Positions 1-64,000 of a DNA stretch of 64,000 nt are shown one piece after another. Origin of the DNA: Thermoanaerobaculia bacterium (GTDB taxonomy: Bacteria > Acidobacteriota > Thermoanaerobaculia > Multivoradales > Multivoraceae). How positions within the stretch are numbered: the first letter of the stretch is position 1; each line of letters opens with the position of its first letter. The stretch is taken from NCBI GenBank assembly GCA_965116145.1, contig OZ220482.1:1089450-1153449 (forward strand), read 5' to 3'. The position numbers and the translations under genes were made by a program. The notes beneath the pieces are model-generated. The model saw only the letters and a program-made list of their open reading frames with translations, was not told the DNA's origin and ran no database searches.

Positions 1-786
1 GCCGGTACCCTCACCCGGCTCCTTGTTGTAGTGCATCGAGAAGTAGAGCTGGGTACCCGGCGTCAGCAGCCGGCCGGCGCCTTCCGGCAGGTAGAACGGC
101 TCGGTGCCGGGGGCGATGCCGCCGATCAGGCCGGACGCTCCCGGCGTCTCCGTTTCGGCCGCGACCCGCGAGCCGACGATGTGATGGACCACATCGCTGC
201 CGGGACGGAACTCGATCGCCTGGATCCAGCGCGGCTCGGGCAGCATCTCCTCGGTGATCATCGCCGCCCTCAGGCTGATGTTCACGTCCTTCACGTCGTC
301 GTCGACCCAGAACGGCTCGGCCAGATCGAGCACCAGGTCGGGCTCGCCGATCAGCCAGCCCGTCGGCCACGCGATCGGCTCCGGGGCCTTCGCCGGGTCG
401 CCCCGCCGCGCGCCGGTCCTCGCCCAGCGGACGATCGTGTCGATCTCTTCCGCCGTCAGCACCCGCTCGTTCGTGAACTGACCGTGGGTCTGCTCGGTCG
501 CGAACCAGGGCGGCATCTCCTTCGACTCCACCTGGCGCGCCATGCTGCGGGCCCACGGGCGCGTCTCCTGGTAGGTGGTCAGCGCCATCGGCGCCTTCAT
601 GCCGCCGTAGGCAACGCCCTCGGGGCGGTGGCAACCCTGGCAGGAGCGCTGCAGGATCGGCTCGACGTCCTCATGGAACGTCACCGCGTCGGGACTGTCG
701 GTGTCGTTGGCGCCAGCGGCCACGACCGGGGCAGCGGCAACGAACAGCAGAGTGGCAAGAGCGGCAAGGCGGGAACACCGTGACAT
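1..786 (-). CDS. cytochrome c domain protein, N-terminal part; the gene continues past the window start
   Basis: Hand translation of the minus strand from ATG at 786-784 gives MSRCSRLAALATLLFVAAAPVVAAG...DVEPILQRSCQGCHRPEG...MPPWF, i.e. a signal peptide then a CxxCH heme motif. There is no stop before position 1. It is missing from the ORF track because it is edge-truncated. Confidence 0.7.
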   Translation of the reverse strand, partial: MSRCSRLAALATLLFVAAAPVVAAGANDTDSPDAVTFHEDVEPILQRSCQGCHRPEGVAYGGMKAPMALTTYQETRPWARSMARQVESKEMPPWFATEQTHGQFTNERVLTAEEIDTIVRWARTGARRGDPAKAPEPIAWPTGWLIGEPDLVLDLAEPFWVDDDVKDVNISLRAAMITEEMLPEPRWIQAIEFRPGSDVVHHIVGSRVAAETETPGASGLIGGIAPGTEPFYLPEGAGRLLTPGTQLYFSMHYNKEPGEGTG

Positions 787-1195
787 CACAAACTTCCTCC
801 CGATAGAGGTTCTGGTGGTTGATTCGTGCCGAACGTATCACACGGCTGCGGAACGGACGGCGAATCGGCCGAGGGCTTCCCGACCGACTCAGCTCCGGGA
901 CGTCGGCTCCTCCAGCGGCGCCACCGTCTCGAGCCGGTCGATGGCATGGACCGGAGCGGCTTCGCCCTTCATCAGATGCGCGATCGCCCGCAGCACGAGG
1001 CGCTGGCGCGCCAGCCGGTTGCGGCCGGCGAAGGCCGGAGATTCGACCCGCAGGCTGAAGTGACTGCCCTCCCCCGTCACGTCGATCCGGGCCGACGGAA
1101 GGGCGGCCGCCACCGCCTGCCGAATGCGCTCGGCGGTCTCGTGCGGACTCGGCCGGCCAGCGATCTGCACCATGGATCGGCGACGGGTCGGACGG

Positions 1196-1810
1196 TCAGC
1201 CGGCGGCGCGGGCGGCCGGCATGTCGACGTCCAGCCGCTGTCCGTGCTCGGTGTCGACCACCGTGATCGCAGCTCCCTGCGCCCGCTGCGCCGAGTCCCG
1301 GTCGAGCAGGAAGAACAGACCGCCGACCGGCACGCGGAGCTCCGACCCGGCCGCTGGACCGAAGCCGAGGAAGGGCTGGAACCGGGCGTCGATCCCGAAG
1401 TGGAGCTCGCCCTGCTGCTGAAGCTGGGCCTGGCGCAGCATCTCCTCGGCCTCGGCGCTGATCGTGATCTCGACCTCGCCGCCGGCGGGACGCTCCACGC
1501 CCAGGGCGTCGTGAAGCTCGCCGTTGTCGTACATCTCCTTGACGATGTCGCAGCCGCCCATGAACTCGCCGTCGACGTAGAGCTGCGGAATCGTCGGCCA
1601 GTCGGAGAACTCCTTGACACCCTCGCGCACATCGCCGTCCGAGAGCACGTCGAAGGTCTCGTACTCGGGCAGCAGGCGATTCAGCACCTGGACCACCTGG
1701 GACGAGAAACCGCACTGCGGCGCGGCTCGGTTGCCCTTCATGAACAGGACGCAGGGTGCGGAAGCGACGATGTCCCGGATACGGGACTCGAGTTCGGGAG
1801 TGAGCGACAT
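1196..1810 (-). CDS. Grx4-family monothiol glutaredoxin (CGFS active site) with a roughly 90-aa C-terminal extension that looks like a Cys-less HesB/IscA-like domain
   Basis: The 204-aa ORF has ...VLFMKGNRAAPQCGFSSQVVQVL..., which is typical of Grx4. The C-terminal part, ITISAEAEEML...ELHFGIDARF...LRVPVGG..., resembles the A-type carrier fold but has no cysteines. The overlapping ORF 889..1632 in another frame is judged spurious. Confidence 0.85.
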   Translation of the reverse strand: MSLTPELESRIRDIVASAPCVLFMKGNRAAPQCGFSSQVVQVLNRLLPEYETFDVLSDGDVREGVKEFSDWPTIPQLYVDGEFMGGCDIVKEMYDNGELHDALGVERPAGGEVEITISAEAEEMLRQAQLQQQGELHFGIDARFQPFLGFGPAAGSELRVPVGGLFFLLDRDSAQRAQGAAITVVDTEHGQRLDVDMPAARAAG

Positions 1811-1827
1811 GTCGGAAGTTCCTGGCT

Positions 1828-1988
1828 AGCAGTCCGTGGCAGAAGTGCGTGTGGCACCGAGAGCGGTCAGGCGCCCGTCCGGCAAGGCGCGATGAGCGAG
1901 CATATCGGGATATATGTGAGCGAAGAGCAACGCAGCCGGACGGGATGCATGGCCGATCGAATGCAGCGCGACTTCTGCCACGGACTGC
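1828..1988 (+). repeat. MITE-like structured repeat, copy A (about 160 bp, terminal inverted repeats GCAGTCCGTGGCAGAAGT / ACTTCTGCCACGGACTGC)
   Basis: Near-identical copies occur at 15031-15189, 22203-22367, 32024-32174, 53368-53552 (inverted) and 59098-59231 (degenerate). An internal inverted repeat CCCGTCCGGC...GCCGGACGGG is present. The element sits between convergently or divergently arranged genes. Confidence 0.8.
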
Positions 1989-2159
1989 CAAGCGGGCCGG
2001 TCGTGCTTGTTGCTACTCTATCGGGTTCACTGCCGACCGCGACCGCACGGCACAAGATCACCGGTCAGGAGACTGCACGGAATGACGGACTCTGGCAGGG
2101 CCGCGGCCCGCAACGAACCACCCGACGAACTGCCGGGACGACCTCGCGCACGGAACCCG

Positions 2160-4331
2160 ATGGCGGCGATCGGCGTGATCGCCGGCACCCTGGCCGCCCT
2201 GCCGGTCCAGGCGAACGAATGGACATCCTGGAGAGGCCCCCACCAGAACGGCTACTCCGGCGCAACCGGCCTGATCGACACCTGGAGTCCGGACGGCGAG
2301 AACCTGATCTGGCGCCGGGACTTCACCGCCCGCTCGACCCCGGTCGTCATGGGCGGCCGGGTCTACGTCAACGGCCGCGCCGGCGCCGGCGTCGACCAGC
2401 AGGCGGTGGTCGCGGCCTTCGACGCCGGAACCGGCGAGCCGATCTGGGAAAACCGCTACAACCTCTACCTGACGACCGTGGCGATGAACCGCGTCGGCTG
2501 GGCGTCGCTCACCGGGGACCCGGAGACCGGCTACATCTACGTCCAGCTCGTCAGCGGCTTCTTCCTGTGCCTCGACCGCGACGGCGGCGTCGTCTGGTCG
2601 CGATCGCTCAAGGAGGAGCACGGCCGCTTCGAGGGCTACGGCGGCCGCACCGCGTCGGCGGTCATCGACGAGGACCAGGTCATCCTGAACATGATCAACG
2701 GCAGCTGGGGCAACCAGGGCCCGCCGCGCCACCGCTACTACGCCTTCGACAAGCGCACCGGCGCCGTCCGCTGGATGTCGACGCCAAGCGGCGCGGTCCA
2801 CGACCGGAACACCCAGTCCGTTCCGGTCGTCGCCGTCGTCGGCGGCCAGCGCCTGCTGATCGGCGGCGCCGCGGACGGCCGCATCTACGCCCTCCAGGCC
2901 CGCACCGGCAGGAAGGTGTGGGAGTTCGAGCTGTCGAAGCGCGGCCTCAACGTCTCTCCCGTGGTCGACGAGGCGGGCCGGGTGTTCATCTCCCACAGCG
3001 AGGAGAACGTCGACGAGGCCACGCTCGGCCGGCTGGTGGCGATCGACGGTAGCGGCAGCGGCGACATCACGGCCACCGGGGAGCTGTGGCGCTGGAACCG
3101 GAACAAGGCCGGTTTCCCCTCGCCGGCCCTCCATGACGGCCGCCTGTACGTCGTGAACAACCAGGGCAACCTGGCCGCCGTCGAAGCCGCCACCGGCGAT
3201 GTCCACTGGGAACTGAGCATCGGCACGGTCGGCAAGTCGTCGCCGGTATGGGCCGACGGCAAGCTCTACGCACCCGAGACGAACGGCCACTTCGCGATCG
3301 TTCGACCCGGCGACGACAGCGCCGAAATCCTCGCCCGCCACGAGCTGAGGATGCCGGACGGCCGCCGCTACGCCGAGTTCTACGGGTCGCCGGCGATCGC
3401 CTACGGACGGATCTACTTCACGACCGAGGAGGGCCTCTACTGTCTGGGCGACCCGGAAGCGCCGTTCGAGGTCACGGCAGCGGCCCCGCTGCCCGGCCTC
3501 GGCGACGAAGGGGCGGAGACAGGTCCCGCCGCGACGCTGCTCGTGGTCCCGGCCGAGGTCACCGCGAACCCCGGAGAGAGCCACGACTTCGAGGTGCACG
3601 CCTACGACGCCCGAGGCCGCGCGCTGGGGCCGGTCGAGGCCGCGTGGTCGGTCAGGGGACTCGACGCCGCGGTCGCCGGCTCGACCCTGACGGTTTCCGC
3701 CGACTCCGGATTCGCGGTCGGAGCGCTGGCGGCGACGCACGGCGAGCTGAAGGCCGAGGCCCGGATCCGGGTGTTCCCGCCGCTGCCCTGGCGCGAGGAT
3801 TTCTCGGGCGGCAAGCGCGGCCTCTGGATCGGCGGCGGCCGCTACGACGTTACCGAGGAGGACGGCGAGAGCATCCTGATCAAGCCGGTGGCGGAACGCG
3901 GCCTGCTGCGCTCGCCGCTGCTGATCGGACCGCCTTCGCTTGGCAACTACACGATCCAGGCCGACATCCGCCTCTCGCAGCAGGGCCGCCGCAAGTCGGA
4001 TGCGGGCCTGATCAACAGCGGCTACATCCTGGACGTTCTCGGCATCCACCAGCGCCTGCAGATCCGCTCCTGGTCGGCGATGCTCCGGGTCGAGGAGACG
4101 GTGGACATCGAGGTCGGGATGGACCGCTGGTACACAATGAAGCTCGAAGTCGAATCGGACGATGACGAGGCCCGGATTCGCGGCAAGGTCTGGCCGCAGG
4201 GCGCCGACGAGCCGGCGGACTGGACGGTGACCGCGGTCGACCCCCATCCGATCCGCAACGGCTCTCCGGGCCTGCTCGGCTACTCGCCGGCGGTGGTGTC
4301 CTACGACAACGTGCTGATCACGCCGAACTGA
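2160..4331 (+). CDS. secreted PQQ-like beta-propeller repeat protein fused to a C-terminal DUF1080 (3-keto-disaccharide hydrolase-like jelly-roll) domain
   Basis: The track ORF 2007..4331 begins inside repeat A. In-frame ATGs lie at 2082 and 2160; the 2160 start gives the signal peptide MAAIGVIAGTLAALPVQA. Repeated WxG / GxxYAL propeller blades follow. The C-terminal 220 aa (LWIGGGRYDV...NSGYILDV...WYTMKLEV...) match the DUF1080 pattern. The antisense ORF 2058..5285 was rejected. Confidence 0.8.
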   Translation: MAAIGVIAGTLAALPVQANEWTSWRGPHQNGYSGATGLIDTWSPDGENLIWRRDFTARSTPVVMGGRVYVNGRAGAGVDQQAVVAAFDAGTGEPIWENRYNLYLTTVAMNRVGWASLTGDPETGYIYVQLVSGFFLCLDRDGGVVWSRSLKEEHGRFEGYGGRTASAVIDEDQVILNMINGSWGNQGPPRHRYYAFDKRTGAVRWMSTPSGAVHDRNTQSVPVVAVVGGQRLLIGGAADGRIYALQARTGRKVWEFELSKRGLNVSPVVDEAGRVFISHSEENVDEATLGRLVAIDGSGSGDITATGELWRWNRNKAGFPSPALHDGRLYVVNNQGNLAAVEAATGDVHWELSIGTVGKSSPVWADGKLYAPETNGHFAIVRPGDDSAEILARHELRMPDGRRYAEFYGSPAIAYGRIYFTTEEGLYCLGDPEAPFEVTAAAPLPGLGDEGAETGPAATLLVVPAEVTANPGESHDFEVHAYDARGRALGPVEAAWSVRGLDAAVAGSTLTVSADSGFAVGALAATHGELKAEARIRVFPPLPWREDFSGGKRGLWIGGGRYDVTEEDGESILIKPVAERGLLRSPLLIGPPSLGNYTIQADIRLSQQGRRKSDAGLINSGYILDVLGIHQRLQIRSWSAMLRVEETVDIEVGMDRWYTMKLEVESDDDEARIRGKVWPQGADEPADWTVTAVDPHPIRNGSPGLLGYSPAVVSYDNVLITPN

Positions 4332-4376
4332 GCGCCGGGCACCGGCGAGAGGGCGCACAGGGAACGCAGCGAGGCA

Positions 4377-5534
4377 ATGGAACGGAGAATCCGCATGGGC
4401 ATGGTCGGCGGCGGCCAGGGCGCCTTCATCGGCGCCGTCCACCGCATGGCGGCCGGGCTCGACGGCCTGATCGAACTCGTCTGCGGCGCCTTCAGTTCCG
4501 ACCCGGAGCGCTCGCGCGCGTCCGGCGCCGACCTGTTCCTGCCGCCGGAGCGCTGCTATGGCACGTACCGGGAGATGATGGAGCGCGAGGCCGCCCGCGA
4601 TCCGGCCGAGCGGATGGACTTCGTCTCCATCGTGACGCCGAACCACCTGCACTTCCCGGTCGCGAAGGCGGCGCTCGAAGCCGGCTTTCACGTGATGAGC
4701 GACAAGCCGATGACGACGTCGGCCGCCGAGGCCGAGGCGCTGGTGGAGCTGGTCGAACGGACCGGCCTCACCTTCGGACTGACCCACAACTACACGGGCT
4801 ACCCGATGGTCAAGGAAGCCCGGCACCGGGTCCGCGGCGGTCAGCTCGGCACGGTGCGGAAGATCGTCGTCGAGTACCCGCAGGGATGGCTCGCCACCCG
4901 GCTCGAGTCGGAAGGCCAGAAGCAGGCGGACTGGCGCACCGACCCCGAGCGCGCCGGGATCAGTTGCTGCATCGGCGACATCGGCACCCACGCGGAGAAC
5001 CTCGCCGAGGCGATCACCGGCCTGCGCATCGAGTCGCTGTGCGCCGACCTGACCACCTTCGTCGCCGGGCGGCCGCTCGAGGACGACGGCAATGTCCTGC
5101 TGCGCTTCGACAACGGCGCACGCGGCGTGCTCCATGCATCCCAGATCGCGGTCGACGAGGAGAATGCGCTGGCGATCCGGATCCACGGCGAACAGGGCGG
5201 CCTGGAGTGGCGCCAGGAGGAGCCGAACACCCTGATCCTCAAGTGGCCCGACCGGCCGCGCGAGATCCTGCGCACGTCGAGCCACGGGCTATGCGATGCC
5301 GCGGCCGCGCACACCAGACTGCCCGCCGGTCATCCCGAGGGCTTCCTCGAGGCCTTCGCCAATCTCTACCGCAACTTCGCGTTGACGCTCGACTGCCGAC
5401 GCCGCGGCCGGGAACCCGACCCGACGATGCTCGATTTCCCCACCGTCCACGACGGGCTGCGCGGAATGCAGTTCATCGAGACTGTCGTCGCCAGCAGCGA
5501 GAGCGACCGGAAGTGGCTGGAGATGCCGGCCTGA
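4377..5534 (+). CDS. Gfo/Idh/MocA family oxidoreductase (NAD(P)-dependent sugar dehydrogenase)
   Basis: N-terminal Rossmann motif [16 protein letters not shown]. Length 385 aa. The C-terminal alpha/beta domain is typical of glucose-fructose oxidoreductase-like enzymes. Confidence 0.9.
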
Positions 5535-5598
5535 CGCCGGAGTCCGCGCACCGCACGGGCTGAGACCGGGCGAGTCCGCAACCCGAAGGAGACGTACC

Positions 5599-6594
5599 GT
5601 GGCCCGACCCGTAACACTGTTCACCGGCCAGTGGGCCGACCTGCCCATCGCCGACCTCTGTCCGCTCGCCGGCGAACTCGGCTACGACGGACTGGAGCTC
5701 GCCTGCTGGGGCGACCACCTCGAGGTCGACCGCTGCGACGCCGACTACGCCGCGGCGCGGCGCAGCCTGCTGAAGCAGCACGGGCTCGAACTCCATGCGA
5801 TCAGCAACCACCTGGTCGGGCAGGCGGTATGCGACCGGATCGACGCCCGCCACGAAGCGATCCTGCCGCCCCATGTCTGGGGCGACGGCAACCCGGAGGA
5901 CGTCCGCAGACGCGCCGCCGACGAGATGATCCGCACCGGTGAAGCGGCGAAGGACCTGGGGCTTTCGGTGGTCAACGGCTTCGTCGGCAGCTCGATCTGG
6001 CATCTGCTCTACTCCTTCCCGCCGGTGCCGCCGTCGATGATCGACGAAGGGTTCGCCGACTTCGCGGCGCGCTGGACGCCGATCCTCGACGCCTATCGGG
6101 AGCTCGGCGTGCGCTTCGGCCTGGAGGTCCATCCGACCGAGATCGCCTTCGACACGGTGACCGCAGAGCGCGCGATCGACGCCCTGGACGGCCACTCCGC
6201 CTTTGGCTTCAACTACGACCCGAGCCACCTCGGCTACCAGGGCGTCGACTATGTCGACTTCATCCGCCGCTTCGGCGACCGCATCGTCCACGTCCACATC
6301 AAGGACGCATCGTGGTCCGACCAGCCGAAACCCTGCGGCGTCTTCGGAGGCCACACCGGCTTCGGCGACCACCGCCGGTTCTGGGACTTCCGGTCGCCCG
6401 GCCGCGGCTCGGTCGACTTCGAGGAGGTCATCCGGGCCCTGAACGACATCGGCTACGACGGTCCGCTCTCGGTCGAGTGGGAGGACTCCGGCATGGACCG
6501 CAGGCACGGCGCTGCCGAAGCCGCGGACTTCGTCCGCGCCCTCGACTTCGCCCCCTCGGCAATCGCCTTCGACGCCGCCTTCGAAGACAGGTGA
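5599..6594 (+). CDS. sugar phosphate isomerase/epimerase (xylose-isomerase-like TIM barrel) family protein
   Basis: 331 aa with a GTG start. Motifs GYDGLEL, HVHIKD and the C-terminal region [13 protein letters not shown] are characteristic of the AP endonuclease 2 / xylose-isomerase-like TIM-barrel fold. Confidence 0.9.
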
Positions 6595-6717
6595 CGTCAT
6601 CGGCCGCAACGTCAGGCCGAACGACGGACCGTCGCTGCGGGTGGTCTCTGATCGACTATCACTGACAGAAGAGGAGACATGGCGATGAACATCAGCGCAG
6701 GCGATCGCGTCGGCCCG

Positions 6718-7014
6718 ATGCGGAACCCTCCGCACCTGGGCGAGCTGATCCGCGAGAGCATGGAGGACATGGGCTGGAACGTGACCGAGACGGCGACGCG
6801 CCTGGGCTGTCAGCGCGTGACACTGTCTCGCCTGCTGAACGGCAAGGCCGGTGTGTCGCCGAACATGGCGCTGGCGCTGGAGGGCATCGGCTGGGGCACG
6901 GCCGAACACTGGATGAGGATGCAGGCGAGCTACGAGCTTGCGCAGGCGCGTCGCGACCGGACCTCGGTCGGACCGTATTCGGTCGACGTGGCTGGCGAAC
7001 TCGTCGGCCCATGA
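6718..7014 (+). CDS. higA: HigA-family addiction-module antidote / XRE-type HTH protein (orphan; no HigB partner present)
   Basis: MRNPPHLGELIRESMEDMGWNVTETATRLGCQRVTLSRLLNGKAGVSPNMALAL matches the HigA / VapI HTH pattern. The track ORF starts earlier, at 6679. Its stop codon overlaps the xylA start (ATGA at 7011-7014). Confidence 0.75.
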   Translation: MRNPPHLGELIRESMEDMGWNVTETATRLGCQRVTLSRLLNGKAGVSPNMALALEGIGWGTAEHWMRMQASYELAQARRDRTSVGPYSVDVAGELVGP

Positions 7015-8360
7015 CGACAGCGTCCTTCTTCCCCGAGGTTCCGAAGCCGATTCCGTTCCACGGGCCGGAGAGTCGGGAGCGGCTGGCGTTCCGGTACTAC
7101 GACCGTGACCGGAAGGTCGGCCGCCGGACGATGGAGCGGCACCTGAAGTTCGCGGTCGCCTGGTGGCACACCTTCAAGGGCGGCGGACAGGATCCGTTCG
7201 GGCCGGATCCGGTCTACGACCGCGCCTGGAACCACGCGCCGACAGCGCTCGACGCCGCCGCCCGCACCGTCGACGCGGCCTTCGAGTTCGCAACGAAGCT
7301 CGGCGTGCCGTACTACTGCTTTCACGACCGGGACATCGCCCCCGAGGGCCGCTCGATCGCCGAGAGCAACGAGTTCCTGGACGAGATCGTGCCGTTGCTC
7401 CGTGCCCGGCAGCGGGCAACCGGCGTCCGGCTGCTCTGGGGCACCGCAAACCTGTTCGGACACCCGCGCTACACCCACGGCGCGGCGACCAACCCCGATC
7501 CGCGGGTCTTCGCGCACGCCGCGGCCCAGGTGCGCCGGGCGATCGACGCCACGATCGAGCTCGGCGGCACGGGCTACGTCTTCTGGGGCGGCCGCGAGGG
7601 CTACACCTCCCTGATCAACACCGACATGCGCCGCGAGCGCGAGCAGATGGCGGCCTTCCTGCGGCTGGCGGTGGACTACGGGCGCCGCCAGGGGTTCAAG
7701 GGCAGATTCTTCCTGGAACCGAAGGCGAAGGAGCCGTCCGTCCATCAGTACGACTTCGACTGCGCCCACTGCCTGAACTTCCTCAGGGAGTTCGACCTGA
7801 TGGACGACTTCCTGCTGAACGTCGAGGCGAACCACGCCACCCTGGCGACCCATTCGTTCGAGCACGAGCTGATGACGGCGGCGGGCGCCGGCATGCTCGG
7901 CAGCGTCGACATCAACCGCGGTCTCGAGGGAGTGGGCTGGGACACGGACAATTTCGCGATGAGCCTGCGCGAGTGCGTGCTCGCGCTGCTCGTCATCCGC
8001 GGCCAGGGCGGGCTGCGCTGGGGCGGCCTGAACTTCGACGCCAAGGTGCGGCGCGGCTCCTTCGACACCGTCGACCTGTTCCACGCCCATGTCGCTTCGA
8101 TGGATGTCTTCGCCAGGGCCCTGCTGATCGTCGAGCGCATCCGGGAGGACGGCGTGCTCGGCCTCGCAGGCAGGCGGATCCGGCAGCGCTACGCCGGCTA
8201 CCGCCGCGGCCTGGGCCGCAAGGCGCTCACCGGCGAGACGACGCTCGAGGAGCTGGAGCGGTGGGCCGGCAGCCTGGGGGAGCCGCCGAAGACGAGCGGC
8301 CGCCAGGAGGAGCTCGAGAGCATCCTGAACGACTACCTGTACAGCACCCGCATCGAGTGA
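7011..8360 (+). CDS. xylA: xylose isomerase
   Basis: 449 aa. Conserved WGGREG, FLEPKAKEP and VEANHATLATHSFEHEL blocks are diagnostic of XylA. Confidence 0.95.
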   Translation: MTTASFFPEVPKPIPFHGPESRERLAFRYYDRDRKVGRRTMERHLKFAVAWWHTFKGGGQDPFGPDPVYDRAWNHAPTALDAAARTVDAAFEFATKLGVPYYCFHDRDIAPEGRSIAESNEFLDEIVPLLRARQRATGVRLLWGTANLFGHPRYTHGAATNPDPRVFAHAAAQVRRAIDATIELGGTGYVFWGGREGYTSLINTDMRREREQMAAFLRLAVDYGRRQGFKGRFFLEPKAKEPSVHQYDFDCAHCLNFLREFDLMDDFLLNVEANHATLATHSFEHELMTAAGAGMLGSVDINRGLEGVGWDTDNFAMSLRECVLALLVIRGQGGLRWGGLNFDAKVRRGSFDTVDLFHAHVASMDVFARALLIVERIREDGVLGLAGRRIRQRYAGYRRGLGRKALTGETTLEELERWAGSLGEPPKTSGRQEELESILNDYLYSTRIE

Positions 8361-9937
8361 GCGGCGGCGCCGGCAGCAGCGTCTACCTCGGCGTCGACAT
8401 CGGCACCCAGAGCCTGACCGCGCTCCTGGTCGAGGTTCCGCCGGACGACGAAAGCGGCGACGAGCGGGCGCGCAGTATCGCGGCGCGGGCGGAGGTGCAC
8501 TACGACTCGGAGCTGCCGGCGTACGGCGCCGTGCACGGCCAGCTCCCGAACCACGACCCCGCGATCGGGCGGGCGCCGCCCGGCATGTGGCTGGACGCCC
8601 TCGACCTGGCGCTCGACCGTCTCGGCCGCGAGGCGTGCGGCCGTGTGCGCGGCGTATCCGTGTCCGGGCAGCAGCACGGCTCGGTCTACCTGACGGCGGA
8701 CTTCGAGCCGGTGCTCGAGGCGCTGTCGCCGGACCGCAGTCTCGCCGGCCAGATCGAGCCCGTCCTCGCCCGTGCGGAAGCGCCGATCTGGACCGATTCG
8801 TCCACCACCCGCGAGTGCGAGGAGATCCGCAGCAGCCTCGGCGGCCGGCGTGCGGTCGCCGAACTGACCGGCAGCGACACCTTCGAGCGCTTCACCGGCC
8901 CCCAGATCCGCCGCTTCGCGCGGACCGAGCCCGAGGCGTGGCGGCGCACCGCCCACGTCTGCCTGGTCAGCTCCTTCGTCACCTCGGTCCTGGCCGGACG
9001 GCTGGCCCCGATCGACCACGGCGACGGCGCCGGCATGAACCTGCTCGACATCCGTCGACGGGGGTGGTCAGGGGCGGCATTGGCGGCGACTGCCGACGGC
9101 CTCGACCGCCGGCTGCCTGAGCCCTGCGCACCGTCGACCGCGGTCGGCACGATCGCACCCCGCTTCGTCGTGCGCCACGGCTTCCCGGCCTCGACCCGGG
9201 TGATCGCCGGCTCGGGCGACAATCCGTGCTCCCTGGTCGGCGTCGGCGTCCGGGAACCGGGCGAGGCGGTGCTGAGCCTGGGCACAAGCGACACCTACTT
9301 CGGGTTGCTGCGGCAGGTCGCCGTCGACCCGGAGGCGAACGGCCACGTGTTCATCGCGCCGACCGGACACCCGATGAGCCTGATCTGCTTTCGCAACGGC
9401 TCGCTCGCGCGCGAGGCCGTCCGCGGCCGCCACGACCTGGACTGGCCGGGTTTCGACGCCGCCCTGCGGGCGACGCCGCCGGGAAACGACGGGATGATGA
9501 TGCTGCCCTGGTTCGAGCCGGAGATCGTGCCGCGGGTGGCCGCGCCCCGGGTCCATCGGCTGGGCGGACTCCGCGATGCGCCGGAGCACACGGCACAGAA
9601 CTGCCGGGCGGTGGTCGAGGGCCAGTTCCTGTCGATGCGGCTCAACTCCGAGTGGATGGCAACGAGGCCGTCGAGGCTCGTCGCCACCGGCGGCGGCTCC
9701 CGGAATCGCGAGCTCCTGCAGATCGCCGCCGACGTTCTCGGCTGTCGGGTGGACAGCCTCGAGGTCACGGACGGCGCTGCTCTCGGCGCCGCGCTCCGCG
9801 CCACCGGCCGCCGCACCTGCCCCCTGCCGCCCGCGGGCTGGCTCGGCCCGACCGCCGCGCCACGGCCGGAAGCGGCGGCGGTCTACGACACGATGCTGCC
9901 CCGCTACGCTGAAGCGCAGCGGCGCGCCGCAGGCTGA
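8357..9937 (+). CDS. xylB: xylulokinase (FGGY carbohydrate kinase family)
   Basis: This is the second half of track ORF 7163..9937. The GTG start overlaps the xylA stop (GTGA). Motifs VYLGVDIGTQSLTALLV and GSGDNPCSLVGVG, the conserved xylA-xylB gene order, and the length of about 526 aa support the call. Confidence 0.9.
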   Translation: MSGGAGSSVYLGVDIGTQSLTALLVEVPPDDESGDERARSIAARAEVHYDSELPAYGAVHGQLPNHDPAIGRAPPGMWLDALDLALDRLGREACGRVRGVSVSGQQHGSVYLTADFEPVLEALSPDRSLAGQIEPVLARAEAPIWTDSSTTRECEEIRSSLGGRRAVAELTGSDTFERFTGPQIRRFARTEPEAWRRTAHVCLVSSFVTSVLAGRLAPIDHGDGAGMNLLDIRRRGWSGAALAATADGLDRRLPEPCAPSTAVGTIAPRFVVRHGFPASTRVIAGSGDNPCSLVGVGVREPGEAVLSLGTSDTYFGLLRQVAVDPEANGHVFIAPTGHPMSLICFRNGSLAREAVRGRHDLDWPGFDAALRATPPGNDGMMMLPWFEPEIVPRVAAPRVHRLGGLRDAPEHTAQNCRAVVEGQFLSMRLNSEWMATRPSRLVATGGGSRNRELLQIAADVLGCRVDSLEVTDGAALGAALRATGRRTCPLPPAGWLGPTAAPRPEAAAVYDTMLPRYAEAQRRAAG

Positions 9938-10043
9938 CAAGGCGGTCCGGCCCGCCAGGAGCCTGCGCCGCGGAACGCAGCACAGCAGGTTCGTCGATGC
10001 CAGGTGATGGGGTGGTGAGGCGGGGCCGGGGCCCGACCTGGAG

Positions 10044-11045
10044 TCAGCGACGGGTTCGGCGGCTCTGCTCCAGCTCCAGCGCGGCGTAGAGCTCCCGCAC
10101 CTTGGTCCGCACCCGATCGCCGTTCTCGGGCCCCAGCCGCAGAAGCAGCTTCTGCGCCGGCTCGAGTTCCTCGAGCGCCGGATCGACGTACTCGAAGCTG
10201 ATGACGCGAAGGCGGAGTTCGGGCGGAGACTCCGGCATCGGCGTCGCCAGGAGCCGGGTGACCGCCCGTTCCAGCGTGTCGCCGAACTCGCCCGGATACC
10301 CGAGCTCGTCGTGCGCCCGCTCGAACAGCGGCTCGAGCTGCTGCCAGGCTCGTCCGGCGCCGGCCGCGTCGATCGATTCGAACACGTCGACCGCGAGATC
10401 GAAACGGCGGTAGCTGGTGTACGCCGGATAGAAGCGCTGGCCGCGCCGAACGACACTGAAGCCGTCATCCGGCCGCAACGGCTCCAGGCTGCCCTGGGGC
10501 GGCTCGTCGTAGGCAACGGCGCCGACCGCGCGGACGAAGCTGGTGACCAGCTCATCCGAGGCGAGCCAGACGAGCCATTCCGCGTGCCGGGACACGCCGC
10601 GGACCAGATCCCGGACCAGGGTGTCGCTCCCGAGCAGATCCGGCGCCGCGGGCGCCGTCGACGGCGGTTCGGCGGCGGCAGGCTCGGGCGCCGCGGCGGG
10701 GTCGGCGGGCACCGCATCGACAGCGGCGCCCGGGGGCTCCGCGCCGCCGGCGCCGCCGTTCGGGGGCGCCCCGCGGCTGGTGTACCACCACCACAGGACG
10801 ACCGCAGCGCCGACCAGGATCACGGTGGCGATGACGATCACCGCCATCGTGCCGGAACGGTCGGGACGTTCGCCCCCGGGGAGAGCGTCCGATTCCCGAT
10901 TCAACGCGATCGGCGGGTCGAAGACCGGACCGTCCGGCGCCCGTCCGGCCCTCTCCGGTTCGTGCTCTGCCGGCGGTCCCTCAGGCGACGGTTCCTCGGG
11001 CCGGCCTTCGCCGGTCGGGCGGACGTCCGTCGGTCTGTCGTTCAT
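10044..11045 (-). CDS. DUF3014-like membrane-anchored protein (single TM, Ala/Pro-rich linker)
   Basis: 333 aa with a TM segment MAVIVIATVILVGAAVVLWWWY and a conserved C-terminal domain. It lies downstream of, and is co-oriented with, the VWA and MoxR genes. Confidence 0.65.
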   Translation of the reverse strand: MNDRPTDVRPTGEGRPEEPSPEGPPAEHEPERAGRAPDGPVFDPPIALNRESDALPGGERPDRSGTMAVIVIATVILVGAAVVLWWWYTSRGAPPNGGAGGAEPPGAAVDAVPADPAAAPEPAAAEPPSTAPAAPDLLGSDTLVRDLVRGVSRHAEWLVWLASDELVTSFVRAVGAVAYDEPPQGSLEPLRPDDGFSVVRRGQRFYPAYTSYRRFDLAVDVFESIDAAGAGRAWQQLEPLFERAHDELGYPGEFGDTLERAVTRLLATPMPESPPELRLRVISFEYVDPALEELEPAQKLLLRLGPENGDRVRTKVRELYAALELEQSRRTRR

Positions 11046-11118
11046 GAAGACAGTGTAACCCGCGGCATCTGTCCGTCATTCCGGCGCCGCCGCGCCGCGC
11101 TGCCCGGCGTCGTGCCGA

Positions 11119-12312
11119 TCAGGCGGCGAGAGCCCGGTTCGGCCGGATGCCGCGCAGCACGTCGATGCCCTCGGTCAGACCGTCGATGGTCAGCTCGAAC
11201 ATCGGGAACACCTGCCGGATCAGGTGGATGGTCGGTGCGTTCCAGATCCGGCGCGGCTCCGGGTTGAGCCAGATCGAGTTCGGGCAGCGGTCGCGGAACC
11301 TGCGAAGCCAGTCGAGGCCGGTGACCTGGTTCGAGTGGTAGTAGTCGATCGCGCCGCCGGTGTGGGTCAGCTCGTACGGACTCATCCAGGCGTCTCCGAC
11401 CAGGCAGACGGACCAGGTGTGGTCCAGACGCTTCAGGACGCGGGACGTCGGCTCGCCCTTCCAGCGGCTGATGTCCGTGTACAGGTTCTCGTAGACGCAG
11501 TTGTGGAAGAACCTGAACTCGAACTTCTTGAAGTGGTTCGCCTTGTGCGCGGCGGAAAACAGCCGTTCGCAGAGCAGTGTGTGCGGGTCCATCGAACCGC
11601 CGACGTCGATCAGCAGCAGCAGCTTGATCCGGTTGCGCTTCGGCGGCCGGAACACGAGATCGATCTCGCCGGCATTGCGGGCGCTGCTGTCGATCGTCTC
11701 GTCGATGTCGAGTTCCTCGGGCCCCTCGTCCTTGTCCAGCTTGCGCAGACGGCGCAGCGCCAGGCCGATCTGGCGGGTGTCCAGGATGCGGTCCGAGCGC
11801 AGGTTGCGGAAGCGCCGGTCGGTCGCCACCTGCACCGCCGACCGGCCGCCGCCGGCGCCGCCGATCCGAACCCCCGTCGGGTGCTCGCCGCCGTGGCCGA
11901 AGGGCGACGTGCCGCCCGTCCCGATCCAGCGGTTGCCGCCGTCGTGGCGTTCCTTCTGTTCGTCGAGCAGCTCCTTGAAGCGCTCGCGGAGCTCGTCGAG
12001 ATCGAGGGCCTCGAGCTTCGCCCGCTCCTCTTCGGTCAGCTCCCGCGGCAGCTCCGGCTTCGACAGCCACTCCAGCAGCTCGTCGCTGATCTCGAAGTGG
12101 TTCTCGACCCCCATGAAGAAGGCGGCGAAGGCGCGGTCGTAGTTGTCGAAGTCCGCCTCCCGCTTGACCATCAGGCAGCGGGCCAGGTTGTAGAAGACGT
12201 GCAGGTCCGCCCGGCTGTGACCGGTGGCCAGAGCCTTCATCAGGGACAGCCACTCGGTGATCGTCACCTTCAGGCCGTAGCCCCTCAGATGGTAGAAGAA
12301 GTCGACGAACAT
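11119..12312 (-). CDS. VWA domain-containing protein (CoxE / ViaA-like partner of the MoxR ATPase)
   Basis: 397 aa. MIDAS-type motif LLIDVGGSMD. It is the typical partner encoded downstream of a MoxR AAA+ gene. Confidence 0.85.
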   Translation of the reverse strand: MFVDFFYHLRGYGLKVTITEWLSLMKALATGHSRADLHVFYNLARCLMVKREADFDNYDRAFAAFFMGVENHFEISDELLEWLSKPELPRELTEEERAKLEALDLDELRERFKELLDEQKERHDGGNRWIGTGGTSPFGHGGEHPTGVRIGGAGGGRSAVQVATDRRFRNLRSDRILDTRQIGLALRRLRKLDKDEGPEELDIDETIDSSARNAGEIDLVFRPPKRNRIKLLLLIDVGGSMDPHTLLCERLFSAAHKANHFKKFEFRFFHNCVYENLYTDISRWKGEPTSRVLKRLDHTWSVCLVGDAWMSPYELTHTGGAIDYYHSNQVTGLDWLRRFRDRCPNSIWLNPEPRRIWNAPTIHLIRQVFPMFELTIDGLTEGIDVLRGIRPNRALAA

Positions 12313-12335
12313 CGGTTCGGTCCGTAAACCCCGAG

Positions 12336-13166
12336 TCAGTTGACCCGTCCGCGGCGATGAGCGGCCATGACCGCTTCCATGTCGTTCTCGCGCTTCATCA
12401 GAACGCCCAGGAAGGGCAGCTCGCTCTCGATCGAATCGGTGCTCACCCCGCCGCGGCGGAGCGCCGCGATCCAGTCGATCAGTTCACTGGTCGAGGGCTT
12501 CTTGCGGAGCTCGGGCAGGTCGCGCAGCCAGTAGAAGCGCAGCAGCACCTGGCGCAGAAGCTCGGCCTCCACATCCGGGTGATGCACCCGGATGATGTCC
12601 TCCATTTCCGTCTTGTCCGGGAAGGCGATGTAGTGGAAGACGCAGCGGCGAAGGAAGGCGTCCGGCAGTTCCTTCTCGTTGTTCGAGGTGATGACGACGA
12701 TCGGCCGGAACTTCGCCGAATGCCGAGTGCCCGTCTCGTGGACGAAGAAGCTCATCCGGTCGAGTTCATGCAGCAGGTCGTTCGGGAACTCCATGTCCGC
12801 CTTGTCGATCTCGTCGATCAGCAGGACCACGCGCTGATCCTTCAGGAAGGACTCGCCCAGGGGACCGAACTTGATGTACTGCGAGATGTCGCCGATGTCC
12901 CGGTCGCCGAAGCGGGCGTCGTTCAGTCGCTGCACCGTGTCGTACACGTACAGGCCTTCCTGGGCCTTGCTGGTCGACTTGATGTTCCAGGTCAGGAGCT
13001 CCATCACCAGGTTCTCGGCGATGGCCTCCGCCAGCACCGTCTTGCCGGTGCCGGGCTCGCCCCGCACCAGCAGCGGCTTCTCGAGTGCCGACGCGACATT
13101 CACCGAGTCCCTGAGTTCGGGCGATGCAAGGTAGGTGTCGGTCCCTGAAAAGGCGTGAAATGACAT
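12336..13166 (-). CDS. MoxR-family AAA+ ATPase
   Basis: Real start MSFHAF at 13166; the track ORF 12336..14033 is over-extended upstream. Walker A LVRGEPGTGKTVLAEAIA, Walker B VVLLIDEIDKA, and the conserved MoxR C-terminal region are present. Confidence 0.9.
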   Translation of the reverse strand: MSFHAFSGTDTYLASPELRDSVNVASALEKPLLVRGEPGTGKTVLAEAIAENLVMELLTWNIKSTSKAQEGLYVYDTVQRLNDARFGDRDIGDISQYIKFGPLGESFLKDQRVVLLIDEIDKADMEFPNDLLHELDRMSFFVHETGTRHSAKFRPIVVITSNNEKELPDAFLRRCVFHYIAFPDKTEMEDIIRVHHPDVEAELLRQVLLRFYWLRDLPELRKKPSTSELIDWIAALRRGGVSTDSIESELPFLGVLMKRENDMEAVMAAHRRGRVN

Positions 13167-13310
13167 TCTGACCCTCTTGTCCTCCGGCGCGGCCGGTGTC
13201 CCCTCCAGCTTGATTGCAGGCAGCCGGCAGTGTAACAGACCGACCGGTCGGTAGAGCGCCGCCCGTAGACTCGCCCGGAAGCTGCCCGGAAACCGACTCT
13301 GGAGACACGG

Positions 13311-14105
13311 ATGAACCAGGTACAGCAGCTCGAAGGTCTGATCGAAGAGGCCTCTCGTATCGTCGCCTTCACCGGCGCGGGGATCAGCACCGAGTCCGGC
13401 ATTCCCGACTTCCGGAGCCCGGGCGGGGTCTGGACGAAGTACCGGCCGATCGACTTCGGCGAATTCATGGCCTCCGAAGAGGCGCGGCGCGAGTCCTGGC
13501 GCCGCAAGATCGGCAGCGACCGCACGATCGGGCAGGCGACGCCGAACCGCGGTCACCTGGCGCTCGCCGAACTCCGCCGCCGCGGCAAGCTGCGCGCCGT
13601 GATCACCCAGAACGTGGACGGCCTGCACCAGCAGTCGGGGATCCCGGAGAACGAGGTCATCGAGCTCCACGGCAACGCGACCTACGCCGCGTGCCTCGAC
13701 TGCCGGCAGCGCTACGAGCTGGAGCCGATCGTGGCCGCCTTCAGGGAGCGGGACGAGCTGCCGATCTGCCGACGGCAGAAACTGGACGGCGGCGTCTGCA
13801 ACGGCATCGTCAAGACCGCAACGATCTCCTTCGGCCAGGCGATGCCCGAGGCGGCGATGCGGCGCGCCCGCCAGGCGACCCTCGCGGCCGACCTGTTTCT
13901 CGCCATCGGCAGCTCCCTGGTCGTCTATCCGGCTGCCGGCTTCCCGGAGCTGGCAAGGCAGGCCGGCGCCCGGCTCGTCATCCTGAACCGCGAAGCCACC
14001 GATCTCGACGGCATCGCCGATCTCGTCCTGCACGCCGAGATCGGCCCCACCCTGGGCTCCATCACCGGTGTCTCCGGGACCGACAAGCGGGAGGCTCGCC
14101 GATAA
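13311..14105 (+). CDS. NAD-dependent protein deacylase, Sir2 family
   Basis: GAGISTESGIPDFR motif, the Zn-ribbon cysteines CLDC...CRRQKLDGGVC, and the C-terminal GSSLVVYPAA block. Confidence 0.9.
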   Translation: MNQVQQLEGLIEEASRIVAFTGAGISTESGIPDFRSPGGVWTKYRPIDFGEFMASEEARRESWRRKIGSDRTIGQATPNRGHLALAELRRRGKLRAVITQNVDGLHQQSGIPENEVIELHGNATYAACLDCRQRYELEPIVAAFRERDELPICRRQKLDGGVCNGIVKTATISFGQAMPEAAMRRARQATLAADLFLAIGSSLVVYPAAGFPELARQAGARLVILNREATDLDGIADLVLHAEIGPTLGSITGVSGTDKREARR

Positions 14106-14129
14106 GTTGATACGTTCTCCCTCATGTAC

Positions 14130-14165
14130 TTGACATCTGCGTGAGTTGCGCTAATAATCTCAAGT
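14130..14165 (+). promoter_or_regulatory. sigma70-like promoter for the Hsp20 gene, overlapped by an imperfect palindrome
   Basis: cTTGACAtctgcgtgagttgcgcTAATAATct. A -35 TTGACA and a -10 TAATAAT are separated by 16-17 nt. CTTGACAT...ATCTCAAG forms an imperfect inverted repeat across the promoter. A strong SD (AAGGAGG) lies 7 nt upstream of the ATG at 14242. Confidence 0.5.
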
Positions 14166-14241
14166 CGTCGGCAGCAGAAGTCAGCAGCCGACGCAACGGA
14201 ACGAGCAACTCACACACCGACACACAAGGAGGGAGAACATC

Positions 14242-14709
14242 ATGACCCGCAGTCTGATCCGTCACACCCCGCTCCGCCGCCCCCTGTTCGGGGCCTTCGA
14301 GCCGCTCCTCGGGAGCGCGATCCTCGACGACCTCTTCTCGCCCGTCCTGGGCCGGTTCGCCGGGCACGACGGCGCCGAGTCCACGCCGATGACCTGGTGG
14401 CCCGCCGCGGACCTCACGCAGACCGACGACGCCTACACCCTGGCCGTCGACCTCCCCGGTCTGACGAAGGCCGACATCGACCTCACGGTCGAGGATCACA
14501 CCCTCACCCTCTCCGGTGAGCGTCAGGCGAATCGGGAGGGCGCCACCGCCGGCCGCGTCGAGCGCGCCCACGGTCGCTTCGTCCGGCGCTTCAACCTGCC
14601 GGGCGATGCCGACGTCTCGGCGGTGAGCGCCGAGTTCGAGAACGGGGTGCTCGACATCACCGTTCCCAAGGCCGAGGAAGCGAAGGCGAGGAAGATCGCC
14701 GTCGCCTGA
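14242..14709 (+). CDS. Hsp20 / alpha-crystallin family small heat-shock protein
   Basis: 155 aa. Alpha-crystallin domain with the GVLDITVPK C-terminal motif. A strong RBS is present. Confidence 0.9.
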   Translation: MTRSLIRHTPLRRPLFGAFEPLLGSAILDDLFSPVLGRFAGHDGAESTPMTWWPAADLTQTDDAYTLAVDLPGLTKADIDLTVEDHTLTLSGERQANREGATAGRVERAHGRFVRRFNLPGDADVSAVSAEFENGVLDITVPKAEEAKARKIAVA

Positions 14710-14735
14710 TCCGGCCTCTCGGGAGAGACCACTGC

Positions 14736-14770
14736 AAGGGCCCTGCTTCGGCAGGGCCCTTCCTTGTTGT
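14736..14770 (+). terminator. rho-independent terminator after the Hsp20 gene
   Basis: Perfect hairpin AAGGGCCCTGC-TTCG-GCAGGGCCCTT followed by the T-rich tail ccttgttgt. Confidence 0.6.
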
Positions 14771-14899
14771 CCGGCACCAGCGACGGGTGCGGCTCTGCCC
14801 CGCCCGGTCATGCCGGCAGGCAGGCTGGCGGTAGCCGGTCTACGGCGTGCAGGCGTCCGGGAAGGTGGTCACGTCGGCGAGGGTGCGGCCGCCGGCAGT

Positions 14900-15028
14900 G
14901 TGGGTGTACCGCCAAGGCCGGCAAGGCGCGATGAAAGAGCACATTGGGGCATATGTGAGCGAAGAGCAACGCAGCCGGGCGGGATGCATGACTGAAACGA
15001 ATGCAACGCGACTTCTGCGACGGGCTGC
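14900..15028 (+). repeat. MITE-like repeat, copy B (5'-truncated), in tandem with copy C
   Basis: Shares the core GGCAAGGCGCGATGA...GAGCGAAGAGCAACGCAGCCGGGCGGGATGCATG...CGACTTCTGC and ends CGGGCTGC-TA just before copy C. Confidence 0.7.
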
Positions 15029-15030
15029 TA

Positions 15031-15189
15031 GCAGTCCGTGGCAGAAGTGCGTGTCGCACCGAGAGCGGTCAGGCGCCCGTCCGGCAAGGCGCGATGAGTG
15101 AGCATACTGGGAGTATGTGAGCGAAGAGCAACGCAGCCGGGCGGGATGCATGGCCGATCGAATGCAGCGCGACTTCTGCCACGGACTGC
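15031..15189 (+). repeat. MITE-like repeat, copy C (complete, flanked by TA dinucleotides)
   Basis: TA-GCAGTCCGTGGCAGAAGTGCGTG...CGCGACTTCTGCCACGGACTGC-TA. Almost identical to copy A. Confidence 0.8.
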
Positions 15190-15260
15190 TAGACTGCCGG
15201 CCCGGCTGACGATGCCGTAGCCGCGACCGAACCTGCGGCCCCTGTTTGTCCTCCACCAGC

Positions 15261-17060
15261 ATGACCGAGACGAACGATCACGCGCTCGCTCAGGAGGCCG
15301 GGGTGCCGCGCGCCGGGGCGGCGCCGACGGCCACGGATGAAGCTGCGGCTGATACCGTGGCGGACAACCTGGTCGTGACCGCGCTCGAGAAGGCAACGGA
15401 CGCCGAGGAGCCGGAGCTCGAGCCCCGGCACATCGGCGAGGTCACAGCAGCAGATGAGTCCGCCGCCGGGAATGCGGCCGGCGCCGAGCATCCCGCTGAC
15501 TCGGAGCCAGGGACGAAGACGATCGCCGCCGTCGAGAGCGGGGACGAAGGCGAAGCAGACACGAAGCCCGAAGCCGAGACAGCGCCGGACACGGAGATCG
15601 CGCCGGCCGTCGAGTCGACCGTCGAGAGCACGGCCGGCAGCGAGGTCGACGCGGACCCGGAGGTGGAGGTCGAAGTGACGCCAGCCACCGAGGTCGGGAC
15701 GGTGCCCGAAGCGACATTAGCGGTCGGGATCGAAACGGAACCGGAGATCGAGGCGAAGTCAGGAATCGAGGAGGAACCCGCCGCCGGAACCGTGCCGACC
15801 CCCGGCGCGGAAGCCGCACGGGACGGCGAGGACATCGAGTCGGCAAACGCGGGGGCGCCCGCCATCGAGGCCGAAGCGGAACCTGCGCCGGAGATCCCGA
15901 TGGCCCCGTCGGCCGTTCCCTTCGCCGCCGCGCTCGAGGCCGGGAACCCCGTCGAGGGCAAGGTCATCGGCTGGAACAAGGGCGGCTTCCATGTCGCCTC
16001 CGGCGGCGTCGCGACGTTCTGTCCGCGCTCGCTGATGGAACTGGGCAACCGACCCGGACCGCCTGCCCACTACGTGAACAACACGTACGAGTTCCACGTG
16101 CTCGAGATCAAGGAGGCAGGGCGCCGCATCGTCCTGACCCGACGGCCTGCGATCCGCAGCGAGCGGCGACGGGTGCTGGACGACCTGCGCGCCCGGCAGG
16201 AATCCCGGGAGCCGGTGAGCGGCACCGTGACGTCGGTCACCGATTTCGGTGCGTTCGTCGATCTGGGCGGGGGCATGGGTGGACTCGTCCACCGCAGCCA
16301 GATCTCCCGCACCCAGGCCGGCGAGCCGGCCGATCTGGTCAAGGTGGGCCAGCGGATCGAAGCTCTCGTCACCAAGGTCGAGAAGAAGCGGGGCAAGCGC
16401 GGCGGACGCATCTCCCTGTCGATGAAGGCCCTCGAGGCGGATCCGTGGAAGGAGACAGCGAAGGGACTCACGGCCGGCGACAAGTTCAGGGGCAAGGTGG
16501 TCCGGCACTGCGAGTTCGGCCTCTTCGTCGAGCTGGTGCCTGGCCTGGACGGTCTGGTCCACACCTCGCAGCTCCCGATCGGCAAGTCGATGCGCGCGCC
16601 CGAGTTCGCCGTCGGCGAGGAGATCGAGGGCTGGATCGTCGAAGTCGCCCCCAGGCGCCGTCGGCTCGCGCTCACCTTGCGCGAGGCGCCGGCAAGCGAC
16701 CCGTGGCAGGACCTGGGTGAGCAGTACGCCGAAGGCGCCGAGGTCGAAGGCAGGGTCGAGCAGGTGTCACGCCACGGCGTCTTCGTCGAGCTTGAACCCG
16801 GGCTTGTCGGCCTCCTGCCGATGTCGGCGATCACGCTGCCCGAAGGCAACCAGGCCCAAAGGGCCTATCCGCCGGGCCGCGGCGTCAAGGTCGTGATCGA
16901 GAGCATAGACCGCAAGCGGCGCCGCCTCGGGCTGGCGCCTCCCGGATCGCGTCTGGTCGGCACGAAGTCGGACTACAAGCACTATCGCAAGCGCCAGAAG
17001 CAGTCGACCGGCCTGAATGCGATGGCCTCCGCGTTCGCCAGACTCCGGCAGACCAGGTAG
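15261..17060 (+). CDS. S1 RNA-binding domain protein with a roughly 210-aa acidic low-complexity N-terminus
   Basis: The track ORF starts with TTG at 15246; the first ATG is at 15261. Three or four S1-like repeats (GKVIGWNKGGFHV, GTVTSVTDFGAFVDLGGG, GKVVRHCEFGLFVEL, GRVEQVSRHGVFVEL). The N-terminus is E/A/T/P-rich. Confidence 0.8.
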   Translation: MTETNDHALAQEAGVPRAGAAPTATDEAAADTVADNLVVTALEKATDAEEPELEPRHIGEVTAADESAAGNAAGAEHPADSEPGTKTIAAVESGDEGEADTKPEAETAPDTEIAPAVESTVESTAGSEVDADPEVEVEVTPATEVGTVPEATLAVGIETEPEIEAKSGIEEEPAAGTVPTPGAEAARDGEDIESANAGAPAIEAEAEPAPEIPMAPSAVPFAAALEAGNPVEGKVIGWNKGGFHVASGGVATFCPRSLMELGNRPGPPAHYVNNTYEFHVLEIKEAGRRIVLTRRPAIRSERRRVLDDLRARQESREPVSGTVTSVTDFGAFVDLGGGMGGLVHRSQISRTQAGEPADLVKVGQRIEALVTKVEKKRGKRGGRISLSMKALEADPWKETAKGLTAGDKFRGKVVRHCEFGLFVELVPGLDGLVHTSQLPIGKSMRAPEFAVGEEIEGWIVEVAPRRRRLALTLREAPASDPWQDLGEQYAEGAEVEGRVEQVSRHGVFVELEPGLVGLLPMSAITLPEGNQAQRAYPPGRGVKVVIESIDRKRRRLGLAPPGSRLVGTKSDYKHYRKRQKQSTGLNAMASAFARLRQTR

Positions 17061-17066
17061 AGCCTC

Positions 17067-17408
17067 GTGTCCGACGACCTGATCTACCGCGTGACCTTCC
17101 TGAGCCAGGGCGAGATCTACGAGGTCTACGCCCGCTCGGTCTCCCAGGGCGGCCTGCTCGGCTTCGTCGAGATCGGAGAGCTGGTGTTCGGGGAGAGGAC
17201 CCAGGTCGTCGTCGATCCCTCCGAAGAGCGCCTGCAGCGCGAGTTCAAGGGAGTCCGGAGAACCTACCTGCCCATGCACTCGGTCCTGCGCATCGACCAG
17301 GTCACGAAGCAGGGAACGGCCCGGATCCGGGACGTCGAGCGCTCGGAGAGCCGAAAGGTGACGCCCTTCCCCATGCCGATCTACACCCCCGGTGGAGAGA
17401 CCACATGA
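17067..17408 (+). CDS. DUF1820 family protein
   Basis: 113 aa with a GTG start. IYRVTFLSQGEIYEVYARSV...FVEIGELVFGERTQVVVDPSEERL matches the conserved DUF1820 pattern. Confidence 0.75.
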   Translation: MSDDLIYRVTFLSQGEIYEVYARSVSQGGLLGFVEIGELVFGERTQVVVDPSEERLQREFKGVRRTYLPMHSVLRIDQVTKQGTARIRDVERSESRKVTPFPMPIYTPGGETT

Positions 17409-17986
17409 TCAGCCGCAGTCGCCGCTTCATCGCGTATTCACTGGCTTCACTGGCCGCCCTGGCAGCCGTGACCGCCTCGCCGACGCTCGGCGCCCAGGAC
17501 GACGCAATGCGGGTCGCCTCGATCGATGTCGAAGCCGTCGTCGCCGAAGCCCGCGAGGGCAGGAGACTCGCGGAATTCCTGAAGCAGATCGAGACGGAGA
17601 CACGAACGGGTCTCGAAGCCAACGCGGGCCAGATCGAGGCGCTGCGCCAGAGCGCGGCCGGCAAGGGACCGGACGAGCGGCGGAGCATCCAGCACAGAAT
17701 CGAGGACCTGCAGCGCGAGTCCCAGCGCCTCGCCAGCGACGCTGAACGCCGAGCGGCAAAGCGACAGGAAGAAACGCTGCAGCAGATCAACGAGCGCCTG
17801 CGTCCGATCGTCCAGCAGTTGATCGACGAGAACGGCTACGACCTGATCCTGAACGCCAGCATCGGCGGCGTGCTCCACGCGAGCGCCCGGGCCGACCTGA
17901 CCCGGCGGGTCATCGGCATGCTCAAGGCCCAGGAGGCCCAGGAGGGAGAGCAGAGCGGGTCGAGCCCGGAGCCTCCTCGGCCGTAG
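17405..17986 (+). CDS. OmpH/Skp family periplasmic chaperone
   Basis: 193 aa with a signal peptide and coiled-coil content rich in Q, E and R. The start overlaps the upstream stop (ATGA). Confidence 0.8.
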   Translation: MISRSRRFIAYSLASLAALAAVTASPTLGAQDDAMRVASIDVEAVVAEAREGRRLAEFLKQIETETRTGLEANAGQIEALRQSAAGKGPDERRSIQHRIEDLQRESQRLASDAERRAAKRQEETLQQINERLRPIVQQLIDENGYDLILNASIGGVLHASARADLTRRVIGMLKAQEAQEGEQSGSSPEPPRP

Positions 17987-18025
17987 AGCGGGGAACACCC
18001 GGAAGGACGCCGGGCGGCCACGACG

Positions 18026-19345
18026 TCAAGGCGGCGGCGCAGGGCGCCCGCGATACCGCTCGTACGAGCGGCTGTGCCGGTTCGAGAGGTCGACGTCCCG
18101 GCCGCGGACGATCACGTGGCGCACCGCCGTGCGGACCTCCAGCGGGTCCCCGTCGGTGACGATCAGGTTCGCCCACTTGCCCCGCTCGATCGAGCCCAGG
18201 TAGGTGTCGAGTCCGAGCATCTCCGCCGCCCCCAGCGTCAGTGCACGGAGCGCAGCCTCCGGGTCGAGCCCGAACGCGACCGCGGTCGCCGCCTCGTAGG
18301 GAAGTACGCGGGCACTCGACGCATCGAACGTGCCGAACGCGATCCGGACGCCGGCGCGGTGGAGCTCGCCCGGCGCGGCGAAGGGGCCGTCATACGGGTC
18401 GTCCTCGTCGGCCGGCAACGCCTGAACCGAGCCGAGGATGACAGGCACCTGCTTCTCGGCCAGGAGCTTCGCCTCCTTCACCGCCTCACGCCCCGAGGCC
18501 AGGACCAGCCGCAGGCCATGCTCCTCCGCGAAGGCGACGGCGTCCCGAACGGCGCGGGCCCGATCGGCAACGACCAGGAGCGGCAACTCGCCCCGAGCCA
18601 CCCGAGCGACGGCCTCCAGGGCCTGATCGCGCTCCACCGCCACCGCATCGCCGGCGTTCGTGCGGGCGTGATCGTACTGCCGGGCCGCCTCGATCCAGTC
18701 GTCGAGTTCGTCCACCGTCCGGTCGTACTCCCGCTTCGCTTCCGAGAACTTCTTCTCGCGGACGCTGAACGTCGAGAAGTCGAACTCCCGGGTGGCCAGG
18801 TCCGGCCATTCGAGCACGACGCCGACGCTCTCCTCGACCACCATCTCCTCCACCGTCCAGCCGTCGAGGTGGACCACCGACGCCTGACCGGTCCAGGGTC
18901 CGCCGTCGGGGGCGGTCAGCACGTGCGTCGTACCGTTCGCCCTGGTCACCGGAATCAGCTCGCTGGCCGGATGCAGGCCTTCGATCGCCAGCAGATGCGG
19001 TGTGTCGCCCAGCTCCGCACGATCCAGCGTGGCCGAAATCGAGTCGATCTCGGTCAGCCCGAGGGCAGTCCAGGCATCGAACAGCCCGGGATAGACATGG
19101 AGGCCGCTGGCGTCGATGACGTCACCTTGCCGAGGCGCCGCAACCTCCGGGCCGGCGGCTTCGATCACGCCGTTGCGCACAACGACCGTGCCGACGTAGG
19201 GGGCGCCCGACACCGGATGCACGGTGCCGCCCGCGATCGCCAGCGTCTGGGCCGCCGCCGGCGCCGCGACGAGCGCCAGGACCGGGACCAGCACCCGCGC
19301 CAGCCGCCCTGCGGGCGCCGCGGCCAGGGCGCGCGGGCGGGTCAT
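18026..19345 (-). CDS. secreted amidohydrolase family protein (metal-dependent hydrolase)
   Basis: 439 aa. Signal peptide, the LHVYPGLFDAW pattern and amidohydrolase-like C-terminal motifs. The start overlaps the stop of the upstream amidohydrolase gene (ATGA). Confidence 0.85.
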   Translation of the reverse strand: MTRPRALAAAPAGRLARVLVPVLALVAAPAAAQTLAIAGGTVHPVSGAPYVGTVVVRNGVIEAAGPEVAAPRQGDVIDASGLHVYPGLFDAWTALGLTEIDSISATLDRAELGDTPHLLAIEGLHPASELIPVTRANGTTHVLTAPDGGPWTGQASVVHLDGWTVEEMVVEESVGVVLEWPDLATREFDFSTFSVREKKFSEAKREYDRTVDELDDWIEAARQYDHARTNAGDAVAVERDQALEAVARVARGELPLLVVADRARAVRDAVAFAEEHGLRLVLASGREAVKEAKLLAEKQVPVILGSVQALPADEDDPYDGPFAAPGELHRAGVRIAFGTFDASSARVLPYEAATAVAFGLDPEAALRALTLGAAEMLGLDTYLGSIERGKWANLIVTDGDPLEVRTAVRHVIVRGRDVDLSNRHSRSYERYRGRPAPPP

Positions 19346-22173
19346 GGCGCGTCTCCGTCGTCCTCGCCGGCGGGCTCGGTCAACGACCGCTCCAGCGCCG
19401 CCGACTGCTCCCTCCGCAGTCGATCCAGCTCGCGGTCGAAGTAGACCCTGCCGTCCACCAAGGTGGTCTCGACCACGGCGTACGAACTGAGCGGATGCCG
19501 GTCATAGATGACGAGGTCGGCGTCCTTGCCGACCTCGATCGAACCGACGCGGTCGGCGATGCCCAGTTGGCGGGCAGGATTGATCGTCACCATGGCCAGC
19601 GCCTCGTCGTCGGACAGGCCGCCCCACTTGACCGCCTTGGCCGCCTCGTGGTTCAGGTGACGCATCTCCTCGGCGTCGTCCGAGTTGATCGAGACGACCA
19701 CGCCCCGATCCGCCATCAGCGCCGCGTTGTGGGGAATCGCCTCGTAGGCCTCCACCTTGTAGGCCCACCAGTCGGAGAAGGTCGAGGCGCCGGCGCCGTG
19801 GGCCGCGATCTCGTCCGCCACGCGGTATCCCTCCAGCACATGCTGCAGGGTGGCGATCCGGAATCCGAGCTCCTCGGCCAGCCGCAGCAACTGGAGGATC
19901 TCGTCGGCGCGATAGCAGTGGGCGTGGACCAGGCGCTCGCCCTCCAGGATCTCGACCAGGGCCTCAAGTTCGAGATCCCGCACCGGCGGGCGGCTGCGTT
20001 CGCCGGCGGCCGCCGCCTCGCGATGGCGCGCCCACCCTGCGCGATACTCCTCGGCCTCCGTGAACGCCTCCCGGATGACGTCGAGGACGCCCATCCGGGT
20101 CGCCGGATAGCGGCGCGGACCCGGGCCGAAGCTCCGCGAACGCTTCGGGTTCTCGCCGAGCGCGAACTTGATGCCGGGCGGCGCGCCCCGGAAGAGCATG
20201 CCGTCGGCGTCCTGGCCCCAGCGCAGCTTAAGCACCCGGTTCTGGCCGCCGATCGGGTTGGCACTGCCGTGGAGGACGTTGATCGTCGTCACGCCGCCGG
20301 CCAGCGCACGGTAGATGGCGATGTCGGTCGGATCGACGACATCCCCGATCCGAACCATCGCGGTGACCGCCAGGCTGCCCTCGTTGACGCTGCCCTCGAC
20401 CGCGATGTGCGAGTGAGCATCGACGATGCCCGGAAGGACGTAGCTGCCCTGGGCGTCGATCACATGGGCGGCCCGGGGCGGACGGACGCCGCTGCCGATC
20501 CGCGCGATCCGGCCGTCCCGCACGACCACCGTGCCGTTCTCGATCGTCTCGCCGGCCATCGTCAGGACGGTGGCGCCGGTGATCGCCAGCACGTCGTCGT
20601 CGCGGTAGGGCCCGGTCATCGGCACCATGTCCCCGCCGGCGGCCGCGGCATAGCGCTCCGCGACTTCGGCCAGCCGCATCGGAGCGGGCGCTTCGCTCGC
20701 GGCGCCGCGCCGGCCGCCCGGCCCGCCGGGACCGCGCCGCGGACGCTCCTCGTCCGGTTCCTCGGCCGACCGGGTTTCCCCGGCGTCCTCGCCGGCGGCG
20801 CCGTCATCGCCGTCTTCATCGGCGTCCTCGCCATCGGCCGCCACGTAGCGAACCCCGTCGATGAACACCGAATCCACCCGCACCGACTCCTGCCACGGGT
20901 AGCCGTCCGCCAGCACGAGGTCGGCCGCCCGGCCCACGGCCACCGTGCCGATCCGGTCGTCCAGGCCGTGAACCGCCGCCGCGTCCCGGGTCAGCGCGGT
21001 CAGCGCCCGCGCCGGCTCGAGGCCGCCGTCGATCGCCCGGCGAACGCCTGCCAGGACATCGTCCGCACTGTCCGCACCGCCGGAGCTCAGGGCGAACCGG
21101 ACGCCCGCCGCCGCCAGCTCGGCCGGCGTCGTCGGCGCCAGACGTTCGTGGAGGATTTCGCGCAGCGGCCGGTCCGCATCCGGATCCCGTTCCGGCTCCG
21201 GCGGCGGCGCCGGCCAGTCGACATCCACCAGCACCGTCACCCCGGCAGCGGCAAGATCGTCGGCCAGACGATAGCCCTCCTGGGCGCCGTAGATCGTGAC
21301 GTCGAGGCCGAGCTCCGCGCCGAGCCGGAGGGCCCGGGCGATCGAGGCGGCGCTCGATCCCGGCAGGAGGATCCGCTCCTCGCCGGCCGCGACGGTCGCC
21401 AGCGGCGCCAGGGTCCGGTCGAACTCGGGACGCCGCCAGCCGGCGGGGTCGGCCTCCCAGGCGGCAACCGCGGCCGCATGGTGGCCGGCGTCGAGGAGAA
21501 CCTGCCGGAAGTAGGCGATCTTGCCCATCAGCGAACCCGGGTAGGAGCCGAAGCCGCCGCCTCCGCCGAAGGACGCTGTCTGGGCCAGTTCCGGGGCCAC
21601 CACCTGATGCTCCGGGTCGCGTCCGGGGGCGCCCAGCCGGATCAGGGACAGTCGGCCCGGGAACAGGCCGTCGCCAGGCTTCGCCGCCACCGAGGTGAAG
21701 CCGGCGCCGCGCCAGGTTCCGACCGCCTTGTCGTCGAGCGTCAGGTCATCGGCGGCTCGTCTCCAGGGTGTTGTCAGCGGACGGTCCTCCGGGCCGCGCG
21801 GCAGGGTCCGTTCAGAGTCCGGCCCACGCCGCTGGCCGCCGGGCGACCGGGCGGCCGCCTGCGGACCGCCGGCACGCCGACGCGGCCCCGGCAGGTCGCC
21901 CAGCGCGTCGATCAGACCCGGATAGACCGTCAGCCCCTCACCGTCGATGACCCAGGCGTGAGCCGGAATCGCCGCGCCCTCCGCCACGGCCGTGATCGTC
22001 CCGTTCTCGAAGATCACGTTCGCGCGTTCGAGAACCGATCCGTCGCCGACCTCGACCCGCACGTTCTCGATCGCGTAGAAGGGAGGCGGCGCCGGCGGCG
22101 GACCAGCCAGCAGAGGACTGGCGGCAAGCAGCAGCGCGAGAGCCGGCGACGGACGTGCGGTACTGGTCCTCAT
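19342..22173 (-). CDS. large secreted protein with two amidohydrolase domains
   Basis: The track ORF 19342..22263 begins inside MITE copy D. A later in-frame Met at 22173 gives the signal peptide MRTSTARPSPALALLLAASPLLAG. Two metal-binding regions are present (VYPGLIDALGD... and ...LPGIVDAHSHIAVEG...). An acidic linker EDADEDGDDGAAGED joins the two domains. Confidence 0.8.
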   Translation of the reverse strand: MRTSTARPSPALALLLAASPLLAGPPPAPPPFYAIENVRVEVGDGSVLERANVIFENGTITAVAEGAAIPAHAWVIDGEGLTVYPGLIDALGDLPGPRRRAGGPQAAARSPGGQRRGPDSERTLPRGPEDRPLTTPWRRAADDLTLDDKAVGTWRGAGFTSVAAKPGDGLFPGRLSLIRLGAPGRDPEHQVVAPELAQTASFGGGGGFGSYPGSLMGKIAYFRQVLLDAGHHAAAVAAWEADPAGWRRPEFDRTLAPLATVAAGEERILLPGSSAASIARALRLGAELGLDVTIYGAQEGYRLADDLAAAGVTVLVDVDWPAPPPEPERDPDADRPLREILHERLAPTTPAELAAAGVRFALSSGGADSADDVLAGVRRAIDGGLEPARALTALTRDAAAVHGLDDRIGTVAVGRAADLVLADGYPWQESVRVDSVFIDGVRYVAADGEDADEDGDDGAAGEDAGETRSAEEPDEERPRRGPGGPGGRRGAASEAPAPMRLAEVAERYAAAAGGDMVPMTGPYRDDDVLAITGATVLTMAGETIENGTVVVRDGRIARIGSGVRPPRAAHVIDAQGSYVLPGIVDAHSHIAVEGSVNEGSLAVTAMVRIGDVVDPTDIAIYRALAGGVTTINVLHGSANPIGGQNRVLKLRWGQDADGMLFRGAPPGIKFALGENPKRSRSFGPGPRRYPATRMGVLDVIREAFTEAEEYRAGWARHREAAAAGERSRPPVRDLELEALVEILEGERLVHAHCYRADEILQLLRLAEELGFRIATLQHVLEGYRVADEIAAHGAGASTFSDWWAYKVEAYEAIPHNAALMADRGVVVSINSDDAEEMRHLNHEAAKAVKWGGLSDDEALAMVTINPARQLGIADRVGSIEVGKDADLVIYDRHPLSSYAVVETTLVDGRVYFDRELDRLRREQSAALERSLTEPAGEDDGDAP

Positions 22174-22202
22174 CGCGGAACGCCGAAGCGTAGCAGCCCG
22201 TG

Positions 22203-22367
22203 GCAGAAGTCGCGGGTCGCACCGGGAGCGGTCAGGCGCCCGTCCGGCAAGGCGCGATAGCAAGGCGCGCTAGCTACGCATATTGGGGCATATGTGACCG
22301 AAGAGCAACGCGGCCGGGCGGGATGCCTGGCTCAAACGAATGCAGCGCGAGTTCTGCCACGGGCTGC
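22203..22367 (+). repeat. MITE-like repeat, copy D
   Basis: TA-GCAGCCCGTGGCAGAAGTCGCGGGTCGCACCGGGAGCGGTCAGGCGCCCGTCCGGCAAGGCGCGAT...CGAGTTCTGCCACGGGCTGC. It lies between the nth stop and the amidohydrolase start. Confidence 0.8.
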
Positions 22368-22375
22368 CGGCACCT

Positions 22376-23044
22376 TCAGCCCTCCGGCAGCCCGTTGCGC
22401 GGGCACCACGCCGCCAGCGTGCAGGTGTCGCAGGCCGGGCGCCGCGCCGAACAGACCCGGCGCCCATGCCAGATGATCGCGTGGCCGGCGAAAATCCACT
22501 TCTCCTGCGGCAGCCGGCGCATCAGGCCGCGCTCGACCTTCACCGGATCGGTCTCGGCGGCAATGCCCAGGCGGCGCGCCAGACGCCCGACGTGAGTGTC
22601 GACGACGACGCCGACCGGCTTGCCGAACCAGGTGCCGAGCACCACGTTCGCGGTCTTGCGCGCGACGCCCGGCAGAGTGACCAGATCCTCCATCGTCGCC
22701 GGCACCTCGCCGCCGAATTCCTCGACGATCCTGCGCGCGGCGCCGAGCACGTTCTTCGTCTTGCTGCGGAAGAAGCCGGTGCTGCGGATCTCCTGCTCGA
22801 ACACCGCGGGATCCGCGCTGGCGAAGTCCTCGGCGGTCCGGTAGCGCCTGAACAGGTCCGCCGTCACCTGGTTGACCCGCTCATCCGTCGACTGGGCGGA
22901 GAGGATCGTCGCGATCAGGAGCTGCAGCGCATTCTCGTGGCGCAGTTCGCAGTCCGCGTCCGGGTACAGGCGCTCAAGCTCCGCCAGCACCTGGAAAAGC
23001 GCAGACTCGGAGATCGGCTCGAACGGACCCTCCGGTGCGACCAC
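22376..23044 (-). CDS. nth: endonuclease III (DNA glycosylase / AP lyase)
   Basis: 222 aa with the HhH-GPD motif LVTLPGVARKTANVVL, the catalytic K/D, and the 4Fe-4S cluster cysteines C-x6-C-x2-C-x5-C at the C-terminus. Confidence 0.95.
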   Translation of the reverse strand: MVAPEGPFEPISESALFQVLAELERLYPDADCELRHENALQLLIATILSAQSTDERVNQVTADLFRRYRTAEDFASADPAVFEQEIRSTGFFRSKTKNVLGAARRIVEEFGGEVPATMEDLVTLPGVARKTANVVLGTWFGKPVGVVVDTHVGRLARRLGIAAETDPVKVERGLMRRLPQEKWIFAGHAIIWHGRRVCSARRPACDTCTLAAWCPRNGLPEG

Positions 23045-23050
23045 GGGCAG

Positions 23051-24406
23051 TCAGGGCTGCAGCAGGTCGAGCACCGCCAGGGTCATCGCCTCGACCCCCG
23101 CCCGGATCGCAGGTTCCGGCTCGATGCGGAAGAAGGGCGAGTGATGCGACGGTACCGGCGGGCCGCCGGCGGCTTCGACCTCGAGGTCGGCGGGCGACGT
23201 GCCGCCGACGGTGAAGTACGTCCCGGGCACTCCATGCCCGGTACGGACGAAGTAGGCGAAGTCCTCGGCGCCCATCCCCGACGGCGGCTCGCTGTGGAAC
23301 ACGTCCTCGCCCATGCCGCGGCCGATCGCGGCCTTCACCCGAGCGGCGAGCGACGGGTCGTTCACCGTGACCGGCGTCGATTCCCTGGTGCGGACCACCT
23401 TCGGCAGCAACGAGGCCGGCAACCCGGCCGCGCGGCCGACTCCGTCCGCCACCCGTTCGATCGCCTCGAGCAACTGCTCCCGCGTGTCCTCACTGTTCGC
23501 CCGCACGGTGAGCTGCAGCTCGACCCGGTCCGGGATGACGTTGTGCTTGAAACCGCCGTGGATCGAACCGACCGTGATGACGCCGGGATCGAGGGGGTCG
23601 AGCTCCCGACTGACGATGCCCTGGAGCGCCACGACGAGCTGCGCCGCCACGTAGATCGGGTCCCTGCCGCGATGGGGGGACGCCCCGTGCGCGCCGACCC
23701 CGAACACCGTGATGTCGACGCTGTCGGACGACGACGCGACCAGGCCCGGCGGCACGTCGATCCGGCCGGCCGGCCGGCCGGCGGAGACGTGGAACGCCAG
23801 GGCGTAGTCCGGCACGCCGAACCGTTCGTAGAGGCCGTCCTCGAGCATCTCGCGGGCGCCCATGATCCGCTCCTCGGCGGGCTGGCCGACGAACATCACC
23901 GTGCCCGACCAGCGATCGCGCATCGCCGCCAGCCGCCGGGCGACGCCGACCATCGAAGTGATGTGGACATCGTGCCCGCAGGCGTGCATGACCGGCACTT
24001 CCTCGCCGGAGAGATCGACCTGCCGGGCGGTCGAGGCGTAGGGCAGCTCCGATCCTTCCGCCACCGGCAATCCGTCCATGTCGGCCCGCACCAGGACCAG
24101 GGGACCGTCTCCGTTCTCCATCATGCCGACGATCCCGGTGCGGCCGATGCCCTCCGTCACCTCGACGCCCGACGTGCGCAGTTCGTCGGCCAGCCGCGCC
24201 GCCGTCTCGTGTTCGAGGAAGGAGAGCTCCGGGTGCCGATGGAAGTGCTCGAACAGGGCCCGCAGCTCGATCCGATAGTCGCGGGCTACCGCGTCGGAGA
24301 GGCTGTCCCCGGCAGAAGCGGCCGGTGCAGCCAGAGCCGCCATCGACAGCAGCAGGACGCCCTGCCGTCGTACCGGCATTCGCCAGACCTGATCGAACTG
24401 TCCCAT
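23051..24406 (-). CDS. M20-family amidohydrolase / peptidase (signal-peptide bearing)
   Basis: The track ORF runs to 24493. Internal in-frame Met codons at 24406 and 24379 would place the signal peptide LLLSMAALAAPAASAG near the N-terminus, so the start may be at either; there is no direct evidence against the upstream starts. M20 motifs HACGHDVH and GQPAEE are present. Confidence 0.8.
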   Translation of the reverse strand: MGQFDQVWRMPVRRQGVLLLSMAALAAPAASAGDSLSDAVARDYRIELRALFEHFHRHPELSFLEHETAARLADELRTSGVEVTEGIGRTGIVGMMENGDGPLVLVRADMDGLPVAEGSELPYASTARQVDLSGEEVPVMHACGHDVHITSMVGVARRLAAMRDRWSGTVMFVGQPAEERIMGAREMLEDGLYERFGVPDYALAFHVSAGRPAGRIDVPPGLVASSSDSVDITVFGVGAHGASPHRGRDPIYVAAQLVVALQGIVSRELDPLDPGVITVGSIHGGFKHNVIPDRVELQLTVRANSEDTREQLLEAIERVADGVGRAAGLPASLLPKVVRTRESTPVTVNDPSLAARVKAAIGRGMGEDVFHSEPPSGMGAEDFAYFVRTGHGVPGTYFTVGGTSPADLEVEAAGGPPVPSHHSPFFRIEPEPAIRAGVEAMTLAVLDLLQP

Positions 24407-24514
24407 GCGTCGTCCCCTCCAGTATGCAACTGCGGCCCGAGACGCGATCCTACGCGTCCGGACCCGAAACGCGGCGCGGCCGGTCGCCTCCACCAGGCCG
24501 CCGCGTGCACACCG

Positions 24515-25495
24515 TCAAGGCCTCCCGGCCAGGCGCCAGGAACAGTCGAGAGCGTGGCCGAGCGAATCCGTGAACGCCTTCCCCTGCCAGGCGATGTCGA
24601 AGGCGGTGCCGTGGTCCACCGAGGTGCGGACGATCGGCAGACCGATCGTCACGTTGACGCCGCGCTCGAAGCCGTGGAGCTTCATCGGCGCGTGGCCCTG
24701 GTCGTGGTACATGCAGACCACCGCGTCGTGGCGGTCGAGCCGGATCGCCTGCCGGAAGACGGTGTCGGCCGGATGCGGGCCCGACACGTCCAGGCCGTCC
24801 GCCGCCGCACGCTCGATCGTCGGACGGATGATGTCCTCGTCCTCGTCGCCGAACAGGCGGTTCTCGCCGGCGTGCGGGTTCAGTCCGCAGACCGCGATCC
24901 GGGGCCGTTCGACGAAGCGGGACAGGGCGGCGTGGGTCAGGTCGATCACCTTGCGAATCCGCACGGGCTCGACCCGCTCGATCGCCTCGCGCAGGCTGAC
25001 ATGGGCGCTGACGTGGGTTACCGCGAGCTCCGGCAGCATCAGCATCATCGAGACGTCGCCGACGCCGCACAGGCCGGCGATGAACTCGGTATGCCCGACG
25101 AAGTCCGGCCGCGACCTGCGCGCCGCCTCCTTGTTCAGCGGCAGGGTCACGACGCCGGCCACCCGGCCGGCGAGGGCGTCGCGTACGGCGTGCTCGACAC
25201 AGGCGATGGCGGCGGCGCCGGCTGCCGTGTCCAGGACGCCAGGCGTCACCTGTTCGGCGTCCAGCAGCCGAAGGTCACGGACGTTCAGACGTCCCTCCAC
25301 TGCCTCCTCCGGCGCCTCGACGCAGTGAAGCGGCGCCCGGACCTCGAGCTCCCGGGCGGCGCGGGCGAGCACGGCCGCATCGCCGTAGACCACGACGTCG
25401 CCGCCCAGGCGACCTTCCGCAAACCGGCGCACGGCGATCTCCGGGCCGACGCCCGAGGCATCGCCCATCGTCACCGCCATCACCCGCCGCGCCAT
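24515..25495 (-). CDS. pdxA: 4-hydroxythreonine-4-phosphate dehydrogenase, PdxA family
   Basis: The track ORF runs to 25735. Start chosen by analogy at the internal Met giving MARRVMAVTMGDASGVGPEI, the typical PdxA N-terminus. PdxA motifs HTEFIAGL, CGLNPHAGE and HGTAFDIAW are present. Confidence 0.85.
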   Translation of the reverse strand: MARRVMAVTMGDASGVGPEIAVRRFAEGRLGGDVVVYGDAAVLARAARELEVRAPLHCVEAPEEAVEGRLNVRDLRLLDAEQVTPGVLDTAAGAAAIACVEHAVRDALAGRVAGVVTLPLNKEAARRSRPDFVGHTEFIAGLCGVGDVSMMLMLPELAVTHVSAHVSLREAIERVEPVRIRKVIDLTHAALSRFVERPRIAVCGLNPHAGENRLFGDEDEDIIRPTIERAAADGLDVSGPHPADTVFRQAIRLDRHDAVVCMYHDQGHAPMKLHGFERGVNVTIGLPIVRTSVDHGTAFDIAWQGKAFTDSLGHALDCSWRLAGRP

Positions 25496-25813
25496 GCAGT
25501 GAATGTACTCTCGCCCCGCCGCCGGCCGGACCTCGGGGCCGCAGCTCTCGACGACCTCCTGCCGCCGTCGCGGATCGTCGGAGCGTGACGGCTTCCTCGA
25601 CGCGACTAGTAGTTCCTCGATGCGACTGGCAATGTCTGAGCGAACGCCCTTGACCACCCGCATCATCGCCCAGATTGCACCTGCCAAGGCACCAATCTCG
25701 ACGACTAAGAGTGCTGCTCCTGTGGTCCAGTCCACGTTGCACCCTGGTCAGGAGTCGGTGTCCACCGTCGATCTTGGCCAGCACCCTTCTCACCAGGAGG
25801 TCCGCTCGAGCGG

Positions 25814-26992
25814 TCAGGCGCCCAGGATGCGCAGTTCCCGCGGCGACGAGGTCAGGAGTTCGCAACCCTCGGCGGTGACCCGGACGTTGTCCTCGATCCT
25901 GACACCGCCCCAGCCTTCGAGGTAGAGACCCGGTTCCACCGTGAACACTGCCCCCTCCTCGACGATGTCCGTGTTGCCCGCCATCACGGACGGCGGTTCG
26001 TGGATCTCCAGACCGAGGCCGTGCCCGGTGCGATGGGTCATGAAGTCCTTGAAACGGCGGGTGTGGAGATTCGCCTGGCAGTTCTTGTGGACGTAGTCGT
26101 AGGTCACGCCCGGCCGCGAAGCCGCCACGCCCCGGATGTTCGCCTGCAGCACGGCCTCGTAGACCTCTCGCATCCGGTCCGTCGGCGAACCGCTGACCAC
26201 GAAGGTGCGCGTGATGTCGCAGTGATACCCGTCGAACGAGGTCCCGAAGTCGATCAGCAGGAACTCCCCTTCCTCCATCTTCCGCTCACCGGGCACGCCG
26301 TGGGGCAACGCACTCTTCGGACCGCTGAGGACGATCGGCCCGAACGAGATACCGCCGCCGCCGCGGCGCACGAGCTCGCTCGAGAGCTTGGCCGCGATCT
26401 CCCGCTCCGTGCGTCCGGGACGGACATCGCGCAGAGTGAACTCGAGCGCAGCCTCGGCGATCTTCGAGGCCTGCCGCATCGCCTTCACATCCTCGTCGCT
26501 CTTCTTCAGCCGCAGCTCGCTGACGATCGCGTCGGCACTTTCGAGCTTCGCCTTCGGCAACTCCCGCTGCAGGTGCTGGAACTCCATGTAGCGCAGGCCG
26601 AGCGGTTCCACCGCCACCCGCCTCGCCTTTCCGAGTCCGGCGAACGCCGCTGCGGCGGCCGCTTCCGGCCCGTCCGCGTCGTCCCAGAGATGCACGGACT
26701 CGACGGCCGGCGCCGCCCCGCGGAAGTTCGCCGCCTCGAGTGCCGGGACGACCGCCACTGCCGCGTCGGCGGTCGGCACGACCAGCAGGAACAGCCGTTC
26801 GTGACCGTCGAAGCGGCGGCCCAGAAGCCAGGTCATCGTCGCTCCCGGCGTCAGCACCACGGCGTCGACACCGGTAGCGGCCGCCGCCTGCCGCAACAGC
26901 TCGATCCGAACGGCATCCCGGCTTGCCGGCGCGCTCGCCTCTCCGTCTTCGGCGCCCTCCGCCAGCCTTGCTTCCACCGTGTCGTCGCTCAT
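25814..26992 (-). CDS. M24-family Xaa-Pro aminopeptidase / creatinase-like peptidase
   Basis: 392 aa. An N-terminal creatinase-like domain and a C-terminal pita-bread domain with HGLGLEIHEPP and GGVRIED metal-ligand blocks. Confidence 0.85.
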   Translation of the reverse strand: MSDDTVEARLAEGAEDGEASAPASRDAVRIELLRQAAAATGVDAVVLTPGATMTWLLGRRFDGHERLFLLVVPTADAAVAVVPALEAANFRGAAPAVESVHLWDDADGPEAAAAAAFAGLGKARRVAVEPLGLRYMEFQHLQRELPKAKLESADAIVSELRLKKSDEDVKAMRQASKIAEAALEFTLRDVRPGRTEREIAAKLSSELVRRGGGGISFGPIVLSGPKSALPHGVPGERKMEEGEFLLIDFGTSFDGYHCDITRTFVVSGSPTDRMREVYEAVLQANIRGVAASRPGVTYDYVHKNCQANLHTRRFKDFMTHRTGHGLGLEIHEPPSVMAGNTDIVEEGAVFTVEPGLYLEGWGGVRIEDNVRVTAEGCELLTSSPRELRILGA

Positions 26993-27153
26993 CGTGTCCT
27001 CGCCGCCCTTCCGGAGGTTGTCGCCTGACGGACAATCGCCAGCGAGTCGAAGGTCGTGGCGTTCATGGTTCGCAGCCTAACGCACAGCCCTGAGGACCGG
27101 GAACAACCCGCCCGAGCATCGTGCGCGATACAGCGCGATACAGTTCTCCGACC

Positions 27154-28350
27154 ATGGACACTTCGATCGGTTCCGAGTACGACTCCCTCCGCGAGGAGGT
27201 CCGCTCCTTCTTCACCGCCAACCGGGATGCCGCGGTTCCCGCCGGGCCCGGGTTCGGCGGCGATGCCTCGGAAGTGCGCCGGCGCGTCGTCGAGTGGCAG
27301 AACCGGCTGGTCGACGCCGGCTACGCCGGCCGAACCATTCCCAGGCAGTACGGCGGCGCCGGCCATGAGCCGGACCCGCTCGCCAGCCTGGTCATCGAAG
27401 AGGAGTTCCACGACGCCGGCTACTCCCTGGGCATGGAGAACCAGGGGATCAGCATGTTCGTCCCGACGCTCCTCCAATTCGGCCGCGAGGACCAGAAGCG
27501 GGAGCTGATCCCACCGACGATCCGGGGCGCGCTGATCTGGTGCCAGGGATACAGCGAGCCGGGCTCCGGTTCCGACCTCGCTTCGCTGCGCACCTCCGCC
27601 CGCCTCGACGGAGACGAGTACGTCATCAACGGCCAGAAGATCTGGACCAGCAGCGCCAACGAGGCCGACATGATGTTCGGCTTGGTGCGTACGGAGCAGG
27701 CCGCCGGGAAGCACGCGGGCATCAGCTACATCGTGCTCTCGATGAACACACCGGGCATCGAGGTCCGGCCGCTGATGACGATGACCGGCGACGCCTCCTT
27801 CAACGAGGTCTTCTTCACCGACGTCCGAGTCCCGGCGACGAACGTGATCGGTCGTCCCGGCCAGGGCTGGGAAGTCGGCACGTACACACTGCGCTTCGAG
27901 CGCAACATGCTGGGCCGGTCGAACGCGACGGAGAACTACTTCGCCGGCTGCGTCGACATCCTGCGCGAGACCGGGCTCATCGATTCGCCCGTCTACCGCG
28001 ACCGGCTGGCCCGGCTGGAGGGCCGGATGCTGGCGATGAAGTACCACCAGTTGCGGCTGCTCACGGATCGGCTGAAGCAACGTGACTCCGGGGCCGGCGG
28101 GCTGATCGTCAAGCTGAACAACTGCCAGTTGAACTACGACCTGTGCGGCCTGGCGATCGACGCGATGGCCGAGCGCGGTGTGCTCCGGCGCGGCTCGAAG
28201 CACGTCCGCGACCACGGCAACTGGCAACGCAACCACATGTACGCCCTCGGCCTGATCATCGGCGGCGGCACTGCCCAGATCCAGAAGAACATCATCGGAG
28301 AGCGGGGCCTGGGCCTGCCGCGGGAACCGAAGCCCGCGGCCACCGCCTGA
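27154..28350 (+). CDS. acyl-CoA dehydrogenase family protein (first of an adjacent pair)
   Basis: The track ORF starts at 27121; a later ATG at 27154 (MDTSIGSEYD...) is chosen, but neither start has RBS support. ACAD N, middle and C domains are present. The C-terminal block reads IIGGGTAQIQ where most ACADs have IYEGT.QIQ. Confidence 0.85.
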   Translation: MDTSIGSEYDSLREEVRSFFTANRDAAVPAGPGFGGDASEVRRRVVEWQNRLVDAGYAGRTIPRQYGGAGHEPDPLASLVIEEEFHDAGYSLGMENQGISMFVPTLLQFGREDQKRELIPPTIRGALIWCQGYSEPGSGSDLASLRTSARLDGDEYVINGQKIWTSSANEADMMFGLVRTEQAAGKHAGISYIVLSMNTPGIEVRPLMTMTGDASFNEVFFTDVRVPATNVIGRPGQGWEVGTYTLRFERNMLGRSNATENYFAGCVDILRETGLIDSPVYRDRLARLEGRMLAMKYHQLRLLTDRLKQRDSGAGGLIVKLNNCQLNYDLCGLAIDAMAERGVLRRGSKHVRDHGNWQRNHMYALGLIIGGGTAQIQKNIIGERGLGLPREPKPAATA

Positions 28351-28387
28351 GTCCGCCGCGTCGCCATAACCGCACGAGGAGTCCGGC

Positions 28388-29446
28388 ATGGACTTTGGCC
28401 TGACGCAGCCGCAGGAGCTGCTCCGAGACACGATCGCCCGCTTTCTCGCACAGGATGTCGGCCTGGGACGCGTCCGCGCCGTCATGGACTCGGACTCGGG
28501 ACACGACGAGACGATTCACGGTCAGCTCGGCGACCAGGGAATCGCCGGCCTGCTGATCGGCATCGAGCGCGGCGGCGCGGGCCTCGGCCTGCAGGAAGCG
28601 GCGATCGCGGCCCAGGAGATCGGCCGCGCCGCAGCGCCGGTGAACTTCCACTCGGCCTACGTCCTCGCGCCGCTGCTGCTCGCGGGCGCGAACGGCAGCG
28701 ACCGCCGGAACGAACTGCTCGAGGGAATCGCGGCGGGAAGAACGCTGATCACCCCCATTCTCGACGCACCGATCTCGGACGGCCGCATCGACGGTTCGGT
28801 CGTCTACGTGCCGGACGCCGCCTGGTCCGATGCCTTCCTGCTGGAGTCGGACGGTGCGCTGCACCTGGTCGCCGCCGACTGCCCCGGCGTCTCCGTCGCG
28901 CCGCTGCAGACGATCGACGGCACCCGCCGCGTCGGCGAGGTCACATTCGAAGGCGTCGATCTCGACGCCGCAGGCGCCGCGGAGAGCCTCGGCGGCAGCA
29001 ACGGCTTGACCCGGCGCGCGCTCTGCGCAGCCCGCACCGCCCTCGCCGCCGATGCCTTGGGCGCCGCCCAGGAAGGCCTCCGCATCGCCGTCGACTACGC
29101 CCGGGAACGCCGGCAGTTCGACCGCATCATCGGTTCGTTCCAGGCGGTCAAGCACATGTGCGCCGAGGTTCTGGCCGAGGTCGAGCCGGTGCAGGCCCTG
29201 CTCTGGCACACCGCCGACGCCTGGGACCGGAAGTCCGACGAGATCGACCATCTCGCCTCCCTGCTCAAGGCCCACGCCACGGAGGCGGCAACGAACGCCG
29301 TCACCACGACGACTCAGGTGTTCGGCGGCATCGGCTTCACCCACGAGTGCGACATGCACATCTTCTACAAGCGCGTCGGCTACGACCGCCAGATACTGGG
29401 CAACCCGACCGCACTCCGCGAGCAGGCGGCCGCCCGCTACGCCTGA
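28388..29446 (+). CDS. acyl-CoA dehydrogenase family protein (second of the pair, shorter)
   Basis: 352 aa. An SD sequence gaggag lies 9 nt upstream. ACAD C-terminal helical domain signature VFGGIGF. Confidence 0.85.
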   Translation: MDFGLTQPQELLRDTIARFLAQDVGLGRVRAVMDSDSGHDETIHGQLGDQGIAGLLIGIERGGAGLGLQEAAIAAQEIGRAAAPVNFHSAYVLAPLLLAGANGSDRRNELLEGIAAGRTLITPILDAPISDGRIDGSVVYVPDAAWSDAFLLESDGALHLVAADCPGVSVAPLQTIDGTRRVGEVTFEGVDLDAAGAAESLGGSNGLTRRALCAARTALAADALGAAQEGLRIAVDYARERRQFDRIIGSFQAVKHMCAEVLAEVEPVQALLWHTADAWDRKSDEIDHLASLLKAHATEAATNAVTTTTQVFGGIGFTHECDMHIFYKRVGYDRQILGNPTALREQAAARYA

Positions 29447-29489
29447 AGGCCGGCAGTCGGGGGAGGCGGCTGCCGAGGTCCGTGGCCGC

Positions 29490-30206
29490 CTACGGCAGTC
29501 TGTCGGCGGTCTCCGGCCGGCGCAGGGACGGCGGCAGCAACTCCGGACGGGTGTTGTAGTTGACCTCCATCGCCCGGCGCCAGGCGGGACGCGCGTTCAG
29601 GCGCTCGCGGTAGGCGGCGAGGCGCGGACCGATCGGTTCGCCGTAGGCGGCCGCCCAGTCCAGACAACTGCCGAGAAGGATGTCGACGCCGGTGAACCGA
29701 TCGCCGAGCAGGAACTTCCGGCCGTCCGCGAGCTCGAGCTCCGCCACGGACGACTGCTTCGCGAACCCCTCGCTCGCCGTACGGATCGCGGCGGGCGCGT
29801 CACCGTAGAGGTCGGCGAGGTCGCGGTGCTTGCGGATCACGTACAGCGTGTGGGCGTCGAGCTCCATCATCGTGAAGAACGCCCACTGGTCGTAGCTCAC
29901 CCGCGCCTGGCTGCCCGCGGCCGGCAGCAGTCCATCCGCCGCACCGTACGTTCCGGCAAGGTAGTTCACGATCGCGGCGCTCTCGGCGAGCGTCAGTTCC
30001 CCATCCTGCAGCACCGGGATCTTCTGGCGCGGATTCAACCGCGTGAACTCGTCCGTCCGGGTCTCGCCGGTACGCGGGCCGATCGGCCGGTGCTCGTAGT
30101 CGAGCCCCAGCTCGGCAAGCGCCCAGTGCACCCTCAACGTCCGCGCCGTGCTGCAGCCCCATGCGACGATGGCGGAATCCGCGGTGTCAGTGCGCGGAGC
30201 CGGCAT
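29490..30206 (-). CDS. glutathione S-transferase family protein
   Basis: 238 aa. N-terminal thioredoxin-like GST domain (KIPVLQDGELTLAESAAIVNYL) and a helical C-terminal domain. Confidence 0.8.
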   Translation of the reverse strand: MPAPRTDTADSAIVAWGCSTARTLRVHWALAELGLDYEHRPIGPRTGETRTDEFTRLNPRQKIPVLQDGELTLAESAAIVNYLAGTYGAADGLLPAAGSQARVSYDQWAFFTMMELDAHTLYVIRKHRDLADLYGDAPAAIRTASEGFAKQSSVAELELADGRKFLLGDRFTGVDILLGSCLDWAAAYGEPIGPRLAAYRERLNARPAWRRAMEVNYNTRPELLPPSLRRPETADRLP

Positions 30207-30212
30207 CGGGGC

Positions 30213-30422
30213 CTACGCAGAACGGGGCAGCGACAACGCCAGTGACACGCCCAGGCAGGCCAGGGCGAGGACGTAGAAGGCGATCGTGACGACATCGGCC
30301 AGAACCGGAACGTCGACCGGGCCGGACAGGGACCGCTGGCAGGCGGCCACCGGCAGGCCCGCGCCGATCACAGCAAGGGCGATCCACCGCACCCAGGTCA
30401 GTCGAGATTTCGATTGCGTCAT
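30213..30422 (-). CDS. small hypothetical membrane protein (two predicted TM helices)
   Basis: MTQSKSRLTWVRWIALAVIGAGLPVAAC...VVTIAFYVLALACLGVSLAL. Only weak RBS support. Confidence 0.25.
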   Translation of the reverse strand: MTQSKSRLTWVRWIALAVIGAGLPVAACQRSLSGPVDVPVLADVVTIAFYVLALACLGVSLALSLPRSA

Positions 30423-30712
30423 GTCCCGGTCCCGCCGTCGTGTCCCCTGGTTGCGCCGCACCACGGGCGAAGCGGGCCGGAGCATGTCACAGTTCGCAAG
30501 CCCCTGCACCACTGCGGAACCACTGCGGAACGAAGCCCGGACTGTGCCGTCCGGCAGGCAGGCCCCGGCCTGATACCGGGCTGCGTATCGGCCGCACAGC
30601 GTCTGCTGTTGCGGCTTCCCGGACGGCTGCGCGGCCACGGTCGGCTGAAGCAACGCAGAACCGTAGTACGCTCTGCGCTGCCCGACCCACATCCTGCAAG
30701 GAGGAAACTCGC

Positions 30713-32005
30713 GTGAACCGACTGCGTCCTCGGGGGCCGTACGCCCCGCTCACCCTCGCCGTCCTCGTGCTCGCGGCCGCCCTGGCCGCACCGGCATTCT
30801 CCGCCGACCCCGAACTTCAGCACGCGAAACCGGCCGACGTCGGGATGGATCCGGCCGGCCTCGCCAGGCTGTCCGAAGCGATGAACGCCATGGTCGACAA
30901 GGACCAGCTCGCCGGCGTCGTCACCATGGTCTCCCGCAAGGGAAAGGTCGTCCACTTCGAGGCCTACGGCCAGCAGGACATCGAGAGCGAAGTTCCCGTC
31001 GCGAAGGACACGATCTTCCGCATCTTCTCGATGACCAAGCCGATCGTCGGCGTCGCCCTGATGACGTACCACGACGAGGGCCGGTTCACGCTCGACGACC
31101 CGGTGGCGAAGTTCATCCCCGAGTTCGCCGACCTCGAGGTGGCGAAGGAGGACGGGCCGGACGGCAACCCGATCACCGAGGAAGCCGACCACCCGATGAC
31201 GATGCGGGAGCTGATGAGCCACACCGCCGGCCTGACCTACGGGCTGTTCTCCCGATCCCAGGTCGACACCCTGTACACGAAGGCGGGCATCATCACCGAC
31301 CCGAACCAGACGGTGAAGGACATGGTCGACAAGCTGGCGAAGATCCCGCTCCGCCAGCAGCCGGGATCGCTCTGGCACTACAGCGTCGCAGTCGACGTGC
31401 AGGGCTACATCCTCGAGATCCTCGCCGGCAAGCCGCTCGACGAGGTCCTGAACGATCGCGTCTTCGGGCCGCTGGGGATGACGGACACCGCCTTCTGGGT
31501 CGAGCCGGACAAGGTGGACCGATTCGCCAGCATGTACGAGCTGAAGGACGGCAAGCTGGCGAAGACCGAGTTCGGGCAGTACCTCCAGAAGCCGAAGTTC
31601 CTCTCCGGCGGCGGCGGCCTTGTATCGACCGCGGCGGACTACATGCGCTTCGCCCAGATGCTCGCCAACGGCGGCGAGCTCGACGGCGTCCGCATCCTGA
31701 AGCCGGAGACGGTCGAGCTGATGCACACCGACCACCTGCCGGCAGCGGTCACCGACATGGGCCCGATCTACCGGGGCAACCGCTTCGGCCTCGACTTCGC
31801 GATCGTCACCGACCCGCACCCCGCGACCGACCATGAGCGCGCCAGGGGCGAGTACTGGTGGTACGGCATCGGCGGCACCTGGTTCGGCATCAACCCGGTG
31901 CAGGACCTGGTGGTCGTCGGCATGATCCAGACCCGCGACTTCCGCACCGCGGCGGCGGCACGCTTCACCAGCAAGCGGCTGGCCTACGAAGCGATTGTCG
32001 ACTGA
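30713..32005 (+). CDS. serine hydrolase, beta-lactamase-related (class C / esterase) family, secreted
   Basis: GTG start at 30713 preceded by the SD caaggagga; the track ORF starts earlier, at 30440. Signal peptide, S-x-x-K motif FSMTKPIV, and YSVAVDV / GGGGLVSTAADY blocks. Confidence 0.85.
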   Translation: MNRLRPRGPYAPLTLAVLVLAAALAAPAFSADPELQHAKPADVGMDPAGLARLSEAMNAMVDKDQLAGVVTMVSRKGKVVHFEAYGQQDIESEVPVAKDTIFRIFSMTKPIVGVALMTYHDEGRFTLDDPVAKFIPEFADLEVAKEDGPDGNPITEEADHPMTMRELMSHTAGLTYGLFSRSQVDTLYTKAGIITDPNQTVKDMVDKLAKIPLRQQPGSLWHYSVAVDVQGYILEILAGKPLDEVLNDRVFGPLGMTDTAFWVEPDKVDRFASMYELKDGKLAKTEFGQYLQKPKFLSGGGGLVSTAADYMRFAQMLANGGELDGVRILKPETVELMHTDHLPAAVTDMGPIYRGNRFGLDFAIVTDPHPATDHERARGEYWWYGIGGTWFGINPVQDLVVVGMIQTRDFRTAAAARFTSKRLAYEAIVD

Positions 32006-32023
32006 CTCCCTGGTGGCCCGAGG

Positions 32024-32174
32024 CAGAAGTGCTTGCCTTGCCGAACGCGGTCAGGCGCCCGTTCAGCAAGGCGCTGCAGTTGCGCACATATCGGAGCACA
32101 TGTGACCGACGAGCAGCGCGGCCGGACGGGTGCGTGGCCGAATCGAATGCAGCGCGCCTCCTGCCACGGGCTGC
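32024..32174 (+). repeat. MITE-like repeat, copy E (5' end eroded)
   Basis: GGCCCGAGGCAGAAGTGCTTGCC...GGTCAGGCGCCCGTTCAGCAAGGCGC...GACGAGCAGCGCGGCCGGACGGGTGCGTGGCCGAATCGAATGCAGCGCGCCTCCTGCCACGGGCTGC. Confidence 0.75.
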
Positions 32175-32234
32175 CAGCCGGCGGGAAGCCGGCGCCCGCA
32201 GTCTGAACCGCCAGAAGACACGAGGAGGTCGTTG

Positions 32235-33827
32235 ATGAGTCTGATTGCCTGGTCGTGGATGTTCCTCATCCTCTATGTCGCCGGCATGCTGATCTTCGGC
32301 TGGGTCGCCAGCCGCCGCATCAGCAACGCCGACGACTTCGCCACCGCGCGAAGCAGCTACGGCCCGTACTTCCTGGCGCTGGCCTTCGCCGCCAGCACGG
32401 CAAGCGGCGCCACCTTCCTGGGCAGTCCGGGGCTCGGCTACCAGTTCGGGATGGCCAGCGTCTGGAGCAAGTTCCTCTACCCGATGGGGGTCTACTTCGG
32501 CGTCCTGATCACGATCCGGCTGGTCGCGAATTCCGGACACAAGTTCGGCAACCGCTCGATCCCCGAGTACCTGGGAGACCGCTACCGGAGCGACGGTGTC
32601 CGCCTGCTGGTCTCGGTCTTCTCGCTCGTCCTGTTCTTCTACATCGCCGGCCAGCTCGTTTCCGGACTGGTGATGTTCGAGACGATGCTCGGACTCGAAC
32701 CGATGACCGCGTTGATCATCACCTCCGGCGTGCTGCTGGTGTACGTCGCGCTCGGCGGCGCCCATGCCGACATCCTGACCGACGGCATCCAGGGGCTGAT
32801 GATGCTGAGCGTCGCCGTCGTCGTCATCGTCATGTTCCTCTTCGCCGCCGGGATGGACGGCGGGCTGTCGGACATGGTCGGCAACCTGCGCGGCCAGGAC
32901 CCCGACCTGGTCGGGCCGCTCAACACCTCCAACTCGCTCTACGACTCCTGGTGGGCCATTGCCTGCGTGCTGTTCGCGCACATTCCGCTCGGCATGCTGC
33001 CCCACATCGGCAACAAGGTCTGGGCGCTACGGGACGACGGCGACCGGATGCGCTTCGTCAAGCTCGCCTTCGGCGTCGGGCTGACGATGGGGATGCTCGG
33101 GCTGGGCGGCATTCTGGCTCGCGGCGTTCTCGGTCCCGAACTCCTCGACGCGAGCCGCAACCCGAACGAGGCCCTGCCCGCACTCTTCATCGAGCTGTTC
33201 CCGACCTGGCTCGCCGCCCTGATCGGGGTCGGCATCCTGGCCGCGATCATGTCGACGGCGGACGGACTCGTCGTCTCGTCGTCGCAGATCGTCGCCAACG
33301 ACATCTACCGCCGCTCGATCGTCCCCAGGTACACGCCCCACCTCAGCGACCGGGAGGTCGACCGCAAGGTGCTCGTCATCAGCCGCTGGAGCACGGTGAT
33401 CGTGCTGGTGCTCTGCACCTGGATGGCGTGGGCGATGCAGGACATGAACATCGCCCTGCTGGTGTGGATCGGCAGCGGCGGCATGATGGCCGCGTTCGCC
33501 GGCCCGCTCGTCGTAGGCGGCCTCTGGCGGGGCGTTACCCTGGCCGGCGCCTACACCGGCCTGGTCAGCGGCATGGTGACCTTCGTCCTGCTTCGCAGCG
33601 GCCTGCCCTGGATGATCGTCGACCCCGGTTCGCTCGGGCCGCTGTCGGGGATCGCGGAGTGGCTTGCCCACTACCGGATCAACCCGTACTCCTGCGCGGT
33701 GGTCGGCGAGGTCGTCTCGATCGCCGGGACTTATGTCGTGTCGAAGCTGACGCAGCCGCTGCCCGAGTCCCACGTCGAACAGCTCTTCAGCGCTCCGGCC
33801 GACACCGCCGAAGCCGCCGGCGGGTAA
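32235..33827 (+). CDS. sodium:solute symporter (SSS) family transporter
   Basis: ATG at 32235 preceded by the SD gaggagg; the track ORF starts at 32130, inside repeat E. About 13 TM helices with typical SSS blocks (GGAHADILTDGIQG, MSTADGL). Confidence 0.9.
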   Translation: MSLIAWSWMFLILYVAGMLIFGWVASRRISNADDFATARSSYGPYFLALAFAASTASGATFLGSPGLGYQFGMASVWSKFLYPMGVYFGVLITIRLVANSGHKFGNRSIPEYLGDRYRSDGVRLLVSVFSLVLFFYIAGQLVSGLVMFETMLGLEPMTALIITSGVLLVYVALGGAHADILTDGIQGLMMLSVAVVVIVMFLFAAGMDGGLSDMVGNLRGQDPDLVGPLNTSNSLYDSWWAIACVLFAHIPLGMLPHIGNKVWALRDDGDRMRFVKLAFGVGLTMGMLGLGGILARGVLGPELLDASRNPNEALPALFIELFPTWLAALIGVGILAAIMSTADGLVVSSSQIVANDIYRRSIVPRYTPHLSDREVDRKVLVISRWSTVIVLVLCTWMAWAMQDMNIALLVWIGSGGMMAAFAGPLVVGGLWRGVTLAGAYTGLVSGMVTFVLLRSGLPWMIVDPGSLGPLSGIAEWLAHYRINPYSCAVVGEVVSIAGTYVVSKLTQPLPESHVEQLFSAPADTAEAAGG

Positions 33828-33956
33828 CGCGGCGCGGACAGGCAGGGTCCATCCCCGGAAACTGCGAACGGTTCCCGGCGGAACAGGCCGCAGCGGCGGC
33901 GGCCGGCGGCTTTCGGCAGAACGTCGACGGACGGCGCGGCAGCGGCCGCCGCGGCG

Positions 33957-34166
33957 TCAGTCGTCCCAGTCGGGCAACGGCTGAGGCCCCGGGACGATGC
34001 CTGCGATGTCCGGATCCTCTCCGGTCGGGGTCTCCGGCGCTTCCTCGGCGGCCTGCTCCTTCTCCAGCTTGCGCTGCTCCCGCCGTGCCAGTTTCTCCTT
34101 GCGGCGCTCCCGCTTGCGCATCTCTCGTTGACGCTTCGCGAATGTGGTCGGGCCAGGTCTGGCCAT
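33957..34166 (-). CDS. small basic/acidic protein (69 aa): Lys/Arg-rich N-terminus and acidic C-terminus
   Basis: MARPGPTTFAKRQREMRKRERRKEKLARREQRKLEKEQAAEE...LPDWDD. A strong SD (ggaggagggg) lies about 8 nt upstream. Confidence 0.45.
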   Translation of the reverse strand: MARPGPTTFAKRQREMRKRERRKEKLARREQRKLEKEQAAEEAPETPTGEDPDIAGIVPGPQPLPDWDD

Positions 34167-34277
34167 GGATCAACTCCCCTCCTCCACGCCGACATCCCGC
34201 CGGGGCGGAACGGCCGATGGTAACAGCATCTTGACAGCGTGACGTGCGGCGGCCGGCGCCCGACGCCGCCGGCCGGT

Positions 34278-35906
34278 TCAGGGCGGGTAGTACGTCGGCG
34301 ACCCGGGGCCGACCGGCAGGCCTAGGGCGAACACCCAGACGTAGAACAGCGTCACCCAACCGACCAGGTAGGAGATCGAGTAGGGGATCATCGTCGCGAT
34401 CAGGGTGCCGATGCCGAGCTTTCGGTCGTAGCGCATCGCCACCGCCAGGATCAGGCCGAAGTAGCTCATCATCGGCGTGATGATGTTCGTCGTCGAGTCG
34501 CCGATCCGGTACGCCGCCTGGATGACCTCCGGGCTGTACCCGACCGTCATCAGCATCGGCACGAAGATCGGCGCGGTCACCGCCCACTGCGCCGATGCGC
34601 TGCCGAGCATCAGGTTGACGAAGCAGCACATCAGGATGAAGGGCAGAAACACGATCGGCCCGGTGAGATCGAAACGGGTCAGCAGGTCGGCGCCGACGAC
34701 GGCCGTGATCGTCCCCAGATTCGTCCAGTTGAAGAACGAGACGAACTGGGCGGCGAAGAAGACGAGGACCAGGTAGGGGCCGAGCGAACTCATCGCCCTG
34801 CCCATGCCGTCGATCACGTCGCGGTCGTTGCGGAGCGACCCCGTGACCCGGCCGTAGACGATCGAGGGCACGATGAAGAAGACGAAGATGAGGGCGACGA
34901 CACTCCGCAGCATCGGCCGCAGATCGTCGATCAGGAGCGCGTTCGCTGCCGGGTCGCGGAACCAGCCGTTCTCCGGCAGGGCGAGCAGCGCCAGACCGCC
35001 GATCATGGCGAGGACGGTCAGGCCCGCCAGCTTGAGGCCGCGCTTCTCGGCTGTCGACAGCGTCTTCAGGCCGTCCTCCGGATTCTCCAGGTCGGCCGCC
35101 GCCCGGTCCGGGTCGAACGCCCCCAGCTTGGGCTCCACGATCCGGGTGGTCACGACCGTGCCGATCGCCGTGATCATGAAGGTGCTGACGAGCATGAAGA
35201 GGTAGTTGGCGGTCGCCGGAATCTCGTTGGCGGCGCCGGGCGCGTAGGACGGATCGATGATGCGTGCCGCCTCGGTCGTGATGCCGGCGAGCAGGGGATC
35301 GACCGTCCCGATGAGAACATTCGCGGAGTAGCCGCCCGAGACCCCGGCGAAGGCGGCGGCCAGGCCGGCCAGGGGGTGGCGGCCGACCGCCCGGAACACG
35401 ACCGCGGCCAGCGGGATCAGCACGACGTAGCCCATCTCCGACGCAGTGTTGGAGACCACCGAGGCGAACACCACGACCGCGGTCAGCAGATTGCGCGGTG
35501 CGCTCAGCACCAGCGCCCGCAGCACGGCGCCGAGCAGACCGGACCGCTCGGCGACGCCGACACCGAGCAGCGCGACCAGGACCGTGCCGAGAGGGGCGAA
35601 GCCGGTGAAATTCGTCACCAGGTTCATCGCGATCCGCCGCATCCCCTCCGGGTCCAGCAGGCTGACCGCGCGGATCAGCCCGTCGTCGGAACGGCCGGAG
35701 ACACCGGCGGGACGCGGATCGGCAACCTGCCAGCCGAGCAGTTCCGCGAGCCCCGAGACCAGCAGGATGAGCAGAGCCAGCACCGCGAACAGCGTCACCG
35801 GGTGCGGCAGAAGGTTGCCGAGGAACTCGACGGCATTCAGGAAGCGGGCGAACGGTCCCGGCCCGCGCCGCTCCTTGTGCTTCCGCCGCTTCGAAGCCCC
35901 GGCCAT
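34278..35906 (-). CDS. AbgT-family transporter (p-aminobenzoyl-glutamate transporter family)
   Basis: An internal Met at 35906 (MAGASKRRKHKERRGPGPFARFLNAVEFLGNLLPHP) matches the AbgT N-terminus. Many TM helices. Confidence 0.85.
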   Translation of the reverse strand: MAGASKRRKHKERRGPGPFARFLNAVEFLGNLLPHPVTLFAVLALLILLVSGLAELLGWQVADPRPAGVSGRSDDGLIRAVSLLDPEGMRRIAMNLVTNFTGFAPLGTVLVALLGVGVAERSGLLGAVLRALVLSAPRNLLTAVVVFASVVSNTASEMGYVVLIPLAAVVFRAVGRHPLAGLAAAFAGVSGGYSANVLIGTVDPLLAGITTEAARIIDPSYAPGAANEIPATANYLFMLVSTFMITAIGTVVTTRIVEPKLGAFDPDRAAADLENPEDGLKTLSTAEKRGLKLAGLTVLAMIGGLALLALPENGWFRDPAANALLIDDLRPMLRSVVALIFVFFIVPSIVYGRVTGSLRNDRDVIDGMGRAMSSLGPYLVLVFFAAQFVSFFNWTNLGTITAVVGADLLTRFDLTGPIVFLPFILMCCFVNLMLGSASAQWAVTAPIFVPMLMTVGYSPEVIQAAYRIGDSTTNIITPMMSYFGLILAVAMRYDRKLGIGTLIATMIPYSISYLVGWVTLFYVWVFALGLPVGPGSPTYYPP

Positions 35907-36043
35907 CCGCGGAACAGTACCCTCTGGCAGTCCCTGGAGATAGTCGCACGGCATCGGTCAGGGCGACCCGTACTCTCGCCTCGGACTGCCGGGACCCAGG
36001 CCGGCAGGCGGCATCGGCACGCATAGGATCGGGCGGGAAACGG

Positions 36044-37747
36044 ATGATTCGACGTTCCAGCAGCGCCGGCCGTATCCGGCGGACCGCTCCGCAGCTCGCG
36101 GCCATGTGCCTGACCGTGTGCCTTCTCGCCGTCGGTTCGACCGCCGTTCCGGCGGCGCAGGACGCGATCGGCGAGAACGGCGAAGGCCGGCCTTCCCTGG
36201 CCCGCATCCTCGCCCATCTGCGCGTGCTGGGCGGCGACGAAATGGAAGGCCGCGGCACCGGCGCCAGGGGCGGCGACCGCGCCGCCGCCTACATCGAGGC
36301 GACGCTCGAGGAACTCGACGTGGAGCCGATCGCCGGCTCCTATCGGCAGGCGGTGCCGATGCACTCGAGCCTGCCGCTGCCGTCGAGCCAGCTCACCGTC
36401 CATTCCGAAGGAGACGGCGAGCACGCCCTGGCGCTGTGGGAGGACTACGTCCTGTTCGACACCGGCGCCCAGACCTACCTTCCGCAGCCGACTCCCCTGG
36501 TGTTCGTCGGCTACGGCATCGTCGCACCGGAATACCGCTACAACGACTACCAGGGCCTCGACATGGCCGGCCGGATCGCCGTCTTCCTGGCCGGCGAACC
36601 GGTCTCGGACGACCCCGTCTTCTTCGAAGGCGCGACGGCGACGTTCTACTCCGATCCCGGAATGAAGTTCCGCACCGCGCTCTCGCGCGGGGCCCGCGGA
36701 GCGATCCTGCTGCCCTCGCCGCGGGGAACGCTGTTCACCCGTTGGAACGAAGTCCGCGACGCCTTCGAGACCGAGGACGTCACGCTGCCCTACGGCATCG
36801 CCGGCAGCCTGAACGTCCTGCTCGAGATGCACCAGGCGGAGCGGCTGTTCGACGGCGCCGAAGCCTCCTTCGGAGAGGTCCTGGAACTCGACCGTCGGGG
36901 CGATCTCGGCAGCTTCCCGCTGGCGGTTCGCGTGCGGTTCCACGGCGAGTTCAGGGAGCGTGATTTCGCGGCCCACAACCTGATCGCGCGCCTTCCCGGC
37001 TCGGACCCCCTGCTCAGGGCCGACCACGTGATCGTCAGCGCCCACTACGACCACCTCGGGCTGGGGCGGCCGGTCGACGGCGATGCGATCTACAACGGCG
37101 TCATCGACAACGCCAGCGGCGCCGCGGTGACGCTAGAGCTCGCACGCATCCTGTCGAGCGGTCCGGAACGGCCCCGGCGGTCCATTCTCTTCCTGCTCGT
37201 GACCGGCGAGGAGAAGGGCCTACTCGGTTCCCGCTACTACCGCGACCACCCGGTCGTGCCGCTCCACCGGACGGTGGCGGCGCTGAACATCGACGGCATC
37301 TCCTTCCTCGACACGACAGACGAATTCGTCGGCATCGGCTCGAAGTACTCGACCCTCGGCGACCTGCTCGAGCGGACCCTGGCCTCCCTCGATCTCCGCC
37401 ACAGCGGCGTCCCCGCACCGCTTGCCCTCCGCGAGCCGTTCTACCGTTCCGACCAGCTCGCCTTCGCCCAGGCCGGCATCCCGTCGATCCTGGTCATGGA
37501 GGGACTGGCCTTCCGCAATCTGGATACGGACGAGGGACTGCGACGGTTCGTCGACTGGTCCCTGAAGCGCTACCACACACCCTTCGACGACCTCGAGCAG
37601 CCGCTGCACAGCCCCGCCATCGAGCAGCACGCCGAAGTGCTGCTGGCCTTCGTGCGCTCGGTCGCGAACACGCCGGCGGAGCCCCGCTGGCTGCCCGGAG
37701 CACCGTGGGTCGGAGAACGTCTCCGCACCCTCGCCGAAGGGCGCTGA
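36044..37747 (+). CDS. M28-family metallopeptidase with a PA domain, secreted
   Basis: 567 aa with a signal peptide. M28 motifs HYDHLGLG, NGVIDNASGAA and TGEEKGLLGS. Confidence 0.85.
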   Translation: MIRRSSSAGRIRRTAPQLAAMCLTVCLLAVGSTAVPAAQDAIGENGEGRPSLARILAHLRVLGGDEMEGRGTGARGGDRAAAYIEATLEELDVEPIAGSYRQAVPMHSSLPLPSSQLTVHSEGDGEHALALWEDYVLFDTGAQTYLPQPTPLVFVGYGIVAPEYRYNDYQGLDMAGRIAVFLAGEPVSDDPVFFEGATATFYSDPGMKFRTALSRGARGAILLPSPRGTLFTRWNEVRDAFETEDVTLPYGIAGSLNVLLEMHQAERLFDGAEASFGEVLELDRRGDLGSFPLAVRVRFHGEFRERDFAAHNLIARLPGSDPLLRADHVIVSAHYDHLGLGRPVDGDAIYNGVIDNASGAAVTLELARILSSGPERPRRSILFLLVTGEEKGLLGSRYYRDHPVVPLHRTVAALNIDGISFLDTTDEFVGIGSKYSTLGDLLERTLASLDLRHSGVPAPLALREPFYRSDQLAFAQAGIPSILVMEGLAFRNLDTDEGLRRFVDWSLKRYHTPFDDLEQPLHSPAIEQHAEVLLAFVRSVANTPAEPRWLPGAPWVGERLRTLAEGR

Positions 37748-37769
37748 CCGGGAGGCGGCAAGGTTCGTG

Positions 37770-38609
37770 ATGCGCTACCTGCTGGTCCTGGCGGCGGTCG
37801 TTGCCGTCTACGCCGACGTCGCGGCCGCTCAGCCGGCGGACCGTCAGAACGGCAGCATCCGCATCCGCGGCTCGGACACGATGCTGCTCCTGGTGCAGCG
37901 GTGGTCCGAGGAGTTCATGACCGCGCACCCCGGCATCTCGGTCGAAGCGCGGGGCGGCGGCACGACGAAGGGCCTCAACGCGCTGATCGAAGGCGAAGTC
38001 GACATCGCGTCCGCCTCCCGTCCGCTCAGACCCGACGAAGCGCAGCGCATGCTGGAGCGGCACGGCTCGCTCGGCTTCTCGGTGCTCGCCGCACGCGACG
38101 CCCTGAGCGTCTACGTTCATCCATCGAGCCCGATCCGCAACCTGTCGCTGGAGCAGCTCCGCGTGATCTTCACGGGACGCGTTCAGCGCTGGAGTCAACT
38201 CGGAAGCGAGACGACGCCGCACGACGAGATCCTGGTCATCAACCGCAGCCCGGCTTCGGGCAGCCGACTCTTCTTTCGGGAGCACGTCCTGCTCGGCGCG
38301 AAGTACGTCCGGCGCGCGCGCGTGCGGCCGACGACTGCATCCGTCGCGGCCGCGGTCACGGCAGCGCCCGGCGCGATCGGCTACGGCGGCATCGGTCTCG
38401 CGGAGGGCGTCCGGCTGCTCGAGATCGACGACGTGGAACCGTCTTTCGAGAACGTGCGGAACGGCAGCTACCCGATCTCGCGCTACCTCTACCTCTACGC
38501 GGCCAAGCCGCCCGCGGGGGTCACCAGGAGCTTCATCGACTGGATACTCGGTGACGCCGCCCAGCGCGTCGTCGCCGAGGTCGGCTTCGTACCGCTTCGG
38601 GATCCATAG
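37770..38609 (+). CDS. PstS-like phosphate-binding periplasmic protein (PBP superfamily); no pstCAB genes adjacent
   Basis: Signal peptide, and GSDTMLLLVQRW...GGGTTKGLNAL...GYGGIGLA blocks typical of PstS-family binding proteins. Confidence 0.75.
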   Translation: MRYLLVLAAVVAVYADVAAAQPADRQNGSIRIRGSDTMLLLVQRWSEEFMTAHPGISVEARGGGTTKGLNALIEGEVDIASASRPLRPDEAQRMLERHGSLGFSVLAARDALSVYVHPSSPIRNLSLEQLRVIFTGRVQRWSQLGSETTPHDEILVINRSPASGSRLFFREHVLLGAKYVRRARVRPTTASVAAAVTAAPGAIGYGGIGLAEGVRLLEIDDVEPSFENVRNGSYPISRYLYLYAAKPPAGVTRSFIDWILGDAAQRVVAEVGFVPLRDP

Positions 38610-38751
38610 CGGGTCGACCACTCCTCCCCCTTGCCGGAAGACTGCCGTGCAGCGGGTACAAGAATGTCGAACGGAGACGACAGCGCCGGTCGGAGTGCTC
38701 TGCGACAGCGCGTCGATGCGCCGCCAACCGCGCCGATCCCGTCCCGGCAGC

Positions 38752-39474
38752 TCACGGCCGGATGCCTCCGAGGACGGTGCGCAGCCGCTCGCGGTCGGGC
38801 TCGGTCAGCGGCAGGAAGAGGCGGCCTCCTTCGCGCAGCGCGGTCGCCGGATCGCAGGGATGGCACATCAGCACGCCTGGCTCACCGACATGCGTCAGCC
38901 CGAGGACATGCCCGAGCTCGTGGGCGATCACGTTGCGCAGGACGCCGGCGCCGGCGTGGTTGCTGTCGCCGTTGCCATCCTCGCCCGAGGGGATGGCGAC
39001 GAAGTGGCGTCCGCCCTGGCTGCCGTAGGGCCAGGCGAAGGGCATGAGCTTCCGGGCGGACAGCAGCACGACGACATCGGCCTCGAGCCGCAGGAGCGCA
39101 TCGGGCGGCCGCGGCCCCGGTTCCGACGAATCGAGGCGTCCGGCAAGCCGCGAGAGTCGGTAGGCGTAGTTCTCGAACGGCCGCAGGCCGCCGCCGGGAA
39201 CTGCCGGCGTCGGCGCAGAGAACGGAGCGGCCAGTCCGAGATCGGCGGCGGTCCGGTTCCAGAAGGAGACCGCCTCGCCCACCAGGGCGGCCCGGTCGTC
39301 ATCGGCGGCGGCCAGCACGACGACCCGCATGGGCGCGCCGACCTCGGATTCCGAGGCGAACGCAACTGACAGAATGCCGGGCAGGAGAACGACAGCAACA
39401 ACGAACCAGACGCGGCCCGCCGCGCCCGCGAGCACGGCGCCAGCGGCCCGCACACTCCAGAAGAAGATCATCAT
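38752..39474 (-). CDS. metzincin-type zinc metalloprotease (HExxHxxGxxH)
   Basis: HELGHVLGLTH zinc-binding motif and a hydrophobic N-terminus. The annotated start overlaps the divergent S15 peptidase start codon, so its true start is uncertain. Confidence 0.7.
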   Translation of the reverse strand: MMIFFWSVRAAGAVLAGAAGRVWFVVAVVLLPGILSVAFASESEVGAPMRVVVLAAADDDRAALVGEAVSFWNRTAADLGLAAPFSAPTPAVPGGGLRPFENYAYRLSRLAGRLDSSEPGPRPPDALLRLEADVVVLLSARKLMPFAWPYGSQGGRHFVAIPSGEDGNGDSNHAGAGVLRNVIAHELGHVLGLTHVGEPGVLMCHPCDPATALREGGRLFLPLTEPDRERLRTVLGGIRP

Positions 39475-41404
39475 GCGTCACGTTCGAACGGTCATCGGGC
39501 TCCTGTCGGCCGCCATCTTCCTCGTCCTGGCCGCGCCGCCGGCCGGCGGCCAGATCCACCGGACATCGGACCCGGTGCGCCGCACCGATCTCCATCGCCA
39601 GGCAACGGTCGACCGGATGGTGATGGTACCGATGCGCGACGGCGTGCGCCTCGCCACCGAGATCTACCGGCCGCGCAATGTCGAGGGCCCGGTGCCTGCG
39701 GTCTTCTGGCGCACGCCCTACAACTTCAGTCCGCTGCCGGGGCCGAACCCGGGGCGGCCGAGCGCTCTGCTCAAGTTCGGACTCGATGCGATCGAGCGCG
39801 GCTACGCCTTCGTGGTGCAGAACGAGCGCGGCAGGTTCTTCTCGGAGGGCGACTGGGAGATCCTCGGGCGGCCGCGCACGGACGGCTACGACGCGCTGAC
39901 CTGGATCACCGAGCAGTCGTGGTCCAACGGCAGGGTCGCCACGCTCGGCTGCTCGTCGACCGCCGAGTGGCAGATGGGCCTCGCCGCGATGCGCCACCCG
40001 GGTCACGCCGCCGCCGTGCCCATGGGCCAGGGCGCCGGCATCGGCCGCATGGGGCCGTTCTTCGAGCAGGGGAACTTCTACCGGGGCGGCGCCCTCCAGT
40101 TGCCGATGGCGGTGTGGCTCTACGGCGAGCAGAACACGCAGCGGCCGACCTTCCCGCCGGGGACCAGCCGCGAGGACCTTGAGCGGCTCGCGACCTACTT
40201 CGATCTCGCAGCAAAGATGCCGGCCGTCGACTGGCGGCAGGCGCTCTGGCACCTCCCCATCCAGACGCTGATGGAGTCTGTCGGCGGTCCGAAGGGGATC
40301 TTCCGCGAGTTTGCGGCGCGGACCCCGAACGACCCGGCCTGGTACGAGGGCGGCCTGTACCACGACGACGAGCCGTTCGGAGTGCCGGCGCTCTGGGTCA
40401 ACTCCTGGTACGACCTGTCCGTCTCTCCGAACCTGGCCCTCTACGGCCATGTCCGCAACAGCGCCGATCCGGAGGTGCGCGACCACCAGTACATGGTCAT
40501 CGCACCGAGTCTCCACTGCAACATGTACCGGCTCACCAACCCGCTGATCGTCGGCGAGCGGGATTTCGGCGACACGGAGTTCGGCTTCGACGAGATGCTC
40601 TGGGGCTTCCTCGACCGCTTCACCAGGCCGGAGGCAAACGGCTTCGAACACCGCTATGCCAGGGTCCGCTACTTCCTGATGGGCGAGGACCGCTGGCGGA
40701 ACGCGGACAACTGGCCGCCCGCAGGAACAGAACCGATGACGCTCTACCTGGACAGCGACGGCAACGCCAACGGCGCCGCCGGAGACGGCAGGCTGACAGC
40801 GGATCCCCCGGCTCAGGGCGCCGCCGCCGACCGCTTCGTCTACGACCCCGCATCACCGGTGCCGACCCGCGGCGGCGCCTTCTGCTGCATGGGCAGCTAC
40901 CGGCCCGGCGCGTTCGACCAGCGCGGCGTCGAGGCCCGCGCCGACGTGCTGGTCTACACGACCGCACCGTTCACGGAACCGCTGACGGCGGCCGGCCCCG
41001 TCGAGGTCGTCCTGCACGTCTCGTCCGACGCTCCCGACACCGACTTCACGGTCAAGCTGGTCGATGTCCACCCGGACGGCCGCGCCTTCAACCTGGACGA
41101 CACCATCCTCCGCATGCGCTACCGCGAGGGATTCGACCGGGAGGTCCGCATGGAAGCCGGCGAGATCCACGAGGCGAGGCCGGGACCGCTCGCCACCGCC
41201 AACGTCTTCGGCGTCGGCCACCGCCTGCGGATCGAGATCTCGAGCAGCAACTTCCCGCGCTACGACCGCAACCTGAACACCGGTGGCAACAACCACGACG
41301 AGAGCGAATGGCGGGTGGCCCGGAACGCGGTCCACCACACCGCGGAACATCCCTCGCGGATCGTGCTGACGGTGCTGCCCCGCAGTTCGGACACGGATCC
41401 GTAG
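39473..41404 (+). CDS. CocE/NonD-family hydrolase (peptidase S15, Xaa-Pro dipeptidyl-peptidase-like), secreted
   Basis: Signal peptide MRHVRTVIGLLSAAIFLVLAAPPAGG; the track ORF starts at 39329. Catalytic-Ser block GCSSTAEW and a C-terminal beta-sandwich domain. Confidence 0.85.
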   Translation: MRHVRTVIGLLSAAIFLVLAAPPAGGQIHRTSDPVRRTDLHRQATVDRMVMVPMRDGVRLATEIYRPRNVEGPVPAVFWRTPYNFSPLPGPNPGRPSALLKFGLDAIERGYAFVVQNERGRFFSEGDWEILGRPRTDGYDALTWITEQSWSNGRVATLGCSSTAEWQMGLAAMRHPGHAAAVPMGQGAGIGRMGPFFEQGNFYRGGALQLPMAVWLYGEQNTQRPTFPPGTSREDLERLATYFDLAAKMPAVDWRQALWHLPIQTLMESVGGPKGIFREFAARTPNDPAWYEGGLYHDDEPFGVPALWVNSWYDLSVSPNLALYGHVRNSADPEVRDHQYMVIAPSLHCNMYRLTNPLIVGERDFGDTEFGFDEMLWGFLDRFTRPEANGFEHRYARVRYFLMGEDRWRNADNWPPAGTEPMTLYLDSDGNANGAAGDGRLTADPPAQGAAADRFVYDPASPVPTRGGAFCCMGSYRPGAFDQRGVEARADVLVYTTAPFTEPLTAAGPVEVVLHVSSDAPDTDFTVKLVDVHPDGRAFNLDDTILRMRYREGFDREVRMEAGEIHEARPGPLATANVFGVGHRLRIEISSSNFPRYDRNLNTGGNNHDESEWRVARNAVHHTAEHPSRIVLTVLPRSSDTDP

Positions 41405-41472
41405 CCTCAGCCCGCAGGATCGTCGCGCCCGCGATCGGCGGTCCGGCGCCGGGCGCCGCGCTGACGACCGGT

Positions 41473-42561
41473 CTACTCGCCGCCGCCGGCAGATGCGAGC
41501 GCATCCGCCTCGAGCAGCCGGGCGCCGCGCATCACGTTGCCCAGCGCGTAGTTGCCTTCGTGGCAGGCGTACTCGAAGACCTTGTTGGGGGTTGACCGCC
41601 ACACGTACTCGCCGCTCCAGGCCGTCTCCCACACGTTCGGATCCTCGACCGTGAAGCCATAGAGCAGATCGCCGTTCGGCAGCCGCCGGAAGCGCTCCAC
41701 CACGTGCAGATCCCGTGTCGCCGAACCGAGAGCCGGCTCATCGACGAAGTTCGTCGTATCGACGACCAGGGTGTCGCCCTCCCACCAGCCGATCGAATCG
41801 CCCATCCACCGGCGCTCGGTGGCCGGAGCATGCTCGCCGTCGATCCGCACGACGCGCGCGTCGTGGACCATCTCGATCAGGATCATGACGTGGTTCCCGG
41901 TCTGCACGATCCGCTTGTGGTTGTTGTAGAGGGCCGGCAGCATCGGGGGGCCGCCGGTCGAACTGAAGCCGAGCAGGCAGCGCTCCGGATGCGGCCGCTG
42001 CTCCACGTTGTCGTAGGGGCCCGAACCGTCCTCGTTCTCCTCGAGCCACCAGGCGGTTCCTGTGTTCTTGTGGCCGAACGCCGCGAACTGGGCCGCCGCA
42101 CGCGCCATGCCGGCGGCGGTCATCTCGGGGTACTGGCCGTTCGGCGGATCGGTGATGATCGAAGTCCGCCACTTGCCGTCGATCCTGACCACGTTGTCGC
42201 CGGGATCCATGTAGAAGGCGTTGTAGCCGCCGCTGCCGCCGGACGCGACCTCGAGCCCGGGATCGAAGATCGGCGCACCGCCGACCGGAGGCGCTTCCCG
42301 GTTCGGGTCGCTGGGCTTGAAGTCCGCCTCGTAGATCTCCGTCTTGCGCCGGGAGATCGCGGCCGCCTCCTCGTCGCTCAGGGTCAGCCGGTCGCCGAAC
42401 TCGCGGGGACGCACGAGGGGCGTCAACGTCGCGGCGTCGTAGGCCCCGGTCAGATCGGGCCGGCCGTCGGACCGCCGCGGAATCTCGTCCTGCGAGACAA
42501 CAACGGCCGGGACCGCCAGAAGAGCCGCCAGGCTCAGGAAGGAAAGACGCTCCAGCTTCAT
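41473..42561 (-). CDS. secreted protein, paralog 1 of an unrecognised family (conserved C-terminal domain with WEGDTLVV and ACHEGNY motifs)
   Basis: The signal peptide MKLERLSFLSLAALLAVPAVVVSQ begins at an internal Met with the SD GGAGG 8 nt upstream; the track ORF 41473..42909 is over-extended. The C-terminal 150 aa are homologous to the C-termini of genes 45467..47305 and 47256..48107. Confidence 0.6.
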   Translation of the reverse strand: MKLERLSFLSLAALLAVPAVVVSQDEIPRRSDGRPDLTGAYDAATLTPLVRPREFGDRLTLSDEEAAAISRRKTEIYEADFKPSDPNREAPPVGGAPIFDPGLEVASGGSGGYNAFYMDPGDNVVRIDGKWRTSIITDPPNGQYPEMTAAGMARAAAQFAAFGHKNTGTAWWLEENEDGSGPYDNVEQRPHPERCLLGFSSTGGPPMLPALYNNHKRIVQTGNHVMILIEMVHDARVVRIDGEHAPATERRWMGDSIGWWEGDTLVVDTTNFVDEPALGSATRDLHVVERFRRLPNGDLLYGFTVEDPNVWETAWSGEYVWRSTPNKVFEYACHEGNYALGNVMRGARLLEADALASAGGGE

Positions 42562-42716
42562 TCCGGCACCTCCTGGTTCCAGGTCGTCAACGCAAGCCTC
42601 CCAAGGGCCGGGAGCTCGCACCGAAAGCACCAGCGTACCAGACCGCCGACCGACGCCGGCCACCGCAAACCGGACCTCGGCCCCGCGCGCAGCGTCGAGT
42701 TCTTCGGCACGAAACA

Positions 42717-42990
42717 CTACTCCTTCGGTTCCTCGAAGAACCGTGCGACCGCCCCGCCGGCGACGATCTCCTTGGCAGCGTAGCGGGTTGCGGTCTTCGG
42801 GTCCTTCCATCTGCCGGCCTGGATGAGCTCGGCAGTGGAGGCGCCCCGGGCGACCAGCGACTGGGCGCTGCCGATGCGCAGCGAGTGTCCGCTGATCCGG
42901 CCCTGACAACCGGCGGCTGTCGCCCGCCGCCGGATGCGCCTGCGGATCCCGCTCTGGCTGAGCGCCGTCTCGCCGACCGCGCCGCCCTTC
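42717..42990 (-). pseudogene. tyrosine recombinase (phage-integrase family) C-terminal fragment
   Basis: Only the last 85 codons of ORF 42717..43451 are integrase-like: GHSLRIGSAQSLVARGASTAELIQAGRWKDPKTATRYAAKEI, containing the HxxR box and the catalytic Tyr. The upstream part is Arg/Pro-rich junk, so this is a remnant. Confidence 0.55.
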
Positions 42991-43647
42991 GAGATGCTCC
43001 CTTGCTTCCCCTGTTCCTGCTCCTCTCCGGAGCTGCCTCCCTGCCCGCCAGCACGTCGCTTTCGTTGCCCGGCATCCCCGACTTCCGGCTGCCGTCGGCA
43101 GGATCGGTCGACACGGTGTCGCCGGCGGCCACGGGCGGCCGGCGCCCCTACACCTACAGCGTCAGCGGCCTGCCGTCCGGGACCGGGACGCGGAGGCGGC
43201 GGCCGACCGCGAGCACCTGGGAGAGCTGGACTGGTAGGGGCCGTCGTGGCCGTGCACGCTCCGAGGCGCTGTCCCCGGCGCTCACGACGAAGAGCTGCTC
43301 GGCATCGACTCTGCCCTCGGACGGAAACGAAGCCAGGCGAGTCACCAGACGGCAGAGACAACAGACGAGAACCGGCTCGGTGTCCCGACGGCTCCAGACT
43401 CGTTCGGCTACCAGCCTGATCCCGCCCTCGTCGGGTGTTCGCCATGGTCACCGAATCACGGCTGTTCGTCTACTGCGATCGTCGACCGGCGGCGGTTCTG
43501 GCGGGAAGCGGGGGATCAACGTGTCGGCCGCCAGGACCTACGTGCTCAGGCTGTCGTTTGACGTGTCGGTAGAGTTGACGGGAACGACCATCGACTTCTG
43601 GTCGATTCGGCCGGCCGGCCGACCGACGAGCAGAAGAACAGGGATGG

Positions 43648-45069
43648 GTGCTGATGCGAACACGACTTGCTGACATGACGTTTTTCTGGCTGCTGGTCAC
43701 CCTCGGTGCGGCGCCTGCTGCCGTGGCAGACGACAACACACTTCAGATGAGCAGGAACAGCTTCATCGACGCCTTTGTGACAGACACGGGACGAGCGGTT
43801 CTGGCGATCCATCCTTCTCCGGCCCCGGAGTCTCCTCATACAACACTCGTTTCCTGGAACGGAGCCGTCGCCAGAACACTCGAGATCGACCTCGACGTGA
43901 AGGCGCTCCGAGAGCTGACCGGCGACAGGCTCATGGTGCGGGGCTTCAAACGAGCGGATGGCCCCGAACCGGACCAGATCCGATGGCCTTGGCCCTTGGC
44001 CTATGGCTTCAGGGTCTATCGAGTGACCGAGTCCGGTTTCAGGCTCGAAGAGGAGTTCGACCTCGAGCCCGAGTGGGTCGAGCCGGGTTGGGTCGAGGTT
44101 TCGCCCGATTTGAGGTTGTGGGTAGGGATGACGGACTTGTATCCTCCGTACGAAGATCGTGTGCCACCTTCCGCTCTGGGGAGACGGTTTGCCTTCGGCA
44201 GCGTCAAGTCGGGCCGTTTGTTGCGGACCATGGATGTCGAGCTCTTCGCGGCGGCTCCGCTCGAGGACGACGTTGTGGCCTTTCGGATTCTGGGCTCGGA
44301 AGGGCCGATCGTACTTGCTTCCTACAGCACCAGCCTCTTCCTGCTGCGCTTCTTCGATGAAGGCGTGGACACGGTGCCGGTCGATCACCTGAGGGCGGCG
44401 GTGGAGCCCAGTGGAGGCGACCTTCGCGTGATCTGGCAAGACGACGAGAACATCCTCTGGGCTCTCGTGTCCAACGAGTGGCTGGCGTACGACCTGTGGA
44501 ATCTCGCGTACGCGTCTTCTGTCCCTCGGGAGCCGTTTCTTCGGCGCAAGGCGGCCGCCGGCCGACCGCATGCTGCCCGCGGCTTCGTTGAAGTGCAGGA
44601 ACGGACTGATGGCGCCTTTCGGGTCCGGCATGTCTGGCAGAGTCCGCAGTTTCCGGACTGGCAGGAAGAGCATCTGTCCGACTGGCAAGTTGGCAAGGCC
44701 CCAAGGAGTCCGATCGTGAGTGCGAACGGCCGCCACCTTCTGATTGTCGATGTCAGTCGTTCAGAAGAACGAGTGGACAGCACGATGGCACGGCGCATCG
44801 GACTGACGCGTGCACCGTCTCGACTGCCGCCGGAGGCTGCGCGGCAGAGAAAGAGCCGGCGGAAGGACCGGGATCGGCTGACGACGCCCACTGATGCGCC
44901 GGTCATCCCGTCACGGCGACAGCCCTCGTCACGGTCCACGCCAGGTCAGGGCTGGCCGCGGTTGTCGTACGGTGCTCCGGTGCCTGACGAACCGGCGAAC
45001 AGGCGGCGGCCGTCTGGCAGGGTGACGTCGCGGCCGTTCGCCCGCGGGGCGCCGTCGATCGCCTGGTAG
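43648..45069 (+). CDS. hypothetical secreted protein in a lower-GC segment; the 3' extent is uncertain
   Basis: Signal peptide MTFFWLLVTLGAAPAAVA. GC of 43.4-44.8 kb is about 58 % versus about 68 % for the flanks. The last 120 codons are Arg/Pro/Ser-rich and overlap the convergent DUF6152-like gene, so the true stop may be earlier, or the gene may be decayed. Confidence 0.35.
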   Translation: MLMRTRLADMTFFWLLVTLGAAPAAVADDNTLQMSRNSFIDAFVTDTGRAVLAIHPSPAPESPHTTLVSWNGAVARTLEIDLDVKALRELTGDRLMVRGFKRADGPEPDQIRWPWPLAYGFRVYRVTESGFRLEEEFDLEPEWVEPGWVEVSPDLRLWVGMTDLYPPYEDRVPPSALGRRFAFGSVKSGRLLRTMDVELFAAAPLEDDVVAFRILGSEGPIVLASYSTSLFLLRFFDEGVDTVPVDHLRAAVEPSGGDLRVIWQDDENILWALVSNEWLAYDLWNLAYASSVPREPFLRRKAAAGRPHAARGFVEVQERTDGAFRVRHVWQSPQFPDWQEEHLSDWQVGKAPRSPIVSANGRHLLIVDVSRSEERVDSTMARRIGLTRAPSRLPPEAARQRKSRRKDRDRLTTPTDAPVIPSRRQPSSRSTPGQGWPRLSYGAPVPDEPANRRRPSGRVTSRPFARGAPSIAW

Positions 45070-45470
45070 CCCTCGACCAGCACCTCGGTGCCCGGCGCGA
45101 CCGAGTCCTTCTTCCAGCCCCGCCGGACCAGGGCGCCCGGCGGGCCGCACTCGACCATCCAGGCCGTCACGGCGCCGTCCTCGTCCGTGACGTCGATGTG
45201 GATCCAGGCATGCGGGTTCACCCACTCGACCTTCGTCACCTTGCCGCGCAGCCGCACCGGCTTCGTTGCGTCGAACTCGGCGGCGAAGGCATGGTGGGCG
45301 GCCGAGGGCCTGGGCGGCGTGAACATCACCAGGCCCAGGGACACGGCGATGACGGAAGCCGGGAGGACAAGGCTGCCGGAGATCTCCACCGTCGGCGCTT
45401 GCCCGGCGCCTTGCGGTCCACGCGCCGGTCGGACGTTGCGCTCGGCGCGCTGCCTGGTTCTCCACTTCAT
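44946..45470 (-). CDS. DUF6152-like small secreted protein
   Basis: An internal Met gives MKWRTRQRAERN..., then a signal/TM segment, then HHAFAAEFDATKPVRLRGKVTKVEWVNPHAWIHIDV, a pattern I recall for DUF6152. The track ORF runs to 45674. Confidence 0.55.
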   Translation of the reverse strand: MKWRTRQRAERNVRPARGPQGAGQAPTVEISGSLVLPASVIAVSLGLVMFTPPRPSAAHHAFAAEFDATKPVRLRGKVTKVEWVNPHAWIHIDVTDEDGAVTAWMVECGPPGALVRRGWKKDSVAPGTEVLVEGYQAIDGAPRANGRDVTLPDGRRLFAGSSGTGAPYDNRGQP

Positions 45471-47305
45471 GGTCTGGCCTCCTGACCGGCGCCCGCATCG
45501 GCCTCCGCCCCGGTAGCGGCCGCGGCGGCCGCAGCCTCCTCGCGGTCGCGGGCCCGGGCGCCGGAGAGGATGTTCGTCATTCCGTAGTTGCCCTCGTGGC
45601 AGGCGTACTCGACGAGCTCGTACTGCTCGTTGTCGAGCTCGAACTCGAAGCGGGCCGTCCAGGGACGGGTCCACACGGTCGGATCGTCGACCGTGAACCG
45701 GTACTCCAGCCGATGCGGACCAAGGCGGGTGTAGCGCTCGGTGAGCTTCAGCTTCTCGCCGGCGCCGCGGTAGGCCGCGCGGCCGTTGAAGTTCGTGACC
45801 TCGACGACCAGGGTGTCACCCTCCCAGCGTCCCTGGGAATCGCCCAGCCACTGCCGGATCCCGGCGCCCAGGGGCTCCCGCGGTGCGGTGGGGATGACCC
45901 GGGTCTCGTGGATCATCTCCTTCTGGATGGCGACGAAGCCGGGACTCTGGCTGATCTGCAGGCCGTTGTTGTAGATGGAGGGCATCATCAGTCCCGGCAG
46001 TCCGCGGGTGATGCAGCGGACGTAGGGTGTCAGGTCTTCGGGCCCGGCGGGGCGGCGGCGCACGTAGTCGCCGAACGAAGCGGCGGCGCTGCGCCGACTC
46101 TCCTGCGCCTCTTCGGTCAGGGGCGGCAGGCGGCCGTCCGGCGGATCGACGACCATCGCCACCTGCCGCGACGGCGCCGACTTGACATAGCCGAGGGTCG
46201 TGTCGCGCCACTCGCGCTCGTAGCCCCAGATGCTCCCCAGGGTGCCCCGCTCGCGGCGAGCGGCCGCCTCCTCGGCGGTCAGTTCCTCCCGATCGGCCAG
46301 CTCTTCCGGCCGCTCCAGCGGAATCCCGTGCGCCTTGTTGCCCGACCACATCCCCTGCAGATCGGGAGCGCCCCAGGGAGTCCGCGGCACGACGTACGGC
46401 TCGGCCAGCGCAACGTCCTCCGGGTCCGCCGCTCGGAACCCGTCGTCGACGCCGCGCCAGCCGGATTCGAGCACCGCCACCCGCACGTTGTCCGGGGCGG
46501 CGATGAAGCCGCGGCGGGCCTCGGAACGCCCGCCGTCGGGCCGCGCCGGATCGCGGGTGAAGCGGACGCCCCGGTCACGCAGGCCGACGGCGGCCGTGTC
46601 GAGGTCGGCGAGTTCGAAGGCCAGATGGTCGATCGCCCGGCCGACGCTCGGCGCCGGATCGCCCTCGGGATGCCGCGAAGCAAACAGCCAGACCTCGCCG
46701 AACCGGAGGCCGTCGAGCGTGCCGCGCAGGGTCTCCGGCACGCCGCCGAGGGCCTCGCGGTACCAGCCGAGGGTCCGCTCCGGGTCCCGTGCGCTCAGGT
46801 GGACGTGATGAAAGCCGGGCGTATCCGGGTCTTCGACCAGCTCGATCCGCGTCCCCCAGGGATCGAAGATCCGGCCGACCCGGAACAGGCCGGGCTCCTC
46901 GCGCAGGGTCGAACCGTCGTCGTAGCGCTGCAGACGGACACCGGAGCCACGCACGCCGACCGCCTCCAGCTCGGCCATCTTCTCCTCCAGATCGGGGAAC
47001 GAGAAGCCGATGTGGTCGATGCCCGTGCCCTGGCTTGAACCCATGATCGGGCCCTGGGTGAACTCGATCACCGCGTTGCCGCAGTCGATCGCCTCGGCGC
47101 GCTCCGCGATCGGCTCGCAGTCCAGATGCCGCTCGTACCACTTGACCGCCTCGCTGCGGGCGGACGTGGTCAGTTGCACGGCGAGGCCGCCGTCAGCCCC
47201 GGCCGGGACCGCCGCCGTCAGCGCCAGCAGCAACGCCGCGGGCACGGCCGGGACGCTACGGATCGCCGTCGGTCGGAGGTTCTTCGCGTCGTCGCAGATG
47301 GCCAT
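45467..47305 (-). CDS. secreted fusion protein: tandem VOC (glyoxalase / bleomycin-resistance / extradiol-dioxygenase) domains plus the paralog-family C-terminal domain (paralog 2)
   Basis: Signal peptide after MAICDD. Two VOC-like repeats (GIDHIGFSFPDLEE...WGTRIELVE and AIDHLAFELADLD...). The C-terminus WLGDSQGRWEGDTLVVEVTNFN...YELVEYACHEGNY is homologous to paralogs 1 and 3. Confidence 0.7.
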   Translation of the reverse strand: MAICDDAKNLRPTAIRSVPAVPAALLLALTAAVPAGADGGLAVQLTTSARSEAVKWYERHLDCEPIAERAEAIDCGNAVIEFTQGPIMGSSQGTGIDHIGFSFPDLEEKMAELEAVGVRGSGVRLQRYDDGSTLREEPGLFRVGRIFDPWGTRIELVEDPDTPGFHHVHLSARDPERTLGWYREALGGVPETLRGTLDGLRFGEVWLFASRHPEGDPAPSVGRAIDHLAFELADLDTAAVGLRDRGVRFTRDPARPDGGRSEARRGFIAAPDNVRVAVLESGWRGVDDGFRAADPEDVALAEPYVVPRTPWGAPDLQGMWSGNKAHGIPLERPEELADREELTAEEAAARRERGTLGSIWGYEREWRDTTLGYVKSAPSRQVAMVVDPPDGRLPPLTEEAQESRRSAAASFGDYVRRRPAGPEDLTPYVRCITRGLPGLMMPSIYNNGLQISQSPGFVAIQKEMIHETRVIPTAPREPLGAGIRQWLGDSQGRWEGDTLVVEVTNFNGRAAYRGAGEKLKLTERYTRLGPHRLEYRFTVDDPTVWTRPWTARFEFELDNEQYELVEYACHEGNYGMTNILSGARARDREEAAAAAAATGAEADAGAGQEARP

Positions 47306-48107
47306 AGAGCAGCTCCTCGGAAAACTCGACACACTTGTACTCCAGCACCCGGACGTTCTGCTCCAGGCGCCGGTAGAGCGGCATGCGGATCGTCCAGGCG
47401 CGGGTGAAGACCTTCGGATCCTCGAGCGTCGCCTCGTAGATCATGGTGTTCGGACCGGTCGGCGTGTAACGCTCGACCACGCGCAACGTGTCGCTCGCGA
47501 AGTTGCCGGCACGGTCCAACCAGCCCTGGCCGTTGAAGCCGGCAGCCTCCACGACCAGGGTGTCTCCCTCCCAGCGGCCGTGCGACCGCCCCATCCAGCT
47601 ATCGATCGGCGCCGGCTCCGGATTCTGCTTGTCCATGTGGATCGTCCGGTTCGCCTCGGCGAAACCGTAGACGACCATGATGTGGGTCGTGCCCTGGAGA
47701 ATCCGGAACGGAAACGGCATGTAGGTCGCGCGCGGCACCCCCGGCAGATAGCACTTCGCCTCCGGGTCCTCGCGCCAGCGGTTCTCGAAATTCTGCCGCT
47801 GCTGCTTGCGGGCCCAGTCCTGATAGGGGATCTCGCCGCCGACAACGACGCCCTGGCCGGGCGGCATCGCGGTGAGCGTTCCGTACTCCGAAGGGCCGGC
47901 GGCGGCGGAATGGCCCTCGAGGTTCCAGTGCGCGGTGTTGATCGCCTGCCAGACACCGTTGATGTCCGGGTTGCCGTCGTGGTGCCGGGGGATCGAGTCG
48001 CCGCTCTGCGCCAGGGACGGCGCGGTGAGCGCCAGAGCCAGGAACAGCGCCGTCAGCAACCGTGGCAGCCGCGCCCCATCCAGTACGTCCTGCAATCGCT
48101 TCCTCAT
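47256..48107 (-). CDS. secreted protein, paralog 3 of the same unrecognised family
   Basis: 283 aa with a signal peptide; ...HIMVVYGFAEANRTIHMD...WMGRSHGRWEGDTLVVEAAGFN...VLEYKCVEF. It shares DG.PD..G.W and C...G.P blocks with paralogs 1 and 2. Confidence 0.65.
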   Translation of the reverse strand: MRKRLQDVLDGARLPRLLTALFLALALTAPSLAQSGDSIPRHHDGNPDINGVWQAINTAHWNLEGHSAAAGPSEYGTLTAMPPGQGVVVGGEIPYQDWARKQQRQNFENRWREDPEAKCYLPGVPRATYMPFPFRILQGTTHIMVVYGFAEANRTIHMDKQNPEPAPIDSWMGRSHGRWEGDTLVVEAAGFNGQGWLDRAGNFASDTLRVVERYTPTGPNTMIYEATLEDPKVFTRAWTIRMPLYRRLEQNVRVLEYKCVEFSEELLYGHLRRREEPPTDGDP

Positions 48108-48245
48108 CGCGGAAGGGTGAACATCGTCGGGTGGATGGACAGCATAGCCCAGCCAAGGCCGGCGCTACCTGCCGGATGCAGGTGGGACTGGACACAGGAC
48201 CCGAATCAGACTAGTCTGATCGACCAGACGGTACTGGAGAAGACG

Positions 48246-48491
48246 ATGACGACGATCGGCGCCTACGAAGCCAAGACCCACCTGCCGCGACTCCTCGACC
48301 GCGTCGGCCTCGGTGAATCCCTGACCATCACCCGACACGGGCGGCCGATTGCCCGGCTGACACCCATCGAGAAGGACGACCGGGAACGCGCCGCCGAGGC
48401 GGCCCGGCGCATCGAAGAGCGGCGCCGGCGGCTCGGACAGGCGACCCTGGCCGAGCTGATCGACTCGATCCACGAAGGTCACCGCTATTGA
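48246..48491 (+). CDS. Phd/YefM-family antitoxin
   Basis: This is the last 82 codons of track ORF 47010..48491. MTTIGAYEAKTHLPRLLDRVGLGESLTITRHGRPIARLTPIE is the classic Phd/YefM N-terminus. Confidence 0.8.
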   Translation: MTTIGAYEAKTHLPRLLDRVGLGESLTITRHGRPIARLTPIEKDDRERAAEAARRIEERRRRLGQATLAELIDSIHEGHRY

Positions 48492-48910
48492 GCGTCCTCG
48501 TTGTCGACAACTCCATCGTGCTCTGCTGGTGTCTGGCGGACGAGGTCGATCCGCTGGCGCAGCACGCACTGCTCCTGACCATCGGGCAGGGCGCGGTCGC
48601 TCCACGGCTCTGGCGGTACGAGCTCTGCAACGCGTTGCTCGTCAACGAGCGGCGGGGGCGCCTGAAGGCCGCCGACACTCGCGCCGCCCTCTTCGACCTC
48701 GATCAGATGCGTATCGAGCTCGACGTCGACCACGACGAGCCGAAGGTCCTCGACCTGGCGCGCAGAGGCGATCTCACCGCGTACGACGCCGCCTACCTCG
48801 AGGTCGCACGGCGCCGCGGCCTGCCGCTGGCGACCCTGGATCAGCGGCTTCGGGATGCCGCCGCCGCGGATGGAACGCCGCTGCTCGACGACGGGCCGGC
48901 AGGGCCATAG
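48488..48910 (+). CDS. vapC: PIN-domain toxin (VapC family)
   Basis: 140 aa. A TTG start overlaps the antitoxin stop (TTGA). VVDNSIVLCW...D...AYDAAYLEVA carries PIN acidic residues. Confidence 0.8.
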   Translation: MSVLVVDNSIVLCWCLADEVDPLAQHALLLTIGQGAVAPRLWRYELCNALLVNERRGRLKAADTRAALFDLDQMRIELDVDHDEPKVLDLARRGDLTAYDAAYLEVARRRGLPLATLDQRLRDAAAADGTPLLDDGPAGP

Positions 48911-48941
48911 CCGCGAGTCAGCGGCGCCACGGGCTGCTACG

Positions 48942-49811
48942 TCATGCGTCGTCCGTCGCTCCGGCCGAGGCAGCGGCTTCGTCCACCACCGGTGTCTGCC
49001 CGGCCCGGCCGCCGCGCTGGCCGCGCAACGCGAGATCGACGCCGACCAGCCGCCGGTTGCCCTCGACCCGGCTGGAGCTGCCGCGGATCTCGCGCAGCAC
49101 CAGGTAGTCGGCAAAGGCGGCCTCGACGTTGGCGCTGTAGCCCATCGCGTCCTGGGCCTTGTTCACCGCGAGCTTGCCCAACCGCAGCACCTCCGGATCG
49201 TTCTCCGCGACCCGCTCGGCGTAGGCCATCGTCTCGCGTTCCAGCTCGTCCTCGCCGCAGACCCGGTTGACGAGACCCAGCTCGCGTGCTTCCTCGGCAT
49301 CGATGAAGCGGCTCTCGAACAGCAGCTCCTTCGCCTTGCGCGGATGGATGTCCCAGGGCACGGTGAACGTCTCGAACAGACTCGCCAGGAAACGGGCGCT
49401 CGGCGCGGCGAAGATCAGGTCCATCGACGCCGCGATCATCCAGCCGCCGAAGATGCAGTAGCCGTGGACCATCGCGATCGTCGGCTTGGGCAGGTTGCGC
49501 CACTTGACCGTATTGTCCAGGTTGTACCAGCGGAACGCTTCGTACCAGTCCAGACCGACCCACTCGGTGAGCCCGCGGGCCTCGATGTCCGCCTGCTGCT
49601 CCGGGGTGCCCAGGTCGTGGCCGGATGAAAAGTGCCTGCCGTCCCCCTTCAGCACGACGACCCGAACGTCGCTGTCGGCCATCGCCCGGTCGAGCTGCCG
49701 ATCAAGATCGTCGAGCAGCTTCCAGCTCTGCGCGTTGTGGTAGCGGGCGCGGTCCAGCGTCAGCACGGCGACCGGCCCGCGCCGCTCGTATCGAACCTCG
49801 TCTGTTGTCAT
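48942..49811 (-). CDS. enoyl-CoA hydratase/isomerase (crotonase) family protein
   Basis: An internal Met gives MTTDEVRYERRGPVAVLTLDRA... with SD support; the track ORF runs to 50024. Oxyanion-hole region FSSGHDLG and the GYCIFGGWMIAASMDLIFAA block. Confidence 0.85.
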   Translation of the reverse strand: MTTDEVRYERRGPVAVLTLDRARYHNAQSWKLLDDLDRQLDRAMADSDVRVVVLKGDGRHFSSGHDLGTPEQQADIEARGLTEWVGLDWYEAFRWYNLDNTVKWRNLPKPTIAMVHGYCIFGGWMIAASMDLIFAAPSARFLASLFETFTVPWDIHPRKAKELLFESRFIDAEEARELGLVNRVCGEDELERETMAYAERVAENDPEVLRLGKLAVNKAQDAMGYSANVEAAFADYLVLREIRGSSSRVEGNRRLVGVDLALRGQRGGRAGQTPVVDEAAASAGATDDA

Positions 49812-50067
49812 GGTCCTTGCCCTCGGCTCGGGATGTGTCCAGGAAGCCGACAAAGCGTAGCAATCCGCGGCGAACGGCGGCGCGCCTGTCTGCCTGCGAC
49901 GACACCGGCAAGCCCGAGCGGTCCCTGAACCGCCCTCGGTCAGGTCCCGCGGCAGCCGTGGCGACCACATGCGGGATGGAGGGGTAGCGCCGTCGGGCGG
50001 GCAAGGTGGACACGAACGCAGCACGACTCTTGTCTTGCCAGGACTGTTGTACTAACGTGCGCCGCCG

Positions 50068-50460
50068 ATGCGGCGCCGGAGCGACTCGCCCAGGAGCAAC
50101 TCACTGCTTTCCACCGTCAGCGCGCTTGGGCTGACGGTCGCCACGCTGTTCAGCGGAGCGTGGGAAGCGAGCGGGCACGGCCACGACCCGGCCACGGAGA
50201 ATGCGGGTCGGTGCACGGTCGAGTACGACGCCGAGATCGCCAGGTCCCCGAACCGCGCCGTCATCACCAGCGCCGCAGCGCCGCACGACCACTCGTGCCT
50301 CGCCTGCGAGCTCGGACGCTCGAAGACCACGGCCAACGGCGGAGCCGCCGGGCTCAGCCCCCGCGACCGTCTGCCGGCCGCGGAAGGCATCCCGAGCAAG
50401 GGACGCCCGCAGACCGGCGAGCGCTGGCAGCAGACCGCCCGCGGGCCGCCCCGGGTCTGA
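50068..50460 (+). CDS. small putative metal-binding protein, module copy 1 (N-terminal TM/signal; HGHDP, HDHSCLAC motifs)
   Basis: 130 aa, MRRRSDSPRSNSLLSTVSALGLTVATLFSGAWEASGHGHDPATENAGRCTV...HDHSCLACELGRS...RDRLPAAEGIPSKGRPQTGERWQQTARGPPRV. A paralog at 53643..54029 has a near-identical N-terminus and C-terminal tail. Confidence 0.55.
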   Translation: MRRRSDSPRSNSLLSTVSALGLTVATLFSGAWEASGHGHDPATENAGRCTVEYDAEIARSPNRAVITSAAAPHDHSCLACELGRSKTTANGGAAGLSPRDRLPAAEGIPSKGRPQTGERWQQTARGPPRV

Positions 50461-50738
50461 GTCCATAGCACCTCCGATCCCGACCCTGAGCGTCAGTCGC
50501 GCCGGAGTCGGTCGGAAGCCGCCGCGGACAACAGCGCCCCCTTCGTCGGGGGAACACCGACAGAGCCCGTCGCTGGCTCGTCGGCCCGTCGCTGCCAGTC
50601 TGGCTGACAGGCAGGAGTCGCAGGTCGCAAGACCGACGACTGGCTGTCTGTGCCTGGCTGCCAGTGCGGCCGCCAGCAGTCAGCAACCAGCAGCCAGCAC
50701 TTATCGATTCAGACCGAACTACCCAGGAGTTCTCCTAC

Positions 50739-53114
50739 ATGCTCTCCCTTCAGATCAGGCCTTCACATCTCTCGCCTCCGCTCCGCTACCGAGCGGCCGC
50801 GGGCGCCGTTCTCGCCGTCCTGGCTCTTCTTCTCGTTCCACCGGCAGCCAGCGCCCAGGAAACCGGATCCGTCGTCGGCAACCTCGAAACCGACGGCGAG
50901 AGGATCGTCCTCGCCGTGGCGCGGATTCCCGAGCTGGGCATCAGTACCGCGGTCTCAACGGACGGCGCGTTCCGCTTCGACGAGCTGCCGACCGGCGCCT
51001 GGCTAGTCGTCGTCGACGTTCCAGCCGTCGGCACGGCCCAGGGCACGGTGACGGTCACCGGCGGCGCCGAAGCGGCGATCGATCTGGAGATGCGCCATGG
51101 CATGCACTCGGACGAGATCGTCATCACCGCGACCGGCGACCTGCGCCGCGCCTCGGAGCTGGCGACTCCTGTCACCGTGCTGTCGGCCACGGACCTCCAG
51201 TTGCGCCAGGGCGCCACCTTGGGCGAGACGCTCGAAGGTGAACCCGGCGTGGCGTCAACCGCGTTCGTACCCGGCGTCGGGCGGCCCGTCATCCGCGGTC
51301 TGACCGGCGCCCGGGTGCGGGTGCTGGAAGGCGGTATCGACAGCGGCGACACCTCCGCCGCCAGCCCCGACCACGCGGTGACCTTCGAACCGGCGCACGC
51401 CACGAGAATCGAAGTGCTGCGCGGCCCCGCCACGCTCCGCTACGGCTCGGAGGCCATCGGCGGCGTGGTCAACGTGATCGACGGACGGATTCCCGAAGAA
51501 AGGCCGGTCCGGACAGTCCGCGGCACGATCGACCTGCGCGGCGGCTCGGCCGCTGACGAACAGATGGGTGCGGTCCAGCTCACCGGCGGCAGCGGCGACT
51601 GGGCCTGGCACCTCGGCGCCGTCAGCCGGGAGACCGATCCCTACGACATCCCCGGTTTCGCGCGTGTCGAGGAGGATCACGACGACCATGACGACCATGA
51701 CGATCACGACGACGAAGCGGAGAACTCGTTCGGAGTCGTTCCGAACACCGGGCTGACCAACGAGAGCGGACGGTTCGGCTTCACCCGGTTCTTCGGTGAC
51801 CGCGGTTTCATCGGCGCCTCGGTCAGCGGCTTCGACACGAACTACGGAATTCCTCCTGGCGCTCACACCCACGCGCACGAAGAAGATGGCCACGACGACC
51901 ACGACGACCACGAGGACCATGACGATCACGATGACCACGATGACGTCCCGATCCGCATCGACATGAAGCAGCGCCGCGCGGACCTTCGGGCCGAGGCCCT
52001 GCCAACCGGCGGCGTCTTCCAGCGGATCGCGGTTCAGATGGCGGGGACCGACTACGAGCACGTCGAGCTCGAGGGCACGAGAGCCGGCACGCTGTTCTTC
52101 AACGAGTTCTTCGAGACCCGGGTCGAGATGTTCCAGCGCGAGCGCGACCGCAACCGCGGCTCAGTCGGTCTCCAGTACACCGACCGCAACATCTCCGTGT
52201 TCGGCGAGGAGGCGGTCGTGCCCCCCACGCAGTCCCGGGGATGGGCGCTCTTCACCTCCCAGGAGATAGAGGCCGGCCCCGTCCGCTGGCAGTTCGGTGC
52301 GCGCCTGGAGACGCTCGATCACAACCCGACCGGCTCCGCCAGCGACAGGTCGCGCGACGGCGTGTCCGCTTCCGCCGGCCTGGTCTGGGACACCGACTCC
52401 GTCTGGACGCTCGGCGTGTCGGCAGCCCGCTCGGTCCGCATGCCGAGCGCAGAGGAGCTCTACTCCGACGGCGTGCACGCGGCCACCAGCTACTACGAGA
52501 TCGGCGATCCGAACCTGGGCAACGAGGTCGGGACCGGGGTCGACGTGTCGCTGCGAAGAACGGAAGGCCGCCTGACCGGCGTGCTGACCTTCTTCCGCCA
52601 GAACTTCAGCGACTTCATCTACCAGGCCTTCACCGGCGAAGAGAAGCATGGAGCCTCGGTGTTGCGCTCCAACCAGAGGGACGCGACGATGACCGGCGCC
52701 GAGCTCCGGACCCGGATCGAAGTCGTTGATGTCGGCGGGCATCACATGCACGTGGAGCTGCTGGGAGACACGGTCGACGCGGAGATCGACGCCGGCGGCA
52801 ACCTCCCCCGGACCCCGCCGATGGGCTTCGGCGCCGGACTGCACTACCACGGTCATGACTGGCGGGCCGCCGTCGAGGGACGCTGGATCGACAACCAGAA
52901 CGACGTCGCGGAACTCGAAACCCCGACGGAGGGCTATACGATCGTGAACGCCCACGTCGGCCGACGCGTGATCCTTGGCAACCGGATCCTCGACGTGCTC
53001 CTGCGCGGACGCAACCTGACCGACGAGGAAGCCCGCGTCCACACATCGTTCCTGAAGAACTTCGCTCCGCTGCCAGGACGTGACGTAACGCTCTCGGCCC
53101 GTTTCTGGTTCTGA
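50739..53114 (+). CDS. TonB-dependent receptor, module copy 1, with an N-terminal CarboxypepD_reg-like domain and two acidic His/Asp-rich inserts
   Basis: About 791 aa. Signal peptide, plug, barrel, and a C-terminal aromatic terminus SARFWF. Inserts EEDHDDHDDHDDHDDEAEN and HAHEEDGHDDHDDHEDHDDHDDHDDVPIR. Highly similar to 54280..56841. Confidence 0.9.
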   Translation: MLSLQIRPSHLSPPLRYRAAAGAVLAVLALLLVPPAASAQETGSVVGNLETDGERIVLAVARIPELGISTAVSTDGAFRFDELPTGAWLVVVDVPAVGTAQGTVTVTGGAEAAIDLEMRHGMHSDEIVITATGDLRRASELATPVTVLSATDLQLRQGATLGETLEGEPGVASTAFVPGVGRPVIRGLTGARVRVLEGGIDSGDTSAASPDHAVTFEPAHATRIEVLRGPATLRYGSEAIGGVVNVIDGRIPEERPVRTVRGTIDLRGGSAADEQMGAVQLTGGSGDWAWHLGAVSRETDPYDIPGFARVEEDHDDHDDHDDHDDEAENSFGVVPNTGLTNESGRFGFTRFFGDRGFIGASVSGFDTNYGIPPGAHTHAHEEDGHDDHDDHEDHDDHDDHDDVPIRIDMKQRRADLRAEALPTGGVFQRIAVQMAGTDYEHVELEGTRAGTLFFNEFFETRVEMFQRERDRNRGSVGLQYTDRNISVFGEEAVVPPTQSRGWALFTSQEIEAGPVRWQFGARLETLDHNPTGSASDRSRDGVSASAGLVWDTDSVWTLGVSAARSVRMPSAEELYSDGVHAATSYYEIGDPNLGNEVGTGVDVSLRRTEGRLTGVLTFFRQNFSDFIYQAFTGEEKHGASVLRSNQRDATMTGAELRTRIEVVDVGGHHMHVELLGDTVDAEIDAGGNLPRTPPMGFGAGLHYHGHDWRAAVEGRWIDNQNDVAELETPTEGYTIVNAHVGRRVILGNRILDVLLRGRNLTDEEARVHTSFLKNFAPLPGRDVTLSARFWF
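51669..51716 (+). repeat. coding 9-bp (HDD) repeat tract 1 in TBDR copy 1
   Basis: gat cac gac gac cat gac gac cat gac gat cac gac gac: tandem CAY-GAC-GAY units. Confidence 0.8.
51880..51946 (+). repeat. coding (HDD) repeat tract 2 in TBDR copy 1
   Basis: ggc cac gac gac cac gac gac cac gag gac cat gac gat cac gat gac cac gat gac. Confidence 0.8.
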
Positions 53115-53132
53115 AGCCAGCCAGCCTGAACG

Positions 53133-53196
53133 AACCCGTTGGGGGTTGGGGCCGAAGAGACCGGAGTCCGTCCGGCCGGCAACCCCCAAACGGGGC
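53133..53196 (+). terminator. long terminator-like hairpin after TBDR copy 1, with stems related to the tRNA-Glu 3' end
   Basis: cccgttgggggttg...ccggccggcaacccccaaacggg: 13-14 bp stems around a roughly 32-nt loop. The same kind of element follows TBDR copy 2. Confidence 0.5.
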
Positions 53197-53367
53197 CTGG
53201 CTCCAGACACACGCATGGAGCGAACCGCAACCGGATCCTGCCGCCGCGGTTCCGGCGGCGGCTGGCGGTCGAGGCGGCGGCGGACCCTGGGCTGGAAACG
53301 AAGGACGCGAACACCGACCACCCCGGCGCGGGCGCGGATCGACAATCTGCATGCCGCAGCACATCCA

Positions 53368-53552
53368 GCCCGTGGCAAGAGTCACGCTGCATTCGTTCAG
53401 CCATGCGTCCACACGGCTGCGTTGCTCTTCGGTCACCTGCGCCCCATGTGCGTACGTTCCCGTCGGTCTGGCGGCTGCCACCGTGGTCGCGCCTTGACGG
53501 ACGGGCGCCTGGACCGCTCTCGGTGCGACCCGCACTCTTCGCCGCGGGCTGC
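53368..53552 (-). repeat. MITE-like repeat, copy F (inverted orientation, between the two TBDR modules)
   Basis: GCCCGTGGCAAGAGTCACGCTGCATTCG...GCTGCGTTGCTCTTCGGTCACCTGCGCCCCATGTGCG...GGACGGGCGCCTGGACCGCTCTCGGTGCGACCCGCACTCTTCGCCGCGGGCTGC is the reverse complement of the element consensus. Confidence 0.75.
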
Positions 53553-53642
53553 CAGGCGAGGAGCAACGCAGCCGCGCGATGTTCCTCACGGGTTGCCAGG
53601 CCGCCAGTCACCGTGCAGAAACCTGTCTGCTACTGTCCGCCG

Positions 53643-54029
53643 ATGCGTCGCAGGACGGACTCACTGCTTGCCGCCGTCAACGCGCTTGCGCTGACGGTCG
53701 CCACCCTGTTCACCGGGGCGTGGGACGCGAGCGGGCACGGCCACGACCCGGACGCAGAGAACGCGGGCCGGTGCACGGTCGATCACGAAGGCGGGATCGA
53801 CGAGACCGCCGCGTCCACGAGCCGGGCCGCCATCACCGGGGCCGGAGCGTCGCACGACCACTCTTGCGTGGCCTGCCTGCTCGGCCGCTCCAGGACCACC
53901 GCAGCAGGCAAGGCCGTCGGGCCTGGCCCCCGGGACCGCCTGCCGGCCGCGCAAGGAACCCCGAGCAAGAGCAGCCCGCAGACCGGCGAGCGCTGGCAGC
54001 AGGCCGCCCGCGGGCCGCCCCGGGCCTGA
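53643..54029 (+). CDS. small putative metal-binding protein, module copy 2
   Basis: This is the last 129 codons of track ORF 53139..54029. MRRRTDSLLAAVNALALTVATLFTGAWDASGHGHDPDAENAGRCTVDHEG...HDHSCVACLLGRS...RDRLPAAQGTPSKSSPQTGERWQQAARGPPRA. Confidence 0.55.
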   Translation: MRRRTDSLLAAVNALALTVATLFTGAWDASGHGHDPDAENAGRCTVDHEGGIDETAASTSRAAITGAGASHDHSCVACLLGRSRTTAAGKAVGPGPRDRLPAAQGTPSKSSPQTGERWQQAARGPPRA

Positions 54030-54279
54030 GTCTGCAGGACCTCCGATCCCGGCCCTGAGCGCCAGTCGCACCGGAGCCGGTCGCAGGCCGCCGCGGACAA
54101 CAGCGCCCCTTTGTCGACGCAACACCGACAGAGCCCGTCGCTGCCAGCCTGGCTGACACGCACGAATCGCAGGTCACAAGACCGACGGTTCGTTTCTATG
54201 CGCCTGCTGTCGGCGCGGCTGCCAGCAGCCAGTACCTCCCGCCTTGACTCGGACAGAACTACCCAGGAATTACCTCACC

Positions 54280-56841
54280 ATGCTCTCTCTGCTCTCTCTT
54301 CAGACCATGCCTTCCCGTCCCTTGTCGCCGCTCCGCTGCCGAGCGGCCGCGGGCGCCGTTCTCGCCGCCCTGATCCTTCTCCTCGTGCCACCGGCGACCG
54401 TCGCCCAGGAAACCGGCTCCGTCGTCGGCAAGGTCGAAACTCACGGCGAGAGGATCGTCCTCGCCGTGGCGCGGATTCCCGAACTGGGCATCAGCACCGC
54501 GGTCTCCACGGACGGTGCATTCCGCTTCGACGAGCTGCCGGCCGGCGCCTGGCTCGTCGTCGTCGACATCCCGGCCTTCGGCACGGCCCAGGGCATGGTG
54601 ACGGTCACCGGCGGCGCCGAGGAGGCTATCGACCTGGAGATGCGCCATGGTGTGCACTCGGACGAGATCGTCGTCACCGCAACTGGCGACCTGCGCCGCG
54701 CCTCGGAGCTGGCCAACCCCGTCACCGTCCTGTCGGCCACGGATCTCCAGTTGCGACTGGGCGCCACCCTGGGCGAGACACTCGAAAGCGAACCCGGCGT
54801 GGCGTCGACCGCCTTCGTACCCGGCGCCGCGCGGCCGATCATCCGCGGTCTGACCGGCGCCCGGGTGCGGGTGCTGGAAGGCGGTCTCGACAGCGGCGAC
54901 ACCTCCGCCGCCAGCCCCGACCACGCGGTGACCTTCGAACCGGCGCAAGCCGAGCAGATCGAAGTACTGCGCGGCCCCGCCACGCTCCGCTACGGCTCGG
55001 AGGCCATCGGCGGCGTGGTCAACGTGATCGACGGACGGATTCCCACCGAGAGGCCGGTCCGGGCAGTCGGCGGCACGTTCGACCTGCGCGGCGGCTCGGC
55101 TGCCGACGAACGGATGGGGGCGGTCCAGCTCGACGGCGGCAGCGGCGACTGGGCCTGGCACCTCGGCGCCGTCAGCCGGGAGACCGATCCCTACGACATC
55201 CCCGGCTACGCACGTGTCGAGGAAGATCACGACGACCATGACGACGGCGATGACCATGACGACGGCGACGATCACGACGACGGCGATGACCATGACGATC
55301 ACGATGACCACGAGGATGAAGACCACGACGACGACCATGACCACGAAGCGGAGAACTCCTTCGGAATGGTCCCGAACACCGGATTGACCACCGAGAGCGG
55401 ACGGTTCGGCTTCACCCGGTTCTTCGGCGACCGCGGCTTCATCGGGGTCTCGGTCAGCGGCTTCGACACGGACTACGGACTACCTCCCGGCGCCCACAGT
55501 CACGCGCATGAGGAAGATGATCACGACGACCATGATGGTCACGACGACGGCGACGACCATGACGATCACGACGACGGCGACGATCACGACGACGGCGACG
55601 ATCACGACGATGGCGATGACCATGACGATCATGATGACCACGACGATCACGACGACCACGGAGACGAGGAACTCCCGATCCGCGTCGACATGAAGCAGCG
55701 TCGCGTGGACGTTCGGGCCGAGGCTCTGCCGACCGCCGGCGTCTTCCAGCGGATCAAGGTCCAGATGGCAGGGACCGACTACGAGCACGTCGAGCTCGAG
55801 GGCCCGAGCCCCGGCACGACGTTCTTCAACGAGTTCTTCGAGACCCGGGTCGAGATGTTCCAGCGGGAGCGCGGCCGCAACCGCGGCTCAGTCGGTCTCC
55901 AGTACACCGATCGCGACCTCTCCGCGTTCGGCGAGGAAGCACTCGTGCCTCCCGCGCAGTCCCGGGGATGGGCGGTGTTCACCTCCCAGGAGATCGAGGC
56001 CGGCCCTGTCCGCTGGCAGTTCGGCGCACGCCTGGAGACGCTCGATCACAACCCGACCGGATCCGCCGCCGACAGGTCGCACGACGGCGTATCCGCTTCC
56101 GCCGGCCTGGTCTGGGACGCCGACCCCGCCTGGACGCTCGGCGTGTCGGCAGCCCGCTCGGTCCGCCTGCCGAGCGCTGAAGAGCTCTACTCCGACGGCC
56201 TGCACGTGGCCACCCTGAGTTACGAGATCGGCGATCCGAACCTGAGCAACGAGGTCGGGACCGGGATCGACGTGTCGCTGCGAAGAACGGAAGGCCGCCT
56301 GACCGGCGAGCTGACCTTCTTCCGCCAGAACTTCAGCGACTTCATCTACCAGGCCTTTACCGGCGAAGAGGACCATGGAGCCTCGGTTCTGCGTTTCAGC
56401 CAGAAGGACGCGACGATGACCGGCGCCGAGCTGAGGGCCCGGATCGAGGTCCTGGATGTCGACGACCACCACCTGCACCTGGAGTTCCTCGGCGACACGG
56501 TCGATGCGGACCTTGACGCAGGCGGCAACCTCCCGCGGATCCCGCCGCTGAGCTTCGGCGCCGGAGTCCACTACCACGGTCATCACTGGCGGGCCGCCGT
56601 CGAGGGGCGCTGGATCGACGACCAGAACGACGTCGCGGAAGTCGAAACGCCGACGGAGGGCTACACGATGGTGAACGCCCATGTCGGCCGACGCGTCATC
56701 CTCGGCAACCAGATCCTCGACGTGCTCCTGCGCGGGCGCAACCTGACCGACGAGGAAGCCCGCGTCCACACGTCGTTCCTGAAGAACTTCGCCCCCCTGC
56801 CAGGACGCGACGTCACGCTCTCGGCCCGCTTCTGGTTCTAG
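54280..56841 (+). CDS. TonB-dependent receptor, module copy 2, with greatly expanded His/Asp/Gly tracts
   Basis: About 853 aa; collinear with copy 1. Its inserts are about 40 and 52 residues of (HDD)/(GDD) repeats, against about 13 and 18 in copy 1. Confidence 0.9.
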   Translation: MLSLLSLQTMPSRPLSPLRCRAAAGAVLAALILLLVPPATVAQETGSVVGKVETHGERIVLAVARIPELGISTAVSTDGAFRFDELPAGAWLVVVDIPAFGTAQGMVTVTGGAEEAIDLEMRHGVHSDEIVVTATGDLRRASELANPVTVLSATDLQLRLGATLGETLESEPGVASTAFVPGAARPIIRGLTGARVRVLEGGLDSGDTSAASPDHAVTFEPAQAEQIEVLRGPATLRYGSEAIGGVVNVIDGRIPTERPVRAVGGTFDLRGGSAADERMGAVQLDGGSGDWAWHLGAVSRETDPYDIPGYARVEEDHDDHDDGDDHDDGDDHDDGDDHDDHDDHEDEDHDDDHDHEAENSFGMVPNTGLTTESGRFGFTRFFGDRGFIGVSVSGFDTDYGLPPGAHSHAHEEDDHDDHDGHDDGDDHDDHDDGDDHDDGDDHDDGDDHDDHDDHDDHDDHGDEELPIRVDMKQRRVDVRAEALPTAGVFQRIKVQMAGTDYEHVELEGPSPGTTFFNEFFETRVEMFQRERGRNRGSVGLQYTDRDLSAFGEEALVPPAQSRGWAVFTSQEIEAGPVRWQFGARLETLDHNPTGSAADRSHDGVSASAGLVWDADPAWTLGVSAARSVRLPSAEELYSDGLHVATLSYEIGDPNLSNEVGTGIDVSLRRTEGRLTGELTFFRQNFSDFIYQAFTGEEDHGASVLRFSQKDATMTGAELRARIEVLDVDDHHLHLEFLGDTVDADLDAGGNLPRIPPLSFGAGVHYHGHHWRAAVEGRWIDDQNDVAEVETPTEGYTMVNAHVGRRVILGNQILDVLLRGRNLTDEEARVHTSFLKNFAPLPGRDVTLSARFWF
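55221..55347 (+). repeat. expanded coding (HDD/GDD) repeat tract 1 in TBDR copy 2
   Basis: gat cac gac gac cat gac gac ggc gat gac cat gac gac ggc gac gat cac ... Confidence 0.8.
55511..55671 (+). repeat. expanded coding (HDD/GDD) repeat tract 2 in TBDR copy 2
   Basis: About 52 codons of CAY-GAY-GAY / GGY-GAY-GAY units. Confidence 0.8.
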
Positions 56842-56861
56842 CCAGCCAGCCTGCTTGACCG

Positions 56862-56922
56862 AACCCGTTGGGGGCGCCGAACACACCGGGATCCGCGCCC
56901 GGCCGGCCAACCCCCAACGGAT
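56862..56922 (+). terminator. terminator-like hairpin after TBDR copy 2, containing a tRNA-Glu 3'-end-like sequence
   Basis: cccgttggggg...ccggccggccaacccccaacgg, followed by attcgttacgagcgcaagc, which resembles the tRNA segment ccccaacgggattcgaacccgtgttgcc. Confidence 0.5.
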
Positions 56923-56961
56923 TCGTTACGAGCGCAAGCACCGAGTGCGGAAGCGCGCACG

Positions 56962-57415
56962 CCGACCATCCCGTTGGGGACGACGATCGCGCCCCAAGGC
57001 GCTACACCGGCAGCACGTAACGGATTCGCGCCAAGCGCAACCGCCGAAGGCGGGGCGCGCACGCCGACCATCCCGTCGGGGACGACGATCGCGCCCCAGG
57101 AGGCTACACCGGCAGCACGTAACGGATTCGCGCCAAGCGCACACGCCGAAGGCGGGATGCGCCCGCCGACTATCCCGTTGGGGACGACGATCGCGCCCCA
57201 GGAGGCTACACCGGCAGCACGTAGCGGATTCGCGCCAAGCGCAACCGCCGAAGGCGGGGCGCGCGCACCGACCATCCCGTCGGGGACGACGATCGCGCCC
57301 CAGGAGGCTACACCGGCAGCACGTAACGGATTCGCGCCAAGCGCAACCGCCGAAGGCGGGGCGCGCACGCCGACTATCCCGTTGGGGGCGGCGATCGCGC
57401 CCCAGGGGGCGCGAT
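56962..57415 (+). repeat. tandem array of 102-bp units (4 full copies plus a partial one, over 90 % identical) abutting the 3' end of tRNA-Glu
   Basis: Unit starts at 56962, 57064, 57166, 57268 and 57370; exact period 102. Unit: ccgaccatcccgttggggacgacgatcgcgccccaggaggctacaccggcagcacgtaacggattcgcgccaagcgcaaccgccgaaggcggggcgcgcacg. The last partial unit merges into the tRNA. Each unit carries tRNA-Glu 3'-end-like segments in both orientations. Confidence 0.85.
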
Positions 57416-57492
57416 TGGCGTCCCCAACGGGATTCGAACCCGTGTTGCCAGCTTGAAAGGCTGGAGTCCTGACCTGGCTAGACGATGGGGAC
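57416..57492 (-). tRNA. tRNA-Glu (anticodon TTC)
   Basis: The minus strand reads GTCCCCATCGTCTAGCCAGGTCAGGACTCCAGCCTTTCAAGCTGGCAACACGGGTTCGAATCCCGTTGGGGACGCCA. The cloverleaf is nearly identical to E. coli tRNA-Glu. The anticodon loop is CTTTCAA, and an encoded CCA is present. Confidence 0.9.
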
Positions 57493-57609
57493 GCGGATCG
57501 GGGCGCGCACGCCGCGGCCGACCGCTGTCGAACCGCAGAGTATACCCCCGTCACGGCCTCCGGATCCCGCCTGACAACGAGCCGCCATGCGAGCCGCTAT
57601 CCTCCGCGC

Positions 57610-59082
57610 GTGACCGGCGCGCAGAGACGCACCGTCGGCGGATCGCAGGCAGATCGGCCGGTGCTGATGTGGTTTCGTCGCGACCTCCGGCTGACGGACA
57701 ACCCGGCGCTCGCCTGGGCAGCCCGGACGCAGCGCCCGGTGGTCCCCGTCTTCCTGCTCGACGACGATCAGCCGGGCCGACGGCCGCCGGGCGGAGCCTC
57801 CCGCTGGTGGCTGCACGGCAGTCTCGAAGCGCTGCAGACCTCGCTGGACGGGCTGAGCAGCCGTCTGACGCTGCGCCGCGGCGCCGCCGACACGGTCCTC
57901 GGGCAATTGGTGCACGAGACCGGCGCGGCGGACATCGTCTGGAGTCGGCTCTACGACCCGGACACGATCCAGCGCGACAAGAGCATCAAGGCCCGCTTCG
58001 CCGGCAGCGGAGTGACCGCAAGGTCCTTCAACGCCGGGCTGCTCTTCGAACCCTGGACCGTCCGCAGCGGCAAGGGCGAGCCGTACCGGGTCTTCACGCC
58101 GTTCTGGCGACGCTGCCTGCAGGAAGAACTCGACGCTCCGACCGACAGTCCCCCGGCTGCACTCTCCGCCCCGTCGGCCTGGCCCAGGAGCGACGACCTG
58201 GACGACTGGCGGCTGCGCCCCGGCACACCGGACTGGGCAGCAGGCCTGCGCGCGGCGTGGCGGCCCGGAGAAGCCGGCGCCGGCGACGTGCTCGACACGT
58301 TTCTCGCCACGGGTGTCGACCGCTACAGCAAGGACCGCGACCTGCCCGGCACGACCGGCACCAGCCGCCTGTCTCCCCACCTGCACTTCGGCGAGATCGG
58401 ACCCCGCCAGATCGCGGCGGCCCTCAAGCCGATGGCTGGCCCAGCCGGGCGGGACGCCTTCCTCCGCCAGCTTGGCTGGAGAGAATTCAGCCACCACCTG
58501 CTCTACCACAACCCCGACATGGCCGACACCAACCTGCGAAGCGGCTTCGACGCGATGCCCTGGCGCAGCGACCCCGATGCCCTGCGCCGCTGGCAGCGCG
58601 GCCAGACCGGCTATCCCCTGGTCGACGCCGGAATGAGAGAGCTGTGGACCACCGGCTGGATGCACAACCGCGTGCGCATGGTCACCGCGTCGTTCCTGAC
58701 CAAGCACCTGCTGCTCGACTGGCGCCTCGGCGAGAACTGGTTCCACGACACCCTGGTGGACGCCGACTGGGCCAACAACAGCACCGGCTGGCAATGGGTC
58801 GCCGGCTGCGGCGCCGATGCCGCCCCCTACGTCCGTGTCTTCAACCCCGTCGCCCAGTCGCGCCGGTTCGACCCGGAAGCGCGCTACCTGCGGAAGTGGC
58901 TTCCCGAGCTCGCACACCTGCCGGACGACCTGATCCACGCCCCGTGGCAAGCGTCCGAAGCAGAGCTCGGCAAAGCCGACATCCGCTTGGGCGCCGACTA
59001 CCCGCACCCGATCGTCGACCACGCCGCCGCCCGAGCCAGAGCCCTCGACGCCTGGCGCCGCCACGTGCAGCAGTCCATGTGA
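57610..59082 (+). CDS. phr: deoxyribodipyrimidine photolyase (cryptochrome/photolyase family)
   Basis: 490 aa; GTG at 57610 or ATG at 57667 (MWFRRDLRLTDNPAL). The FAD-binding C-terminal domain has WREF, TGYPLVDAGMREL, TGWMHNRVRM and NSTGWQWVAG motifs. Confidence 0.9.
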   Translation: MTGAQRRTVGGSQADRPVLMWFRRDLRLTDNPALAWAARTQRPVVPVFLLDDDQPGRRPPGGASRWWLHGSLEALQTSLDGLSSRLTLRRGAADTVLGQLVHETGAADIVWSRLYDPDTIQRDKSIKARFAGSGVTARSFNAGLLFEPWTVRSGKGEPYRVFTPFWRRCLQEELDAPTDSPPAALSAPSAWPRSDDLDDWRLRPGTPDWAAGLRAAWRPGEAGAGDVLDTFLATGVDRYSKDRDLPGTTGTSRLSPHLHFGEIGPRQIAAALKPMAGPAGRDAFLRQLGWREFSHHLLYHNPDMADTNLRSGFDAMPWRSDPDALRRWQRGQTGYPLVDAGMRELWTTGWMHNRVRMVTASFLTKHLLLDWRLGENWFHDTLVDADWANNSTGWQWVAGCGADAAPYVRVFNPVAQSRRFDPEARYLRKWLPELAHLPDDLIHAPWQASEAELGKADIRLGADYPHPIVDHAAARARALDAWRRHVQQSM

Positions 59083-59097
59083 GAGTGCAAGTCGCGC

Positions 59098-59231
59098 CGA
59101 GGACGTGCAGACGCCCGCCCCTCCGGCAAGACGCGATGACGGAACACGTCGGCGATGCCCGATCGAAGAGCAGCGCCGCCGGACGGGCTGCCGGCCGCTC
59201 GAACGCAGCGCAACTCTGTCCGCGGACTACC
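59098..59231 (+). repeat. MITE-like repeat, copy G (degenerate)
   Basis: GCAGACGCCCGCCCCTCCGGCAAGACGCGATGA...TCGAAGAGCAGCGCCGCCGGACGGGCTGC...CGAACGCAGCGCAACTCTGTCCGCGGACTAC aligns to the element consensus at reduced identity. Confidence 0.55.
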
Positions 59232-59391
59232 AGGTACGAGGCGAGCAGCCGACAACCGCTGGAGCCTGCCCGGGCCTGCGGCGCAGCATCAGCCTCGCCT
59301 GGAGTCAGGCGACTCCGAGGAGCCTGCCACCACACAGCCGCCGCACACGTGCCGTGCGCACGTCGAGAGCCAAGCCGATAAGATCCCTGCC

Positions 59392-59673
59392 ATGGCCGAA
59401 ATTCGGACAGCCAAGGTGTCCGCCACGGGCCAGGTCGTCATACCCGCCGCCATCCGAACGAAGCTGGGACTCAAGCCCGGCGCCCGGTTCGTCGTCCTCG
59501 GCAAGGGCAACACGATCGTGCTCAGGCCCATCGCGAAGCCCTCGATGCGCGAGTTCACCGAGACCGTCGAACAAGCACGCGAGGCGGCCCGCCGCGCGGG
59601 AGTGAAGAAATCGGACGTTGCCGCGGCAGTTGTCGACGCGCGGCTTGCGGGCGATAGCATCGGAGCCAGCTAA
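59392..59673 (+). CDS. AbrB/MazE/SpoVT-family DNA-binding protein (antitoxin-like)
   Basis: MAEIRTAKVSATGQVVIPAAIRTKLGLKPGARFVVLGKGNTIVLRPI is the swapped-hairpin barrel motif. The track ORF 59155..59673 starts inside repeat G. Confidence 0.7.
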   Translation: MAEIRTAKVSATGQVVIPAAIRTKLGLKPGARFVVLGKGNTIVLRPIAKPSMREFTETVEQAREAARRAGVKKSDVAAAVVDARLAGDSIGAS

Positions 59674-59686
59674 GAGGAGCGCTCCC

Positions 59687-59887
59687 GTGAAGAAGAACCC
59701 CGAAAAGCCCGCCAAGCCTGTAGCGCGACCGAACCGTGGGGACACCAGACCGGGCACCAAGAAAGTCCTTCGGTTGTCTCGACGGGAGCCGCTGAAGGTC
59801 AAGGATGTTCTCCCGCCACGGGAAGGCACCAAGAAGGGGACCGGCAAGGACGCGCCGCCACGACCGGGAGGCACCAAGAAGAGATAG
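59687..59887 (+). CDS. small Lys/Pro-rich basic protein with three GTKK repeats (hypothetical)
   Basis: GTG start with the SD aggag 7 nt upstream: VKKNPEKPAKPVARPNRGDTRPGTKKVLRLSRREPLKVKDVLPPREGTKKGTGKDAPPRPGGTKKR. Confidence 0.3.
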   Translation: MKKNPEKPAKPVARPNRGDTRPGTKKVLRLSRREPLKVKDVLPPREGTKKGTGKDAPPRPGGTKKR

Positions 59888-59900
59888 AGAGGTGTAGTGT

Positions 59901-60458
59901 ATGGACTCTCAATGCGATCAGGACAAATTGCTCTTCAGTGTGCGTCTTTCGATTCGATACCACGAGAGACGCCAGCGGTTCATGAGCAATATTTTGAACT
60001 TTACGCTCTGGTGGGGCCTGGTCATGGGTTCCGCTTCGATGGCCGCCGTTCTTGCAGAGCTGCCGTCGCCCTTCTGGACTGTGGTGCCGATGCTCCTGCT
60101 GACGGTTCTGTCTGCGGCCTGCCTCGCTTACGGCATTCGAGCACGGTTCGTCCTGCATGACGATCTGCGCCGGCGCTTCATCGCCCTGGAAGCGAAACTC
60201 CGGGAGTCGCGTGACGATCCAGACGAGACAGCGCGGTGGGGCGAGCTTGAGCGTCTCCGTATTGAAGCTGACGAGCCTCCGATCCTTGAAGTGCTCGCCT
60301 GTCTCTGTCACAACGCGGAGTCCAGAGCAATGGGCTTTCCCAAGGAAAAACAGGCAAGAGTCACATGGTATCAGCGGTGGTTTTCTTCGTTCCTGGATCT
60401 CAGGGCCCACACGATCCACTTGCCTCCGGACAACGGGCCGGAGACGTCGACTGCGTAA
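59901..60458 (+). CDS. hypothetical 2-TM membrane protein, possibly SLATT-like, in a low-GC segment
   Basis: 185 aa: ...RLSIRYHERRQRFMSNILNFTLWWGLVMGSASMAAVLAELPSPFWTVVPMLLLTVLSAACLAY..., then a charged helical tail. GC is about 52 %. The gene ends 12 bp before the IS3 left inverted repeat. Confidence 0.5.
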   Translation: MDSQCDQDKLLFSVRLSIRYHERRQRFMSNILNFTLWWGLVMGSASMAAVLAELPSPFWTVVPMLLLTVLSAACLAYGIRARFVLHDDLRRRFIALEAKLRESRDDPDETARWGELERLRIEADEPPILEVLACLCHNAESRAMGFPKEKQARVTWYQRWFSSFLDLRAHTIHLPPDNGPETSTA

Positions 60459-60539
60459 CGGACTATCCGTGAGGTGGTCCCGGAAAATTGGACAGGTAGC
60501 CAAGGTGTACTCCTCGACCATTGAGAGGAAGGCACGATC

Positions 60540-60830
60540 ATGAAGAAGCGGCGCCGTTTCACGGCGACATTCAAGTCGAAGGTGGCTCTGGAGGCTCTTC
60601 GTGAGGACCGTCCGCTGTCGGAGATAGCGTCTCGTCACCGTGTGCATCCGAACCAGGTTGGGAACTGGAAGCGCCAGGCGATCGCGGGTCTTGCCGCGAC
60701 GTTCGGGGAGAAGTCGTCTGGTCGCAGTCGGGACACCGAGGAGGAGATACGCGATCTTCACGCGAAGATCGGGGAGTTGACGATCGAGCGGGATTTCTTG
60801 TCGAGGGGCTCGGGCGTTGACCCGGCCGGA
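60540..60830 (+). CDS. IS3-family transposase OrfA (HTH); 3' end approximate, with a frameshift into orfB expected
   Basis: MKKRRRFTATFKSKVALEALREDRPLSEIASRHRVHPNQVGNWKRQ...LHAKIGELTIERDFL. There is no in-frame stop (the track ORF runs to 61883), and no canonical A_AAA_AAG slippery site was found. Confidence 0.7.
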
Positions 60831-61752
60831 GCGCCTTCAGATGGTGAATCGGGAAGGTTCGGAGCTGAGCTTGAGCCGGCGGTGCCGGCTGCTTCAGATC
60901 AGCCGTTCTTCGCTGTACTACCGCCCGCAGGGGGAGAGCGCGGAGACACTGTCGCTGATGCGGGAGATCGACGAGCTGCACACCGCTCATCCGTTCTACG
61001 GTTCCCGTCAGATGGTGCGCCACCTGCGCCGGCAGGGCATCCGTGTCGGTCGTCACCGTGTGCGTCGTCTGATGCGCCTGATGGGGATTGCGGCGATCTA
61101 CCAGTCGCCGCGGACCAGTGCTCCCGGCCCGGAGCACCCTGTGTACCCGTACCTGCTCAGGGAGCTGACGATCGAGCGTCCCGACCAAGTGTGGTGCGCC
61201 GACATCACCTACATCCCGGTGCGGGGCGGCTTCCTGTACCTGGTCGCGGTGATGGACTGGGCGAGCCGTCGGGTGCTGTCCTGGCGTCTGTCGAACAGTC
61301 TCGACGTCTCGTTCTGCATCGAAGCGCTCGACGAGGCGTTCGAGCGCCACGGCAGGCCTGCGATCTTCAACACGGACCGGGGCAGCCAGTTCACCAGCGC
61401 GGAGTTCACGGGCCGTCTGCAGGCGGCCGGCGTTGCGATCTCGATGGACGGTCGGGGCCGGTGCATGGACAACATCTTCATCGAGCGCCTGTGGCGTTCG
61501 CTGAAGTACGAGGCGGTCTACCTCCACGACCTCGCCGACGGGGTCGAGGCGCGGCGGGTCATCGGCGAGTGGATCGCCTACTACAATGCCGACAGGCCGC
61601 ACTCCGCGCTGGATGGCGCAACGCCCTTCAAGGCGCACCAGGCGACCATGGCAAGCAGCGAGAAAATCGACATTCCGCACATTATCCACAGGTTTTCCAC
61701 AGCTCCGGAGGCTACTGCTGCGGATTTCATTCAACCATGGAGTACACCTTAG
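60817..61752 (+). CDS. IS3-family transposase OrfB (DDE / rve integrase core)
   Basis: ...YGSRQMVRHLRRQGIRVGRHRVRRLMR...WCADITYIPVRGGFLYLVAVMDWASRRVLSW...FNTDRGSQFTS...DNIFIERLWRSLKYE: D, D and E residues in canonical spacing. Confidence 0.85.
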   Translation: MTRPERLQMVNREGSELSLSRRCRLLQISRSSLYYRPQGESAETLSLMREIDELHTAHPFYGSRQMVRHLRRQGIRVGRHRVRRLMRLMGIAAIYQSPRTSAPGPEHPVYPYLLRELTIERPDQVWCADITYIPVRGGFLYLVAVMDWASRRVLSWRLSNSLDVSFCIEALDEAFERHGRPAIFNTDRGSQFTSAEFTGRLQAAGVAISMDGRGRCMDNIFIERLWRSLKYEAVYLHDLADGVEARRVIGEWIAYYNADRPHSALDGATPFKAHQATMASSEKIDIPHIIHRFSTAPEATAADFIQPWSTP

Positions 61753-62830
61753 CCCGGACCGAAACTGTCCAACAAACCGGGTCAAGCTCAAGGATGGCCG
61801 AGTACTCGAAGTGGCCGTCTTCGGGGCTGAAGAGGTCGAGCTGGAAGTTCTTGCGGGTCTCGTGGTTGACCTTGCGGCGGTAGAGCACGAAGCGTCGGAC
61901 CCGTCCCCAGACCTCAAGTCGGGCCTCGGCGTAGCTGGTGTGGTGGTCAAGGCGCCTCCACTGGGCCCGGCCCGCGACCTGCTTGAGGTTGAGCCAGGGA
62001 TGGAACGGGGCCTTGATCGCGTACTCGACGCCTGCCCGGTCCAGCACGTCGAGAACGTCCTGGAGGAAGAAGGCCCCGTCCATGCGGAGTTCCAGTGTGC
62101 GGCGCCGCCCCACCGCGGCGCGGACCTGCGCGATCAGCTCGGCAATGAAGCCGACCGCCGCCTTGCCGTCATGGTTGTTGCCGGGCCGGTTCAGGAGCCT
62201 GACGATCTTTCCCTCCTGAGCCTCGTAGCCGGTGATCGGGTAGTAGCTGGGCACCTTGCGCCGGTTCGGGTTGTAGCCCCGGCGCGCGCCCTTGACCTTG
62301 AGTCCCGTGCTGATCACCGAACCGTCGACGTCAAGGGTCAGCCGCCGACCGCCGGAACGCTTCAAGGACCCTTCCACGAGCCCCTCGTTCAGTTTCGCGA
62401 GACGCTCGACATCCCGGCCGGAGAACCGCTGCAGCCAGCCGCTCATCGTCCGCGGCGCCGGCAGTCTCGACAGCCCCGCGAAGCGGGTGACAACGGGGTC
62501 CGACTGCTCGTGGACCAGGTGACTGATGCGACGACCTCCGACCAGGATCAGCGCCAGAAGGGTCAGCAGCATCGACACCACACCGAAGTCGGTCGAACGA
62601 AATCCCGAACCGACCGACCGCCGCAGCCTGGACACGAAGCCGCTCTTGCTCACGTACTCGCCGACGAGCTCGAGACCAGCATGCGACGTGACCTGCTGCA
62701 GGCCTGCTCTGAAGTCCACGATACCGTTGACACGACGCTTCAGTTCTGTTCTTCTTGATCGCACTGGGAGTGGCCTTTCGTCGATGGGTCCCGTGATGGG
62801 TTGAAAACACGAGAATAACCCATCCCGCAA
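61727..62830 (-). pseudogene. IS1380-family transposase, C-terminally truncated by the IS3 insertion
   Basis: GYNPNRRKVPSYYPI and the DDE region are typical of IS1380-family transposases. At 367 aa it is shorter than the usual 430 aa or more. The last 21 codons and the stop lie inside the IS3 right inverted repeat (61727-61790). Confidence 0.65.
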
Positions 62831-62967
62831 GGCTCTCCCAGCCTCTCACCGCACCCGAACCGACCTCATTTCTCGCGAATCAAGGCCAACTGTCTCCGCC
62901 GAGGTCGAGCCCAGACATGCGTCCCAACCTGCGCCAATCGAGACACGTGCGCGCGGCGACTGTCTCG

Positions 62968-63918
62968 CTACCGCGCAAGGCGCTCCTGCAGGTTCTGACA
63001 GTGTCCGTTCTGCGGATCTCTCTTCAATCCGACATGCACAATGTCGCGTGCGCGCTCGGCGCTACCGTTGTTCATATACAGCCAGGCCAGGCGCGAACAG
63101 TCTGTTGATGTCAGATCTGCCAATCCACGCTGCATCCTCTCGCACACGCTGTGTAGTAGGCTTCGCACTTCTTCCGACCATGCAGCGTCGACCTGTTCGG
63201 CTTTCATTACACGCAATCTGTTATTTAACATGTTCACGCAATTGCCCATATCCCCTTCACGTGCCGACGCAAGCAGCGCGACCTCGCAGAGGCCATGGAT
63301 CTCACCCATGGCGTCTCCCATCGCGCGACAGCGTTCAGCCACTCTGCGCCACACGTCCCGTCGCCGCGCAACAGGAGCGTCAGTCTCCAGATAAGCTCGC
63401 AGGTAGCCAACAGCTAATCGTCGCATGTCATCAGAATCACCAATCTCCCAGACAAGCTCAGAAAGACCGACAAAGGCCTCAGGTAGAGACTTCGCCATGT
63501 ACTCCAACAAAGGCCGGTATTCGTCGAAACGGGACGCGTCAGACTGTGCGCTCGATGCAACCACTTCGTACAGCCTCTGTATTCTCGGCAGAACCTTCTG
63601 GTCCGAACGTCGTCCCTTACCAGGGCCAAACTCCATAAGCAGCTTGCGATCTTCTTCAACCACTGGCCGCAATGAACTCGCGGCCAACTTGAAGCGGCCA
63701 AAAACCGATGCGGCGAGTGGTAAGCTCACCATATCTTGTCCTTGTTCCTCGGCAGATGTTCTCTCCAGCAACGAGAATCTTGCGAGCTCATCAACGGCCC
63801 GTTGTACATCGATCTTCGGACCCCTTGAACGAAGAAGTACGGCGCGGATCGCTATTTCAGGAACAATTACCCTCCAACTTGCAAGCAGTAAAAACGCTCT
63901 TTGCGTGCTTGGTTCCAT
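62968..63918 (-). CDS. hypothetical alpha-helical protein in a low-GC (about 50 %) segment
   Basis: The track ORF 62968..63942 starts with TTG; the first ATG gives MEPSTQRAFLLLASWRVIV.... No recognisable motifs. Confidence 0.45.
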   Translation of the reverse strand: MEPSTQRAFLLLASWRVIVPEIAIRAVLLRSRGPKIDVQRAVDELARFSLLERTSAEEQGQDMVSLPLAASVFGRFKLAASSLRPVVEEDRKLLMEFGPGKGRRSDQKVLPRIQRLYEVVASSAQSDASRFDEYRPLLEYMAKSLPEAFVGLSELVWEIGDSDDMRRLAVGYLRAYLETDAPVARRRDVWRRVAERCRAMGDAMGEIHGLCEVALLASAREGDMGNCVNMLNNRLRVMKAEQVDAAWSEEVRSLLHSVCERMQRGLADLTSTDCSRLAWLYMNNGSAERARDIVHVGLKRDPQNGHCQNLQERLAR

Positions 63919-64000
63919 TTGCTCGTAGGTTCTTTCGAACAACGCCTGCAGTATCGAATCGGCATCAGCGAGTATCCGTTCAGGCGTGACAGTACGTCTC

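Follow-up and report, generated by a model that had tools for sequence, protein, structure and literature searches.

The locus lies in a window of 64,000 nucleotides (the whole stretch of DNA that was analysed) and comprises a tRNA-Glu(UUC) gene, a tandem array directly at its 3' end and a TonB-dependent receptor (TBDR) gene that converges on the array from the other side. The tRNA gene (57416-57492, minus strand; ARAGORN; Rfam RF00005, 63.3 bits) encodes its own CCA end and is the master copy for the arms of the repeats. All of its 77 nucleotides are identical (77/77) in the related loci L095, L107, L125-L128, L140 and L141. Its 5' leader (57493-57544, minus strand) contains a -10-like TATACT (57539-57544; AGTATA on the plus strand) and a conserved CGACAGCGGTCGGC, and this block is retained in L095, L107, L128, L134 and L140-L142. 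Because a consensus promoter scan of the window locus gave no match, it is this conservation that points to a promoter function.

The array fills the entire interval from tRNA-Glu to the next, convergent gene. TRF describes it as a 102-bp tandem repeat at 56916-57410 with 4.8 copies, 90% matches, 0% indels and a score of 792, so that TRF and ARAGORN agree with the initial annotation, which had placed a 102-bp array next to a minus-strand tRNA-Glu(TTC). According to a repeat search, the copies follow each other at exactly 102 bp, with an identity of 92-94% for the internal copies, 62% for the TBDR-side copy and 78% for the tRNA-side copy. TRF, repeat search and alignment together delimit four internal units of 102 bp on the minus strand: unit 1 (56968-57069), unit 2 (57070-57171), unit 3 (57172-57273) and unit 4 (57274-57375). 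The degenerate unit with 62% identity (56860-56967; repeat search and alignment) terminates the array on the receptor side, while the last partial unit (57376-57415) continues without a gap into the tRNA gene. The units are contiguous and repeat as wholes without unique spacers, as expected from the earlier remark that this is no CRISPR array. Homologous arrays in independent assemblies, including complete chromosomes, rule out an assembly artefact.

Several motifs tie the units to the tRNA gene. The sequence CCCGTTGGGGACG, the reverse complement of 57419-57431 within the tRNA, had been reported in each unit. This is correct if one mismatch is allowed, but an exact match occurs in two units only (56970 and 57174). 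Three other units (57072 and 57276, T>C; 57378, A>G) and the terminal hairpin (56864) carry it with one mismatch. A 26-nt degenerate version of this type of motif has six matches in the 64-kb window against zero expected. Similarly, the repeated T-arm-like segment of the initial annotation is recovered as GGATTCG (the reverse complement of CGAATCC), which recurs in exact 102-bp steps at 57022, 57124, 57226 and 57328; the real T-loop at 57430 belongs to the same series, and a further GGATTCG is located at 56919. Read along the tRNA strand, a unit starts with a T-loop-like CGAATCC and a decayed copy of the tRNA 3' end, followed by a remnant of the trailer, an anti-arm (CGTCCCCGACGGGAT) and a spacer that holds a CCGCC-UUC-GGCGG hairpin. 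A unit is a truncated T-loop/3'-end copy of the tRNA plus its trailer, within which one segment complements the tRNA 3' end. Alignments within the window and across genomes show that the units are collinear with this tRNA-3'-end and trailer module. In the internal units of the window, the direct 3'-end copy is reduced to CGAATCC(G)TT (decayed form CGAATCCGTT); a fuller one, CGAATCCGTTGGGGG, is present in the degenerate terminal unit. Alignment and a 16-mer of the leader, CGGCGTGCGCGCCCCG (57499-57514), which recurs in the units (p~0.0005 versus shuffles in the window lineage), suggested that a unit may be a copy of the whole tRNA gene with an internal deletion. This reading was dropped, as the similarity between leader and unit is significant in the window lineage only and not in L107, L141 or L142. 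Therefore, the general unit was kept as T-arm/3' end plus trailer.

The tRNA-proximal partial unit forms a near-perfect palindrome (57376-57433) with 28-nt arms, 89% complementary, around a 2-nt loop. One arm (57406-57433) is the tRNA 3' end with the start of the trailer, and the other (57376-57403) combines the 3' half of the trailer hairpin with the anti-3'-end segment. In the predicted fold of the pre-tRNA with its trailer, the 3' end is sequestered (z=-4.3 in the window; range -4.3 to -7.8). Ranked by the duplex energy between tRNA 3' end and trailer, the four members of the clade whose downstream sequence is long enough occupy positions 1-4 among 121 tRNA-Glu loci, and a consensus proximal hairpin is retained in five lineages. 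Between 56500 and 57900, no terminator-like site was found in a search for intrinsic terminators. The hairpins are not accompanied by a T run or U-tract.

At the opposite end, the terminal unit contains a long hairpin (56860-56925; CGAACCCGTTGGGGG ... CCCCCAACGGATTCG) with arms that are 93% complementary. It begins 19 nt past the stop codon of the convergent receptor gene and is likely the shared end of both transcription units. Its terminator role is one that we infer, given that no U-tract terminator was detected. Hairpins of the form CCCGTTGGGGG...CCCCCAACGG are found 3' of both TonB-dependent receptor genes, as had been noted earlier. The copy behind the first receptor gene (53133-53196; 3'-flank alignment) had been taken for a separate tRNA-derived segment. 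Yet, the two receptor paralogs are 81% identical and the homology of their 3' flanks extends through the hairpin and ends right after it; this hairpin arose with the duplication of the receptor gene and its 3' flank. The receptor genes had also been proposed to be island cargo. They are instead syntenic core genes with background GC: the upstream synteny (glyoxalase, ECH) is kept in relatives in which no tRNA adjoins them.

Homologous arrays are located directly 3' of an identical tRNA-Glu in at least seven other genomes or contigs of Thermoanaerobaculia (Acidobacteriota), with periods of 92-103 bp and around 1.3 to 6.4 copies. L095 carries about 1.3 units, L107 3.4 units of 96 bp, L140 3.2 units of 93 bp, L141 5.4 units of 92 bp and L142 6.4 units of 96 bp; further arrays lie directly 3' of tRNA-Glu in L128 and L134/L135. 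The proposed origin of the units from the tRNA-Glu 3' end is borne out most directly in L128, L140, L141 and L142, where the units repeat the final ~22 nt of the tRNA, CCA or a CCA-like end included, exactly or almost exactly. Among the 10 relative loci in which the trailer is sequenced, eight possess hairpin and anti-arm, and seven of these have at least one unit. The comparison suggested at the outset, in which related tRNA-Glu loci could have shown an empty site, gave no such site: units occur in 7/10 loci, and the two loci that lack hairpin and anti-arm (L125 and L127) have had their trailers replaced. L140 and L141, which stem from one sample, have flanks that are 96-98% identical and arrays that differ in length by ~220 bp (~2 units). 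The neighbouring genes vary (the receptor gene in the window; an SDR gene or others in relatives) while the linkage to the tRNA is constant, and the array therefore travels with the tRNA. Units are alike within a genome and diverged between genomes, down to ~35% identity outside the arms, which indicates concerted evolution. The initial annotation had named arrays at unrelated loci in relatives as a sign of a generic repeat. Across the 64-kb window and the 5-10 kb around each relative locus, the motif is confined to tRNA-Glu and the site behind the first receptor gene, and in the relatives the array is found at tRNA-Glu only. An exact scan of the GTDB species genomes, a collection that does not include the source genome, gave no match to the unit pattern. 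In the closest relatives by photolyase (74-79% identity), no tRNA-Glu is present beside the photolyase gene.

The explanation that we favour, with a probability of roughly 60%, is that the array is a tRNA-linked minisatellite of the Thermoanaerobaculia tRNA-Glu locus, presumably co-transcribed as a 3' spacer, and neither cargo nor an integration scar. At its origin, ~25 nt from the end of the tRNA-Glu gene, reaching from the T-loop to CCA, would have been duplicated head to tail together with ~75 nt of the 3' trailer. This trailer part holds, besides a GC hairpin, a sequence complementary to the 3' end of the tRNA, and its spacer includes a small GC stem-loop. Since then, the copies may have expanded, contracted and become homogenised through replication slippage or unequal recombination. 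In transcription, the array would form the 3' external spacer of the precursor of tRNA-Glu. Its GC hairpins, one of which (28 bp) adjoins the tRNA while the other is terminal, may mark or block 3' ends, and the repeat RNAs would be by-products comparable to RtT RNA from the tyrT operon of E. coli. Nonetheless, the array has persisted across lineages in which unit identity outside the arms is down to ~35%, which goes beyond what one might expect if the minisatellite were purely neutral, so that it may have a selected role.

Whether the array is transcribed at all is the point on which an unlikely alternative differs. Transcription of the tRNA could stop at the first 28-bp hairpin, leaving the remainder as DNA only, i.e., an untranscribed neutral minisatellite, barrier or insulator palindromes, or protein-binding sites. 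The strength of the first palindrome (z=-4.3 to -7.8 for pre-tRNA with trailer) and the fact that the gap up to the convergent gene is always filled by the array fit this explanation. Moreover, no fold that is both conserved and better than shuffled sequences was found for the internal units (z=-2.6 on the tRNA strand for the window unit and ~0 for L107 units). Mismatches in the long hairpin are about equally of the G.U type and the A.C type (6 versus 4), and hence no strand preference is visible there. The spacer stem-loop tells a different story, as 74% of its cells are paired compared to 30-46% in slid controls, six pairs are changed on both sides, and 15 G.U pairs stand against 0 A.C on the tRNA strand. 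This pairing and asymmetry point to an RNA read from the tRNA strand, although two mismatches interrupt the stem in the spacer variant that occurs most often. Further points against a DNA-only element are that the first hairpin is not followed by a U-tract and that the comparable repeats of E. coli are transcribed. The promoter scan also detected no promoter-like site inside the array, an indirect hint at co-transcription with the tRNA. In Rfam, at gathering as well as permissive thresholds, tRNA is the sole genuine match; matches of the hairpins to eukaryotic miRNA models were discarded as palindrome artefacts.

If the spacer is transcribed, its RNA may do more than accumulate as a by-product. 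One possibility, which we consider rather improbable, is that processing of the tRNA-Glu 3' spacer releases the units as RNAs of ~100 nt. Over 15-28 nt, each of these would be complementary to pre-tRNA-Glu at its 3' end and trailer, and together they would regulate the folding, processing or stability of this precursor in cis or in trans. Internal anti-arms could indeed pair with 15 contiguous nucleotides of the real tRNA 3' end, and the A/G variation at one anti-arm position preserves either a U-A or a U.G pair. Between internal units of the window and L107, the anti-arm and a GGCGCGA block are 74-77% identical, versus 22-35% for the direct arm and the rest. Selection on the anti-arm seemed convincing on the basis of the window, L107, L095 and L134. 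It was undercut by L140 and L141, in which the anti-arm is decayed and the direct arm intact, and by L142, in which both are intact; the asymmetry is not general. In addition, gene conversion from the tRNA-proximal copy accounts for the pattern of the arms equally well as selection, and pairing with a folded tRNA would require its acceptor and T stems to be opened. There is a slim chance that selection maintains the array as an RNA device specific to this clade, located in the tRNA-Glu 3' spacer and offering redundant 15-28-nt complements to pre-tRNA-Glu at its 3' end and trailer. If so, it would lock the precursor into a long duplex or act as a sink for 3' fragments, and in this way tune the maturation or supply of a tRNA that is used both in translation and in tetrapyrrole synthesis. 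It would then be an antisense regulator derived from the very tRNA that it targets and located behind the gene of that tRNA.

The model of the initial annotation, in which serial integration and excision at the tRNA-Glu 3' end left copies of an att core and the receptor genes are accreted cargo, is very unlikely and largely refuted. It does have the derivation of the units from the tRNA 3' end on its side, including the exact direct 3'-end copies in relatives, as well as the variability of tRNA-Glu neighbourhoods: in L125, the same tRNA is followed 693 nt downstream by a gene for an IntI-like integrase, toxin-antitoxin (TA) and restriction-modification (RM) modules occur near the loci of relatives, and a transposase lies 3 kb away in the window. 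Nevertheless, no integrase and, specifically, no tyrosine recombinase was detected in the window. A Pfam search of the flanking ORFs gave no integrase; the domains that it found are receptor, photolyase, MazE-like and transposase HTH. A tblastn search of the whole window with the IntI-like protein of L125 gave E>1. No matches to the two unit patterns were obtained in viral contigs. The units adjoin each other directly, have the same length and share 92-94% identity from end to end. This uniformity, which includes all intervening sequence, fits amplification of one unit rather than independent integrations. Two loci, L027 and L086, show what att-like remnants do look like, with partial copies of the tRNA 3' end at irregular spacing and no tandem repeat. 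Finally, the array accompanies the tRNA in relatives with different neighbours, and the receptor gene is part of the syntenic core at background GC.

Membership in another known repeat class, be it a cluster of integron attC sites (CALIN), REP/BIME palindromic units or a repetitive protein-coding gene, is extremely unlikely. The units are imperfect palindromes of attC-like size, and their GTTGGGG and CCCCAAC resemble attC core sites; tested against RYYYAAC and GTTRRRY, these window sequences match at six of seven positions each, and the AAC/GTT triplet of attC is lost in the anti-arms of L095, L107, L128, L134 and L142, which read CCCCAGC with AGC instead. No copies were found away from tRNA-Glu in the sequence searched. 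A coding function could be suspected as the 102- and 96-bp periods are divisible by three, long ORFs span the array and public gene calls overlie the arrays in L140-L142. It was rejected, as the array ORFs overlap the tRNA, have no Pfam match and show no peptide conservation beyond nucleotide similarity, and the reading frame is broken by units of 97, 98 and 103 bp. The hypothetical proteins called over arrays in public assemblies are probably spurious. A retroelement-like primer-binding site (18 nt complementary to the tRNA 3' end) was considered as well and rejected: as read from the sequence, the window units have a mismatch opposite the terminal CCA, and no reverse transcriptase is encoded nearby.

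A tRNA-derived repeat beside a tRNA gene is thus not automatically an integration scar, and the tRNA-linked minisatellite favoured here can be compared with several known systems. Remnants of att sites are direct copies with unrelated DNA of variable length between them, usually accompanied by an integrase gene. They share with the tRNA-Glu array the presence of partial tRNA 3'-end copies downstream of an intact gene, whereas the units described here are contiguous, uniform and tandem, without an integrase. With VNTR/MIRU minisatellites, the array has in common an intergenic unit of ~100 bp and a copy number that varies between close strains (L140 versus L141), which could make it a strain marker for this uncultured lineage. 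MIRU-type units are dispersed over many loci, in contrast to an array that is tied to one tRNA gene and made of that gene's own sequence. An example of RNA from a tRNA 3' external transcribed spacer is the 3'ETS of leuZ in E. coli, which acts as a sponge for sRNAs. The putative repeat RNA would likewise be a trailer-derived part of a tRNA transcript that is able to act by base pairing; the leuZ 3'ETS is single-copy and has sRNA targets, while the tRNA-Glu array is repeated and complementary to its own tRNA 3' end.

To our knowledge, descriptions of tandem repeats from the 3' end of a tRNA gene itself mainly concern the tyrT locus of E. coli (RtT RNA), the repeats of which include a rho-dependent termination site. 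The 3' repeats of tyrT/tyrV (RtT RNA/rttR, RF00391; tpr) are the closest known system. Re-checked on NC_000913.3, they comprise 3.14 copies of 178 bp at 95% identity that abut the tRNA, and each unit ends with AATCCTTCCCCCACCACCA, the 3' 19 nt of tRNA-Tyr; the region is annotated as rttR/tpr and has Rfam RtT matches. The rtT RNA originates from the repeat unit of the tyrT operon (PMC3318445; bioRxiv 10.1101/2024.07.17.603846), and the function of the RtT element is still unclear (bioRxiv 10.1101/2024.07.17.603846). As in E. coli, the tandem repeat of the window and seven relatives lies immediately 3' of a tRNA gene, and the ~22 nt of the tRNA 3' end recur in the units of L128 and L140-L142. 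The two systems differ in the tRNA (Glu instead of Tyr), in the host (Acidobacteriota instead of Enterobacteriaceae) and in the length of the unit (92-103 instead of 178 bp). RF00391 has no match at E<=10 in 56500-57800 of the window or at E<=1 in the L142 array, compared to four matches of 133-137 bits in the E. coli positive control, and the tRNA-Glu array is devoid of a Tpr-like ORF. Its units also contain the tRNA 3' end in inverted orientation, which yields a 28-bp palindrome with the real tRNA. The clade-wide, copy-number-variable array offers a second system for asking whether such repeats are a neutral by-product of a palindromic trailer or have a role in tRNA 3'-end formation. As relatives carry the same type of array with other copy numbers, the locus resembles the E. 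coli tyrosine tRNA repeats rather than an integration scar. The independent occurrence of the same architecture in Acidobacteriota, at a different tRNA, shows that it is recurrent and not an enterobacterial oddity.

The window holds one long-period array, at 56916-57410 (Tandem Repeats Finder: period 102 bp, 4.8 copies, 90% matches, 0 indels), which meets the tRNA-Glu(UUC) gene at 57416-57492 on the minus strand (ARAGORN and Rfam) with no gap in the sequence. According to a gap-free repeat finder, the copies follow one another at exactly 102 bp; identity is 92-94% for internal copies and lower for the end copies (62% at the receptor-gene end, 78% at the tRNA end). The exact period and the junction with tRNA-Glu, as proposed in the initial annotation, are borne out by these tools. 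The 13-mer CCCGTTGGGGACG, the reverse complement of 57419-57431 inside tRNA-Glu, had been assigned to every unit; it is exact in two and one mismatch off in three others as well as in the terminal hairpin. A 26-nt degenerate version of this motif has 6 matches versus 0 expected.

Read on the tRNA strand, the tRNA-Glu 3' end (...CGAATCCCGTTGGGGACGCCA, minus strand) is directly followed by a GC hairpin (AUCGCGCCCC-CU-GGGGCGCGAU) and then by CGCCGCCCCCAACGGGAU, an anti-arm whose sequence complements the T-stem and the 3' strand of the acceptor. These elements combine into a palindrome (57376-57433, inverted-repeat search) whose arms are 28 nt long. Past the anti-arm lies a spacer that contains a small stem-loop, CCGCC-UUC-GGCGG; the following unit then opens with CGAATCC, the T-loop heptamer, and GTTACGTGCTGCC, a decayed 3'-end copy (the direct arm). 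This order recurs four times before a degenerate last unit. There, the direct arm is CGAATCCGTTGGGGG and the anti-arm CCCCCAACGGGTTCG, and the two again form a long hairpin (56860-56925), which begins 19 nt past the convergent receptor gene's stop codon. The heptamers, real T-loop included, are spaced by 102, 102, 102, 102 and 103 bp. A 16-mer of the spacer, CGGGGCGCGCACGCCG, is shared, in this genome alone, by the tRNA 5' leader (57499-57514) and the units (57051, 57255, 57357; p~0.0005), possibly through leader-unit conversion or a larger original duplication; in the other lineages tested, leader/unit similarity was not significant. Upstream of the tRNA gene (57493-57544, minus strand), a block TATACT-N6-8-C-T/G-CGACAGCGGTCGGC is kept in all clade members (L095, L107, L128, L134 and L140-L142). 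This block is a likely promoter -10 and leader; a sigma-70 consensus scan of this upstream region gave no match.

The unit pattern was not found in GTDB species genomes. Scanning for the tRNA-Glu 3' 27-mer yielded 120 loci from many phyla, only two with the identical 77-nt tRNA: L095, a Thermoanaerobaculia MAG with about 1.3 units directly 3' of tRNA-Glu, and L107, the 'Ca. Multivorans' chromosome, with 3.4 copies of 96 bp in the same position. A full-tRNA metagenome scan added four loci (L125-L128). One 96-bp unit occurs in L128, where the direct arm exactly reproduces the last 21 nt of the tRNA together with trailer sequence; in L126 a different GC hairpin precedes the anti-arm, and in L125 and L127 the trailers are replaced and no repeat is found. 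Loci reached by following neighbouring genes carry one unit (L134/L135), 6.4 copies of 96 bp at 95% identity (L142), 5.4 copies of 92 bp (L141) and 3.2 copies of 93 bp (L140); one sample yielded both L140 and L141, whose flanks are 96-98% identical and whose arrays differ by about 220 bp. Modules from every genome can be aligned collinearly, which, with the exact copy in L128, bears out the initial reading of the units as tRNA-derived. As the far-side neighbour varies (a receptor gene in the window, an SDR gene in L095, L107 and L140-L142, others in L128 and L134), the array travels with the tRNA. When 121 tRNA-Glu loci are ranked by how well the tRNA 3' end pairs with the 100 nt that follow it, places 1-4 go to the four clade members whose downstream sequence is long enough, with duplex energies of -31 to -41 kcal/mol versus a mean of -18 (sd 5). 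Public gene calls of 224-288 aa cover the arrays of L140 (3147-3821), L141 (3175-4041) and L142 (3266-4042); they have no Pfam match, the one in L142 overlaps the tRNA gene, and they are probably spurious ORFs.

With a probability of roughly 60%, we consider the array a tRNA-Glu-linked minisatellite. The tRNA 3' end and trailer would have been duplicated in tandem and unequal recombination would maintain the array, which would probably be transcribed as the 3' spacer of tRNA-Glu, its GC hairpins probably defining RNA ends. It is improbable that the array instead acts as a self-targeting antisense array tuning the maturation of tRNA-Glu.

The predicted fold of pre-tRNA plus trailer ties up the tRNA 3' end in the long hairpin (z=-4.3 in the window, -7.8 in L095). 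This hairpin is kept in five lineages, and only one-sided changes are possible in it because the tRNA arm is fixed. The internal-unit anti-arm is 77% identical between lineages versus 22% for the direct arm, which initially favoured selection on the anti-arm; this was undercut by L140 and L141, with the opposite pattern, and L142, with both arms kept. Conversion from the tRNA-proximal copy accounts for the arm pattern equally well. The z-score of a single window unit is -2.6 for the tRNA strand and 0.3 for the opposite one, and that of L107 units is about 0; thus, single internal units of the window and L107 do not fold consistently better than shuffles. The spacer stem-loop, tested with a structure taken from one of the compared sequences, has some support: 74% of the cells are paired versus 30-46% in slid controls, six pairs have changed on both sides, and the tRNA strand has 15 G.U and 0 A.C cells. 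These statistics favour an RNA with the same orientation as the tRNA; however, the commonest spacer variant has two stem mismatches.

Serial integrase integration and excision, the origin initially proposed, is not supported, as no integrase was found in the window and the units are contiguous and uniform. No integrase domain was found in flanking ORFs of the window, nor did tblastn of the IntI-like protein of L125 match the window. Direct partial copies (16/18 nt) of the tRNA-Glu 3' end in two loci of other phyla, L027 (+160, +589, +913 after tRNA-Glu) and L086 (+167, +356), are irregularly spaced without tandem repeat, the pattern expected of att remnants. In L125 (Ga0209956_1000063, minus strand), an integron-integrase-like tyrosine recombinase (locus ~99-1130) lies 693 nt downstream of the identical tRNA-Glu, and AT-richer DNA with GTCTAAC, an attC/attI-like core, replaces the hairpin/repeat trailer; hence, this tRNA does act as a site of insertion in certain relatives. 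The idea of receptor modules as island cargo is likewise not supported: the upstream neighbours (glyoxalase, ~280-aa ORF, enoyl-CoA hydratase) are kept in relatives with tRNA-Glu elsewhere, and receptor gene GC equals that of the surrounding DNA. Coding and attC readings are rejected, since ORFs over the array overlap the tRNA, lose frame at 97-, 98- and 103-bp units and have neither Pfam match nor peptide conservation beyond nucleotide similarity, and the AAC triplet is not conserved; Rfam matched only the tRNA, and viral contigs lacked the unit.

The TonB-dependent receptor genes (50664-53114 and 54244-56841) are tandem paralogs, 81% identical and ~1.1 kb apart. tRNA-3'-like hairpins follow both, as annotated initially, but paralog homology extends through the one at 53133-53196 and stops there, so this hairpin is a copy made in the receptor gene duplication. 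Relative L136 also has two tandem receptor genes, with a 128-aa ORF between; a 100-nt ARAGORN 'tRNA-Tyr' within its sulfatase coding region (2577-2676) is probably a false positive. In-frame tandem repeats in both window genes (51679-51944, 55229-55346, 55519-55660; periods 9/18/33/45) encode long His/Asp runs (HDDHDD...), exactly where the paralogs differ in length by 27 and 32 residues; these look like expandable metal-binding loops. Beyond the photolyase gene, on the 5' side of the tRNA, GC falls from ~0.70 to 0.55-0.65 (59000-64000); with a MazE/AbrB-like ORF (59155-59673) and a transposase-type HTH ORF (60540-61883), this segment may be mobile or recently acquired. A PhdYeFM antitoxin domain occupies the C-terminal ~80 aa of a long mechanical ORF (47010-48491), which probably marks a small antitoxin gene at about 48250-48491. 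In three other loci (L001, L134, L142), too, tRNA-Glu or the receptor region is flanked by toxin-antitoxin genes.

The closest precedent for the Glu array is the E. coli tyrT/tyrV locus. Re-derived from NC_000913.3, it comprises 3.1 copies of 178 bp (95% identity) adjoining tRNA-Tyr, with the last 19 nt of the tRNA closing each unit. The annotation names its units rttR, a small RNA, and tpr; every unit matches the Rfam family RtT (133-137 bits). The rtT RNA derives from the tyrT operon repeat unit, and its mode of action is described as unknown (PMC3318445; bioRxiv 10.1101/2024.07.17.603846). The Glu array shares this general architecture, with a decayed copy of the 3' end in the internal units of the window, but does not match the Rfam RtT model, belongs to another tRNA (Glu, not Tyr) in another phylum, and has a shorter unit that lacks a Tpr-like ORF and additionally carries the tRNA 3' end in inverted form. 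It stands outside the Rfam family and is RtT-type in layout.
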